Below the pieces are notes generated by a model. That model was not told the origin of the DNA. It ran no database searches and saw only the letters and a list, made by a program, of their open reading frames with translations. Source: Scyliorhinus canicula (lineage: Eukaryota). Taken from it: a DNA stretch of 64,000 nucleotides. Positions 1-64,000 of the stretch are shown one piece after another. The DNA is taken from positions 1,922,001 through 1,986,000 of the forward strand of contig NC_052166.1 in the NCBI RefSeq assembly GCF_902713615.1. Direction: 5' to 3'. Position 1 is the first letter of the stretch. Each line of letters opens with the position of its first letter. The translations under genes were made by a program, and so were the position numbers.

Positions 1-525
1 TAGTAAAACAGGGACAGAAGCAAAAGGAAGTAAGGGGGAAAGTGCAAGACAGAGAAGATGTAGTCAAAAATCAAAAAGGGCGACAGTACAAGGTACAGTG
101 CCTGAGGGAGCTACAGTGAATAGGCCCAGTAATACTAAAAGGAATAAAACTGAGATGTTAGATTCAAAACAGAGATAAAAAAACCAACATAAGTGTACTT
201 TACCTGAATGCTCGTAGTATTCGGAATAAAGTAAATGAGTTGATGGCGCAAATAATCGCGAATGACTGATTTAGTGGCCATTACCAAAAATGGTTAAAGG
301 GTGATCATGGAGTTAAATAGCCGATGGTATCAAACTATTCGGAAGGACAGAGTGGATGGTAAGGGATGTGGTGTAGCTCTGTTATTTAAGGATAACATCC
401 GGGCAATAGTAAGGGATGACATCGGTGCTATGGAGGATAAGGTTGAATCCTTTGGTGGAAATCAGGAATAGTAAGGCGAAAAAGTCACTGATAGGAGCAG
501 TCCTATCGGCCACCAAATAGTTAAC
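1..525 (+). mobile_element. CR1 LINE copy A, left part (ORF2 APE endonuclease N-terminus), split by the ERV
   Basis: Encodes LYLNARSIRNKVNELMAQ...RPPN; the reading continues at 13945 (SNVMVGQAINKEI). Confidence 0.85.
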
Positions 526-1715
526 TGAACGATCTTAGGATTTGAAGTTATTCAATTCAGGGTTACCGGTCGTTCTTGTACATTGCTGAAACTCAGTAGA
601 AATTCAAGTTAAAAACTTGTCAGGTGCAAATAAGAATTGTTTATTTGGAGTTCATTGGTTACAACTTGAAAATAATTTAAAAGGCTTTTTGTAGACAATT
701 TGATTTTTTCAAAGAATCACAGGAATTATCTTCTGAGACAACAGCTTGAACACAACTTTAAAAGTCAATGTCTGAAGTCAAAGTCTGAAAATGAAATATG
801 AATACAGAACTTTTTTCTAACTCTCTTCCTTCCTATCCTTTTCTGTCTACCTTCCTATCCTCTCTCAACTCTTTCTTTCTATCTCTCTGAACTCTTTCTT
901 TCTATCTCTCTGAACTCTTTCTTTCTATCTCTCAACTCTTTCTTTCTATCTCTCAAAATGGTGGCCAAATCGTCCATGGATATACTAATTCCTATCTGTC
1001 TTAAACGATCCGATCACATCCCAATATCGTCCTAATTGGTTTGAGTTAGACTCAAACACATTTGATTTGATAGAAAGCTGTCCATCTTCACTATGTAACA
1101 TTACTTCCAATTGTTGCCTGCTTGCTTATTTTTGCATGTTAAGAATGCGATATTGTGCTTTATCAAAACCAGCAAAAACTGGTCTAATGCTGACCTACCT
1201 ATTGCCACAATAGAGACCTCATGCTGACCTCACTACTGCACAATGGAGACCTTATGTTATCTCGTCATGTCACGCTGGGCATAACTCCGAAAATATAATT
1301 CTAACTGTCTATTTCAATTCAGTCTTTTATAAAATCGTTATAATGAGAATGTTGGAATCAAATATATATATTATATTTGATTCGATGTTTTAATTGTCCA
1401 TTTATTAAAAATAAGGCAACACAGTTTCAAGATATGTTTTAGCTTGTATAACTCATGGGATATGATTCACCTAATCTCGAGCGGTGTGAGAACCGTAGAA
1501 TCCTTCATTCCTACCCGTCGTTGCCATGGATTCAGCCCTTGTCCTTGGAGAAATGTAATGACCTTATCAGACTTCTGTGTTACTTTCAAAATCATGACCA
1601 TGAGATTTTGCAAAATATATGTTCTCTTTAATTTTAAAACTGGGAATTAATATTTATGCTTTAAGCAGCTATCTTTTTACCTATATTAAGTGTATTAGAA
1701 ATACCTGGCTCTACA
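526..1715 (-). repeat. ERV 3' LTR (~1190 bp)
   Basis: Direct repeat of 12652-13944; begins tgaacgatcttagg and ends ctctaca. Confidence 0.95.
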
Positions 1716-2065
1716 GTTGGCCCTTTGATAAATCGAAAGATCAAGTGAGATATATCAGAATAAGATAAAAGACATCATTACAGCGATAGGATAGGTAAAA
1801 GCGCAAAGAATACTCATTCATATTGTCATTGCAGATTTAAACAATAGAATGGACACTTAGCATTGCAACAACTATTTCAACAATAATCATTAAAATTCTT
1901 AAAGAATCATTATTACAAAATAACAATTAATAAATTAGTCAAATTTGATATTACAGATTCAGTATTAATAGATTATACAATAATTGATAATATTACGGTT
2001 AACATTTCAACAAAAGTATTTCACCTCAAATTCATCAATTGGGTGTGCAGTAGGGTTAGTGTGAA

Positions 2066-3361
2066 TCATTCTGACAGTTGGGTCCCCCTGTGTTTAGCGA
2101 ATAGTTCTTTGATGCACGTAGCACATTGGTATGTTATATAAATGATGAATCCAGCTACATAGGAGAATAGGATTATTCTCATTATGGACATTCCAGTGTG
2201 TCCAAATCACCCGCAATTTCTATCCCAGAGAGAGAAAACTGGGGTGGATCAAGTTTTTGATTTCTTTTTGGATATGTAATACCAAATCTTTAACTTCTTC
2301 AGAGTTATCGGGAATAAAAGTGCAACATTCTGCACCAATCAGGGCGCACGTGCCACCTTTTTCGGCTGGCACATAGTCGAGTGCCATTCGATTTTGTAAT
2401 ACCACGGTCAAATTGCTCGCATTTCGTCAGAGATTTTATCTAGGGCAGGTGACGGTGTAATCAGCTACATTTTGTACAATGGTTGTTATTTTATTCAACT
2501 TATTCTCCATCCTTCCCAATAGAAAGGAATGATTTTAGCATAAATGGCATCTCTAAAGGTGATGGAACGTTTTTTTCTTTGAACAGTCATTTCTGAAATA
2601 TGCAGGAGATTAGTCACATGATGAATGGCAGGTACCATGTACCCTAAATAGCAAGATCCTGACCAGGATCTTGGGAGCCAGGGATATGCTTTATCATCAC
2701 AAATAAAATAAGTTCCATTATAAGCAGAATATGAGTAAATATATTCTAAGAGCCATTGGTCTTCGAATGTTTTATTATTTGAGGTTAGGTATGCCTGTTA
2801 TCCTTGAGGACCGCATAACTCTTTCTAAGCGCTCGTTTGTGCATTTAAAGCTGTGTTAACATCTACATAGTTAGTACAATTACTATTACCCATTGGTATC
2901 CCTTTAGGGTCCTTACTGATGAGGTAAATAGATCCTTTTTGTTTAATATTAGTTGGGAGGTTAAGATGTTGAGGATTTTTGTCAGGGTTAAATTGAAGTT
3001 GGTGCCATCCTGAAAAGGTGTTTAGTAGATAGCCTGCAGATTTCCATAAGTTAATAGATTTTCGGATGTCAACCTGGTACCTTCCTTTTCCACATGAATA
3101 TGCTCCAGAACGGGTCACCACAGAGCAAGGGATGCTTTGATAGATGTACCATTCTGCTGTTTCTGAAGCATTAAAGGGAATAGTTAGAAAGGGAATACCC
3201 TCCCCTGAGTTAGTAGGGGTTGCAATGCATACCCAACAATTAGAAATGTTAAAGTTTTCAGCATAAATCTTAGATGTGTAAAGGAATGTGTTTTTATTCA
3301 TTTCTGATAAAACATTCACAAAGTCAATCAAATAACTGAAAATTAAAATTGCGGCAAACAT
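2066..3361 (-). pseudogene. env: Gamma-type envelope (SU+TM), frameshifted, ~430 aa
   Basis: Signal peptide MFAAILIFSYL; SU CWVC (CxxC); AYPWLPRSWSGSCYLG; furin site RKKR/S (~2566-2578); ISD LQNRMALD; CX6CC (CALIGAECC); TM helix IILFSYVAGFIIYITY; stop at 2066-2068. Confidence 0.9.
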
Positions 3362-3362
3362 T

Positions 3363-4255
3363 TTACTTGTACGCACGCTTCACGTGCGATGCGTGAATCC
3401 AAATTTTCTTTCCTTTTAACTTTACATCGGATTGGGCGGTGAGAAGGATTACGAGAGGACCTTCCCACCGATCCCAAAGGTTCCTTTTGCAGCTTTTTGA
3501 CGTACACTTCTTCACCGGGCACCAGGTCGTGCCCACCTTCCGGAGGATCGCCCCACACAGCGAACACCTGTTGAGAAGCAGAGCTAACAGCATTTGTTAG
3601 ATTTGGCAGTAAGACAGCAAAGCATCACTCATTAAATGACAGTCTGCTTTCCGCAAGTCAATAGTTCCTGGCAGAGACATTGGTCTGCCTGTGATGATTT
3701 CAAAAGGACTCAGGCCTGTTGTTCTGTTTGGTGTTGCTCTATTACTGCATAATACTATTGGCAAAGCGTGGACCCAATTCATGCCTTCCTGGCTGTATTT
3801 AGACAGTCTTTCTTTCAAAGTTCGATTCAAACGTTCCACTTGTCCTGATGATTGTGGATGATAAGGACAGTGTAAATTCCAGTTAATGTTTAGTAGTTTA
3901 CAGACTTCCCTACAAACAGCTCCTATAAAGTGGGTTCCATTGTCTGAGTCAATGCTAGCTGGTACCCCCCTTCTGGGAATAAAGTCTTTGCATAGCACTT
4001 TGTCTGTATGGGCAGCTGTCCCTCTTCTAGCTGGAGCAGCTTCCACCCATCTGGAGAATTTATCCACTATTACAAGGATGTCATTGTACTGTTGACATTA
4101 GGAAGAGTGATGTAATCTACTTGTAAGTCCTGGAATGGACCAGCATGAGCAGGAGCTCTTAATTGAGGCATTGATGTTATAGGACCCAAGTTATTCTTTT
4201 GACAGGTTACACATCGGTTGCTACCAATTGTGCATGTTTTTGAATCCTTTACCAC
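3363..4255 (-). pseudogene. pol: Retroviral integrase (frameshifted)
   Basis: CVTCQKNN zinc finger, DLQVDYI, DKFSRWVEA, SIDSDNGTHF, PQSSGQVERLN, C-terminal WEGP...WIHASHVK. Confidence 0.92.
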
Positions 4256-4279
4256 ACCAACTTCTATGGAATCAATCCA

Positions 4280-5247
4280 TCATTTGTTGAGGTGATATTG
4301 TCCCCAGGAAGGAATTTGTTGAGCTAAGAAGGGCATTAGTGATTGTGGTGCAACTGGTTTACAAGTTTGAACTGCTCTCCAAATTTCATCATCATACGGT
4401 TGAATACCTGATTCTAACCATGTCCATTTTTCTTCCTTTGTACAATCATTCTGCATTTCACGTAAATCATGTAATAAGGTGGTTACTCCCAATTTGTAAA
4501 TGTGACTGGATTCCTGATGCCACTGAGAGGCACAAAGGGAGGCAGCTTCCCTTGCTGCTTGGTCCGCAAGAGCATTTCCTCTTGCTTCCATAGTGTCCTC
4601 ATGAGTATGGGCTTTACATTTTAGAACTGATACTTCTTTGGGCAAGGTCATAGCTTCTAGAAGATCTTGTACTTCCTTTCCATTTCGGATAGGTGTACCT
4701 GCTGTTGTGAGAAATCCTCTTTTCTCCACAGATGGCCAAAATCATGTGCTATTCCAAAACCATATCTGGAGTCAGTATAGATGTTAGCAGTTTTATCTCT
4801 TGCCACATGACATGCTTCTGTTAGTGCCTTTAATTCGGCCTGCTGAGCTGATGTAGCTGGGGGCAAACTTCCTTCAGCTAATACTTCGTATGGGCTTCTG
4901 ACTGCCCACCCAGCTTTCCTGATACCCTTGTCAATAAAAGAGGAACCATCAGTGAATAAGATTAAATCTGGGTTCTGTAATGTAGTGGCTCTTCTTCTAC
5001 TAAGCGTACTTCTTCCATTTCCTCTATTATTTTCACACAGTCATACCCTTCTCTCTCTCCCTCCTCTTGTTCCTCGGGAAGCGGGAGCAAAGATGATGGG
5101 TTTACAGGACTGGCTTTGTGAAAATATAGGTTGGGAGCTTCCAAAACTGCTGTCCATCTAGTCCATCTAGCTGATGTAACTGTGACACTCTGTTCATAGA
5201 TAGTAGAGAATGGACTGAATGTGGACATTTAATGATTAACTTTTGGT
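4280..5247 (-). pseudogene. pol: RT connection/tether and RNase H (frameshifted)
   Basis: SAQQAELKAL, NIYTDSRY, ERGFLT, KCKAHT, RGNALADQAA. Confidence 0.9.
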
Positions 5248-5248
5248 C

Positions 5249-6703
5249 TAGAACATAGAACATTACAGCGCAGTATGGGCCCTTCGGCCCTCGATGTTGC
5301 GCCGACCTGTGAAACCATCTGAAGCCTATCTGACCTACACTATTCCATTTCATCCATATGTCTATCCAGTGACCACTTAAATGCCCTTAAAGTTGGCGCG
5401 TCTACTACTGTTACAGGCAGGACGTTCCACACCCCTACTACTCTCTGAGTAAAGAAACTGCCTCTGACATCTGTCCTATATCTACCACCCCTCAATTTAA
5501 AGCTATGTCCCCTCGTGTTGGTCATCACCATCCGAGGAAAGAGACTCTCACTGTCCACCCTATCTAACCCTCTGACTATCTTATATGTCTCTATTAAGTC
5601 ACCTCTCAGTCTTCTCCTCTCTAACGAAAACAACTTCAAGACCCTGAGCCTTTCCTCATAAGACCTTCCCTCCATACCAGGCAACATCCTAGTAAATCTC
5701 CTCTGAACTCTTTCCAAAGCTTCCACATCCTTCCTATAATGTGATGAACAGAACTGCACGCGGTACTCCAGGAGCGGCCGCACCAGAGTTATGTACAGCT
5801 GCAGCATGACCTTGTGGTTCCAAAACTCAATCCCCCTACTGATAAAGGCTAGCACACCATATGCCTTCTTAACAGCCCTATTAACCTGGGTGGCAACTTT
5901 CAGGGATTTATGTACCTGGATGCCGAGATCGCTCTGTTCATCTACACTACCAAGAATCTTGCCATTAGCCCAGTACTCTGCATTCCTGTTACTCCTTCCA
6001 AAGTGAACCACCTCACACTTTTCCGCATTAAACTCCATCTGCCACCTCTCAGCCCAGCTCTGCAGCTTATCTATGTCCCTCTGTATCCTATAACATCCTT
6101 CAGCACTATCCACAACTCCACCGACCTTCGTGTCATCTGCAAATTTACTAACCCATCCTTCTACACCCTCTTCCAGGTCATTTATAAAAATGACAAACAG
6201 CAGTGGCCCCAAAAACAGATCCTTGCGGTACACCACTAGTAACTGAACTCCAGGATGAACATTTGCCATCAACCACCACCCTCTGTCTTCTTTCAGCTAG
6301 CCATTACTGATCCAACCGCTAAATCACCTTCAATCCCATACTTCCTTATTTTCTGCAATAGCCTACCGTGGGGAACCTTATCAAACGCCTTACTGAAATC
6401 CATATACACCACATCAACTGCTTTACCCTCATCCACCTCTTTGGTCACCTTCTCAAAAACTCAATAAGGTTTGTGAGGCATGACCTACCCTTCACAAAAC
6501 CGTGTTGACTATCGCTAATCAACTTGTTCTTTTCAAGATGATTATAAACCCTATCTCTTATAACCTTTTCCAACGTTTTACCCACAACTGAAGTAAGGCT
6601 CACAGGTCTATAATTACCAGGGTTGTCTCTACTCCCCTTCTTGAACAAGGGGACAACATTTGCTATCCTCCAGTCTTCCGGCACTATTCCTGTCGACAAA
6701 GAC
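5249..6703 (-). mobile_element. 5'-truncated CR1 LINE inserted in ERV pol
   Basis: RT ORF 5340-6272 with SKFADDTK; 3' tail (GTTCTAT)n; same subfamily as the CR1 at 29679-39488. Confidence 0.92.
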
Positions 6704-8050
6704 CAGATTACCATTACAGCTCGACATGTAGCTTCATGGCTCGTAAACAACTGCCAAAGGCCAGTGCCACATTGTCAAGTTTAAGAGAATAGTACCAACT
6801 TGTCTTAACTGATCACCATGTCTTGAGCTAGTACTGCAGTCATGTAACCATCTCTTTCATGAACAACATGGTAAAAGGTTTTCCGTTGTTTGGAATACCT
6901 AAGGCTGGCGCTGAACACAGGACCTTTTTCAAATTCAGAATGATTGTTTCTGTTCAGAATTGAGTTTAATTTCATAGAATTTACAGTGCAGAAGGAGGCC
7001 ATTCAGCCCATCGAGTCCACCGGCTCTTGGAAAGAGGACCCTACCCAAGGTCAACAACTCCACCCTATCCCCATAACCCAGTAACCCCATAACCCAGTAA
7101 CCCACACCCAACACTAAGGGCAATTTTGGACACTAAGGGCAATTTTTCATTGTCCAATCCACCTAACCTGCACATCTTTGGACTGTGGGTGGAAACCGGA
7201 GCACCCGGAGGAAACCCACGCACACACGGGGAGGATGTGCAGACTCCGCACAGACAGTGACCAAGCCGGAATCGAACCTGGGACCCTGGAGCTGTAAAGC
7301 GATTGTGCTATCCACAATGCTACCGTGATCTCTTGATTTTCTGTTTCTTTTAAAAGATCATTCAATGGCTGGCATAACTGAGTATAAGAATCAATCCAAT
7401 TTCTGTTAAAATTAGAGTCCCAAGAAAGATCTGACTTCCTGTACAGTTGAGGGTTCTTTAGCTGCTTTGAGTAAGTTCCCTTTTGCCTTTGGAAATTTTC
7501 TGTCCCGAGTAAACAACTTCTTCCTGGGTAATTTGTGCTTTGGCAAAGCTAGCTTTGTGCCATTAGTACTGAGGTGGTTCAAGACCACCCGTAAGTCCTT
7601 TTCATGGTCATCTTTATTGATGGAGGCTAACAGAACATCATCTACATACTGAATACTGGTTGAAGGCAGATCAGGCAGTTGCCTGATGTGATTCTGCAGA
7701 GCCATGTGGTAAACAGCTGGGCTATTGTGAAAACCTTGCGGTAGTCTATTCCATGTGTACTGTTGCTGATTAACTGTAAAAGCAAACCATGGTTGTACTT
7801 GTTTAGCTAATGGTACTGACCAGAAGCCATTTGCCATATCAATGACTGAAAAACCATTGAAGGTCAGGGGTTAAAGAGTTAAAAATTGTAGACGGATCTG
7901 CCATTAAAGGAGCTTTTCTGACAATTAATTGATTTGCCTTTCTGTAGTCAATAGTAAGGCGCCATGTACCATTAGCCTTTTTCACAGGCCATACAGGGCT
8001 GTTGATGAACTGTGAATACGCACTAAATATCCCTTTCTTCAAGTTGTTTA
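6704..8050 (-). pseudogene. pol: Retroviral reverse transcriptase (frameshifted, interrupted by a SINE)
   Basis: NSPVWPVKK, WRLTIDYRK, VIDMANGFWSVP, LPQGFHNSP, QYVDD, RSFLGL, YYSLKLDNVA...CLRA. Confidence 0.93.
6972..7328 (-). mobile_element. HE1/V-SINE-like tRNA-derived SINE in ERV pol
   Basis: tRNA-like head with B box GGTTCGATTCC, V-domain core GTGCGTGGGTTTCCTCCGGGTGCTCCGG, CR1-like tail. Confidence 0.9.
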
Positions 8051-8141
8051 TTATAGGTAGAATACCTTGAATTGACGTTTGCTAATGGGTATTGTTTGGT
8101 ACAAGGTGGAGCTGATCCCATGAAAGTAACTGGTTCCATTT

Positions 8142-8662
8142 TCAAAAGACCACAATCATTTTTGTCAATTGCCCATATTGGATGATGTTGTATTTCATCT
8201 TTTTTATGTGTCTAATGGACCAGGTAATTTTCCCATTATTGAAGTTGAGTGAAGAATTTAGTTGTGATAAGATGTCCATACCTAGAAGTGCTTGTGTTAC
8301 CAGACCTACCCATATTGACGCTATCAGTTGATGTGGTCCAAATTCTAAGAGCAGTGGTTTAGGTCTTCCGAAGAGGGGCAGAGTCTCCTCCTGCAGAAAA
8401 AGCTTCAATTTTCTCTGGTTAGGGGAAAGAAAGCAGCATTCTGTTCAGTAACACAGGTATGTTCAGCTCCAGTATCAAATAAAAAATCGATATGAATACC
8501 TCCCACTCTTAATGAAATATATAATCCATAATTTTTCTGCTGCAAAAGTGCATGTAGAGAGAAATGGAGAGAATCATCAAGAGTGGGGTCTAGTAGTTTT
8601 TTTGAATGATCATACAGAGAACGTCTTTGAGCTGGAGGACAGCTGTTTAACATTTCATTCAT
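8142..8662 (-). pseudogene. pro: Retroviral aspartic protease
   Basis: FLFDTGAEHTCV active site, followed by a LLGMDILSQL-type motif. Confidence 0.88.
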
Positions 8663-8687
8663 AGCATTGTTATCATCGTGTAGATTC

Positions 8688-8841
8688 CTACGTGGGTACG
8701 GTTCGTCCTCACGGGGTAAGATTCCTCCCTACATGGGTAAGATTCTGCCCTATGTGGGTAAGGTTCCTCCCTACATGGGTACGATTCTTCCCTACGTGGG
8801 TAAGGTTCCTCCCTACATGGATAAGGCTCCTCCCTACATGG
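8688..8841 (-). repeat. 21-bp coding tandem repeat (~7 copies, CREE(P/S)YP) at the Gag C-terminus
   Basis: gggtaag-type unit recurs at 8714, 8735, 8756, 8777, 8798 and 8819. Confidence 0.9.
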
Positions 8842-10063
8842 AAATGGCTGGGAGGTTTTAGAATCCCTGTACGTAAATCTGGGTCTGTCTTGTTGGAACG
8901 TAACCCTAGGTGCATCTTGTTTGTGCGCACTACGTGGTTGACCATGAGGTGGAAATGTATTGTAGTGAACATTGTCTACTTCATTATCATCTCTCGAATC
9001 CATCCGTGGTTTAAGATAGCATTTCGCCATCCAGTGTCCTATTTTATTGCAGAAAAGATATTGTGGTATTTTTTCCTTACGTGATTTTAATGGAGCCAGG
9101 GTACATGTTTGCCCTGAATCTTGTGGTGGTGTTTTAGTCACTGCTGATGAGCTTGTCTGATTGTGCGAACCACAATCTATCTGAATGCACCAGTCAACTA
9201 TGTCTCGGTATGTGCCAATTTTGGCCCAAGATGGTAAAACCAAATTCAAGGCATCAGAAACTTCAGGTTTAACACCGGCTACAAAAACCGTTTTTAAAGT
9301 GCTTGCATCCCATGTGTCAGTTTCCTCTGCGAGTGTCATTCCCGAATATTCATCCAAGTCTGTAAAAATCTTTCCTCAATATCCTGAATATCTTCATTAC
9401 TTTTTGAATGCAAGATGTGATCTTAGACCAATCGGTCCTCGGGGGGGCGAAATGTTAATAGCCAATCCCTGATTGCTAGCCAACCATCTTCTAAATTTTG
9501 CAAATCGTCTTCAAGGGCAAATTCCACCTCAGTTCTAAGGGTGAAATTACACGAGTACCTAGCATGATAGTCAGAACTTGTACTCCATCAAATGGGTGGA
9601 GACTGTAAATGGATTTTAATCTGTGAATTCCATCCCATGTGGACATACCACCCTTTTTAGGGTGTGGAAGATTTTGGACCATTCGTCAATTTTTGCAGGC
9701 TCTGCTGGTTCATGAGTCCATTGATGATCAAATATGTTTCTAGTGATAGTTTCACCTTCTTCCTCTTTTTTGCTTCCAACTCTAACCCGTTTGCGTTTTA
9801 AAAGGGGCTAGTTGAATTAATTTAGTATTACGCTTTGTAGGAACACTATCTTCGTCTGATTCATTTGGCAGAGGAATTAATTTATTCTTGACACTTGATC
9901 TCGGCTGTGCATTTGCCGATTGTGCCACTAGGTGGGGTGCGTGGGCTTCTTGTTGAGTTTGTGTTACTTCAGCTGCTGTTTGAATCTGAGCTGTGCTTTG
10001 CTTCAAACAGTCTTTTAGGATCGCAGTTTTCAGTGGCATTGTTTATATCTTTTTCTAAAACAT

Positions 10064-10720
10064 GGGCGAGATTCTCCGCAAATGCGGAGAGTCGTAAGGC
10101 TGCCTTGAAACTGGCCGTGGTTCACGGCAGCCTTCACGCCCGTTCCCGGGACCCGATTGTCCCCCCCCCAATCGGGGCTAGGAGCGGGACCCCATGACCC
10201 GCGGCTGGCGTCTGTATGACGTCAGCCGCGCATGCGCAGGTTGGAGCCGGCTCCAACCCGCGCATGCGCGGGTGATGTCATAACGCCATTGTTCCGCATT
10301 TCTCCACCATCCACAAGATATGGCGGCTTGATCTTGTCGGGCGGCAGAGGGGAAATAATGCGTCCCTTTTGGACGCAGGCCCGACGATCGGTGGCACCGA
10401 TTGTGGGCCTGTCCCCTCCCGAGCACAATGGTGGTGCTTCTGCCCCAAACGGGCCTCTGGATGCCCCAAACGGGCATCCAGCGCCCGTTTTTACAACGGC
10501 AGCGGTCAGGTGTGTTTGCTGCCGTGAAAAAATGGGCGTAAAGGCCCGGCTGCTCGGCCCATCGTCTGCGGAGAATCGCCGCTCGCCGTAAAAAACGGCA
10601 AGCGCCGATTCGTGACGTGGGTCGGGCGAGGGTGGGGGAGAATAGCGGGAGGGCGTAAAAATGTCGGGAGACCCTCCCGCTATTCTCCCAACCGGCATGG
10701 GCAGCGGAGAATCGCAGCCC
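10064..10720. mobile_element. GC-rich MITE-like element with imperfect TIRs inserted in gag
   Basis: Starts gggcgagattctccgc and ends gcggagaatcgcagccc; abrupt GC shift; flanks rejoin into a gag repeat unit; no clear TSD. Confidence 0.75.
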
Positions 10721-11960
10721 ATATCTTTCTTCGATTAACTTGCAATTTTCAAATTCAATTCGCTCAGTTTTTGATTGCAACCTTTGGTATCTTGACTCCA
10801 CTTCAAAAATTTGATTTTGTAATTCTGCTATTTGAATAGATAACTTCTGGAGTTTAGAGGTTTTGTTTTGCAATTCTGTTCCCATTTTGTCATAATGTTC
10901 AAGTTTAGATTCTGCATCTTGCAATTCTCTTTCTAAAACACATTTTTGTTCGATTAACTTGCACTTTTCAAATTCAATTCGCTCAGATTTTGATTGCAAC
11001 TTTGGTATTTTGACCTCCACTTCAAAATTTGATTTTGTAATTCTGCTATTTGAGAAGATAACTGCTGGAGTTTAGAAATTTTGTTTTGCAATTCTGTTCC
11101 AATTTCGTCATAATGTTCAAGTTTTGCCTTTGCATCTGCAATTCTCTTCTAAAACACATTTTTCTTCAATTAACTTGGAATTTTCAAGTTCAGTTTGATC
11201 AGTTTTAATTGCAAACTGTTGGTATTTTGACTCTACTTCAAAAATTTGATTTGGAACTCTATTTGAAAAGATAACTGCTGGAGTTTAGAAGTTTTGTTTG
11301 CAATTCTGTTCTAAGTTCATCGTCCTGTTCAAATTTGGATTTTACATCTCGCAATTCTCTTTCTAAAACGCATTTTTCTTCATTAACTTGGAATTTTCAA
11401 GTTCAATTTGCTCAGTTTTTGATTGCAGCTGTTGGTATTTTGATTCCACTTCAAAAATTTGATTTTGGAATTCTGCTATTGAACAGATAACTGTTGGAAT
11501 TTGGCATCATCCTGTTCAAATCTGAATTTTGCATCTTGCAATTCTTTTCTAAAACACATCTTTCATCAATTAACTTGGAATTTCAAATTCAGTTCGCTCA
11601 GTCTTTAATTGCAACTGTTTGTATTCTAACTCCACTTCAGAAATTTGATTTTGGACTTCTGCTATTTGAACACATAACTGTTGGAGTTCAGCATCATCAT
11701 GTTCAAATTTGAATTTTGCATCTTGTAATTCTCTTTCTAAAACACATTTTCCTTTGATTAACTTGCAATTTTCATGTTCAATTTGCTCAGTTTTTAATTG
11801 CAACTGTTGGTATTTTAACTCCACTTCATAAATTTGATTTTGGACTTCTGCTATTTGAATAGGCAACTGCTGGAGTTCAGAGATTTTGTTTTCCAAATCA
11901 GTTCTAATTTCATCGTCAGATTCAAGTTTGGATTTTGCATCTTGCAATTCTTCAACAACT
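10721..11960 (-). repeat. ~6 tandem 186-219 bp units encoding 62-73 aa coiled-coil repeats in Gag
   Basis: Unit anchors near 10751, 10970, 11186, 11399, 11585 and 11774; peptide ELQDAxxKLE...IQIAELQNQIxEVE...LQxKTERIEFENCKLIE. Confidence 0.9.
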
Positions 11961-12633
11961 GCAATTAGTTGGTCTTTAGTGGACCTATACTCATGATTAG
12001 TTTTATTTTTAGTAATTATCTCTTGCTGTCTGCGTAATTGTCCAATAATTGCCAGGGACCATTTAACACGTTCTGCACTGTGCAATCGTGTGCATTTTCC
12101 CCATGCTCTTGATATTATCAAAGGACCACTGTCCTCTGGGGATATTATACTTTGATTCAATTTTTCTTGAGGTTTCACATAGGTCAAATTGTTTACGAAA
12201 TAAAGACCCAAAATCCCCCAACATATCTTCAACGGAAACATCTGGTATCCCAGATCCTCCTTTTATCGTCATAGGGAGTAATTTTCTGCCTTCTAAAGGG
12301 TCTAAATCTATACTTTCATCTGGATCAGCCATAAATTCAACCTTTCACTTAACTTTTTGTGTGTAGGCTGTGTTAGTCTCAACAACCGGCACCTGATTGA
12401 TTTAATACCGTCTATAAAATGTCCTTTTCAGGGGTCAAAGCACTGATTGATGCGACTTTAAGACTTTTAATGGGTGAAAGAGATATTTCTTACCCCAGTC
12501 TAGCCGTGGGTTCCGACTGTCTTCTGGGTCTCCTCCGATTATTCCCGAAGCTTCCGTCGTTGCCTGGTCCTCCTCCGATTTCTCACGAAGTTTTCCGAAC
12601 CTCTCCGAAGGTCGTATCAGAACTCCTCCCCCG

Positions 12634-12648
12634 CTGCCGACTACGCCA
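12634..12648 (-). promoter_or_regulatory. Primer-binding site, tRNA-Ser
   Basis: Minus strand TGGCGTAGTCGGCAG, 3 nt after the 5' LTR, complementary to the 3' end of vertebrate tRNA-Ser (…CTGCCGACTACG-CCA). Confidence 0.9.
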
Positions 12649-12651
12649 AGT

Positions 12652-13944
12652 TGAAGGATCTTAGGATTTGAAGTTAATTCAATTCAGGGTTACCGGTCGT
12701 TCTTGTACATTGCTGAAACTCAGTAGAAATTCAAGTTAAAAACTTGTCAGGTGCAAATAAGAATTGTTTTATTTGGAGTTCATTGGTTACAACTTGAAAA
12801 TCATTTAAAAGGCAGTTTGTAGACAATTTGATTTTTTTCAAAGAATCACAGGAATTATCTTCTGAGACAACAGCTTGAACACAACTTTAAAAGTCAAAGT
12901 CTGAAGTCAAAGTCTGAAATGAAATATGAATACAGAACTTTTTTCTAACTCTCTTCCTTTCCTTTCCTTTCCTTTTCTATCTAACCCTTCCTGTCTCTCT
13001 CAACTCTTTCTTTCTATCTCTCTCAACTCTTTCTTTCTATCTCTCTCAACTCTTTCTTTCTATCTCTCTCAACTCTTTCTTTCTATCTCTCTCAACTCTT
13101 TCTTTCTATCTCTCTCAACTCTTTCTTTCTATCTCTCTCAACTCTTTCTTTCTATCTCTCTCAACTCTTTCTTTCTATCTCTCAAATGGTGGCCAAATCG
13201 TCCATGGATATACTATTTCATATCTGTCTTAAGCGATCCGATCACACCCAATATAATCATAATTGGTTTGAGTTAAACGCAAACACATTTGATTTGATAG
13301 CAAGCTGTCCATCTTCACTATGTAACATTACTTCCAATTGTTGCCTGCTTGCTTATTTTTGCATGTTAAAGAATGCGATATTGTGCTTTATCAAAACCAG
13401 CAAAAACTGGTCTAATGCTGACCTACCTATTGCCACAATAGAGACCTCATGCTGACCTCACTACTGCAACAATGGAGACCTTATGTTATCTCGTCATGTC
13501 ACGCTGGGCATAACTCCGAAAATATAATTCTAACTGTCTATTTCAATTCAGTCTTTTATAAAATCGTTATAATGAGAATGTTGGAATCAAATATATATAT
13601 TATATTTGATTCGATGTTTTAATTGTCCATTTATTAAAAATAAGGCAACACAGTTCAAGATATGTTTTAGCTTGTATAACTCATGGGATATGATTCAACC
13701 TAATCTCGAGCGGTGTGAGAACCGTAGAATCCTTCATTCCTACCCGTCGTTGCCATGGATTCAGCCCTTGTCCTTGGAGAAATGTAATGACCTTATCAGA
13801 CTTCTGTGTTACTTTCAAAATCATGACCATGAGTTTTGCAAAATATATGTTCTCTTTAATTTTAAAACTGGGAATTAATATTTATGCTTTAAGCAGCTAT
13901 CTTTTTACCTATATTAAGTGTATTAGAAATACCTGGCTTCTACA
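12652..13944 (-). repeat. ERV 5' LTR (~1293 bp)
   Basis: Direct repeat of 526-1715; candidate TATA (TATAAAAG, minus, ~13553-13560) and AATAAA (minus, ~12768-12773). Confidence 0.95.
12994..13184. repeat. 23-bp VNTR inside the LTR (8 copies in the 5' LTR, ~4 in the 3' LTR)
   Basis: (ctctctcaactctttctttctat)n, with caactc at a 23-bp period from 13001 to 13162. Confidence 0.9.
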
Positions 13945-16481
13945 GTAACGTTATGGTGGGGCAGGCAATAAACAAAGAAATAACTGATACATGTAGAAAT
14001 GGTACAGCAGTTATCATGGGGGATTTTAATCTATATGTCGATTGGTTTAACCAGGTCGGTCAAGGCAACCTTGAGGAGGAGTTTATAGAATGTATTTGCG
14101 ATAGTTTCCTAGAACAGTATGTAATGGAACCTATGAGGGAACAAGCGTTCCTAGATCTTGTCCTGTGTAATGAGACAGGATTGATTCATGATCTCATAGT
14201 TAGGGATCCTCTCGGAAGGAGCGATCACAATATGGTTGAATTTAAAATACAGATGGAGGGTGAGAAGGTAAAATCAAATACTAGTGTTTTGTGTTTAAAC
14301 AAAGGAGATTACAATGGGATGAGAGAAGAACTAGCTAAGGTAGACTGGGAGAAAATACTTTATGGTGGAACAGTTGAGGAACAATGGAGAACCTTCCAAG
14401 CGATTTTTCACAGTGCTCAGCAAAAGTTTATATCAACAAAAAGGAAGGACGGTATAAAGAGGGAAAATCGACCGTGGATATCTAAGGAAATAAGGGAGAG
14501 TATCAAATTGAAGGAACAAGCATACAAAGTGGCAAAGATTGGTGGGAGACTAGAACACTGGGAAATATTTAGGGGGCAATAGAAAGCTACTAAAAAAGCT
14601 ACAAATTAGAGTAAGATAGAGTATGAGGGTAAACTTGCTCAGAGTATAAAAACAGACAGTAAACTTTTTACAAATATATAAGACAAAAAAGAGTGGCTAA
14701 GGTAAATATTGGTCCTTTAGAGGATGAGAAGGGAGTTTTAGTAATGGGAGATGAGGAAATGGCTGAGGAACTGAACAGGTTTTTGGGTCGGTCTTCACAG
14801 TGGAAGACACAAATAACATGGCAGTGACTGTTAGAAATGAGGCTATGACAGGTGAGGACCTTGAGAGGATTGTTATCACTAAGGAGGTAGTGATGGGCAA
14901 GCTAATGGTGCTAAAGGTAGACAAGTCTCCTGGCCCTGATGAAATGCATCCCAGAGTGCTAAAAGAGATGGCTAGGGAAATTGCAGATGCAATAGTGATA
15001 ATTTACCGAAATTCACTAGACTCAGGTGGTCCCGGTGGATTGGAAATTAGCAAATGTGACACCACTGTTTAAAAAAGGAGGTAGGCAGAGAGCAGGAAAT
15101 TATAGGCCAGTGAACTTAACTTCGGTAGTAGGGAAGATGCTGGAATCTATCATCAAGGAAGAAATAGCGAGGCATCTGGATAGAAATTGTCCCATTGGGC
15201 AGACGCTGCATGGGTTCATAAAAGGCAGGTCGTGCCTAACCAATTTAGTGGAATTTTTTGACGACATTAACAGTGCAGTAGATAACGGGGAGCCAATGAA
15301 TGTGGTATATCTGGATTTCCAGAAAGCCTTTGATAAGGTGCCACACAAAAGGTTGCTGCATAAGATAAAGATGCATGGCATTAAGGGTAAAGTAGCAGCA
15401 TGGATAGAGGATTGGTTAATTAATAGAAAGAAAAGAGTGGGGATTAATGGGTGTTTCTCTGGTTGGCAATCAGTAGCTCGTGGTGTCCCTCAGGGATCCG
15501 TGTTGGGCCCACAATTGTTCACAATTTACATAGATGATTTGGAGTTGGGGACCAAGGGCAATGTGTCCAAGTTTGCAGATGACACTAAGATGAGTGGTAA
15601 AGCGAAAAGTGCAGAGGATACAGGAAGTCTGCAGAGGGATTTGGATAGGTTAAGTGAATGGGCTAGGGTCTGGCAGATGGAATACAATGTTGACAAATGT
15701 GAGGTTATCCATTTTGGTAGGAATAACATCAAACTGGATTATTATTGAAACAATAAAATATTAAAGCATGCTGCTGTGCAGAGAGACCTGGGTGTGCTAG
15801 TGCATGAGTCACAGAAAGTTGGTTTACAGGTGCAACAAATGTAATTTTGTCCTTCATTGCTGGAGGAATGGAGTTTAAGACTAGGGAGGTTATGCTGCAA
15901 TTGTATAAGGTGTTAGTGAGGCCACACCTGGAGTATTGTGTTCAGTTTTGGTCTCCTTACTTGAGAAAGGACGTACTGGCACTGGAGGGTGTGCAGAGGA
16001 GATTCACTAGGTTAATGCCAGAGCTGAAGGGGTTGGATTACGAGGAGAGGTTGAGTAGACTGGGACTGTACTCGTTGGAATTTAGAAGGATGAGGGGGGA
16101 TCTTATAGAAACATATGGAATTATGAAGGGAATAGATAGGATAGATGCGGGCAGGTTGTTTCCACTGGCGGGTGAAAGCAGAAATAGGGGGCATTGCCTC
16201 AAAATAAGGGGAAGTAGATTTAGGACTGAGTTTAGGAGGAACTTCTTCACCCAAAGGGTTGTGAATCTATGGAATTCCTTGCCCAGTGAAGCAGTTGAGG
16301 CTCCTTCATTAAATGTTTTTAAGGTAAAGATAGATAGTTTTTTGAAGAATAAAGGGATTAAGGGTTATGATGTTCGGGCCGGAAAGTGGAGCTGAGTCCA
16401 CAAAAGATCAGCCATGATCTTTTTGAATGGTGGAGCAGGTTCGAGCGGCCAGATGGCCTACTCCTGCTCCTAGTTCTTATA
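13945..16481 (+). mobile_element. CR1 LINE copy A, right part (ORF2 APE-RT and 3' tail)
   Basis: ORFs 13953-14582, 15026-15748 (SKFADDTK), 15847-16395; tail ctcctgctcctagttcttat. Confidence 0.92.
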
Positions 16482-16686
16482 TTACCACATTCACCTCCTG
16501 TTAAAATTGAGTCCGGCGGGGGTGGTGGAGAACTATATACAGCACATGTTATTAAATACAGAGGCAAAAAAAATGTTTGAGTCCTGTACATGGTGTTTTA
16601 AGAGCCCCGAACCAGTTAGAGGCTTAGCCGGTCCGGAGCCTTGATCTGAGATTGGGAGCGACGCAGTGGTGGCGGCGATTCCAGTG

Positions 16687-19330
16687 TTAGTGTGGTCCTC
16701 GGTGACTCCAGGAGCGTGCTGAAATACTCTTGATCCTCAGGCATGGGGAGGGGGAGGACTGATGGTCCCGGGGGTTGCTGTTGTGTGCGTCAGGGAAGGG
16801 GAGGGTGGCGCAGGGCCGGAGGGGTGTGTGTGTGGAACCTGCTGGTGCCAGGTCCTTGAGGGAGACAGTATCTTGGCAGCCGTCGGGGTACGCTACGTAG
16901 GCATACTGGGGGTTGGCGTGGAGTAATTGCACCCTTTCAACCAACGGGTCCGCCTTGTGGAGTCGTATGTGCTTACGGAGGAATACGGGTCCTGAAGCTG
17001 CAAGCCAAGTCGGGAGCGACACCCCGGAGGTGGACTTCCTGGGAAAGGTAAAGAGACGTTAATGGGGTGTGTCGTTAGTCGCAGTGCATAGGAGTGACCG
17101 AATGGAGTACAGTGCATCGGGGAGGACTTCCTGCTGGCGGGAGGCCGGGAGATTTCTGGACCATAGGGCCAGCTGGATGGCCATCCATACCGTCATGTTC
17201 TCCCTCTCCACCTGCCCAATTCCCAGGAGGTTATAGCTGGTCGCCCTGCTCGATACCCCTGCGGAGCAGGAACTGACGGAGCTCATTGCTCATGAGTAAG
17301 GATCCCCTGTCGCTGTGGATGTAGGTGGGTAAGCCGAACAGAGGGAAGATGGTGTTGAGGGCTTTGATGACGGTGGCAGACGTAATGTCGGGGCATGGGA
17401 TGGCGAAGGGGAACCTGGAGTACTCATTGACCACACTGAGGAAATACGTGTTACGGTCGGTGGAGGGGAGGGGCCCTTTGAAATCCACGCTGAGGCGTTC
17501 AAAGGGGCGGGAGGCCTTCACCAGGCACGCACGGCCCGGCTGGTAAAAGTGCGGTTTGCACTCCGCACAGACCTGGCAGTCTCTGGTGATTGCCCTGACT
17601 TCCTCGACGGAGTCGGGCAGATTGCGGGCCTTGGTGAAATAGTACACCCGTGTGACTCCCAGGTGACGAAGTTTGTCTTGCAGAGTCCGGAGTCTGTCCA
17701 CCTGTGCACTGGCACATGTACCTAGGGATGGGGCATCGGGGGGCTCGTTGAGCTTGCCGGGACGATACAAAATCTCGTAGTTGTAGGTGGAGAGCTTGAT
17801 CCTCCACCTCAAGATTTTATCATTTTTAATCTTGCCCCGCTGTGTGTTAAACATGAAGGCTACCGACCATTGGTCAGCGAGGAGAGTGAATCTCCTACCG
17901 GCCAGGTAATGCCTCCAATACTGCACAGTTTCAACGATGACTTGGGCCTCTTTTTCGACGAAGGAGTGCCGAGTTTCGGAGGCATGAAGGGTTCATGAAA
18001 AGAATGCCACGGGCCTGCCTGCCTGGTTGAGGGAGGAGGCTAAATCAACGTCTGATGTGTCGCTCTCAACTTGAAATGGTAACGTCTCGTTGACTGCATG
18101 CCTTGATGATGTCGGCCTTAATACGGGTTGAAGGCCTGGTGAGCCTCGGCCGTCAGGGGGAACAGAGTGGACTGAATGAGTGGGCGGGCCTTGTCCGCAT
18201 AATTTTGGACCCACTGGGCGTAGTAAGAAAAGAACCCCAGGCAATGTTTGAGGGCCTTGGGGCAGTGGGGGAGGGGGAATTCCATGAGGGGGTGCATGCG
18301 GTCAGGATCTCCGTTCTGGACCGCATAGCCGAGGGTGGCTAAGCGGTTCGTGCTGAACACTCACTTCTTGTTATAAGTTAGGTTGAGAAGAGTGGGGGTG
18401 TGGAGGAATTTGGCAAGGTTGGCATCATGGTCCTGCTCATCGTGGCCGGAGATGGTGACATTGTCTAGGTACAGGAAAGTGGCCCGCAGCCTGTACCGGT
18501 CGACCATTCGGTCCATCACCCGTTGGAAGACCGAGGCCCAATTTGGTGACGCCGAAGGGAACCCTAAGAAAATGGTAGCGGCGGCCATCTGCCTCAAAGG
18601 CAGTGTATGGGCGGTCCGTTTACGGATGGGGAGCTGGTGATAGGCGGATTTTAGGTCCACAGTTGAGAAGACCCGGTACTGTGCAATCTGATTGACCATA
18701 TCAGATATGCGTGGGAGGGGGTACGCGTCGAGCTGCGTGTACCGATTGATGGTCTGGCTGTAGTCCACGACCATTTTGTGTTTCTCCCCAGTTTTCACCA
18801 CTACCACTTGGGCTCTCCAGGGTCTGTTGCTGGCCTCGATGATGCCTTCCAGAAGCAGCCGCTGGACCTCGGACCTGATGAAGGTCCTGTCCTGGGCTCT
18901 GTACCGTCTGCTCCTGGTGGCGACGGGTTTGCAATCCGGGGTTAGGTTTGCAAATAGGGAGGTGGGTCGACCTTTAGGGTCGTGAGGCCGCACACAGTAA
19001 GGGGTGGTGGGGCCCGCCGAATTGCAATGTTAGGCTCTGCAGGTTGCACTGGAAGTCCAGGCAGAGTAGCAGGGCAGCTCAGAGGTTGGGGAAGACGTAG
19101 AGGCACAAGCCGCTGAATTCTATGCCCTGGACAGTGAGCATGACTATACAGTACCCCCGGATCACTACGGAGTGGGACCCAGAGGCCAGGGAGATTCTCT
19201 GGTTGGCGGGGTGTACCGTGAGGGAGCAGCGCCTTACCGTATCGGGGTGGATGAAGCTTTCTGTGCTCCCGGATTCCAGCAGAAGGAGATCTCGTGCCCA
19301 TCTATCTTCACACTTGTAGAGGCGGTGGCT
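16687..19330 (-). pseudogene. pol: Gypsy pol (PR-RT-RNaseH-IN), frameshifted
   Basis: VDLKSAYHQ, YLDNVTISG, FQVESDTS, WRHYLAGRRF, SVDFKGPLP, IHSDRG, GQVERE. Confidence 0.88.
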
Positions 19331-20401
19331 AGATTGTGCGGGCGAGACTGGTCAATCGTGACCGAGGTGAGGCGCGACTGGTCGTTGTTGGTGTCAGACG
19401 ATGGGGTGCTCGGGGGGCATGGGTCCTGGTACGATGGTGGCGCCCACGTGCCATGGGGGAGACAAGATGGCGGCGCCTGATGATCCTGAGGAGGACAAGA
19501 TCGCGGCGTCCAGGGGCCGCACGTGGTGGGGGTTGAACAAGATGGCAGAGCCCTTGGGCCGCACGTGGTCCGAGGAGGGGAAGATGGCGGCGCCCACTGG
19601 CCGTGCGTGGTCCAAGGAGGGGAAGATGGCGATGCCCAATGTCTGTACGCGGGGGGGGGGGTGTCGGAGCGATAGCAGCGACTGAGCGGGCCTGGCACAC
19701 CGCAGCAAAGTGCCCCTTCTTGCCACAGGCCTTGCAAAAAGCACTCCGGGCCGGGCAGCATTGGCGGGGGTGTTTTTGCTGCCCACAGAAGTAACATCTG
19801 GGGCCCCTGGGGTTGGCTGGCTGGCGCGTGGCACAGGCGTAGGATTGGTTGAGTGAGGTCCCCGGTGGGTCGGCCGTCTGCATTGGAGGGGTGGGCCACG
19901 CGGCCAGGTGTGTAGGCCTGGATATTGCGCGAGGCGACCGTCATTGATAGCGCCAGCTTTTTGGCTGCCGCGGATGTGATCTGACCCTACCCCCGTAACT
20001 AAAGCGTCTCGCATGAGTAGATTCGAGTGTTCCGTGACGGCCTGACAGTCACAGTCTCTGACCAGGGGAATTAGAGCATGCCAGAAATCTTCTATTGACT
20101 CACCAGGGAGTTAACTACGAGTGGAAAGGATGTGTCTGGCAAAGAGCGTGTTCGTCCGCTGGGCGTAGTTTTCTTTCAGTAGCGCCATGGCATCGTCGTA
20201 GGTCAGTGCATCCTGGATAAGCGGAAAAACGTTGGAGCTGAGCTGCGTGTAGAGGATCTGGATCTTCTGAGCTTCCGGAATTGGATCTGGTGCAGACCTA
20301 ATGTAGGCTTTGAAACAGGCTAGCCAATGTTCAAAGTCCTTTTTGGCTTTGCTTGATTGCGGTTCCAGCTGCAGGCGATCTGGCTTGATGAGGAGGTCCA
20401 T
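19331..20401 (-). pseudogene. gag: Gypsy gag
   Basis: MDLLIKPDRLQL...; CYFCGQQKHPRQCCPARSAFCKACGKKGHFAAVC. Confidence 0.85.
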
Positions 20402-20427
20402 CTTCTGAAAACTTTAATGTAATAAAT

Positions 20428-20655
20428 TGATGCACTATCAATTGCACAAAGATGAGAGTTGAATACAACTGAGGCTTTATTGCACTAAGATGTGTGGCCT
20501 CCTACAGCAACTGGCGAAATGGCTGCTGTACTGGAGGCACACATATTTATACTCCGCCTACTGGGCGGAGCCAGCAGGCCGGGACTACTCGCGTACCTGT
20601 AGAACAGGGCCTTACCACTCATCACCTAATATATACATCAATGGTGACTACCACA
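20428..20655 (-). repeat. Gypsy 5' LTR (228 bp)
   Basis: TG...CA ends; minus-strand TATAAAT and AATAAA; terminal taccaca matches 16483-16489. Confidence 0.8.
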
Positions 20656-20698
20656 GCGAGTCAAGAGGTGAGTTACTCTCCGCAGGATTCCCAGCCTC

Positions 20699-21085
20699 TG
20701 ACCTGGTAAGTTGGGTCTGTGGGGACTACGTTTACTGCAGCAGGCTTCCAACACTTGAAGAAATGCAACTCGATTTTATTGAACTCTTAACTATCATACA
20801 TACTTTAACTGTGGGTTGACACTATGCTGAGTTGACTGGAGATCTGAGGCTAACCTGACCAGACTATCTTACTACCACATGGTGTATGTTCTAGTTGTTT
20901 CTCATGGGCTCTGACTGTCTCAGAGGCTGCATCCCCAGAGAGCGGGAAAACTAGTGCCCTCTGGCTAATAGTGGTCGTGTCCTGTCTGGTGATTGGCTGC
21001 TGTGTTCTATGTGTTCATTGGCCATCCTGTGTGTCAATCACTGCCTGTCTGTGCACCACCATATACTTGTGTGTCTATTTTGACA
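20699..21085 (-). mobile_element. Solo LTR-like repeat, same family as 50300-50703
   Basis: Long shared blocks such as caggcttccaacacttgaagaaatgcaactcgattttattgaactc; TSD not evident. Confidence 0.7.
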
Positions 21086-21153
21086 AATAGTGGGGTAATC
21101 AGTGGTGGTAAAACCATTGAATGGCAAAGAGAGATAGTTAGATTCCCTCTTGT

Positions 21154-21386
21154 GGGTAGCACGGTGCGCAGTGGGTTAGCACTGTGGCCTCACGGCGCTG
21201 AGTTTCGATCCTGGCTTTGGGTCACTGTCCGTGTGGAGTTTGCGCATTCTCCCCGTGTCTGCATGGGTTTCGCCCCCACAACCCAATAAATGTGCAAGCT
21301 AGGTAGATTGGCCACGCTAAATTGCCCCTTAATTTGAAACAATGAATTGGGTACCCTAAATTTTTTTAAAAATAAATAAAACAAAA
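21154..21386 (+). mobile_element. Short V-SINE variant with A/T tail
   Basis: tRNA head plus V core; flanked by an ~14-bp TSD agat(t)ccctcttgt. Confidence 0.85.
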
Positions 21387-21483
21387 AGATCCCTCTTGTT
21401 GGAGATATTGAGTGCCTGGTACGTAGGTGACAAGAATGCAACTTGCTAATGGTGTTGCTCGTTATGCTCTCCTTAATTTGCTC

Positions 21484-21962
21484 TGTTTTAATTATGTTTG
21501 CTCAAGAGTCGCCAGGTATTTTTCGATACCGCCACAAGGTTCAAAACCGAATGCTGATCAAAAACTCGATACACCAGTTAGTAAGTTTGAAATCAATGCA
21601 CATTTATTTACACACACAGTCAATTATACTCATGCACAAACTCTACTCACTAAACTACAACTACTACTAAAAGCCTATACTTAGCTTCGGGCGCCCACTC
21701 AGTCAGAGGAACAATGGCCATTGTCCGGTTCTGAGGCTGCTGGAATCAAACTGGTATAGAATAGTAGCTGGAGCGCCTATCTCGTAGCGTGCGTTGACTA
21801 TAGACTTACTTGTCTGGTGCTTGGCGGGTCTCTCGTCACTGAGAGCCAAGGCCAAGATGAAGATGAAGAAGGAGAGCGCAATCTGTCTTGGGGGCTCCTT
21901 TTTATACCCCAAAAGGGCTTTGCGTCGTTTTGGGTGGGCCTTGAACTTGGCCCCAATTAATT
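21484..21962 (-). mobile_element. Probable LTR fragment
   Basis: Minus-strand GGGGTATAAAAAGG and downstream AATAAA, typical LTR composition; boundaries uncertain. Confidence 0.45.
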
Positions 21963-21965
21963 ATA

Positions 21966-22077
21966 GCACGGGAGAGAACGTGCAGACTCCGCACGGACAG
22001 TGACCCAAGCCGGGAATCGAACCTGGGACCCTGGAGCTAAGAAGCAACAATGCTATCCACTGTGCTGCCGTGCTGCC
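21966..22077 (-). mobile_element. V-SINE 5' fragment
   Basis: Reverse complement of the ggcagcacggcagcacagtgg head and part of the core. Confidence 0.8.
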
Positions 22078-22084
22078 TCGGAAA

Positions 22085-22190
22085 CCAAATTTCCCCATCA
22101 GCCATGGGATTTGAACCTGAGACCCCAGAGCATTACCCTGGGTCTCTGGATTACTAGTCCAATGACAATTCCACTATGCCATCATATCCC
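22085..22190 (-). mobile_element. tRNA-derived SINE head of a second family
   Basis: Minus strand ggcatagtgg...ggactagtaatccagagacc...ggttcaaatccc (A/B-box-like). Confidence 0.55.
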
Positions 22191-24269
22191 ATGCCACCTT
22201 GTGCAAATGGGAAAAGAATGAAAACACCCCCTCCCCCAAGTGCTCCATGAACCCCCTTAACTCCTTTGCTTCCGCCAACACTCTCCCTGATCTCGAACTT
22301 GACCAGTCCAGTCTCGGATCCAGAACTGTATTAAATTTCCCCCGTCATAACCAGCTGATGAGAGTCCAGGTAAGAGATCTTCCCCAGCACCCTCCGCATA
22401 AAATGAATATCATCCCAATTCGGGGCATAGATATTTACCAATACCACCGGCAACCCCTCTAGTTTCCCACTTACACGACAGATCTCACACCAGAGTCAGC
22501 CACTATGCTCCCCACTTCAAACGCCACCCGCTTGTTAATCAAAATCGCCATCCCCCTTGTTTTAGAGTCCAATCCTGAGTGAAATACCTGCCATATCCAC
22601 CTCAGTCTAGTCTGGTCCCCCACCTTCAGATGCATCTCCTGCATCACCACGTCCACTTTCAAGCTTTTTAAATGTGCGAACAGGTGGGCCCTTGTGACTG
22701 GCCCATTCAACCCTCGCACGTTCCACGTAATCCGCCTGGTTGAGGGGCATCATTCCCCCATCATTCCCCCACCCCCCCTCCGATCAACCAGAGCCCCTCT
22801 TGGGCCAGCCTCCAGCCCACTTCTCACACCTCCTCACACACCGCCAATGACATTCCTCCTAACACTTTTTAGAAATCCCTCCCCTGTCAGCCGTTCTTCC
22901 CCCCCCTCCCCGTCCCCCATAGCAACAGTCCCAATCCCCATCCCCCCACTAACCACCTGCTCACCCCCCCCCCCCTCCCCCCCCACTGCACTTCCGTGAA
23001 CTAGCCCACCCAGCTAGCCTGGTAGCCTCTGGCCATGGTGCCTAGCATCCTACCCCCCTCCCCCCACTGATTCCACCTGCTGCTCACCAATCCTGCTAGT
23101 GCAACAAAAACAACTCCACCCCAAGTCCAATCGAAGAGAACAACCCCCACCAAAGAACTGAAACAAACCCAGAGCAAAACAATGGTCCCAAACAGGAACA
23201 CGGTATAACAGTAACCAAACCTAACCCCCGAAACACAGTACAAAGGCCTCTCCACCAGATCTCAATGTTCTCATTCTCCTGCCAGTCCATTGTCTCTGTA
23301 AAATTCCCTCGCCTCCTCCAACGTCCCAGAATACAGTTCCCGACCTTCATAGATCACCCACGAGCGCGCCGGGTATAACATCCCGACCATCACCCCCTTC
23401 TTAAACAGAACTGCCTTGACCTTTTAAAACTTACCCTCCTCTTGTTCAGCTCTGCACCCAGGTCCTGATATACCCGAAGTTCACTGCCCTCCCAGGTGCC
23501 TCGCCTCGTTTGCCTGGCCCACCTCAAAATCCGCTCCTTGTCCAGGAATTGGTGCAGTCTGACGACCATCGCCCTTGGCATTTTGTTCGCCTGCGGCTTC
23601 CTCAGTAGCCCTATTCCTATTCTGGAAGTCCACCAGCTACTCATAGAAAATAGAACATACAGTGCAGAAGAAGGTCACTCGGCACATCGAGTCTGCACCA
23701 ACCCACTTAAGCCCTCACTTTCACCCTATCCCCGTAACCCAATAACCCCTCCCAACCTTTTTAGTCACTATGGGCAATTTATCACGGCCAATCCACCTAA
23801 CCTGCACGTCTTTGGACTGTGGGGGGAAATCGGAGCACCCGGAGGAAACCCACGCACACACGGGGAGAAAGTGCAGACTCCGCACAGACAGTGACCCAAG
23901 CCGGGAATCAAACTTGGGACCCTGGCGCTGTGAAGCCACAGTGCTATCCACTTGTGCTACCCTTTGTGCTACCGTGCTGCCCTTTGACCCACTTTGTTGA
24001 CCATTGAGCCGGCTGGTCCGATCCCTGACCCTGCGCCATCTCCACCTGTGTCGCAGGCACCACACTAGTTTTTGTTATCTGCTCAACTCTCTTACGGCCG
24101 CTTCTGGTCCTCAACTTCATTCACCGATGGGTCACTCTCTCCCAGTAACACCTGCACCTTTTTTCTCCCAAATCCCAACCCATTAACCTAGTAAAAGGTC
24201 CAAAAAAAAAATTGCCTCGAGCAGGAGCTACCAAATGTGCGACCACTCGCACCATGGCCGCCATCTGAA
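22191..24269 (-). mobile_element. Degenerate L1-clade LINE 5' part (5' UTR, ORF1 pieces, spacer, APE start), SINE-interrupted
   Basis: RGLNGPVTRAHLFAHLK (22471-22719); PRAMVVRLHQFLDKERILRWA (23390-23644); 5' end resembles 31740. Confidence 0.8.
23642..23981 (-). mobile_element. V-SINE
   Basis: Head, core and CR1-like tail on the minus strand. Confidence 0.88.
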
Positions 24270-24811
24270 GTCCCTCCTCTATCCATTTTTGAAACCAAGG
24301 TTGTAATGAGGTCAGGAGCTGAATGACCCTGCCAAAACCAAAACTGATTATCGGTGGGCAGGTTATTGCTGACTAAGTGCGGCTTGATAGAACTGTTAAT
24401 GACTTCTTCTGTTAATTAACTGATGATCGAGAGGAGACTAATAGGGCGGTAATTGGCTGGGTTGGATTTATTCTGCTTTTTGTGTACAGAACAGACCTGG
24501 GCAATTTTCCACATTGCCAGGTAGATGCCAGTGTTGTAGCTGTACTGGAACAGCTTGGCTAGGGATGAGGCAAGTTCTGGAGCACAAGTCTTCAGTGGTA
24601 TTGCTGGGATATTGTCAGGGCCCATAGCCTTTGCAGTATCCAGTGCCTTCAGCTGTTCATGATATCACGTGGAGTGAATCGTATTGGCTGAAGACTGACA
24701 CCTGTGATGCTGGGGACCTATGGAGGAGTGAATGCTAATATTCTATATCAAATATGATTTTGATGATGTTCGCAGCCATCTTCTGCAGCATTTTTAAAAG
24801 TGCCGCATCAG

Positions 24812-25020
24812 GGACCTGCTTGAGCAGTGGTTAGCACTGCTGCCTTACGGCACCAAGGATCTGGGTTCAAACAAGGCCCAGGGTCACTGTCTGTGTGGAG
24901 TTTGCACATTCTCCCAGTGCCTGCGTGGGTCTCACCCTTACACCCAAAGATGTGCAGAGTAGTGGTTTGGCCACGCTAAATTGCCCCTCAATTGGAATGT
25001 TAAAAAAAATGTTTTTAAAA
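24812..25020 (+). mobile_element. Diverged short V-SINE
   Basis: cagtggttagcactgctgcc...gtggagtttgcacattctccc. Confidence 0.75.
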
Positions 25021-25050
25021 AACAACCGGCTCGAGCATCAGGTCACTATA

Positions 25051-25223
25051 TGAAAATGAAATGAAAATCGCTTATTGTCACGAGTAGGCTTCAAATGAAG
25101 TTACTGTGAAAAGCCCCTAGTCGCCACATTCCGGCGCCTGTTCGGGGAGGCTGTTACGTGAATCGAACCGTGCTGCTGGCTTGCTTTCAAAGCCAGCGAT
25201 TAGCCCTGTGAGCTAAACAGCCC
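25051..25223 (-). mobile_element. Short tRNA-derived SINE with (TTTCA)n tail
   Basis: Minus strand ggggctgtttagctc...ggttcgattc...cttttcacagtaacttcatt...(tttca)n. Confidence 0.7.
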
Positions 25224-25319
25224 CTATATTGAGGTGTCACTCCATCCCCAAGTTGATACTGGAGGATTCAGTGATGGTAATGCCATTGAATAGCAATTGG
25301 GGATGGTTAGATCCTCTCT

Positions 25320-25522
25320 TATTATTATCATCATAATTATCTTTATTATTGTCACAAGTAGGCTTACATTAACATTGCAATGAAGTTACTGTGAAAAGCC
25401 TCTTCACCACATTCCAGCGCCTGTTCAGGTACACAGAGGGAGAATTCAGAATGTCCAATTCACCTAACAGCACTTTTTTTGGGCTTGTGAGAGGAAATCA
25501 GAGCACCCGGAGGAAACTCACA
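25320..25522 (-). mobile_element. SINE 3' fragment (cacagtaacttcatt-type tail)
   Basis: Matches the tails at 58160-58245 and 61636-61760. Confidence 0.7.
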
Positions 25523-26210
25523 TTATAAAGTATTTATTTATAGTTTGGACATTTTCACAATTGGAGCCCTGGCTCAACAGCTCTTGGTACAACATCACAA
25601 ACTGGCAGGCTCAGTTATACAAATAGAATACTAAACACAATAAACTTCTTCCTGCAGTTAGTTTAGTCCCCCAGGGTGAGCTTGTCAAACAAACAAGATG
25701 GTCATTGCGTGGCACTTGTGTGGTGTGAATGTTATTTGCCACTTTTAACTCACAAGCCTGATTTTTTCCAGGTCTTTCTGCATTTGCACGTGGACTGCTT
25801 GAGAAGTCACAAATAGTGTTGAATATTGTACAATCATAAGAGAACTGCTTTGTTTTCTCAATTTTATTTTGGGATTCCTTGGAATTTCTTCAATGTCACG
25901 TAGCCAGAAACCTTCCAGGGACATACTATGCGACAGTCATTTTCTACTCAGCAAGATTCCACAAATCATAATGCAATAAGTGTGTTAATAGTTACACTAA
26001 CAATCAATTTACTAGAATCAGTTGGGCTTGTAATGTGGTTCATTTAGATTTGTTCGAAGCAACACGCATTCATTCACAGGGACCAGTTCTCTGCAGACAA
26101 AAGGAAAATGTTCAAGTCTTGCCACTTTTTAAAAATTACCTTGGCGCTCAAAGAGCCAATTGTACATGATTTATTTCTCCACAGAAAAATCTTGACTAAT
26201 CAGAGCCAAT

Positions 26211-26557
26211 CATAGAACATAGAACAGTACAGCACAGAACAGGCCCTTCGGCCCTCGATGTTGTGCCGAGCCATGATCACCCTACTCAAACCCACGTATC
26301 CACCCTATACCCGTAACCCAACACCCCCACCCCCCTTAACCTTACTTTTTAGGACACTACGGGCAATTTAGCATGGCCAATCCACCTAACCCGCACATCT
26401 TTGGACTGTGGGAGGAAACCGGAGCACCCGGAGGAAACCCACACACACACGGGGAGGACGTGCAGACTCCGCACAGACAGTGACCCAGCCTGGAATCGAA
26501 CCTGGGACCCTGGAGCTGTGAAGCATTTATGCTAACCACCATGCTACCGTGCTGCCC
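26211..26557 (-). mobile_element. Young V-SINE
   Basis: Near-identical to 26974-27320, 45251-45594 and 60940-61286. Confidence 0.92.
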
Positions 26558-26973
26558 ATCAATCAGCACCTTTTTCTCCTGTGGTACAAATTGTTGTGAT
26601 GGTTTGAAATTTGGCATTCTTGTTTTTGTGCTGGTGAGTGCAAGATGAAAAACTTTAACAACTCTCTTTTCAGCAATATTCAGGAGCTGGGTGGTGTTTG
26701 AGGGAAGAAAGTTGACCAGGATATTCAGAGAGTTCCCTCTCCCAAAGCTCTTCTACAAATAGTGACACAGACTCCTTACTGTCCTCCTCAATCTAACATT
26801 GCAGCAATTCTTAGCACTGAAGCAGATTGTCCAGATTACTTGTTTAAATCATGGTGCAGCAGAGCGGCAACACTGATTGGCTGTTGCGGGGAAGATTTGC
26901 ATCGGGCGCTCAGTTCTTCCAGAAAGTGGTTTGCGGAGGAGCTGTTGTCAAGGGACTGTTAAACCCCAAACAC

Positions 26974-27320
26974 TAGAACATAGAACAGTACAGCACAGAA
27001 CAGGCCCTTCGGCCCTCAATGTTGTGCCGAGCCATGATCACCCTACTCAAACCCACGTATCCACCCTATACCCGTAACCCAACAACCCCCCCCCCCTTAA
27101 CCTTACTTTTATTAGGACACTATGGGCAATTTAGCATGGCCAATCCACCTAACCCGCACATCTTTGGACTGTGGGAGGAAACCGGAGCACCCGGAGGAAA
27201 CCCACGCACACAGGGGGAGGACGTGCAGACTCCACACAGACAGTGACCCAGCCGGGAATCGAACCTGGGACCCTGGAGCTGTGAAGCATTTATGCTAACC
27301 ACCATGCTACCCTGCTGCCC
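26974..27320 (-). mobile_element. Young V-SINE
   Basis: Complete head, core and (GTTCTAT)n tail. Confidence 0.92.
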
Positions 27321-27346
27321 TTAACTACTTCCCTCACTCCTCCTCG

Positions 27347-27729
27347 AACATAAGAACCAGGAGCAGGGGTAGGCCATATGGCCCCTCGAGCCTGCTCCAC
27401 CATTCAATTAGATCATGGCTGATATTTTGTGGACTCAGCTCCACTTTCTGGCCCAAACACCATAACCCTTAATCCCTTTATTCTTCAAAAAACTATCTAT
27501 CTTTACCTTAAAAACATTTAATGAAGGAGCCTCAACTGCTTCACTGGGCAAGGAATTCCATAGATTCACAACCGTTTGAGTGAAGAAGTTCCTCCTAAAC
27601 TCAGTCCTAAATCTATTTCCCCTTATTTTGAGGCTATGCCCCCTAGTTCTGCTTTCACCTGCCAGTGGAAACAACCTTCCCGCATCTATCCTATCTATTC
27701 CCTTCATAATTTTATATGTTTCTCTAAGA

Positions 27730-27763
<34 letters not shown>

Positions 27764-28052
27764 CCAAATCCTTCTAAATTCCAATAAGTACAGTCCCAGT
27801 CTACTCAACCTCTCCTCGTAATCCAACCCCTTCAGCTCTGGGGTTAACCTAGTGAATCTCCTCTGCACACCCTCCACAGCACCAGACAGTCCTTCCTCAG
27901 GTAAGGAGACCAAAACTGAACACAAGACTCCAGGTGTGGCCTCACTAACACCGTATACAATTGCAGCATAACCTCCCTGGTCTTAAACTCCATCCCTCTA
28001 GCAATGAAGGACAAAATTCCATTCGCCTTCTTAATCACCTGTTGCACCTGTA
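27347..28052 (-). mobile_element. 5'-truncated CR1 (3' 0.7 kb)
   Basis: QQVIKKANGILSFIARGMEF...; tail (GTTCTTAT)n type; contains a C32 run. Confidence 0.88.
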
Positions 28053-28258
28053 AACTCCTCTAACCCAAAAACACACAATCACTGTGAGGATCACAAACAA
28101 GGGAAAGAAAAAGGAAGGGAGATATAGAGGTGCGCTATTAGGTGCTTGAGTGGTGAGACTTTGGCTCGAGAGGCTTCGGTAAGTGGCGTCTCAGCAGAGT
28201 ATAGGTAATCTGAGGTAATGTCCTCTTAACTTTCCTCTTTAGTCTTGGTGTAGTTGGG

Positions 28259-29029
28259 TTGGCAGTGAGGGCAATGATATGCTCCTCCTGCAGGATGTGG
28301 GATCTCAGGGAGGATTCCTTTGTCCCTGGTAATTATACCTGTGGGAAGTGCATCCAGCTGCAGCTCCTGGGAGACCAAGTTATGGACCTTGGTGCACTCA
28401 GGATCATCCGCGATGCTGAGAACTTTATAGATAAGAGTTTTAGTGAGGTGGTCACACCTTAGGTGCAGGCAGAAAGTAGCTGGTGACCACCAGCAGGCAG
28501 AGAGTGCAGGAATCCCCTGTGGCCATTCCCCTCATAAACAAGTATGCCAATAGTTAGGGGGGCAGACAGGAGATTCTGTGGCTGGGACCGGGATATTATA
28601 GCCATAACTGAAACACGGCTAAGGGAGGGACAGGACTGGCAGCTTAATGTTCCAAGGTACATGTGCATTAGGCGAGACAGAGGGAGAGGAGGGAGAGTTG
28701 CATGTTTGATTCAGGGGAACAACCTGGCAGTAGTCACAGATGAAATAACTGAGGGATCATCTGTGGAGTCCAAGATGGTGTGTTACCTTCCAGGTACCAG
28801 GATCAAGGATATCTTGGAGCGGCTGCAGAACATTCTCAAGGGGGAGGCGGAGCAGCCAGAAGTCGTTGTGCACGTTTGCACAAATTTCATCAAGAGAAAT
28901 AGGGATGAAGTCCTGAGGAGTGATTGTAGAGAGCGAGGAAAAAGGTTAACAATCAGGACCTCAAGGGTGGTAATCTCTGGATTACTTCCATTGCCATATG
29001 CTACTGAGAGTAAGAACAGGAGAATATGA
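28259..29029 (+). pseudogene. CR1 ORF1 remnant (zinc-finger-like CxxC...CxxC plus SGNH esterase), degenerate
   Basis: CSSCRMW...CGKCIQLQLL; MVCYLPGTRIKDI...VVVHVCTN...VVISGLLP. Confidence 0.75.
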
Positions 29030-31886
29030 CAGGTGAATGCTTGCTAAAGAATTGGCAGGGGCCAGTAATTCAGATTCTTAGATCATTGTGATCTTTTCTG
29101 GGACAGAAGTACCCGTTTTAAAATGGACAGGTTGCATCTGAACTGAAGGGGGATCAATATCCTGGAGGGCAGATTTGCTAGTTCTACAAAGGAGGGTTTA
29201 AACTAGATTGGCAGGTGGGTGGGATCCTCAGCAGCAGGGAAGCAAATGAGGACCTGAAAGGAGATGCCGTACTCAGCAATGGCAAGCTGAATAGACATGA
29301 TAGGCAGGAGCATGACAGGGAGCGGTGAAAACTTATTGGATTAAATTGCATCTATTTCAATGCAAGAAGGCTGACAGGTAAGGATGGTGAACCCGGGATG
29401 GATAGATACGTGGGACTGGGGTATTATAGCCAGAACTGAAACACGGCTAAGGGAGGGACAGGACTGGCAGCTTAATGTTCCAAAGTACATGTGCATTAGG
29501 CAAGACAGAGGTAGAGGAAAGAGAGGAGGGGGAGTTGCATTTTGATTCAGGGGAACGTCATGGTAGTAGTCACAGATAAAATAACTGAGGGATCATCCAG
29601 CGGGCTTTGTGAGTGAAACTAAGAATAAGAACGGGATGGTGACTTATTAGGGTTGTACTATCAGCCCCCAAACAGTCATAGAACATTACAGCGCAGTACG
29701 GGCCCTTCGGCCCTCGATGTTGCGCCGACCTGTGAAACCATCTGAAGCCTATCTGACCTACACTATTCCATTTTCATCCATATGTCTATCCAGTGACCAC
29801 TTAAATGCCCTTAAAGTTGGCGAGTCTACTACTGTTGCAGGCAGGGCACCACACCCCTACTACTCTCTGAGTAAAGAAACTGCCTCTGTCATCTGTCCTA
29901 TATCTACCACCCCTCAATTTAAAGCTATGTCGCCTCGTGTTGGTCATCACCATCCGAGGAAAGAGACTCTCACTGTCCACCCTATCTAACCCTCTAACTA
30001 TCTTATATGTCTCTATTAAGTCACCTCTCAGCCTTCTCCTCTCTAATGAAGACAACCTCAAGTCCCTGAGCCTTTCCTCATAAGACCTTCCCTCCATACC
30101 AGGCAACGTCCTAGTAAATCTCCTCTGAACCCTTTCCAAAGCTTCCACATCCTTCCTATAATGTGGTGACCAGAACTGCACGCAGTACTCCAGGAGCAGC
30201 CGCACCAGAGTTATGTACAGCTGCAGCATGACCTTGTGGCTCCGAAACTCAATCCCCCTACTGATAAAGGCTAGCACACCATATGCCTTCTTAACAGCCC
30301 TATTAACCTGGGTGGCAACTTTCAGGGATTTATGTACCTGGATGCCGAGATCTCTCTGTTCATCTACACTACCAAGAATCCAGTACTCTGCATTCCTGTT
30401 ACTCCTTCCAAAGTGAATCACCTCACTCTTTTCCTCATTAAACTCCATCTGCCACCTCTCAGCCCAGCTCTGCAGCTTATCTATGTCCCTCTGTATCCTA
30501 TAACATCCTTCAGCACTATCCACAACTCCACCGACCTTCGTGTCATCTGCAAATTTACTAACCCATCCTTCTACACCCTCTTCCAGGTCATTTATAAAAA
30601 TGACAAACAGCAGTGGCCCCAAAACAGATCCTTGCGGTACACCACTAGTAACTGAACTCCAGGATGAACATTTGCCATCAACCACCACCCTCTGTCTTCT
30701 TTCATCTAGCCAATTACTGATCCAAACCTCTAAATCACCTTCAATCCCATACTTCCTTATTTTCTGCAATAACCTACCGTGGGGAACCTTATCAAACGCC
30801 TTACTGAAATCCATATACACCACATCAACTACTTTACCCTCATCCACCTCTTTGGTCACCTTCTCAAAAAACTCAATAAGTTTTGTGAGGCATGACCTAC
30901 CCTTCACAAAACCGTGTTGACTATCGCTAATCAACTTGTTCTTTTCAAGATGATTATAAACCCTATCTCTTATAACCTTTTCCAACATTTTACCCACAAC
31001 CGAAGTAAGGCTCACAGGTCTATAATTGCCAGGGTTGTCTCTACTCCCCTTCTTGAACAAGGGGACAACATTTGCTATGCTCCAGTCTTCCGGCACTATT
31101 CCTGTCGACAAAGACGACATAAAGATCAAGGACAAAGGCTCTGCAATCTCCTCCCTGGCTTCCCAGAGAATCCTAGGATAAATCCCATCTGGCCCAGGGA
31201 CTTATCTATTTTTACACTTTCCAAAATTGCTAACACCTCCTCCTTGTGAACCTCAATTCCATCTAGCCTGGTCGACTGAACCTGAGTATTCTCCTCAACA
31301 ACATTGTCTTTCTCCAGTGTAAACACTGACGAAAAATATCCATTTAACACTTCCCCTATCTCCTCTGATTCAACACACAACTTTCCACTACTATCCTTGA
31401 TGGGCCCTAATCTTACTCTAGTCATTCTTTTGTTCCTGATATACCTATAGAAAGCCTTAGGGTTTTCCTTGATCCTATCTGCCAACGACTTTTCGTGTCC
31501 TCTCCTCGCTTTTCTTAACTCTCCCTTTAGGTCCTTCCTAGCTAACTTGTAACTCTCAAGTGCCCTAACTGAGCCTTCATGTCTCATCCTAACATAAGCC
31601 TTCTTCTTCCTCTTGACAAGTGCTTCAACTTCCTTAGTAAACCACGGTTCCCTTGCTCGACAACTTCCTCCCTGCCTGACAGGTACATACTTATCAAGGA
31701 CACGCAGTAGCTGTTCCTTGAAAAAGCTCCACATTTCGACTTCCGGTTGCGGCTATGACCAGCTAAGTCGCACATTTGGCAGCTCCTGCGACAAAGGTGT
31801 TTAAGGGCCGATTGGAGGGCCCCGACGGTACTGTAAAGACGAATCCCGGTGGGGGAAGGCTCCCTGAGGAGAGTGAGACCAACTTT

Positions 31887-32732
31887 ATGGTCGGTACTCG
31901 GAGAGGGGCGACAAAAAAAGCGGCAGCAGCTCCCCAAAAAAAGCGGGGGAAGAGGACCAAAATGGCGGCCGGTGGTGCACTAGAAGATTGGAGAAAATGG
32001 GCGGAGGAGCAGCAGGCCGCTCTCCTCCGGTGCTTTACGGAGCTGAAAGTGGAACTCTTAGAGTCCATGAACGCGACGACCACAAGGCTGATGGGGGCCC
32101 AGGCGACCCAAGAGGCATCGATAAGAGAGCTGCAGCAGGAGATGGCGGTGAGGGAGGAGGAAGCCACGGTCCTCGTGGGAAAGGTGGAGGTGCACGAGGC
32201 ACTCCACCTGAAATGGCAGAGCCGCTTTGAGGAGCTGGACACGCGAATGAGGCGGAAGAACTTGAGGATCCTGGGCCTAGCAGAAGGCCTGGAGGGGCCT
32301 GATCTCCCGAAATATGTAGCGGAGATGTTGAGCTCCCTGATGGGAGAGGGGGCCGGTCCATCGCCCCTGGAGCTGGAAGAAGCATATCGGGTCATGGCTA
32401 GGCGGCCTAGGGCAAACGAGCCCCCGAGGGCGGTGCTGGTGCGGTTCCAGCGTCTCTGCGATCGGGAGAAAGTGCTGAGGTGGGCCAAGAGGGAGAAAAG
32501 CAGCAAATGGGAGAATTCGACGGTGCGGATATATCAGGACTGGAGTGCGGAGGTGGCAAAGCGGCGGGCCCGGTTTAACCGAACGAAGGCGGTGCTGCAC
32601 GCAAAAAGGATCAAGTTTGGAATGCTGCAGCTAGCGCGCTTGTGGGTCACCTACAAGGACCAGCACCATTACTTTGAGACCCCAGAGGAGGCATGGACTT
32701 TTGTTCAGGAGGAAAAGCTGGACCTGAACTAG
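31887..32732 (+). CDS. L1 ORF1p (coiled coil, RRM-like and C-terminal domains), open frame
   Basis: Uninterrupted; RRKNLRILGLAEGLE, PRAVLVRF, RIYQDWS motifs. Confidence 0.85.
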   Translation: MVGTRRGATKKAAAAPQKKRGKRTKMAAGGALEDWRKWAEEQQAALLRCFTELKVELLESMNATTTRLMGAQATQEASIRELQQEMAVREEEATVLVGKVEVHEALHLKWQSRFEELDTRMRRKNLRILGLAEGLEGPDLPKYVAEMLSSLMGEGAGPSPLELEEAYRVMARRPRANEPPRAVLVRFQRLCDREKVLRWAKREKSSKWENSTVRIYQDWSAEVAKRRARFNRTKAVLHAKRIKFGMLQLARLWVTYKDQHHYFETPEEAWTFVQEEKLDLN

Positions 32733-33676
32733 AACTTGGGAACGCCGGCGGTCGAGGCCGCCCGAGTACCCTTGACTGATCAAGTGGCCCATGTCTTTCT
32801 TAGGCCAGGTCGGAACTTGGTTAAAGTTGATGGATCGTTTGGTTTCTTTGAAACTTGTGTTATGGGGGGTTTCTTTGTTCCTTTTTGTGTGTCTCTTCCC
32901 GTTGCCAACTTCCCTTAATTATTGTTGTTGTAGGGGTTTTTTTTTTACTGTTTTTTGATCTGTTCTTTAAGGGTTATGGTTACTGTTGGTTAAGTACGTT
33001 ATTATTGGGTAGTTATTTAGTTATTTAGTTATGCAGGCATAGTTATGTATTTATGTATTTATTTGCGATTTGTTATTTATATTGTTATATTGTTAAGTTG
33101 GGGAGGCGGGACGGGGGGGGAGCAAGTGGGTTATGCGTGTTTTCTTTTTCTCTTTTTTCTTCCTCTCGTTTTAAGGGGGCTTTGTTATCGGTGTGGATGG
33201 GGACGGGGGTGGAATTGAAGATGGTGGGGTAGGGTGTGGCCGGGCGAAAGCGCGGGCTCTCCCCTGTTTCCCGCGCGCGGGACGGAGGAAGGGGGAGGAG
33301 AGAAGAGTGGGGTGTGGCCAGCAATGGCGGCTTTTCCCGCGCTGAAGCGGAGTCAGAGAGGGATGGCAAGGGGGGGAGGGGGGGGGGGGAGGGAGGCCCC
33401 TCCCCCCCACATCGGGAGGAGTCGGAGTGTGGCAGGGGCAGCCGGGTCAGCGAAAACCAGCTGACTCTCGGGAGTACGATGGTGGATACACTGCGGCTAG
33501 GAGGGGTCCTAGCCAGGGGGGGGAGGGGGGGAAGGGGGGTTAGGGGGGGATACCGGGTTGCTGCTGGAAAGGCTGAGGACGGGAAGGGAAGAACGGGAGG
33601 AGAGAGGGGGGGGGCCATCGCCATGGGGAACGGGTCAGAAGGGGAGGGTCGACCCGGGGCGAACAGGGGACAGAAC

Positions 33677-36600
33677 ATGGCTAATAGACAGGGGAAAGGG
33701 ACGGGTCGCTCCGCGACCCGGTTGATTACTTGGAATGTGAGGGGGCTGAACGGACCGGTCAAGAGATCAAGGGTTTTTTCACACCTAAAGGGACTGCAGG
33801 CGGATGTGGCAATGTTGCAGGAGACTCACTTGAGAGTAGTAGACCAGGTACGCCTGAGAAGGGGGTGGGTGGGACAGGTGTTCCACTCAGGCTTGGACGC
33901 AAAGAACCGGGGGGTGCCGATTTTGGTGGGAAAGAGGGTGTCGTTCGTGGCGGCGCAGGTGGTAGCAGATAAGGAGGGTAGGTACGTGATGGTGAAGGGT
34001 AGGCTGCAGGGAGAGAATGTGGTGCTGGTAAATGTATATGCCCCGAATTGGGATGACGCGGGTTTTATGAGGCGCCTGTTGGGCCTCATTCCGGGTCTGG
34101 AGGCAGGAGGCCTGATCATGGGGGGGGACTTCAACACAGTGCTCGACCCTGGGCTGGACAGATCGAGTTCCAGGACGAATAGGAGGCCGGCAGCGGCGGA
34201 GGTGCTAAGGGGGTTCATGGAGCAGATGGGGGGGGGTAGACCCTTGGAGATTTGGCAGGCCAAGGGCGAGGGAGTATTCTTTTTTCTCCCACGTCCACAG
34301 GGTGTACTCCAGAATAGACTTTTTTGTACTGAGCAGGGGGCTGATTTCGAGAGTGCAGGACACGGAGTACTCGGCCATTGCGATTTCGGACCATGCACCA
34401 CACTGGGTAGAGGTAGAACTGGGGGAAGCACGGGACCAGCGCCCGCTGTGGCGCCTGGATGTGGGGCTGCTGGCGGACGATGAGGTGTGCGGAAGGGTCC
34501 GGAAGGGCATTGAGAGATATCTGGGCACGAACGACACGGGCGAGGTGAAGGTGGGGGTAGTATGGGAGGCCCTGAAAGCAGTGATCAGAGGAGAGCTGAT
34601 CTCCATAAGGGCACACAGAGAAAGGAAGGAGAGGCAGGAGAGGGAGAGACTGGTGGGGGAACTTATAGAAGTGGACAGGAGATATGCGGAGACACCAGAG
34701 GAGGGGCTGTTGAGGGAGCGGCGCAGTTTACAGGCCCAGTTTGACCTACTGACCACTAGGAAGGCGGAGACGCAATGGAGAAGGGCACAGGGTGCGGTCT
34801 ATGAGTACGGGGAAAAGGCGAGCAGGATGCTAGCACACCAGCTGCGCAAGCGAGATGCAGCCAGAGAGATTGGGGGAGTGAGAGAGAAGGGAGGGAACGT
34901 AGTGTAGAAGGGGCAAGAGGTGAATGGGGTCTTCAGGGATTTCTACAGGGAATTGTACCGGTCTGAGCCGCCCAGGAGGAGGGGGGGAATGGAGAACTTC
35001 CTCGATAGATTGAGGTTCCCAAAGGTCCAGGAGGAATGGGTGGAGGGGCTGGGGGCGCCGATAGAGCTGCAGGAACTAGTTAAAGGGATAGGCCAGATGC
35101 AGGCGGGGAAGGCGCCGGGGCCGGATGGGTTCCCGGTGGAATTTTATAAGAAGTATGTGGACTTGGTGGGTCCAGTGCTGGTGCGAGCCTTCAATGAGGC
35201 GCGAGAGGGGGGGGCTCTGCCCCCGACAATGTCACAGGCCCTGATCTCCTTGATCCTGAAGCGGGACAAAGACCCTGTACAGTGCGGGTCCTATAGGCCT
35301 ATCTCCCTCTTGAATGTAGATGCCAAACTGTTGGCAAAGGTCCTGGCAACCAGAATAGAGGATTGTGTGCCAGGGGTAATCCATGAGGACCAGACGGGTT
35401 TCGTAAAGGGACGACAACTTAATACAAATGTCCGGAGGCTGTTGAATGTAATTATGATGCCAGCAGTGGAGGGGGAGGCTGAGATAGTGGTAGCACTGGA
35501 TGCGGAGAAGGCATTCGATAGGGTGGAGTGGGAATACCTGTGGGAGACGCTGGAACGGTTTGGGTTTGGGGAGGGATTTATCAAGTGGGTGAAGCTGCTG
35601 TATTCGGCCCCGATGGCGAGTGTGGTTACAAACGGGAGGAGGTCGGAGTATTTTGGGCTCCATCGAGGTACCAGGCAGGGATGCCCCCTATCCCCCTTAC
35701 TATTTGCATTAGCGATCGAACCGTTGGCGATGGCACTGAGGGGTTCAGGGGGTTGGAGAGGACTGACAAGGGGAGGGGAGGAGCATCGGGTATCACTCTA
35801 TGCGGATGATTTGTTGTTGTATGTGGCGGATCCGGAAGGGGGAATGCCGGAGGTAATGGAAATACTAGCGGAGTTTGGGGACTTTTCGGGATATAAATTA
35901 AATGTGGGTAAAAGTGAGGTCTTTGTGATACACCCGGGAGATCAGGGGGAGGGAATTGGGCGGCTCCCCTTTAGGAGAGCAGTAAAGAGCTTCAGGTACT
36001 TGGGGGTGCAGGTGGCAAGGAACTGGGGGACCCTCCACAAGCTGAACTTTTCAAGGCTGGTGGAGCAGATGGAGGAGGAGTTCAAGAGGTGGGACATGGT
36101 ACCGCTGTCGCTAGCAGGGAGGGTGCAGTCAGTCAAAATGACGGTCCTCCCGAGGTTCTTGTTTCTGTTCCAGTGCTTGCCCATCTTCCTCCCCAGGGCC
36201 TTCTTCAAGAAGGTAACTAGCAGCATTATGGGCTATGTGTGGGCGCATGGCACCCCTAGAGTGAGAAGGATTTTCTTGGAACGGAGTAGGGACAGTGGAG
36301 GATTAGCGCTACCCAATCTTTCCGGATACTACTGGGCGGCGAACGCATCGATGGTGCGCAAGTGGGTGATGGAGGGGGAGGGGGCAGCTTGGAAACGTAT
36401 GGAGAGGGCGTCCTGCGGCAATACAAGCCTGGGGGCGCTAGTAACGGCACCATGGCCGCTCCCCCCCACAAGGTATACCACGAGTCCGGTAGTGGCGGCC
36501 ACCCTTAAAATCTGGGGGCAGTGGAGGCGACACAGGGGGGAAGTGGGGGGTCTGATGGCGGCGCCACTGAGAGGGAACCACAGATTTGTCCCGGGGAACA

Positions 36601-37471
36601 CTGGTGGGGGATTCCAGAGCTGGCACAGGGCGGGCATCAGGCAACTGAGGGACATGTTCATAGAGGGGAGGTTTGCGAGCCTGGGAGAGCTGGAGGAGAA
36701 ATTTGAGCTCCCCCTGGGGAACACGTTTAGATACCTGCAGGTGAAGGCATTTGCCAGACGACAGGTGGAAGGATTCCCCTTGCTTCCCGATGGAGGGGCG
36801 AGTGATAGGGTGCTGTCAGGGGCCTGGGTCGGAGAAGGGAAGGTCTCGGACATCTACAAAATAATGCAGGAGGTGGAGGAGGTACCGATAGAGGAGCTGA
36901 AAGACAAGTGGGAAGCGGAGCTGGGAGAGCAGATAGAAGATGGGACATGGGCGGATGCCCTAGAGAGGGTCAATTCGTCGTCGTCGTGCGCAAGGTTGGG
37001 CCTCATCCAATTTAAGGTACTGCACAGAGCCCATATGACGGGGACTAGGATGAGTCGGTTCTTCGGGGGGGAGGACAGGTGTGTTAGGTGTTCGGGAAGC
37101 CCTGCGAACCATGTACATATGTTCTGGATGTGTCCGGCACTGGAAGAGTTCTGGGAGGGGGTGGCGGGGACGGTATCGAGAGTGGTGGGAACCAGGGTCA
37201 AACCAGGGTGGGGGCTAGCGATTTTTGGGGTTGGGGTGGAGCCAGGAGTACAGGAGGCAAGGGAGGCCGGAATATTGGCCTTTGCGTCCTTGGTAGCTCG
37301 GAGAAGGATCTTGATTCAGTGGAGGGACACAAGGCCACCAAGCGTTAACACCTGGTTAAACGACATGGCAAGCTTCATCCAATTGGAAAGAATCAAATTC
37401 GCCCTGAGAGGGTCGGTACAGGGTTCTTCCGGCGGTGGCAGCCCTTCCTTGACTTTTTGGATCAGAGATAG
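33677..37471 (+). pseudogene. L1 ORF2p (APE-RT-CCHC) with one in-frame stop and two G-run frameshifts
   Basis: ITWNVRGLN, MLQETH, GGDFN, SRIDFF, SDH, GTRQGCPLSP, YADD, CVRC-x8-HMFWMC; TAG at 34905-34907; frameshifts at ~34228-34236 and ~37420. Confidence 0.9.
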
Positions 37472-38695
37472 GAACCGGAGGCCGAAACAGCAGCAACCCG
37501 GGGAGAAAAGGGGGGGGGGGGGGGGAAGGGAGGGGGGGGGGGGGATAGCAACGAAGGGAGCACGTCAGCGGGGGTCGCGGGCAAGGACTGCCCGAGGCCA
37601 TCGGCAGAAAGGGAAAAACGGTTTGGTTGCTAGACTGATAGCGCGGAGGGGGGGGGGGGGAGGGAGGGTGGGGGGGTGCGCGCGGGGGAGGGCGTGGGGA
37701 GGTTTTTCCAGGGGGGACTTGTGGTGTTATAATTTAAAATGTAATAGGGGTAAATGTTTGTATCGAAAAATTTCAATAAAATTATTTTTAAAAAAAAGCT
37801 CCACATTTCGATTGTACCCATCCCCTGCAGTTTCCTTCCCCATCCTATACATCCTAAATCTTGCCGAATAGCATTATAATTGCCTTTCCCCCAGCTATAA
37901 TTCTTGCCTTGCGATATATACCTATCCCTGCCCATTGCTAAAGTAAACATAACCGAATTGTGATCACTATCACCAAAGTGCTCACCTACATCTAAATCTA
38001 ACACCTGACCAGGTTCATTACCCAGTACCAAATCCAATGTGGCCTCGCCCGTTGTTGACCTGTCTACATACTGTGTCAGAAAACCCTCCTGCACACACTG
38101 CACAAAAACTGACCCATCTATTGTACTCGAACTATAGTATTTCCAGTCAATATTTGGAAAGTTAAAGTCCCCCATAACAACTACCCTGTTACTCTTGCTC
38201 CTGTCGAGAATCATCTTTGCAATCCTTTCCTCTACATTTCTGGAACTATTCGGAGGTCTAGAGACAACTCCCAACAGGGTGACCTCTCCTCTCCTGTTAC
38301 TAACCTCGGCCCATACTACCTCAGTAGACGAGTCCTCAAACGTCCTTTCTACCGCAGTAATACTTTCCTTGATTAACAATGCCACACCCCCCCTCTTTTA
38401 CCATCTTCTCTGTTCTTACAGAAACATCTCAATCCTGGAACCTGCAACAACCATTCCTGTCCCTGCTCTACCCATTTGTCCGAAATCGGCACAACATCGA
38501 GATCCCAGGTACCAACCCATGCTGCAAGCCCACCCACCTTATTCCGGATGCTCCTGGCGTTGAAGTAGACACAGTTCAAACCAGCGTCTTGCTTGCCAGT
38601 GCCCTCTTTCGAACTTTTAACCCTATCCCTAACCCCACTACTCTCAACATCCTGTACACTGGGACTACAATTTAGGTTCCCATCCCCCTGCTGAA

Positions 38696-39484
38696 TTAGT
38701 TTAACCCCCCCGCCCCCCCCCCCCCCCGAAGAGCACTAGCAAATCTCCCCCCCAGGATATTGGTATCCCTCTGGTTCAGGTGAAGACCATCCTGTTTGTA
38801 GAGGTCCCACCTACCCCCGAATGAGCCCCAATTATCCAGGAAACCAAAACCCTCCCTCCTGCACCATCCCTGTAGCCACGTGTTCAACTCCTCTCTCTCC
38901 TTATTTCTCACTTCACTAGCACGTGGCACGGGTAACAACCCAGAGATAACAACTCTGTTTGTTCTAGCTCTCAGCTTCCACCCTAGCTCCCTGAATTTCT
39001 GTCTCAAATCCCCATCTCTCTTCCTACCTATGTTGTTGGTACCTATGTGGACCACGACTTGGGGCTGCTCCCCCTCCCCCTTAAGGATCCCAAAAACACG
39101 ATCAGAGACATCACGAACCCTGGCACCTGGGAGACAACACACCAACCGTGAGTCTCTTTCGTTCCCACAGAACCTCCTGTCTGTTCCTCTAACTATGGAG
39201 TCCCCAATGACAAGTGCTCTGTTCCTCTTCTCCCTTCCCTTCTGAGCAACAGGGACAGACTCCGTGCCAGAGACCTGTGCCCCATTGCTTACCCCTGGTA
39301 AGTCATCCCCCGCAACAGTATCCAAAACGATATACTTGTTATAGAGGGGAACGACCACAGGGGATCCCTGCACTGCCTGCCAGTTCCCTCTCCCTCCCCT
39401 GACGGTAACCCATCTACCTTCTTCTTTTACCTGAGGTGTGACTACCTCCCTATAACTCCTCTCAATAACCCCCTCCGCCTCCAA
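38696..39484 (-). pseudogene. CR1 ORF1 SGNH/GDSL esterase domain (5'-truncated)
   Basis: VIGDSIVRG, HIGTNNI, DGLHLN; an esterase domain in CR1 ORF1 is established knowledge. Confidence 0.88.
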
Positions 39485-40004
39485 AATGAGTCAACGGGAA
39501 TTAGAAGAATAAATACAGAGGGAGATTGGAGAGACTTGCAGGAGTAATAGGGTTGTCATAGTAGGGGATTTTAATTTTCCTAACATAGACTGGGACTGCC
39601 ATACTGTTCAGGGAATAGATGGGGTGGAATTTGTTAAGTGTGTTCAGGAAAGTTTCCTCAGATGTGGAGGGGTCCTACTCAGGAAAGGGCAAAACTTGAC
39701 CTACTCTGGGGAACTAGGACAGGACAAGAGACTGAGGTGATGGTGGGGGACCACTTTGGGACCAGTAACCATAGTTCTATTAATTTTTTAATATTTGACT
39801 TATGGTAGCGACTATGGTGTGGTGGTCGCACATTTGGTAGCTCCCGCTTGTGGTGGTCCTTATGGACCTTTTCCCCTGATTTACGGTGGATTTGATCGAC
39901 AAAACAAGGGACTGGTGAAGTAGAAGAGAAGGATTCACCACCAGTGTATGGATTTGTGGACCAGAAGTGGTCTGATACTGACATTGTTTGACTGTTTTTA
40001 CTGA

Positions 40005-42818
40005 CAAAGATGCAAGGAAGCAGACAAGATCCCGAAAGGGCTACAGATTACAAACCCATTCAAGTCGACCTACAACGCAGACTACACTGAGAGACTCTGC
40101 CGTCGCACCTCTCTCACACTCCTCAACCACCTGGTACACCAGCTCTATAGCGACGCCGCAACCTGGAAACCAAGATAGAGACCATATTCTCAACCTGCGC
40201 TCAGGACGCAGCAGACCAGCTGCGGAACACCGCCAAACAGATGAGACAACGATACTACGCCACCTATATGCACATCTAGAACAGGAAACTTGAGAAACCC
40301 GGGATTACCACCAGCAGCAACCAAGCCTCCCCCGGTATCACAGTAGAAACCAATACAGGGACATCTATTGTCAACTTGTCGGACTGCACCCTTCAACCAG
40401 ACGAAATCAAAATCCTCCGCAGAAGGTTCAATTTCTGCACCACCACCAAAATGGACCCCATCAGTCTCGCGGCAGATACGGAGAAATTCATAAGGCGAAT
40501 GAGACTCTGGGAGTTCTTCCACAGACCACAAGGGGCTTACAGCGAATCCAATGAGACAACCAATGAACCGGAACAGCAGACCGAGAGATCTGGTGTGCGG
40601 CAACCAAAGAGGAAAGAGTCAAATTGGACCCCTCCAGAAGGTCACTGCCCTAGACTCGGCATGTATGCTCAAGCCGTCAGGAGTCACGTCAATGCCAGAT
40701 TCATCATCGCATTCACAAGACAGCCCCGAGCATCACCCAAGCACAACGCAAGGCCATTCGCGCTCTCAAGACCAACTGCAACATCATCATCAAACCAGCA
40801 GACAAAGGAGGGGCCACCATCATACTGAACAGAATGGACTACTGAAAAGAAGTGTACCGACAACGCACAATCAGGAACACTACAGGCAGTTACCCGCAGA
40901 TCCGACCAAGGAACACATCCGCCAACTCAACAGACTGATCAAGACCTTGGATCCAGACCTTCAGAGCACCCTACGTGCTCTCATCCCACGTAATCCCCGC
41001 GTTGGAGATCTCGAATGTCTCCCGAAAATACACAAGGCCAACACACTGGGCCATCCTATCACTCTGTGTGAGAACCTCTCTGGCTACATAAAGGGCATCT
41101 TGAAACCCATCGTACAAGAAACGCCCAGCTTCTGTCGCGATACGACGGACTTCTTACAGAAACTCAGCACCCATGGACCAGTTGAACCAGGAACATTCCT
41201 CATCACAATGGACGTCTCGGCACTCTACACCAGCATCAACCATGACGACGGCATTGCTGCAACAGCCTCAGTACTCAACACTGACAACTGCCAATCTCCA
41301 GATGCAATTCTGCAACTCATCCGCTTAATTCTGGATCACAACGTCTTCACCTTCGACAACAAGTTCTTCATCCAGACACATGGAACAGCCATAGGACCAA
41401 ATTTGCACCTCAATATGCCAACATCTCATGCACAGGTTTGAACAAGACCTCCTCACAGCACAGGACCTTCAACCGACGTTATACACCAGATACATCGATT
41501 ACATTTTTTTCCTTTGGACCCACGGCAAAGAATCACTGAAACGACTATACGATAACATCAGTAAGTTCAATCCCACCATCAGACTCACCATGGAGTACTC
41601 TCCAAAATCGGTTGCATTGTTGGACAAACTCATCTCCATCAAGGACTGTCACCTCAGCACTTTGCTTTACCGCAAGCCCACAGATAACCTCACGATGATC
41701 CATTTCTTCAACTTCCACCCGAAACACATTAAATAAGCCATCCCCTATGGACAAGCCCTCCATATACACAGGATCTGCTCAGACGAGGAGGAGCGTAATA
41801 GACATCTACTGACGCTGAAAGATGCCCTTGTACGAACTGGATATGGCGCTCGACTCATCGATCGACAGTTCCAACACGCCACAGCAAAAAACCGCACCAA
41901 CCTCCTCAGAAGACAAACACGGGACACAACTGACAGAGTACCCTTTGTCGTCCATTATTTCCCCGGAGCAGAGAAACTACGACATCTTCTTTGCAGCCTT
42001 CAATACGTCATCGATGAAGACGAACATTTTGCCAAGGTCATCCCCATACCCCCACTAATTGCCTTCAAACAACCGCGCAATCTCAAACAAACAATTTCTT
42101 GCAACAAACTACCCAGCCTTCAGAACAGCGACCACGACACCACACAGCCCTGCCAGGGCAATCTCTGCAAGACACATGAGAACACCACCCACTAGGTATG
42201 TGGTACATACTCGTGTGACTCGGACAATGTTGTCTACCTCATACGCTGCAGGAAAGGATGTCCTGAAGCGTGGTACTTTGGCAAGACCATACAGACGCTA
42301 CGACAATGGATGAACGGACATCGCACGACAATCGCCAGGCAGGAATGTTCCCTTCCAGTCGGGGAACACTTCAGCAGTCAAGGGCATTCAGCCTCTGATC
42401 TCGGGTAAGCGTTCTCCAAGGCAGCCTTCAGGATGCGCGACAACGGAGAATCGCTGAGCAAAAACTTATAGCCAAGTTCCGCACGCATGAGTACGGCCTC
42501 AACCGGGAACTTGGATTCATGTCGCATTACATTCACCTCCCACCATCTGGCCTGAGCTTCCAAAATCCTACCAACTGTCCTGGCTTGAGATAATTCACAC
42601 CTCTTTAACCTGGGATTACCCCTATCTCTGGATCTGTAAAGACTTAATTATCTTCAAAGACTCGCATTCAAAGTATTGTCCTGCATCTTTTACTTTGTCT
42701 GTATATATGTTTCTGGAACATTCCTCTCCATTCACCTGAGGAAGGAGCAGTGCTCCGAAAGCTAGTGATTTGAAACAAACCTGTTGGACTTTAATCTGGT
42801 GTTGTAAGACTTCTTACT
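40005..42818 (+). mobile_element. Penelope-like element (RT plus GIY-YIG), 5'-truncated, frameshifted
   Basis: PKIHK, MDVSALYTSI, QTHGTAIG, YTRYIDYIF, NVVYLIRC...WYFGKT...WMNGHR; 3' pseudo-LTR region ending gacttcttact. Confidence 0.9.
42732..42768 (+). ncRNA. Minimal type I hammerhead ribozyme motif
   Basis: TCAC-CTGAGGA-A-GGAGC(AGT)GCTCC-GAA-AGCT-A-GTGA: core CUGANGA/GAAA, 5-bp stem II, palindromic stem III, 4-bp stem I. Confidence 0.85.
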
Positions 42819-44160
42819 GAAAAGAAGAGAACGTTGGACGAAGATGCGGTACAGGGGAATATGGTGGAAGGTCAGGGAACGATGCCACCAGCCCATTAGT
42901 GGCCTTTCTCCATGAGAAATTTGCTCAGCAGAGAAAAGAATATCTGGATCCGATAAAGCTGGGATTGATCGTGTGGAGCAGAGATTGGAAACCCAGGGCC
43001 AGATGATCCAGAAGGTGGAAGAGGACCAGCTAACCGCGATGGTGGTGGAGATGGGATTGATGAAGGACCACCAGAAGATGCTGCAAAATAAAGTGGGAGA
43101 TCTGGAGAACAGATCGCATAGGCAGAACCTGAGGATCATTGGCCTGCCGGAGGGCAGCAAGGGATCGGATGCAGATGTATATGTAGCACGTATGTTCGAG
43201 AAGCTGCTGGGAGAAGGTGCGTTTGCTCGACTCTTGGAGGTGGACAAGGCGCACATGACGCTTATGAAGAAGCCGCAGAGGACCAAGCCGCCGAGGGCGA
43301 TGGTGGTACGAATGCACCGGTTCCTGGACAAGGAACAACCTTGAGGTGGGCCAGGCAGACGAGGAGCTGTTTATGGGAAGGCAATGTCTATCAGGACCTG
43401 GATGCAGAATTGGCCAAAAGAAGGACGCGTTTTAATAAAGTGAAATCGACCCACTTTAAGTAGGGGGTGAAGTTTGGCACATTTGTGGGTCACTTATGAG
43501 GGTCAGGAACTTTACTTTGGAACGCCAGAAGAGGCGATGAACTTTGGCAGGGGACTGGCAGGAGATGGAAAACATTGAACTTGGGGGCGAGTAATTGTGT
43601 GCTGTTAAACCTCTCCTTTTTTTCCTTCTGGTTCTGTGTGTATTATTTTGCACTACGTTTTGGTCCGTTGCTCAGTTTTGTTTGCGGGTTAACTTTGTTC
43701 TTAATGGGGGATGGTGGGTGGAATTCTCTACTTTGTGTTTGTTGGGGATTGTAATTTCGAGTATGCATGTAAGTTGATCGAGCGGGGGGAGGGGGAATCA
43801 GTGGGGGGGGATAGGATGCTTGGCGCCATGGGCGGGAGCTGCTCGGCTAGCTGGGCGAGTTAGCTCACGGAAGCATAGTGGGGGGTGAGCAGGTGATAAG
43901 TTTGCTGAAGGGGGTTGGGATTGTTATTTTGTTATGGGGCAGGGAGAGGGAGGGGGTGTATTGATCTACTGACAGGGGAGGGACTGGTGTTTGGCTACAG
44001 AATGGTGCCGATGATGGTGGGCGCCTGGGGGCAGGCTTGAAGAGGCACGGGATGTGGGCTGGAGCCTGGCCTAAGAAGGGTTATGGTTGATCAGCAGGGG
44101 AGGGGCCGGGTGCTCCCTGACCAGGCTGATCATATGGAATGGGCCGGTCAAGAGGGCCCA

Positions 44161-44850
44161 CACGCTCTGTTGTTGAAAACTCACCACTATTCTTAGAATT
44201 CCCCCATACCAAAAAGGGTCGATATTCTAAATGATGAACAGGGATTCTCACTCCCTGACTCCGGTGCAGGCTTCGGTGGGTGCTATTTAGGTCAAACTAT
44301 ATTCAAGATATCCCCCATACCTTCACCGAAGAATTTTACCTACTTACCCCTTAGTAGCATTGATATCCTGGGTCCTGCGTTGCTAAGTAAGTAAAGTATA
44401 CTTTGGAATAACCATTGTTTCAGGTTAAAATTTTAAGTTTTTTTTAAATTATATTTTTTCTTTTAAAAGCTGCAATCACTGTCTTTACAGAAAGGTAAAA
44501 AGATCTTGCTTCTAGATCCTTCTGGTTGGTTGAAGGGACTTTCAGGCCCACCTTGACAATCTTTTTCAAATCTGGTCTTCTTTAGATGTATTCACTGTTC
44601 TGCTCGGTTGCTGTGCCCTATCTTTCCCCTGTACCGAGCTGTGAGAGCTGACTCTGCTGACTGTCTCTGAGCTGACTCTGCCTCCTCTTTAAATTCTGGT
44701 CTTCCTTAAATGTATGAGCTGTTTTAGCTCGGCTATTTGGCTCTGTCCTTTTCCCATGACCGAGCTGACCGTAAGCTAACTCTGCTTGCTTCTCTTGTTT
44801 CTTCTCTGCCTCTCTGCTTCTCTCTGAGTTCTAGTAGTTCCTGCTAGGGT
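44161..44850. other. Unassigned ~690-bp insertion in L1 ORF2 (LTR-like?)
   Basis: Interrupts the L1 APE reading; contains TGTTGTTG near its left end; internal gagctgactctg repeats. Confidence 0.35.
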
Positions 44851-45250
44851 AGCGATTTTGATCAATAAGCAGGTGTCATTTGAAGTGGGAAGTATAGTGG
44901 CAGACGGGGAGTAGGTACATTATGGTGAGTGGGAAGCTGGAGGGGATGCCGGTGGTATTAGTGAACATCTATGCACCAAACTGGGATGACGTGGAGTTTA
45001 TGAGGCAGGTGTTGGGGAAGATTCACATAGGCTGATCACTTGGGTGGATTCTAATACGGTTATAGATCCGAGGTTGGATCGGTTGAGTTTGAGGACACGG
45101 ATCAACTTTTTCGTTTGGACAGGGCTTTTCTGATGGGGGTGGTAGATTCCGAGTACTCCCCGATTTTTGTGTTGGACCATGCCTCCACACTGGGTGGATT
45201 TATGGGTGAGCAAGGAGGGGGGGCTAACTCCCGCACTGGAGATTAGATGT

Positions 45251-45594
45251 GGGCAGCACGGTAGCATGGTGGTTAGCATATATGCTTCACAGCTCCAGGG
45301 TCCCAGGTTCGGTTCCCGGCTGGGTCACTGTCTGTGCGGAGTCTGCACGTCCTCCCCGTGTGTGCGTGGGTTTCCTCCGGGTGCTCCGGTTTCCTCCCAC
45401 AGTCCAAAGATGTGCGGGTTAGGTGGATTGGCCATGCTAAATTGCCCGTAGTGTCCTAATAAGTAAGGTTAAGGGGGGTGTTGTTGGGTTACGGGTATAG
45501 GGTGGATACGTGGGTTTGAGTAGGGTGATCATTGCTCGGCACAACATCGAGGGCCGAAGGGCCTGTTCTGTGCTGTACTGTTCTATGTTCTATG
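45251..45594 (+). mobile_element. Young V-SINE
   Basis: Complete copy. Confidence 0.92.
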
Positions 45595-46917
45595 TAGGAC
45601 TGTTCGCAGAGGATGAGGTGTGTGCGGGTGAGGGAGGCCACCCAGAATTATGTGAAGGTAAGTGACACAGGAGTTTTCGGCAGCAATGGTATGGGAGGCG
45701 CTGAAGGCAGTAGTTAGGGGGAGTTGATTTTGGTTCGGGCTCATAGGGAGAAGGTGGTATGGGCGGAAATGGACAGACTGTTTAGGGAGATTCTCCAGGT
45801 GGATAGGAGTTACTCAGAGGCCCCGGAGTGGAGCTGTTGAAGGAACGGCAGAAGTTGCAGATGGAGTTTGGTCTGCTATCCACAGGGAAGGCGGTGGGAC
45901 GGTTGAAGAAGGCGAGGGGGCGGTGTATGAATATTTGGAGAAGGGCAGCAGGAAGTTAGCACACCAGCTCAGGAAATGGGAGGTAGCTATGGAGATAGGA
46001 AGAGTGGAGGATAGAGGGGGGACACGTTCTTGGATGGTGCGGGGGTGCACAGGGTGCTCAAGGAATTCTACAGTCGGCTGTATGAGTCGGAGCCCCCAGC
46101 TGGGGTGGAGGGAGTGAGGCGATTTTTGGAAAGTTTAGAGTCTCTGAAGATGGAGGAAGGGTTGGTGGATGGTCTGGGAACCCCAATCGGGCTCGTTGAA
46201 GTAGTGTAGGGATTGGAGGCTATGCAGTAGGGCAAGGTCCCGGGAGCGGACAGGGTGGAATTTTATAAGTAGTTTACTGGGGTGCAAGGGCCGTTACGGG
46301 TGAGGGCATTTAACGATGCTATTCTTCTCCCAACTGTCACAGGCTTCGATCTCATTGATTCTGAAGCAGCAGAAGGACCCAGAACAATGCGGGTCGTACA
46401 GGCCAATCTCCTTACTGAATGTAGACGCCAAATTGTTGGCCAAGATTTTGTCCTCGAGAATAGAAGATTGTGACCCAGAGATGATAGGGGAGGACTAGAT
46501 GGGAGTTAATGTCCAATGTTAGAAGGCTATTGAATGCCCTCATGATGCCCTCCGAGGGTAGGGAGGTGGAGGTAGTGGTTGTTATGAACTCAGAAAAGGC
46601 CTTTGACCAGGTGGTGTGGAAGTATTTGTGGAAGGTCCTGGGGTGGTTTGGGTTTGGGCAGGGCTTTGTAGACTGGGTCCGGTTGCTGTACCAGGCACCA
46701 GTGGCGAGGGTGTGGACGAACCGAATGAGCTCAGAATATTTTAGACTGTACCGTGGAGCGAGGCAGGGATGTCCACTCTCTCCACTATTGTTTGCCTTGG
46801 CTATAGAGCCATTGGCAATGGTGCTGAGAGCGTCAAAGGACTGGAAGGGGTTAGTCCAGGGGAGGGTGGAGCACAGGGTCTCATTATATGTGGATGACCG
46901 ACTCCTCTATACATAGG

Positions 46918-47955
46918 ATCGAGGCAACTCAAAACAGATGAAGCTTTGGAGGAATATCGGGAAAGTAGGACGAATCTCAAACGCGCAATAAAGAGGGCTA
47001 AAAAGGGGTCATGAAATATCTTTGGCAAACAGGGTTAAGGAAAATCCCAAAGCCTTTTATTCGTATGTAAGGAGCAAGAGGGTAACTAGAGAAAGTATTG
47101 GCCCATTCAAAGCCAAAAGAGGGAATTTATGCGTGGATGGAGTTCAATCCAGGCAAATGCGAGGTGATGCATTTTGGAAGATCAAATTCAAGAGCAGACT
47201 ATACGGTCAATGGAAGAGTCTTGGGGAAAATTGATGTACAGAGAGATCTGGGAGTTCAGGTCCATTGTACCTTGAAGGTGGCAACGCAGGTCGATAGAGT
47301 GGTCAAGAAGGCATACAGCATACTTGCCTTCATTGGACGGGGTATTAAGTACAAGAGTTGGCAGGTCATGTTACAGTTGTGTAGGACTTTGGTTCGGCCA
47401 CATTTGGAATACTGCGTGCAGTTCTGGTCGCCACATTACCAGAAGGATGTGGATGCTTTGGAGAGGGTGCAGAGGAGGTTCACCAGGATGTTGCCTGGTA
47501 TGGAGGGTGCTAGCTATGAAGAAAGGTTGAGTAGATTAGGATAGTTTTTGTTGGAAAGATGGAGGTTGAGGGGGGACCTGATTGAGGTCTACAAAATCAT
47601 GAGAGGTATGGACAGGGTGGATAGCAACAAGCTTTTCCCAAGAGTGGGAGTGTCAGTTACAAGGGGTCATGATTTTAAGGTGAGAGGGGGAAAGTTTAAG
47701 GGAGATGTGCGTGGAAAGTTTTTTACGCAGAGGCTGGTGGGTGCCTGGAACGCCTCACCAGCGGAGGTGGTAGAGGCGGGCACGATGGCATCATTTAAGA
47801 GGCATCTAGACAGATATATGGTCGTGCGAGGAACAGAGGGAAGTAGACCTTGGAAAATAGGACACAGGTTTAGATAAAGGATCTGGATCGGCGCAGGCTG
47901 GGAGGGCCGAAGGGCCTGTTCCTGTGCTTTAATTTTCTTTGTTCTTTGTTCTTTG
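46918..47955 (+). mobile_element. Internally deleted CR1 with (TTCTTTG)n tail
   Basis: ANRVKENPKAFYSY...; KCEVMHFG...LERVQRRFTRM; deletion junction ~47137. Confidence 0.82.
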
Positions 47956-48473
47956 TATATTCCAGACCCGTTAGTGGGGAATGGGAGAGATTATGCGGAT
48001 CCTAGGGGAATTTGTCCGGTTCTCGGGGTATAAATTGAATATGGGTAAGAGTGAGGTCTTTGTGATCCAGGCGAGGGGACAGGAGAGGAGACTGGGGGAG
48101 ATGTTGTTTAAAGTGGTGGGTGGGAGTTTTCGGTACTTGGGAATTCAGGGGGCACGGGGAGAAGAGCAGCTACATAAATTAAATCTGGCCCGATTAGTTG
48201 AGCAAATGAAGAATGACTTTCGGAGGTGGGACATGCTCCCGCTGTCACTGGCAGAGAGGGTACAGACCATAAAGATGACGGTTCTCCTGAGATTTTTGTT
48301 TGTTTTCCAGTGCCTCCCTATTTTTTTTAAGCCTTTTTTAAGTGGGTCAATGCGTTGATCTCTGGTTTTGTTTGGGCAGGCAAAACCCCATGAGTAAGGA
48401 AGGTGCTGTAGGTGCGGAGCAGAGCGGGGGTGGGGGGGGGAGGGGTCAGTGTGGGAGCGGGTGTAAGCAGCAT

Positions 48474-48776
48474 CATGTAGAATCATAGAATTTGCAGTGC
48501 AGAAGGAGGCCATTCGGCCCATTGAGTCTGCACTGGTCCTTGGAAAGAGCACGCACGCTGCCAACCTATCCCAGTAACCCCACCTAAAGTTTTTGGACAC
48601 TAAGGGCAATTAAGCATGGCCAATCTACCTAACCTGCACATCTTTGGACTGTGGGAGGAAAGTGGAGCACCCGGGGAGAATGTGCAGACTCCACACAGAC
48701 TGATCCAAACCGGGAATCGAAGCTGGGACCCTGGAGCTGTGAAGCCACAATGCTAACCACTGTGCTACTGTGCTAC
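48474..48776 (-). mobile_element. V-SINE with short deletions
   Basis: Head, core and tail on the minus strand. Confidence 0.85.
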
Positions 48777-48914
48777 TCTCAAATTGCGGTGGGATAGTCA
48801 ATACTGTGGAGGATAGCAACAAATTACAGGAGGACATCAATAAACTTGCAGAATGGGCAAATAATTGACAAATGGAGATCAACAAAGATAAATGTAAGAA
48901 TCACATTTTGATAT

Positions 48915-49032
48915 AAGCAAATTCCAACGGACAGCTTTGACAAAGAGTCATCGGACTTGAAACGTTAGCTCTTTTCTCTCCCTTCAGATGCTGCCAGACC
49001 TGCTGAGATTTTCCAGCATTTTCTCTTTCATT
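48915..49032 (+). mobile_element. 118-bp Penelope-type non-autonomous element containing a hammerhead-like motif
   Basis: 14-bp TSD tcacattttgatat (48901-48914, 49033-49046); AGCT-TTGACAA-AGAGTC(ATCG)GACTT-GAA-ACGT-T-AGCT. Confidence 0.75.
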
Positions 49033-50299
49033 TCACATTTTGATATGATGAACTGGGAGGTCAGTTATTACTTGCAAAGTACAAATATAGGTGAGGTAGA
49101 GGAACAAAGGGATCATTGAGTACCAAAATACCAATCGCTAATGTGGGGAGGCTGGATGGAGGGTTTCAGAGGTGGCAGAGAGCAGGGATTGAGAGGCCGG
49201 GGGACCTATTTATCCATGGGAGCTTTCCTTGTTTGGAGGATTTGGAGGAGGAATTTGAACCGCCAGGAGGGAATATGTTTCGTTATCTGCAGGTGAGGGA
49301 CTTTGTATGAAGGCAGGTTTCAAACTTTCCGCTTCTACCGCCCCAGGGGATACAGGACAAGGTCGTTTCAAAAATGGGGGTGGGAGAGGAGAAAGTCTCG
49401 GAAATTTGTAAAGAGCTCAAGGATAGGAGAGAACATATATAGGGGAGGTAAAGCGTAAGTGGAAAGTTGAGTTGGGTAAGGAACTAGAGGCGGGTTTGTG
49501 GGAGGGTGCTCTGAGCAGAGTCAACACGTCCTCATCATGTGCCAGGCTCAGCCTGATACAGTTTAAGGGATCCACCGGGCACACATGACAGTGGCCCGGA
49601 TAAGCAGGTTCTTTGAAGGGATGGAGGACAAGTATGGGCGATGTGCAGGAGGGCCCGCAAATCATGTCCACATGTTTTGGGCATGTCCGAAGCTTAGGGG
49701 ATTCTGGCAGGGATTTGCCAATGTCATGTCCACGGTATTAAAGACAAGGGTGGCACCGAGTCCAGAAGTGGCGATTTTTGCAGTGTCGGAAGACCTGGGA
49801 GTCCAGGGGGCAGGAGAGGCTGACGTTTTGGACTTTGCCTCCTTGGTAGCCTGGAGATGGATCCTATTAACGTGGAGGGACTCAGGGCCCTGAAAGCTGG
49901 GGTATGGGTTAGCGATATGGCTGGGTTTCTCAGGCTTGAGAAATCAAGTTCGCCCTGAGAGGATCAACGTTAGTGTTTGTCTGGAGGTGGCAGCCATTGT
50001 CAACTTCTTCGGGGAAAATTAAACTGTTAGCAGACACAATAGGAGGGGTTGAGGGGAGGGGGGGGGGGGTAGGTGGAGATAGTTTTGTTTAGTTTAGATG
50101 GGATCAGCGAGAGGTGGGAGGGACTGGGGAATAGTGTGTAGAAGCCATTTTGGCTGTGTATGATTGTTGGTTGGGGTGTGTTATTTACTGAGCTATGTTT
50201 ACATTTGTATTTGTTGTTATAAAATCTGAAATGCCTTTATAATATGTTTTTAAAATGTTTTTTAAAGTAGGTATGGAAAGGGACAAAACTGGTCCACAG

Positions 50300-50703
50300 T
50301 GATGTGTTGGGTAAGCTGGGTCTGCGAGGACTGCGTTTACTGCAGTGGTGAGAGAGACAGGCTTCCAACACTTGAAGAAATGCAACTCGATTTTATTGAA
50401 CTCTTAACTATCATACATGCTTTAACTGTGGGTTGACACTATGCTGACTTGACTGGAGGCTTCTGGCTAACCTGACCAGACTATCTTACTACCACATGGT
50501 GTTTGTTCTAGTTGCTGCTCACGAGGTCTGACTGTCTCAGTAGCTGGGTCCCGAGAGAGCGGGAAAACTAGTGCCCTCTAGCTTTATAGTGGCCGTGTCC
50601 TGTCTGGTGATTGGCTGCTGTGTTCTGTGTGTTCATTGGTCATCCTGTGTGTCAATCACTGCCTGTCTGCACTCCATCATATCCATGGATGTATATTATG
50701 GCA
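50300..50703 (-). mobile_element. Solo LTR (404 bp)
   Basis: TG...CA ends, perfect 5-bp TSD CACAG, homologous to 20699-21085. Confidence 0.88.
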
Positions 50704-52401
50704 CACAGGTGCAAGTTCTAAATTTAGGCAAGGATATTTTAATGGAATGAGTCAAGAACCTGCAAGGGTTGATAATCGTAGCTTATTTGAGGGCAAAGGG
50801 ACCACCGGGAAGTGGGAGACCTTTATAAATGAAATAGCTAAAGATCACGGTCCATATGTTCCTGTTGGGGTGAAGAGCAGCGATGGCAGGAGTAGGGAAC
50901 CCTGGATGACAAAACATATTGAGATTTTGGCCAGGAAAAAGAAGGAGGCATAGCTCAGGTACAAGCAGCTGGAATCAAGGGATTACCTTGAATTCTACAG
51001 GGGATACAGGCGTATACGTGAGAAGAAAATTAGGAGGGCAAAAAGAGGACATGAGGTAGCTTTGGTTGAGAGGATTAAGGTGAATCTAAAGGGATTCTTT
51101 AAGTATATTAAAGGAAAAAGAATAACGAGAGAGAGAATAGGAACCCTCAAGGACCAAAGTAGACACATATGTGTGGAACCGCAGGAGATAGGCGAGGTTC
51201 TCAATGAATATTTCTCCTCTGTGTTTAATGTGGAGAAAGACATGAAGACTTAGGAACCTGGGATGGTTAGTGGCGATATATTGGGGACAGTTCGCATTAC
51301 AGTAGAGGATGTGATGGAGATATTAGAATGTATGAAGGTGGATAAATCTCCAGGTCCTGACCAGGTATCCAAAAACTGCGTGAGACGAGAGAAGAAATTG
51401 TGGGAGCCCTGGCTGAGATATTTGCATCATCTTTAGCCATGGGTGAGGTACCAGAAGACTGGAGGGTAGCAAATGTTGTGCCCTTATTTAAGAAGGGCTG
51501 CAAAGAAAAACCTGGGAATTATAGATCAGTAAGCCTAACATCTGTGGTGGGTAAGTTACTAGAGAGGATTCTGAGGGATAAGATATACAGACATTTGGAA
51601 GGTCAGGGTTTGATTAGGAGTAGTCAGCATGGCTTTGTGCATAGGGGGAATCATGCCGTACAAATTTAGAGTTAGAGTTAAGAGTTTTTTGATGAAGTGA
51701 CCAGGAAGGTTGATGAGGGTAGGGCGGTAGGCGTACTCTCTTTGGACTTCAATAAGGCCTTTGATAAAGTTCCACATGGTAGGCTGCTCTGGAAGATTAG
51801 ATCACATGGAATCCAGGGAGAGCTGGCAAATTATATATATGATTGGCTTTTTGGTAGGAAGCAGAGGGTAATGGTGGAAGGATGCTTGTTGGACTGGAGG
51901 CCTGTGACCATTGGTGTGCCTCAGGTGTCAGTGCTGGCCCCATTGCTATTTGTTATCTATTATCAATGATTTGGATAAGAATGTACAAGGCATGATCAGT
52001 AAGTTTGCAGATGACACTAAAATAGGTGGTATTGTAGACCGTGAGGAAGGCTATTAAAAATTGCAGCAGGATCTTGATTAGCTGGGGAAGTGGGCCGAGA
52101 AATGGCAAATGGAGTTCAATACAGTATTTTGAAAAGTGAAATCAAGGTAGGACTTTCACGGTGAATGGTAGGACCTTAGAGAGTATCGTGGAACAGAGGG
52201 ACAGGTGCAGGGTTCTCCAAAGATGGAGACACATGTAGATAGGGCAGTGAAGAAGGCTTTTGGCATGCTGGTCTTCATCAGTCACGGCACTGAATATAGA
52301 AGTTGGGAAGTTATGTTGCAGTTGTACAGGACATTGGTGAGGCCGCACTTGGGGTTTTGGTTGCCATGCTTTAGGAAAGATGTTATTAAACTGGAGAGAG
52401 T

Positions 52402-53681
52402 TGTTATGGGCCAGGGTTCAGAACCCCAAAGTGTATCATGGAGTTCACCTGACACACAACTTTTAATAGATTGTGGTATGGGGAGCACACGGCCTACTCT
52501 ACAGGTGTGGTACAGCAGAAATGGAAAAATATTTTTTAAAGCAAAACAATGTTTAGTCTATGAACTCAAGTTAACCTTTTTAAAATATACAGTGAACATC
52601 TTAGCAACCATCAATTTGAATACAACTCCAAAGAATACAACACTAAGTAATCCTTGAGCTTTCCTTTTAACATCCGTAAGACTTAAAACAAAACCTTTAA
52701 CAGAAGTGCCTCAGGTTTAACTTCACTACTGAGAACAGTTACCACGTTGAAATCAGCAAATGGACATTCATGAGCTTGCAGAGATTCCCACACATCCTGC
52801 TGTGATGGCAGCTTCTCCAAAACAAAAATGAAACAAACCCACCCTGCAGCAAAAAGGCTAAAGCGAAAGTAAAAAGCTGACAGACAGTCCAGCTCCACCC
52901 ACTCTCTGACATCGCTGCAGTAATAAACACCCATTTCTTAAAGGTACACCCACTACAGTTATTCTATAAAACACCCCTTTCTAAGGTACTCTCACATGAC
53001 ACCTCCCCCCAAGAAAAAAAGAAAAACCATCAACTTCAAGATGGTTTCATTTTTCACCTTTTCACTATCCTTTAAGAAATGCACACAGTAAATATACTTT
53101 TTCGTTTCAAAAAACAACACACACAAACAGGTATAATAATATAGTCCATTTCTTTTTTTTTCCAACTGGAATCCCTCTTGATTGACAGTCTCTTTGAACA
53201 CTCGACGTCTCGGCATTTCTCTTTAATGTCAGATACTTTAGTTCAATCTGATCAGAGAGTCCTTTGTAATTCTCCAACACAGGAGCGTTGGTTATCACAG
53301 CTTTCAGGCAGTCAAATGCCTGTTGAAAGTCCGCTGTCCACTAAATTTTTGACGTTTCTTCAGCAAGTCCATCAGAGGAGCAACCACGCTACAAAGATTT
53401 TTCACACCTGTTCTCAAATCCACTCATGCCAAGAAATCACATTATTTCCCTTCGTGTCGAGGGTATTGGTAACTCCTCAATAACTGCTGGTTTCACATCC
53501 CATGGGACCATTCGACCCTATCCAATTGTATGGCCAAGGATAGTGACTTGGGCTTTTCCAAATTCACTTTTGGCTAGGTTTATCAATAAAACCTCCTCCT
53601 GACGTCCATCGAATAACTCCATCAGATGTTTTTTTAAATGTTCTTTCCATGTCTGGCTGAAAATGACAAGATCACATGACA
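52402..53681 (-). mobile_element. Internally deleted Gypsy element (complete 3' LTR 52402-53001, RT remnant, 10 bp of 5' LTR)
   Basis: PPT ggggggagg at 53002-53010; RT DLVIFS...LGHTIG...FLGMSGF...TNAPVL; tcacatgaca at both 52992-53001 and 53672-53681; 4-bp TSD GAGT. Confidence 0.8.
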
Positions 53682-53901
53682 GAGTGCAGAAGAAATTTGC
53701 AAGGTTGTTGCCTGGACTCGAGGGACTGAGTTAAGGGAGAGATTAGACAGGGTAGGACTTTTTATCTGGGGCATAGGGGGGACTGAAGGGTGTTCTTGTG
53801 GAGGTATATATGATCATGAGAGACATGGATAAGGTGAATGCACTCAGTCTTTTTCCCAGGGTTTGGGAATCGAGAACTAGAGGGCATCGGTTTGTTAAGA
53901 A

Positions 53902-56225
53902 CATAAGAACATAAGAACTAGGAGCAGGAGTAGGCCATCTGGCCCCTCGAGCCTGCTCCGCCATTCAATGAGATCATGGCTGATCTTTTGTGGACTCAGC
54001 TCCACTTTCCGGCCCGAACACCATAACCCTTAATCCCTTTATTCTTCAAAAAATTATCTATCTTTACCTTAAAAACATGTAATGAAGGAGACTCAACTGC
54101 TTCACTGGGCAAGGAATTCCATAGATTCACAACCCTTTGGGTGAAGAAGTTCCTCCTAAACTCAGTCCTCAATCTACTTCTTATTTTGAGGCTATGTCCC
54201 CTAGTTCTGCTTTCACCTGCCAGTGGAAACAACCTGCCCGCATCTATCCTATCTATTCCCTTCATAATTTTAAATGTTCTATAAAATCCCCCCTCATCCT
54301 TCTAAATTCCAATGAGTACAGTCCCAGTCTACTCAACCTCTCCTCATAATCCAACCCCTTCAGCTCTGGGATTAACCTAGTGAATCTCCTCTGCACACCC
54401 TCCAGTGCCAGTACGTCCTTTCTCAAGTAAGGAGACCAAAACTGAACACAGTACTCCAGGTGTGGCCTCACTAACACCTTATACAATTGCAACATAACCT
54501 CCCTAGTCTTAAACTCCATCCCTCTAGCAATGAAGGACAAAATTCCATTTGCCTTCTTAATCACCTGTTGCACCTGTAAACCAACCTTCTGTGACTCATG
54601 CACTAGCACACCCAAGTCTCTCTGCACAGCGGCATGCTTTAATATTTTATCGTTTAAATAATACTCCCGTTTGATGTTATTCCTACCAAAATGGATAACC
54701 TCACATTTGTCAACATTGTATTCCATCTGCCAGACCCTAGCCCATTCACCTAACTTATCCAAATCCCTCTGCAGACTTCCAGTATCCTCTGCACTTTTCG
54801 CTTTACCACTCATCTTAGTGTCATCTGCAAACTTGGACACATTGCCCTTGGTCCCCAACTCCAAATCATCTATGTAAATTGTGAACAATTGTGGGCCCAA
54901 CACGGATCCCTGAGGGACACCACTAGCTACTGATTGCCAACCAGAGAAACACCCATTAATCCCCACTCTTTGCTTTCTATTAATTAACTAATCCTCTATC
55001 CATGCTACTACTTTACCCTTAATGCCATGCATCTTTATCTTATGCAGCAACCTTTTGTGTGGCACCTTGTCAAAGGCTTTCTGGAAATCCAGATATACCA
55101 CATCCATCGACTCCCCGTTATCTACTGCACTGGTAATGTCCTCAAAAAATTCCACTTAATTAGTTAGGCACGACCTGCCCTTTATGAACCCATGCTGCGT
55201 CTGCCCAATGGGACAATTTCTATCCAGATGCCTCGCTATTTCTTCCTTGATGATAGATTCCAGCATCTTCCCTACTACCGAAGTTAAGCTCACTGGCCTA
55301 TAATTTCCTGCTTTCTGCCTACCTCCTTTTTTAAACAGTGGTGTCGCGTTTGCTAATTTCCAATCCACCGGGACCACCCCAGAGTCTAGTGAATTTCGGT
55401 AAATTATCACTAGTGCATCTGCAATTTCCCTAGCCATCTCTTTTAGCACTCTGGGATGCATTCCATCAGGGCCAGGAGACTTGTCTACCTTTAGCCCCAT
55501 TAGCTTGCCCATCACTACCTCCTTAGTGATAACAATCCTCTCAAGGTCCTCACCTGTCATAGCCTCATTTCTATCAGTCACTGGCATGTTATTTGTGTCT
55601 TCCACTGTGAAGACAGACCCAAAAAACCTGTTCAGTTCCTCAGCCATTTCCTCATTTCCCATTACTAAAACTCCCTTCTCATCCTCTAAAGGACCAATAT
55701 TTACCTTAGCCACTCTTTTTTTGTTTTATATATTTGTAAACACTTTTACTGTCTGTTTTTATATTCTGAGCAAGTTTACTCTCATACTCTATCTTACTCT
55801 TCTTTATAGCTTTTTTAGTAGCTTTCTGTTGCCCCCTAAAGATTTCCCAGTCCTCTAATCTCCCAGCAATCTTTGCCACTTTATATGCTTTTTCCTTCAA
55901 TTTGATACTCTCCCTTATTTCCTTAGATATCCACGGTCGATTTTCCCTCTTTCTACCGTCCTTCCTTTTTGTTGGTATAAACCTTTGCTGAGCACTGTGA
56001 AAAATCGCTTGGAAGGTTCTCCACTGTTCCTCAACTGTTCCACCATAAAGTCTTTGCTCCCAGTCTACCTTAGATAGTTCTTCTCTCATCCCCTTGTAAT
56101 CTCCTTTGTTTAAACACAAAACACTAGTATTTGATTTTACTTTCTCACCCTCCATCTGTATTTTAAATTCCACCATATTGTGATCGCTCCTTCCAAGAGG
56201 ATCCCTAACTATGAGATCATGAATC
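53902..56225 (-). mobile_element. 5'-truncated CR1, same subfamily as copy A
   Basis: ORFs 55706-56176, 55156-55713, 54262-54966, 53996-54265; TTAAGAA duplicated at 53895 and 56260. Confidence 0.92.
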
Positions 56226-56699
56226 TTTTTAATAGATTTCCACAGTCCCTTTACATTGATTAAGAAGGGAAAGAATTAATGAGAACCTGAAGAGCAACTT
56301 TTTTTACACGGAGGTGGTTGGTATGTGGAATGAGCTGCCGGAGGAAAGTGGTTGAGGCAGGGACATTGACCACATTTAAAAAGCATTTGGACAGATACAT
56401 GGATAGGTAAAGTTTAGAGGGATGTGGGCCAAATGCAGGCAAATGGGGTTAGTTTAAATGGGATTTTGGTTGGCATGGACCAGTTTGGATTGAAGGACCT
56501 GTCTCCGTGCCATAGATTCTATGATTCTATGATTACTTGTTTAAGTCATGGTGTTTGGATATAATGACCTTCTGATCTGTGTGTGAGACTGTGACCACTG
56601 GACTAACAGCCTGGGTCTCTGCTAGCACTGTCGCTGCTGAGAGACACTGCAGGAGCGGTGCATAGTTTCCCCTTCTGTGTCACACTGAGGAGGTGAACT

Positions 56700-56826
56700 A
56701 AATAAAAGAAAATTACTGCAGATGCTGGAATCTGAAACCAAAAAGAAGATGCTGTAAAATCTCAGCAGGTCTGGCAGCATCTGTAGGGAGAAAAAAGGGG
56801 TAACGTTTCAAATCCAGATGACACTT
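56700..56826 (-). mobile_element. Second short Penelope-type element (5'-truncated inside the hammerhead core)
   Basis: 14-bp TSD tgaggaggtgaact (56686-56699, 56827-56840); shares gaaacgtt...cagatgctgccagacctgctgagatttt with 48915-49032. Confidence 0.75.
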
Positions 56827-57246
56827 TGAGGAGGTGAACTGCTGTTCACCCAATGAGACATTAACTTTTTCAGGCGAATGTTAAAGATGTTGTGACTGTC
56901 GGAGGAAGAGGAGGGACTCCCTGGTAGAACGTCACCAACACCAACAGAAACAGATGATTTAATTCATGATGAAACTTCCCCTTGTGCGACAATCAGTGTA
57001 ACACGGAGAAGTAGAGAGGTTGAATGAGGTGGTTAGAGAGGTAGGTCTTTGTGTAATTAACACATTTCACCATTAGCTATCTCAACAGATATATCACATT
57101 GCCCAGGAAATCAGAAACATGATACAATTCAGTTTGTTGATCATTTTTAATAGATTTCCACAGTCCCTTTACATTGACTATAATATACAAACACTCCTTG
57201 AACAATTAATGAAGCTTGATTAATATTTGACATGACATTCTGTCAG

Positions 57247-57366
57247 GTGAAGACGGCTGCTTCTCCCTTCACTCAACAAGGTCTAATCTAGAGCAAAAGA
57301 CGGGAGAAGTATTCATTGTATCAAATATATTGATATTAAAACTGCTGCAAAAGAATTTCAAAGATG
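57247..57366 (+). other. Candidate host exon (unidentified gene)
   Basis: ttctgtcag acceptor, gtcagt donor, 120 nt open in phase 1. Confidence 0.25.
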
Positions 57367-57957
57367 GTCAGTGTTTGTTGTTCATGCTACTTCTTGGAAT
57401 CAAACACTCTCAGCACAGATACAGCACGCGGTTAGATACAGAGTAAAGCTCCCTCTACACTGTCCCCATCAAACACTCCCAGGACAGATACAGCATGGGG
57501 TTAGATACAGAGTAAAGCTCCCTCTTCACTGTCCCCATCAAACACTCCCAGGACAGGTACAGCACAGGGTTAGATACAGAGTAAAGCTCCCTCTTCACTG
57601 TCCCCATCAAACACTCCCAGGACAGGTACAGCACAGGGTTAGATACAGAGTAAAGCTCCCTCTTCACTGTCCCCATCAAACACTCCCAGGACAGGTACAG
57701 CACAGGGTTAGATACAGAGTAAAGCTCCCTCTTCACTGTCCCCATCAAACACTCCCAGGACAGGTACAGCACGGGGTTAGATACAGAGTAAAGTTCCGTC
57801 TACACTGTCCCCATCAAACACTCCCAGGACAGGTACAGCACAGGGTTAGATACAGAGTAATGCTCCTCTACACTGTCCCCATCAAACACTCCCAGGACAG
57901 GTACAGCATGGGGTTACATACAGAGTAAATCTCCCTCTATACTGTCCCCATCAAACT

Positions 57958-58245
57958 GAAGCACAGTGGTTAGCATTGTTGCTTCACAGCGCCAGGGTCC
58001 CGGGTTCAATTCCCACTTGGGTCACTGTCTATATGGAGTCTGCACGAACTCCCTGGGTCTGCGTCGGTTTCCTCCGGGTACTCCGGTTTCCCCCCAAAGA
58101 AGTGCTTGTTAGGTGAATTGGACATTCTGAATTCTCCCTCTGTGTACCTGAACTGGCGCCGGAGTGCGGAGACGATGGGATTTTCACAGTAACTTCATTG
58201 CTAACTTGTGACACGAATAAAGATTGTTAATATTATTCTTATTAT
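57958..58245 (+). mobile_element. V-SINE variant with cacagtaacttcatt tail
   Basis: Head, core and tail ending aataaagatt...(tat)n. Confidence 0.8.
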
Positions 58246-58477
58246 TGCGGCACGTGGTTAGATACAGAGGAAAGCTCCCTCAACACTCCCAGGACAGGTA
58301 CAGCACGGGGTTAGATACAGAGTAAAGCTCCCTCTTCACTGTCCCCATCAAACCCTCCCAGGACAGGTACAGCACAGGGTTAGATACAGAGTAAAGCTCC
58401 CTCCACACTGTCCCCATCAAACACTCCCAGGACAGGTACAGCACAGGGTTAGATACAGAGTAAAGCTCCCTCTACAC

Positions 58478-58729
58478 CAGGGGTGGGCAAACTACGGCCC
58501 GCGGGCCGCATGCGGCCCGCCAAAGGTATTTCTGCGGCCCACCAAGTCATTAAAAAAAAACGTCGAGGGCTGAAGGGCCTGTTCTGTGCTGTACTGTTCT
58601 ATGTTCTATATGAGGCGCCCAGAATCATAACCGGGTGAAGTAATTATTTTACTTAATATACTATGCGGCCCTTTGTGAATTGTGAATTTCTGAATGTGGC
58701 CCTTGCACGGAAAAGTTTGCCCACCCCTG
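58478..58729. mobile_element. hAT (Charlie-like) MITE, 252 bp
   Basis: 16-bp TIR CAGGGGTGGGCAAACT / AGTTTGCCCACCCCTG; 8-bp TSD CTCTACAC; carries a SINE tail fragment at ~58561-58610. Confidence 0.92.
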
Positions 58730-59842
58730 CTCTACACTGTCCCCCATCAAACACTCCCAGGACAGGTACAGCACGGGGTTAGATATAGAGTAAATCTCCC
58801 TCAACACTGTCCCCATCAAACACTCCCAGGACAGGTACAGCACGGGGTTAGATACAGAGTAAAGCTCCCTCTACACTGTCCCCATCAAACACTCCCAGGA
58901 CAGGTACAGAACGGGGTTAGATACAGAGTAAAGCTCCCTCTACACTGTCCCCATCAAACACACCCAGGACAGGTACAGCACGGGGTTAGATACAGTGCAG
59001 AACGGGACAGTGTAGAGGGAGCTTTACTCTGTATCTAACCCCGTGCTGTATCTGTCCTGGGAGTGTTTGATGAGGACAGTGTAGAGGGAGCTTTACTCTG
59101 TACCTAACCCCGTGCTGTACCTGTCCTGGGAGGGTTTGATGGAGACAGTGTAGAGGGAGCTTTACTCTGTATCTAACCCCGTGTTGTACCTGTCCTGGGA
59201 GTGTTTGATGGGGACAGTGTAGAGGGAGCTTTACTCTGTATCTAACCCCATGCTGTACCTGTCCTGGGAGTGTTTGATGGGGACAGTGTAGAGGGAGCTT
59301 TACTCTGTATCTAACCCTGTGCTGTACCTGTCCTGGGAGTGTTTGATGGGGACAGTGTAGCGGGAGCTTTACACTGTATCTAACCCCGTGCTGTATCTGT
59401 CCTGGGAGTGTTTGATGGGGACAGTGTAGAGGGAGCTATACTCTGTATTTAACCCCGTGCTGTACCTGTCCTGGGAGTGTTTGATGGGGACAGTGTAGAG
59501 GGAACTTTACTCTGTATCTAACCCCGTGCTGTACCTGTCCTGGGAGTGTTTGATGGGGACAGTGCAGAGGGAACTTTACTCTGTATCTAACCCCGTGCTG
59601 TACCTGTCCTGGGAGTGTTTGATGGGGACAGTGTAGAGGGAGCTTTACTCTGTATCTAACCCCGTGCTGTACCTGTCCTGCAAGTGTTTGATGGGTACAG
59701 TGTAGAGGGAGCTTTACTCTGTATCTAACCCTGTGCTGTACATGTCCTGGGAGTGTTTGATGGGGCCAGTGTAGGGGGAGCTTTACTCTGTATCTAACAC
59801 CGTGCTGTACCTGTCCTGGGAGTGTTTGATGGGGACAGTGTA

Positions 59843-60163
59843 CATAGAACATAGTGCAGAAGGGAGCCATTCGGCCCATCGAGGCTGCACCGACCCACTT
59901 GAGCCATTACTTCCACCCTATCCCCGTAACTCAATAACCCCTCCTAACCTTTTTAGTCACTAAGGGCAATTTATCATGGCCAATGCACCGTGATATCTTT
60001 GTGTCTTTGGTCTGTGGGAGGAAACCGGAGCACCCGGAGGAAACCCACGCAGACATGGGGAGAACGTGCAGACTCCGCACAGACAGTAACCCAGCGGGGA
60101 ATCGAACCTGGGACCCTGGCACTGTGAAGCCACAGTGCTAACCACTGTGCTACCGTGCTGCCC
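59843..60163 (-). mobile_element. V-SINE
   Basis: Complete head, core and tail. Confidence 0.88.
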
Positions 60164-60540
60164 ACGAGGTTAGATACAAAGTAAAGTTCAAGATAATGCT
60201 GTAAATTATGGTAAACCTAATTCCTTCATCTGCCTATTTTGTCTCTGAATCGAATTGATGAATATTGTTGAAGTCTCTGCAAAGCTGTGAATTGGATCTG
60301 TTCCTTTCCCAGGTTAATCTTCATAATTTAAATCCATGTTTTATGCCCAGGATTTGTCCCAATCAAAGTCTAATGATCTCAGTGCCTTACACTGCTCGAG
60401 GACATGTGTACTGTGGTTATGTGACTGCTGTGTCTGACTGACAGAGACACATCAGTTGAAAAGTGATTATCAGCAGGTTTAATGATACAAACCTTAATAG
60501 GTGATATTTCCATCCTTGATCATAAAATTATTATTTGCAG

Positions 60541-60704
60541 AACTGACTGGAACAAGGTTTCCCCTGTCTGTAAATGAATTGATAAACATGTTGAAGCTGT
60601 CACTTTATAAATCCCAACAGAAACTAAAGCATTTGGTGAATGTGGGAACAGAATCAGTCACAACAAAGAGAAGAAACTCACCTGCTGCACAGCTTTGTAA
60701 CCAG
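60541..60704 (+). other. Candidate host exon (unidentified gene)
   Basis: ttatttgcag acceptor, CAG|gtacag donor, open in phase 1 (ELTGTRFPLSVNELINMLKLSLYK...). Confidence 0.25.
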
Positions 60705-60939
60705 GTACAGACCTACCATCAACCCAAGAGCACCAACAATAACTCCAACAGCACAGACAATGGTCCCAATGTGGAGCTGTGGATCTGACTGATCTGTTTA
60801 AAATGTCAAAGAACAGCAGGTTAAATCTTTGTTTATGTTCACTGATCATCAGAATTCTCTCTTTCTCTGGTAGTCCCTCAAACTGAACCGGATGCTTGCC
60901 ATGGAGTACATCCCATAGGAAGAACCTGGGCATGGCTTG

Positions 60940-61286
60940 GGGCAGCACGGTAGCATGGTGGTTAGCATAAATGCTTCACAGCTCCAGGGTCCCAGGTTCG
61001 ATTCCCGGCTGGGTCACTGTCTGTGCGGAGTCTGCACGTCCTCCCCGTGTGTGCGTGGGTTTCCTCCGGGTGCTCCGGTTTCCTCCCACAGTCCAAAGAT
61101 GTGCAGGTTAGGTGGATTGGCCATGCTAAATTGCCCGTAGTGTCCTAAAAGGTAAGGTCAAAGGGGGGGGGGTTGTTGGGTTACGGGTATAGGGTGGATA
61201 TGTGGGTTTGAGTAGGGTGATCATTGCTCGGCACAACATCGAGGGCCGAAGGGCCTGTTCTGTGCTGTACTGTTCTATGTTCTATG
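60940..61286 (+). mobile_element. Young V-SINE
   Basis: Complete copy. Confidence 0.92.
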
Positions 61287-61635
61287 GATACGTTTAATGT
61301 CGGGAGGCTGTTGTCTTGCAGCAACCACACGGTGATCATCAGATTGGTACAGTGCCTCAGGATGATCCGAGAGGATTTAGTAGGTAGTGAATCTTTTTAA
61401 TTGAGGTGATTGTAAAAAGCAGCAGCCATTTTGTACTCTAGAAGCAGGGATGGGTTAAGTGATCTGTGAGAGTGTTCTTGACGGTGTTGGTTGTGGGAAG
61501 ATAGTTCACCAGGATGCCTGGAAAACTTTCTGAAGTATTTTACAATATTTAACAGCAGGACCTTGACGTACTGGCTCAGTTAAAGGATGCAAGCTTCAGT
61601 AGTGTAGTGCTGCCTCAGCACCCCACTGCTGAGAG

Positions 61636-61939
61636 ATAATAATAATCTTTATTATTGTCACAAGGAGGTTACATTAACACTTCAAAGAAATTACTGTGAA
61701 AAGCCCTTAGCCGCCACATTCCAGTGCCTGTTTGGGTACACGGGGAGAATTCAGAATGTCCAATTCACCTAACAAGCGTGTCTTTCGGGACTTGTGGGAG
61801 GAAATCAGAGCACCCAGAGGAAACCAACGCAGACATGGGGAGAATGTGCAGACTCCGCACAGACAGTGACCCAAGAGGGAATCGAATCAAGGACATTGGT
61901 GCTGTAAAGCAACAGTGCTAACCACTGTGCTGCCATGCC
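61636..61939 (-). mobile_element. Diverged V-SINE variant
   Basis: Core plus cacagtaa-type tail. Confidence 0.78.
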
Positions 61940-62063
61940 ACTGACATGAACTCCCAACCTTCTGAGTCAGAGATCAGCATTTCAAAAATGCAACAAACTG
62001 GCACACTGACCTAGCTGTTGAGGCAGGGCAGGGGGCCCGGGGTGGTGTTTTTTTATCCTTTCC

Positions 62064-62462
62064 TGATGTGCAGGTAGTTGTATAGAGTCAGTAGTGTAGT
62101 GATCTCTATGTGCATGTACATAAGGGGTTAATGTGTAATCAGTAGCACCAGATGATCACGAGAGGGCTGGGCCAACAGGGGTATAAAAGCAACCACATTG
62201 TGCCTCTCTCTCTCTCTTTCTTTCGGATGTACTGTGACCAGTGCAGGAGTGTATAAGATTAGCTCAGATGGTTAGTGTAGATAAGCATAGTTACTGTATT
62301 AAGATCTAGTTAACCTTATCACTAGTATCAATGTTAAAGTAAAGAACTCATGCAATTATTGTTATAGTTACCCAATAAATCTTTTGTTACTACTGGATGA
62401 GTTCGAGTCTTCTTCATCGAGATTCAGAAGACCTCATCAGCAACCAAGGTTTGAGTAACACA
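62064..62462 (+). mobile_element. Probable solo LTR
   Basis: TG start, GGGTATAAAAGC, AATAAA, CA end; TSD not found. Confidence 0.55.
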
Positions 62463-62575
62463 TATACTCTGTAGTATATCAAAATATAATAAGAAGCGTA
62501 ATAAAAGAAGTAGAAATGGGGAACTCAGAATTTGGGACCCCCCCCCCCCCCCCCCCCCACAACGCATGGTGATTT

Positions 62576-63948
62576 AAAAATATATATTTTTATTGGACAT
62601 TTTTCACATTTTTCATACATACGATAAATACAAAAATACAAAAGCCAAACCTCAGCAACAGGTAACAAAACTAACAACCCACCTTCCCCGTCCCCTCCTC
62701 CACCCTCCAACCCTCAATGCCCCTATCACCCCAAGCCTACCTTTCTTTTTCTTCCCCCCCCCAACCCCCCAAACAAAACAAAACTACCATAAACACCACA
62801 GGAAATTGTGCAAGCCTGGAGAGCCGTTTCAATTCACGTTGAAGAAGTCAATAAACAGCTTTCACCTCAGGGTGACCCCTTTTTCACTTCAAGTATGGCG
62901 AATTTAACTATTTCCAGGTGCAGAAATTCAGCCAGGTCACTCACCCACATCCTCACCTTTGGCGGCTCAATGTCCCGCCAACTCAACAAATTCCGTCTCC
63001 GCGCTATCACGGAGGCAAAGGCCAAAACATTGGCTTCTCTTCCGACACTCCGAATATCGCCACCTCTGGACTCAGAGCCAACCCTACTCCCAGAATTTTG
63101 ACACTACATCTAAAAACCCCTTCCAAAACCCCCTCAACCTCGGACACATCCAAAACATATGCACGTGATTCTTTGGACCCCTTACACACTGCCCACACCT
63201 ATTCTCCACCCCTAAAAGAAGCCATTCATCCTCGAGACCGTCATGTGGGCTCTGTGCACCACCTTAGATTGGATGAGACTTTAACTTCACACATGACGAG
63301 GAAGCAATTACCCTCCACAGGGTTTCCCACTTCATGGCCCACAAGTCCACCCCCAACTCTTCCACTTGCTACTGACCACAGGAGCACTCTCCCTACCCAT
63401 CAGCTCTTCATGTATATCCGCCACTTTCCCCTCCCCGATGTCATCCTCGGACAATAGCAACCGAGATGGAAGCTCCGGAAAGTACGGCGCCTCTTTTCTA
63501 CCAAAGTCTCTCACCTGCAGTTACCTAAACCTTTCTCCCTTAAGCAACTGATACATCTCCTCAAGCTTCTCCAGGCCTGCAAAATTTCCTCCCACAAACA
63601 AATCTCTGAAGTACTTTATCCCCACCTCCAGCCACCTTCAGAACCTGACATCTAGCCCCGCCAGTGCAAACCTATACTTGTCACATATCGATGCCACAGA
63701 GATTTGCCTTCCAGTCTGAAGTGTTGCCTCCACTGGTTCCAAACCCTCAAAACTGATACCACCAACGGGCTCACGGAGTATCGGACTGGCGAGAATGGAC
63801 AAGGCACCAACAACAGTGCCCTCAAACTGTTCCCCCTGCATAACACTGCCTCCACCTGCCCCCAGACCCACCCCTCCTCCACTGCCCATTTCCTAAATAT
63901 TGCGATGTTTGCTGCCCCGAAGTAATTCAACAGGCTCGGCAAGGCGCA
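62576..63948 (-). mobile_element. L1-clade LINE 3' part (ORF2 C-terminus plus G-rich 3' UTR)
   Basis: LPSLLNYFGAANI...WNQWRQHF; RAYVLDVSEVEGVL (HMFW region); minus-strand AATAAA near 62590. Confidence 0.82.
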
Positions 63949-64000
63949 GGGTGTAGTTTTAACAGCATAATGTGTGTCTGGTGTGCTGAACTGGTTCCTA

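Follow-up and report, generated by a model that had tools for sequence, protein, structure and literature searches.

Retrovirus classes are defined by the reverse transcriptase (RT), and the deep nodes of RT trees are unstable. The combination of a class III RT with a gamma-type Env and a serine primer binding site (PBS) has already been seen in CmiERV of the elephant shark, which clusters with SnRV (Han 2015, PMC4422223). In Scyliorhinus, gamma-type Env beside RT, RNase H and integrase is described in Chen 2021, among anamniote ERVs, and in Proudley 2026 (10.64898/2026.05.06.723177), among syncytin-like Env candidates of catsharks. The latter calls the Pol next to these Env candidates epsilon-related and derives it from an ancestral epsilonretrovirus. 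In bony fish, le_oc_ERV2 and cy_ca_ERV4 (Xu 2018, PMC6001957) have the RT motifs that we find in the family described here (DMANGFWSVP / DMSNGFFSVP, NGTWRLT), and so do Mamb.ERVi.1 and Eluc.ERVi.2 (Wang & Han 2023, PMC10435555). In the accessible parts of both papers these elements are neither named nor described as a lineage. They are listed with clade Huo; in S2 Fig of Xu 2018 the gar and carp members come last within the block of clade Huo, by tip order only.

The window analysed here, 64,000 nucleotides of Scyliorhinus canicula (NC_052166.1, positions 1,922,001 to 1,986,000), contains a genuine retroviral provirus on the minus strand at 526-13944. Its Retroviridae layout is complete, LTR-PBS-gag-pro-RT-tether-RNase H-integrase-env-polypurine tract-LTR with a target-site duplication, see Table 1. 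We suggest, somewhat more in belief than in doubt, that it is a decayed provirus of an unnamed fish lineage which branches just below crown class I (gamma and epsilon) and has kept ancestral RT motifs. A wider statement is held only tentatively: that this lineage is fish-wide (sharks, gar and teleosts, some members recently active), is sister to all class I or possibly to classes I and II, and combines a class III-like RT, a Ser PBS and a 5-bp duplication with class I RNase H and integrase and a -1 frameshift between Gag and Pol. New here, and unproven, are the placement of the family at the root of class I and a candidate gag/pro frameshift signal where class I viruses use readthrough.

Table 1. 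Features of the provirus and of its insertion site, in window positions.
Feature	Position	Strand	Remark
Left target-site copy GTTAAC	520..525	.	one base more than right copy
3' LTR	526..1716	-	1191 nt, TG...CA ends
Weak polypurine tract	1717..1730	-	TCAAAGGGCCAAC ahead of TG
env, gamma-type	2007..3361	-	~450 codons, broken
env features	CWVC ~3238, furin RKKR ~2578, ISD ~2399, CX6CC ~2348, TM anchor ~2194	-
Integrase	3363..4330	-	zinc domain, DDE core, GPY/F-like C-terminus
RNase H	4550..4985	-	gamma/epsilon type
Tether (connection) domain	6712..6969, continuing 5180-5255	-
Nested CR1 fragment, in tether	5256..6711	.	96% to another CR1 copy in window
Nested SINE, in RT/tether	6970..7326	.	12 related pieces elsewhere in window
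Reverse transcriptase	7327..8200	-	NSPVWP from 8003, YVDD ~7640; Pfam RVT_1 83 bits; 62% to P0002
Protease, retropepsin type	8200..8595	-	DTG at 8468-8476; weak Pfam RVP/Asp_protease_2 matches
Candidate -1 frameshift signal	8500..8602	-
gag	8600..12332	-	~1000 codons without insert
gag 21-nt repeat	8687-8841	-
gag zinc knuckle	~9019-9060	-	single, degenerate
GC-rich MITE-like insertion in gag	10063..10719	.	imperfect terminal inverted repeats
gag N-terminal coiled-coil repeats	~10720-11960	-	187-218-nt units
Primer binding site, tRNA-Ser type	12631..12648	-	3 nt after 5' LTR
5' LTR	12652..13944	-	1293 nt, TG...CA ends; AATAAA at 12773
Right target-site copy GTAAC	13945..13949	.

The LTRs have the 1.2-1.3 kb that had been predicted, and the difference in length between them is a 23-nt array of 4.6 versus 8.6 units. 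The PBS, TGGCGTAGTCGGCAG, lies 3 nt after the 5' LTR, and we take its partner to be tRNA-Ser; 15 nt of it are identical to the first 15 nt of the PBS of CmiERV scaffold 2. The tRNA-Ser gene found by ARAGORN at 25144-25224 was rejected as the partner, as its end differs. The target-site duplication is probably 5 bp, the most parsimonious reading of one locus whose two copies differ by 1 nt. The provirus landed inside a CR1 LINE of the plus strand: the left flank encodes the CR1 endonuclease, and the CR1 reading frame carries on into the right flank.

The aligned LTRs have 1168 matches and 19 mismatches (K2P 0.016). Transversions make up 14 of the mismatches and 10 of the 13 one-base gaps fall within runs, which together hint at assembly error, yet an L1-like frame of 987 codons in another part of the window shows that such errors are not uniform. 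The proposed dating from the LTRs was dropped as unreliable, because the age is 37 Myr with the rate Han assumed for sharks and 3.7 Myr with the mammal rate. The provirus is dead and without evident host function: pol has at least 19 frameshifts and one stop, env nine frameshifts and one stop, and three nested insertions (CR1, SINE and MITE-like) take up about 2470 of the 13419 nt. Contigs of all four sequencing runs join across the CR1 insert, and those of three of the four across the SINE. Two runs that may be of RNA cover the stretch, which is no evidence of expression. An Rfam scan of window positions 1-30000 at the gathering cut-off gave no matches.

The original prediction saw a class III or spuma-like RT, and its motifs NSPVWPVKK, DMANGFWSVP, LPQGFHNSP and YVDD are all present. 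Only in its fingers and palm motifs does the RT look class III. For the tether, RNase H and integrase, snakehead-type and foamy references score far below epsilon or gamma ones, and the best bit score of every Pol domain is to an epsilon or gamma reference. The highest scores of RT and RNase H, and a score near the top for the tether, come from walleye-type references, the RNase H reaching 147-154 bits to epsilon versus 46 to the snakehead-type reference, and all nine of its PDB matches are MLV/XMRV RNase H. Against the PDB, the RT core scores 83 bits to foamy virus versus 75 to MLV. In a windowed comparison, class III-type rows are favoured by 7/11 RT windows, most strongly at NSPxWP, and class I by 8/8 RNase H windows and 7/10 tether windows. 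The marks of class I found here are the type of RNase H, an integrase with a GPY/F-like motif, a knuckle number within the one or two of that class, and the lack of a dUTPase; in the relative P0002, too, Pfam shows no dUTPase family, and MLVIN_C is above the cut-off. Compared with Table 1 of Chong 2014, the knuckle and the GPY/F-like motif are as in ERV1 and the 5-bp duplication is as in ERV3/4.

The trees were built with the catshark element and its gar and teleost relatives, about 50-70% identical, here called the family. By eye, the four published bony-fish elements are the same as P0040 and the P0007 clade, and these form a group with the shark element at 100/99; the lineage is thus not the elasmobranch-specific one that had been proposed. 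The 57-row RT set includes reference exogenous viruses and four foamy rows, all mammalian and none a fish FLERV, and no tree has named HERV-S, ERV-L, XtERV-S, CmiERV, FLERV, SSSV or ERV4 rows. Rows called ERV-L/S-type are presumed to be so by motif, and those called loki-like by tree position.

In the 57-row tree, the family (100/99) and crown class I(+II) (100/99) are joined at 98/99 against the snakehead-, ERV-L/S-, foamy- and loki-type rows. The same split is seen in 4/4 variant trees and in a 61-row tree, and in all six finished full-length RT trees the family is outside crown class I, with support of 92-100. A tree of the integrase core by itself repeats this branching order, with supports of 98/95 towards class III-type rows and 92/78 towards the crown, although integrase does not reject a grouping with group IV types (p=0.127). 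Tether, RNase H and integrase together place the family at the root of class I with 93-94; in the best tree of the AU test it is sister to gamma and epsilon with a support of only 44. As most Pol enzymes place the element just outside the gamma/epsilon group, it may represent a side branch that arose close to the origin of that group and has survived. The foamy- and snakehead-like RT motifs would then be ancestral states that crown class I altered later, a direction of change that we infer. In the RT tree a long branch within class I leads to class II, so that the family may lie below class I or below I and II; for RT, a position of the family as sister to class I is not rejected (p=0.108).

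A less probable account, though the best of the alternatives, is an ancient recombinant within pol, in which RT fingers and palm from clade Huo (class III), with class III-like cis elements, were combined with a thumb, tether, RNase H and integrase of epsilon-like type, so that the intermediate position of the RT is an average of two histories. The leanings of the windows and the RT core scores are as expected from this, as is the branch under the crown, 0.28-0.43 in RT and 0.07 in tether, RNase H and integrase, which an RT swap would give. RNase H and integrase have been replaced repeatedly in retroviruses (Wang & Han 2021), and by eye the Ser PBS, 3-nt spacer, weak polypurine tract, coiled-coil Gag and Env resemble the SnRV-like CmiERV lineage I. 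However, the RT core alone is unresolved and groups with no class III-type clade, integrase alone is also outside the crown, and RT shares its best topology with tether, RNase H and integrase.

It is improbable that we are dealing with an ordinary class I ERV of epsilon affinity (clade Mu; e.g., a Pol-LE/LGE clade of Chen 2021) in which the RT evolved slowly. The walleye-type scores, an RNase H tree with the family among epsilon-like rows (85) and the derivation by Proudley 2026 speak for it; against it are the RT trees, an AU test of the family with the epsilon clade (p=0.041), and the lack of visible accessory ORFs and of an in-frame stop ahead of the protease. The expected deep, unnamed lineage outside the epsilonretroviruses proper is thereby borne out. 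Least probable is the initial view of a class III ERV-S/SnRV-like element with an acquired gamma-type env, which the RT motifs, Ser PBS, 5-bp duplication and clade Huo tip order favour and which the AU test on RT rejects only marginally in the 57-row set (p=0.040) and not in the 61-row set (p=0.158), but which tether, RNase H and integrase reject (p=0.00026), leaving only the RT palm; of the ERV-S features the PBS and the duplication fit, but not an RT grouping with ERV-L/S, the lack of a Cys-His box or a dUTPase after integrase (XtERV-S, ERV-L).

Reading the element as a branch just below crown class I also bears on Env. The features predicted for a class I type Env are present (CWVC, the ISD LQNRMALD and CX6CC), together with a furin site and a TM anchor as in gamma-type Envs, and the env ATG follows the pol TAA after one base, as stated. 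Env is 91.6% identical (406/443) to the named S. canicula Env P0266, which has Pfam TLV_coat and syncytin-1 as its best PDB match, and Proudley 2026 probably already includes such catshark Envs. The env swapping first suggested is not needed, since a gamma-type Env is explicable beside a class I-like Pol, and class III RT with gamma Env was already described in anamniotes.

Gag has a capsid-like region, in which a Pfam search found no capsid family. The single Cys-His box was rightly noticed, except that its first Cys is missing in this copy; in the ESM Atlas the C-terminal piece matches zf-CCHC clusters at 0.96 and the coiled coil nothing at 0.9 or above. Between gag and pro, A AAA AAC at 8602-8596 is followed one codon on by UAG and, after an 8-nt spacer, by a 14-bp stem from 8587, a candidate signal for -1 frameshifting. 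Its fold has z=-4.4 and none of 200 shuffles is as good, although at least 12 of 789 windows within the element are more stable. The heptamer is in phase with the knuckle frame and the protease is in the -1 frame; in this copy, however, the knuckle frame already ends at two stops 45-57 nt upstream of the heptamer, which itself lies within an open stretch of the protease frame, and the phase is therefore not safe at face value. At the protein level, F/K-K-L stands 38 residues ahead of the protease Asp in two of three informative relatives and in a comparable window of none of 12 non-family proteins. Class I viruses are expected to use stop-codon readthrough and a 4-bp duplication, whereas this one broken copy has a frameshift-like signal, a duplication best read as 5 bp, and no in-frame stop within 75 codons ahead of the protease Asp; 4/4 references examined have such a stop just ahead of Pol.

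The host would be a catshark-like shark and the element a multi-copy simple provirus. tRNA-Ser would prime minus-strand DNA, and genomic RNA would give Gag (~1000 aa, with a coiled-coil N-terminus and one knuckle) and, probably by -1 frameshifting of ribosomes on A AAA AAC, Gag-Pro-Pol. A spliced RNA would supply the disulphide-linked gamma-type Env, and integration would leave a 5-bp duplication.

Ancestral RT motifs with class I downstream enzymes would be a direct test of the integrase replacement that Wang & Han place in the gamma/epsilon ancestor. If the placement is true, the steps to these viruses are ordered, RNase H and integrase first and the RT motif change later, and frameshifting, unexpected beside class I, occurs within a lineage surrounded by readthrough users. 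The lineage shows how filing by RT motif, or by RT alone, can mislead. In Proudley 2026, 2/21 shark Env loci are called domesticated because Gag was undetected. As Pfam finds no capsid family in the present Gag, such loci may in part be ordinary proviruses of the family described here.

Among known systems, CmiERV lineage I (PMC4422223) is by eye like the element: a 3-nt spacer precedes the Ser PBS, the coiled-coil Gag has a single CCHC, the RT reads NSPIWP/DISNGFW, the gamma-type Env has similar SU blocks, and scaffold 2 has a similar weak polypurine tract. The CmiERV RNase H (VYIDGSS...WSDSAYV) is by eye snakehead-like, unlike that of the element. XtERV-S (Yedavalli 2021, PMC8278194) shares the Ser PBS, 5-bp duplication, class I env and env start at the pol stop, but has a dUTPase after integrase, no Cys-His box, YIDD and an in-frame TGA readthrough. 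ERV-Spuma.0-Sca (Song 2023) has, by its description, another layout (9220 nt, 866-nt LTR, env 124 nt after pol), and the hagfish ERV-Epsilon.0-Ebu was rejected as a relative, having a Ser PBS but, by eye, ordinary class I RT motifs. A pattern search for related loci gave 55 viral-contig and 89 metagenome-contig matches, none confirmed. The foamy viruses and FLERV differ in RT clade, Env and knuckle; lokiretroviruses have a Mononegavirales F-like Env and an RT sister to all retroviruses, neither of which is found here, and ERV4 of crocodilians and turtles has no zinc finger and no GPY/F, while the element has a knuckle and a GPY/F-like motif. The epsilonretroviruses (walleye type; L054, L026, L043) share with it a class I-type tether and integrase, but the element has an RT outside their clade, a gamma-type Env and a Ser PBS, and neither accessory ORFs nor a readthrough stop were seen in it.

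The element is a complete provirus, encoded on the minus strand. All RT and Env motifs named in the original prediction are present, and so is the one-base spacing between pol and env given there. The two LTRs differ by 19 substitutions over 1187 aligned bases (K2P 0.016) and by 16 gaps; the source of their difference in length is a 23-nt array. Integration was into a CR1 LINE, within its endonuclease region, with target copies GTAAC (right) and GTTAAC (left). A 5-bp TSD is favoured since it needs one change, while 4 or 6 bp would need two. The PBS lies 3 nt beyond the 5' LTR, is identical to the first 15 nt of the scaffold-2 PBS of CmiERV, the elephant-shark ERV, and presumably belongs to tRNA-Ser. 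By analogy with retroviral biology, tRNA-Ser would prime minus-strand synthesis, a weak PPT would be used and env would be made from a spliced RNA; there is one acceptor-like splice site for env. In its workings the element resembles a simple retrovirus of class I type with a gamma-type Env.

Features of the provirus and of the rest of the window (window positions)
Feature	Position	Strand	Remark
Provirus	526-13944	minus	
LTR	526-1716	minus	1191 nt, TG...CA ends
env acceptor-like splice site	3568		
Nested CR1	5256-6711		
Nested SINE	6970-7326		
Heptamer A AAA AAC	8602-8596	minus	in phase with knuckle frame
Nested MITE-like insertion	10063-10719		
Gag N-terminal coiled-coil repeats	10720-11960		62-73 residues
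LTR	12652-13944	minus	1293 nt, TG...CA ends
Ty3/gypsy pieces (gag knuckle, RT, RNase H, integrase)	17231-20110	minus	by eye, ORF list
tRNA-Ser(TGA), ARAGORN	25144-25224		3' end non-standard; probably head of a tRNA-derived SINE
L1/Tx1-like LINE	31767-37871	plus	near full-length; ORF1 and 987-codon open ORF2 stretch
312-codon frame	40503-41441	plus	Penelope-type RT fragment-like, by eye
69-nt tandem arrays	57326-59993	both orientations	making long inverted repeats

This provirus copy is dead. Its env has nine frameshifts and one stop, its zinc knuckle lacks the first Cys, and its pol has one stop and at least 19 frameshifts, a lower bound as visible compensated shifts are left out of the tally. 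Contigs from sequencing runs span the CR1 site without the insert in 4/4 runs and the SINE site in 3/4, thus copies or alleles lacking these inserts exist. Ten of the 13 one-base LTR gaps fall in base runs, and some indels may be assembly errors, for which the L1/Tx1-like LINE served as control; the LTR date of 3.7-37 Myr, depending on rate, is therefore an upper bound.

The Pol domains differ in their affinities. The RT core alone matches foamy chains in PDB at 83 bits, slightly above MLV (75 bits), the likeness noticed in the original prediction, but all nine PDB matches of the RNase H are to MLV/XMRV. The RT-RH of P0002, our reference relative, scores 444 bits to MLV versus 210 to foamy. 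Reference retroviruses were drawn from viral_contigs (Pol frame in 66 of 72 loci, several of them duplicates), with types set by motifs and lengths. Against these, the RT of the element scores 151-159 bits to epsilon, 145 to snakehead-type, 104-115 to gamma and 92-109 to foamy viruses. For epsilon/gamma, snakehead-type and foamy, respectively, the scores are 76-91, 50 and 22-39 in the tether, 118-154, 46 and 12-33 in RNase H, and 118-139, 85 and 40-58 in IN. In sliding windows, 7/11 in RT are closer to class III-type rows, whereas 7/10 in the tether, 8/8 in RNase H and 8/9 in IN are closer to class I. By RT the element is outside crown class I (gamma plus epsilon), and by the rest of Pol it is outside class III.

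Of 192 candidates in the SU search, two matched: a Scyliorhinus canicula protein (91%) and one from S. torazame (77%). Over the entire env, identity to the first is 91.6%, which makes a catshark the most likely host. The RT search gave five matches among 309 candidates; a profile search was positive for 268 of 7998. The family comprises 46 of 265 stored proteins, at 47% identity or more to P0002; hosts named among the best 120 of the 268 matches are Astyanax, Coilia, Alosa, Cirrhinus and Lepisosteus. The lineage is thus fish-wide and not an elasmobranch one, as first proposed. Identity of the element to P0002 is 48% in PR, 62% in RT, 64% in the tether and 70% in both RH and the IN core. One member, P0007, stands for a 90% cluster of 3937 sequences, so it has been amplified massively in certain fish genomes; by eye, its RT motifs agree with carp cy_ca_ERV4.

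The RT tree contains 38 of the 265 proteins, 18 of the 66 reference frames and the window sequence (X at breaks); P0105 and P0115 in it are poor gene models, HERV-S, XtERV-S, CmiERV, FLERV and SSSV are absent, and the ERV-L/S and loki labels are our own. The family is monophyletic (100/99), is excluded from a gamma, epsilon and class II clade (100/99), and is united with that clade (98/99) to the exclusion of snakehead-, ERV-L/S-, foamy- and loki-type rows; within class I, class II forms a nested long branch. The same split is found under LG+G4, with FastTree, after removal of class II and ERV-L/S rows, after removal of far outgroups, and in a 61-row set (no class II or foamy rows; 2/63 rows dropped for coverage). 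The IN-only tree has the same order, and in the tether+RH+IN tree the family branches at the root of class I; the RT core alone gives no resolved placement. We lean towards the family being a stem lineage at the class I root. A second unnamed clade with class III-like RT (P0060, P0090, P0114, P0178; 99/94) may represent another branching along this stem; the RNase H of P0060, from Pimephales, scores 82 bits to that of the element and branches beside class I.

That the element is an intra-pol recombinant is a less probable explanation of the split between RT and the other domains. In AU tests, the family with class III-type rows is rejected for tether+RH+IN (p=0.00026), and for RT gives p=0.158 (61-row set) and p=0.040 (57-row set), with p=0.108 for the family with class I in RT and p=0.127 for the family with group IV types in IN. 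An ordinary epsilon-like ERV is improbable: epsilon gives the top RT scores, but the family falls outside gamma plus epsilon in the RT phylogeny and its union with epsilon has an AU p of 0.041. A class III virus with a swapped env, which the RT core resembles and the rest of Pol does not, is very improbable. Overall, the observations of the original prediction stand and its interpretation is supported in part.

Gag spans about 1000 codons, its N-terminal portion carrying coiled-coil repeats. A Pfam search of it found no capsid family, and its C-terminal piece matches zf-CCHC clusters in ESM Atlas (0.96). Coiled-coil-like repeats are visible by eye in the Gag of CmiERV lineage I too, and lokiretroviruses carry an SMC-like gene (Wang & Han 2021); these are likenesses in type, with no homology implied.

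No in-frame stop is found in the 75 codons preceding the protease Asp, and 4/4 references (walleye-type, snakehead-type, two gamma) have a stop just ahead of Pol. In its accessible part, a 2026 review (PMC13517186) assigns readthrough to gamma, epsilon, SnRV, SSSV and ZFERV, and frameshifting to alpha, beta, delta and lenti. The heptamer is followed one codon later by UAG, the protease is read in the -1 frame, and 8 nt downstream lies a 14-bp stem (z=-4.4, 0/200 shuffles). The internal region contains 31 heptamer matches, of which only two, both within the MITE-like insert, are followed by a stronger fold; at least 12 of 789 windows across the element fold more stably than this stem. Read in -1, a heptamer of this kind gives F/K-K-L, which occurs 38 residues ahead of the Asp in two of the three family proteins reaching that far (42 residues in the element) and at a comparable place in 0/12 non-family proteins. 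However, in this copy two stops shut the knuckle frame shortly upstream, and the protease frame runs through the heptamer uninterrupted. From these sequence features, a candidate -1 frameshift at the gag/pro junction has about even odds.

The comparisons that follow rest on the accessible parts of each source, with class marks taken from Chong 2014. A class III RT with a gamma-type Env is already in print for XtERV-S (PMC8278194) and ERV-SA.a-Ppe (Chen 2021 bioRxiv) and, judged by eye, is found in CmiERV lineage I (PMC4422223). Wang & Han 2021 and Zheng 2022 noted that RH and IN have been replaced repeatedly and that RT nodes are unstable. Song 2023, Naville 2016, Blanco-Melo 2024 and PMC12690878 yielded no closer relative in those parts, and in the literature covered, thin on subscription journals, the lineage is nowhere named, made sister of class I or given a frameshift. 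Family members le_oc_ERV2 and cy_ca_ERV4 are in Xu 2018 (PMC6001957), where they close the Huo block of the RT tree (tip order only, not topology), and the family is also present in the data of Wang & Han 2023 (PMC10435555). Proudley 2026 (bioRxiv 10.64898/2026.05.06.723177) describes 21 S. canicula Env loci with adjoining Pol of "ancestral epsilon" origin, and these probably overlap the family. Judged by eye, CmiERV lineage I resembles the element in PBS, Gag layout and Env type but has a snakehead-like RNase H.

Follow-up and report, generated by a model that had tools for sequence, protein, structure and literature searches.

Coiled coils are known from several retroviral Gag proteins that lack a myristylation signal. 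The Gags of snakehead retrovirus (SnRV) and chicken Ovex1 are non-myristylated and contain a coiled coil resembling a myosin rod, which in Ovex1 measures about 53 aa (residues 62-114; PMC2717909, where the SnRV features are given second-hand). Prototype foamy virus (PFV) Gag dimerises through the coiled coil of its non-myristylated N-terminal domain, a single helix of 40 residues and 58 Å in a protein whose head includes a beta-sheet (PMC3649970), and the lack of a Cys-His box in Gag is a criterion for Spumaretrovirinae and foamy-like fish ERVs (PMC5210030). Among non-LTR elements, the trimeric coil of LINE-1 ORF1p requires a stammer, is variable in length with 14 heptads in human, and shows heptad duplications between lineages, seen in mice (PMC5940361). 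For the small-spotted catshark itself, Song et al. (2023) listed ERV-Spuma.0-Sca with 293 elements and no recognised Gag domain (PMC10699275). In the literature searched, which covered few subscription papers, no Gag was described as carrying coiled-coil units in tandem.

We analysed a window of 64,000 nt from Scyliorhinus canicula, which contains a minus-strand ERV provirus spanning positions 13944 to 526 (Table 1). The provirus shows the layout of the Retroviridae (LTR-PBS-gag-pro/pol with RT, RNase H and IN-env-LTR) and is flanked by a 5-bp target duplication with one mismatch (GTTAC/GTTAA). Its two LTRs are 98.3% identical over 1187 aligned columns, and gag, pol and env are all disrupted. 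The host tRNA-Ser(AGA) gene matching the PBS was called by ARAGORN in one of three loci; around 30 matches to the tRNA-Ser 3'-end motif at a spacing of about 2 kb, located at G000:C6:207.69-207.82 Mb, probably represent a tandem tRNA gene array. Gag starts at the first ATG after the PBS (12332) with MADPDES and has no Gly2, just as the original prediction had read it, and it ends at a TAG at 8592-8590 instead of the proposed 8659. Measured against a natural open copy, the window gag is a pseudogene with 29 indel events, 23 of which are not multiples of 3. Because of this heavy indel load the proposed Gag of about 1000 aa is unreadable in the window copy and is visible in other copies only, which have open frames of 925-980 codons. 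The indels far exceed those of 28 other copies compared, and some of them may therefore be assembly errors. Unit 6 of the array is interrupted close to its end by a MITE-like insertion, which among loci L001-L069 is present solely in the two that represent the window copy. In L061, L062 and L053 the array or its border is interrupted as well, by ~0.7 kb, 3.2 kb (958-codon open frame) and ~0.3 kb, respectively.

Table 1. Features of the provirus in the window, in the order of transcription.
Feature	Position	Strand	Remarks
5' LTR (TG...CA)	12652..13944	-	contains a 23-bp tandem repeat
Primer binding site, tRNA-Ser type	12634..12648	-	complementarity of 15 nt to the 3' end of the host tRNA-Ser(AGA) gene with CCA added
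Gag N-terminal head (matrix position)	11951..12332	-	AF2 model: first ~35 aa disordered and acidic, three short helices; carries a basic patch and lacks Gly2
Six-unit coiled-coil array	10722..11950	-	frameshifted in the window copy, whereas natural copies elsewhere keep it open and in frame; units 1-3: 11950-11732 (219 bp), 11731-11545 (187 bp), 11544-11358 (187 bp); units 4-6: 11357-11145 (213 bp), 11144-10928 (217 bp), 10927-10720 (full unit 6 ~219 bp)
GC-rich MITE-like insertion, 657 bp	10065..10721	.	terminal inverted repeats, 2-bp AT duplication; interrupts the last part of unit 6
Remainder of unit 6, and low-complexity linker containing an acidic patch	9806..10064	-	
Capsid (CA)	9150..9805	-	starts at a conserved Pro (putative protease site), then basic stretch; major-homology-region motif
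Single CCHC zinc knuckle	9019..9060	-	first Cys altered in the window copy, intact in others
Gag-tail 21-bp (7-aa, EEPYPRR-type) tandem repeat	8687..8841	-	copy-to-copy number changes in 21-bp steps
Candidate -1 ribosomal frameshift signal	8502..8602	-	A AAA AAC heptamer before the gag stop, then 14-bp stem
pol (PR, RT with YVDD, RNase H, IN)	3378..8600	-	broken; interrupted at 5254-6703 (LINE-like fragment) and ~6970-7330 (SINE-like repeat)
env, gamma-type (signal peptide, CXXC, RKKR, ISD, CX6CC)	2000..3361	-	broken in the window copy
3' LTR	526..1715	-	pair to the 5' LTR

The tandem array predicted for the window gag is real, with six units of 187-219 bp, and it is found throughout the family, which does not bear out a copy-specific origin. 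Genome searches gave 247 array candidates and 289 head candidates; from either set 40 were scored and 30 retrieved, and without overlaps the retrieved copies amount to 47 distinct loci, 40 countable and 7 truncated or interrupted. Four units are present in 9 of the countable loci, four plus a partial unit or insertion in 2, five in 27 and six in 2, the commonest number being five and the maximum six in a sample whose proportions are not representative because the first search favoured long arrays. The whole-unit variation between copies that the original prediction had envisaged is thus found. Of the 29 loci that the first search gave besides the window copy, 5 have an unbroken frame through head, array, CA and knuckle (949-974 aa, five units), a four-unit copy has an open stretch of 925 codons, and six of the nine four-unit spans are divisible by 3. 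These natural open frames support the proposed virus-encoded rod, joined in frame to the N-terminal domain on one side and to CA on the other. All seven indels common to at least three copies are in frame and 57 of 81 rare indels are frameshifting, as counted by approximate binning in a set where some loci are near-identical. NCBI proteins with 97% identity to the CA region come from S. canicula, and relatives with 67-73% identity from S. torazame. In two raw RNA runs, 134 of 12.8 million and 33 of 15.0 million records fell on a family copy, on both strands; this is a low family-level signal and no evidence of Gag expression. None of the listed holders of the sequence was recorded as RNA. An RT search of viral contigs yielded 0 loci.

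In natural open Gags with five units, the units measure 73 (or 76), 63, 72, 73 and 73 aa and are rich in E, Q, L and K, in agreement with the heptad peptides originally described; long and short units differ by 10 aa, where 11 aa had been given. The hydrophobic period of the array is 3.46-3.47, a value reached by 0 of 1000 shuffles in either of two copies. The net charge of the rod lies between -18 and -25 in five-unit Gags, and one Pro is observed against about three expected, a depletion that is not significant. Short units of 63 aa correspond to nine clean heptads (9x7), whereas long units of 73 aa correspond to 10x7+3. By a simple heuristic fit, three of the four long units have their register break inside the 10-aa block by which they exceed the short unit (unit 1 returned a different break), and the short unit has no break. 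AF2 modelled residues 87-263 as a single unbroken helix; a two-copy complex prediction of residues 30-264 scored 0.17. The predicted rod would be about 290-430 aa long with four to six units, and about 350-380 residues or ~55 nm in five-unit copies. In one five-unit Gag the coiled-coil-like run extends over 379 aa, which at a coiled-coil rise of 0.15 nm per residue corresponds to ~56 nm, near the typical radius of a retrovirus. Either particles are of much greater size or have another layering, or the rod is bent, for which the stammers are plausible sites.

In the Gag head, residues 36-110 contain 16 K/R and 8 D/E, and the head is 31% identical to that of a fathead minnow Gag (pairwise E 1e-15). 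The Gly2 signal used as a criterion for gamma- and epsilonretroviruses is absent, the protein starting with MADP. Fold searches with the head, which bear on an orthoretroviral matrix fold, gave no clear match, the query including the long helix, which dominated the result lists, and a search of the ESM Atlas gave no usable match; neither outcome indicates a novel fold. The AF2 model of CA (pLDDT 87) has the two-domain CA fold with a major homology region and superimposes on the MLV CA-CTD (Z 11.0, rmsd 2.3, 86 aligned) as well as on the PEG10 CTD (Z 11.0). Walleye and toad retroviral Gags are matched too (WEHV2 Gag, E 2.5e-6), among them a toad ERV Gag of 873 aa, so long Gags exist elsewhere. 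By sequence, phmmer with CA against the PDB gave no significant match, and Pfam reported no Gag family above cutoff in two open Gags. The top viral fold match to CA, BFVD V5NX06, is labelled turtle herpesvirus ICP4c; this entry may contain a retroviral Gag-like domain or be mislabelled. The CA-initial Pro, residue 556 of the open Gag, is nearly invariant across alignment A2, and the knuckle of natural open copies reads CX2CX4HX4C, with profile matches to NC structures.

The 7-aa repeats of the Gag tail end in a YPx3L motif that resembles an ALIX-type late domain, an observation that concerns the window together with P0005 and P0011. In four teleost relatives an LYPx3L/M is located right after the coiled coil instead of in the tail, a pattern which suggests that the motif moved.

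Regarding the gag-pol junction, pol lies in the -1 frame relative to gag; in gamma- and epsilonretroviruses both share one frame with stop readthrough between them. The context of heptamer and stop was seen in the window and in seven of the eight other loci shown, the eighth showing another site. The stem has -30.4 kcal/mol (z -5.15, 0 of 200 shuffles), and expression by -1 frameshifting is likely. Several teleost relatives have Gags ending in Gly-Asn-stop; to judge from these protein sequences, their slippery site may be G GGA AAC. The env frame is open over at least 400 codons in 10 of 30 family loci, 8 of these encoding 453 aa; CXXC, furin site and CX6CC are present in all ten, and the ISD pattern in seven. 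Env is therefore a compact gamma-type protein with an immunosuppressive domain, different from the Env of Lokiretrovirus, whose mark is a resemblance to fusion proteins of negative-strand RNA viruses (PMC8922424). With env open in this share of loci the family probably spread as enveloped particles, and an env-less intracellular retrotransposon is not favoured. Identity in the RT core, read by eye on 68 columns of a published alignment rather than from a tree, was 50 with pike Eluc.ERVi.2, 38 with SnRV, 35 with WDSV and 27 with a foamy virus (PMC10435555, supplement file 6), placing RT nearer to SnRV than to the epsilonretrovirus WDSV by a thin margin. Among sequence matches of RT to solved structures, PFV RT was best with 58.7 bits vs 52.6 for the MLV type.

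In its non-myristylated Gag with an N-terminal coiled coil the catshark ERV resembles SnRV, whose group is the clade Huo or class III-like one, and Ovex1, but its tandem units cover ~290-430 aa where Ovex1 has one short coil. It further differs from both, SnRV Gag being compared by its description in PMC2717909, in the basic stretch after the rod, the -1 frameshift appearance, the tRNA-Ser PBS and the gamma-type Env. Foamy and foamy-like fish Gags have neither a major homology region nor a CCHC knuckle, whereas the catshark Gag has both, and its head is modelled as all-helical in contrast to that of PFV. LINE-1 ORF1p offers a functional analogy through its stammered coil of variable length, with no homology. 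ERV-Spuma.0-Sca is probably another family, set apart by its annotated lengths (LTR 866 bp, gag 753 codons, leader ~670 bp; PMC10699275) from an LTR of ~1.2-1.3 kb, a gag of 925-980 codons and a leader of 320 bp in the rod-Gag ERV. The architecture had been proposed as undescribed; this holds for the scale of the array, while a coil in a non-myristylated Gag is known from SnRV, Ovex1 and teleosts, SnRV and Ovex1 being the nearest precedent and one that the original prediction had overlooked. What is new is the size of a coil that has grown by duplication conserving the frame and apparently also the heptad register.

A search with CA recovered 93 relatives. The nearest teleost Gags (Pimephales, Esox, Alosa, Cirrhinus, Astyanax) share the Gly2-less head, a coil of ~35-80 aa, the acidic linker, CA and knuckle. 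Together with the pike Eluc.ERVi.2 these teleost ERV Gags are homologous in head, short coil, linker, CA (30-40% identity) and CCHC; they are only 427-540 aa long, and a small expansion of 15-aa repeats was found in Alosa alone. Distant relatives with Gly2 mostly have no coil at the position of the array by a rough score. Gly2 is missing in the short-coil teleost relatives, its loss therefore predates the array, and the original idea of the rod as a replacement for myristoyl targeting is rejected, since relatives without an array likewise lack Gly2. In the sister catshark S. torazame, P0006 has one unit, and other Gags carry a 73-aa duplication with a different breakpoint followed by micro-repeats of 17 and 11 aa. 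Counting S. canicula, S. torazame and Alosa, an ancestral short coil has expanded independently at least three times. In the S. torazame gene model P0009, a Gag with head, coil and knuckle but no CA is fused to EF-hand/VWF exons of FSTL1, probably as a gene-prediction chimera or because of an intronic provirus; CA is absent from P0008 as well.

Selection on the array is modest. Between open copies dN/dS is 0.36-0.59 in the array and 0.31-0.71 in CA, based on small counts and with two of the four comparisons being duplicates (L028, L029). Between units of one copy the pooled values of 0.72 and 0.91 are near neutral, single unit pairs reaching 1.49 on 4-6 synonymous changes. Hydrophobic columns vary about as often as others (0.59 vs 0.61). 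Units are 79-88% identical within a copy and 94-98% at the same position in two copies. In a tree built from 35 units, position in the array mostly decides the clustering, N-terminal units being poorly resolved. One copy carries two identical adjacent units, a recent exact duplication. The open frame of the array is by itself no proof of a role, because CA downstream needs an open frame anyway.

Taken together, we consider it probable that the array, a tandem-duplicated ancestral coil, serves on the matrix side of Gag as an oligomerising spacer that tolerates changes in length and is cut from CA at maturation. Gag in this fish lineage is normally built as head, short coiled coil, acidic linker, CA and zinc knuckle, and in the catshark family its coil segment was multiplied to four to six copies (189- and 219-bp units), probably by template slippage of RT, giving one continuous predicted helical rod of ~290-430 aa. 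The basic helical head may take the matrix role without myristate; to judge from the heptad pattern, the rod would form a parallel Gag-Gag coiled coil retaining the ancestral oligomerising role, and the stammer of each long unit, a register break of three residues, would loosen it. Protease would cut at the conserved CA-initial Pro and remove rod and head together, and selection would weigh frame and helix register far above exact sequence or length. Membrane binding, cleavage and oligomeric state of the rod Gag are inferred features only, which counts against this explanation. The size and radial layering of retroviral particles are generally attributed to the lengths of Gag domains. The rod could alternatively be an adaptive stalk, standing radially between the membrane-bound head and the CA lattice and creating a new geometry, in which the two are ~45-60 nm apart or the virion is much larger. 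The coil-like run of near-virion radius fits such a stalk, as do the presence of at least four units in every resolvable S. canicula copy and the open env frames, which make enveloped particles probable. Yet unit number varies (4-6, and 1-2 plus micro-repeats in S. torazame), open frames occur at two lengths, and stammers would allow a bent or tangential rod. That unit number varies, and that frames are open in copies with four as well as five units, favours the tolerant spacer over a length-setting stalk, and we regard as unlikely that enveloped catshark retrovirus particles are arranged around a predicted ~50-nm coiled-coil spoke from membrane to capsid lattice, changing in ~10-nm steps per unit. 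If true, no described retrovirus would share the virion geometry set by this spoke, which would also serve as a natural ruler of Gag length vs particle size.

Somewhat less unlikely than the stalk, though still a minority reading, is that a repeat-prone virus merely tolerates in-frame insertions and the extra units have no role, an explanation that overlaps with the tolerant spacer. Repeats also occur elsewhere in the provirus (21 bp and variable in the Gag tail, 23 bp in the LTR), units have diverged almost neutrally, and relatives expanded with unrelated unit sizes; against slippage alone, more than 1 kb was retained while the family amplified greatly (247 candidates for the array, 289 for the head), every resolvable copy having at least four units, both of two independent duplications comprise 73 aa, and dN/dS of the array between copies is below 1. 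By analogy with L1 ORF1p, where a stammer is needed and heptad duplications are reported in mice (PMC5940361), a fast-changing rod might hide CA or the head from restriction factors or bind host coiled-coil proteins. Expansion recurred in three lineages and some unit pairs exceed a dN/dS of 1 (up to 1.49, on the few synonymous changes mentioned), but the sample is underpowered for positive selection and, if the rod is cleaved at maturation, the incoming core would not be shielded; such a conflict role is improbable. Hardly credible is a captured host coiled-coil gene or a single-copy artefact, to which the NCBI names 'CFAP58-like' (P0007) and 'kinesin-related protein 3-like' (P0114) might point. 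Both of these misnamed proteins bear the Gag head and are Gag fragments of the catshark family, the array starts directly after the head in each locus retaining the head end (59/60 loci), and a two-unit query retrieved 8 array homologues among 1322 candidates, every one from the same ERV family, in a search that is weak for distant relatives. Host-gene capture is therefore rejected, and the original prediction's alternative of a host match did not materialise.

The catshark Gags form a natural length series of 1, 4, 5 and 6 units, in a family that rose to hundreds of copies and kept Env while bearing a rod of about a virion's radius. The series could probe the stretch limit of a matrix-to-capsid spacer and the role of the coil in non-myristylated fish Gags. 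The misannotation of Gags stored in NCBI as kinesin- or CFAP58-like host proteins is flagged here. Elsewhere in the window we noticed a separate broken Gypsy-like LTR element beyond the 5' LTR (16690-20110, minus strand; gag with knuckle, protease, RT, integrase), a near-complete LINE at 31767-37871 on the plus strand (ORF1 of 321 aa, ORF2 in pieces with the largest of 987 aa), and 69-bp satellite arrays in both orientations at 57399-59842.
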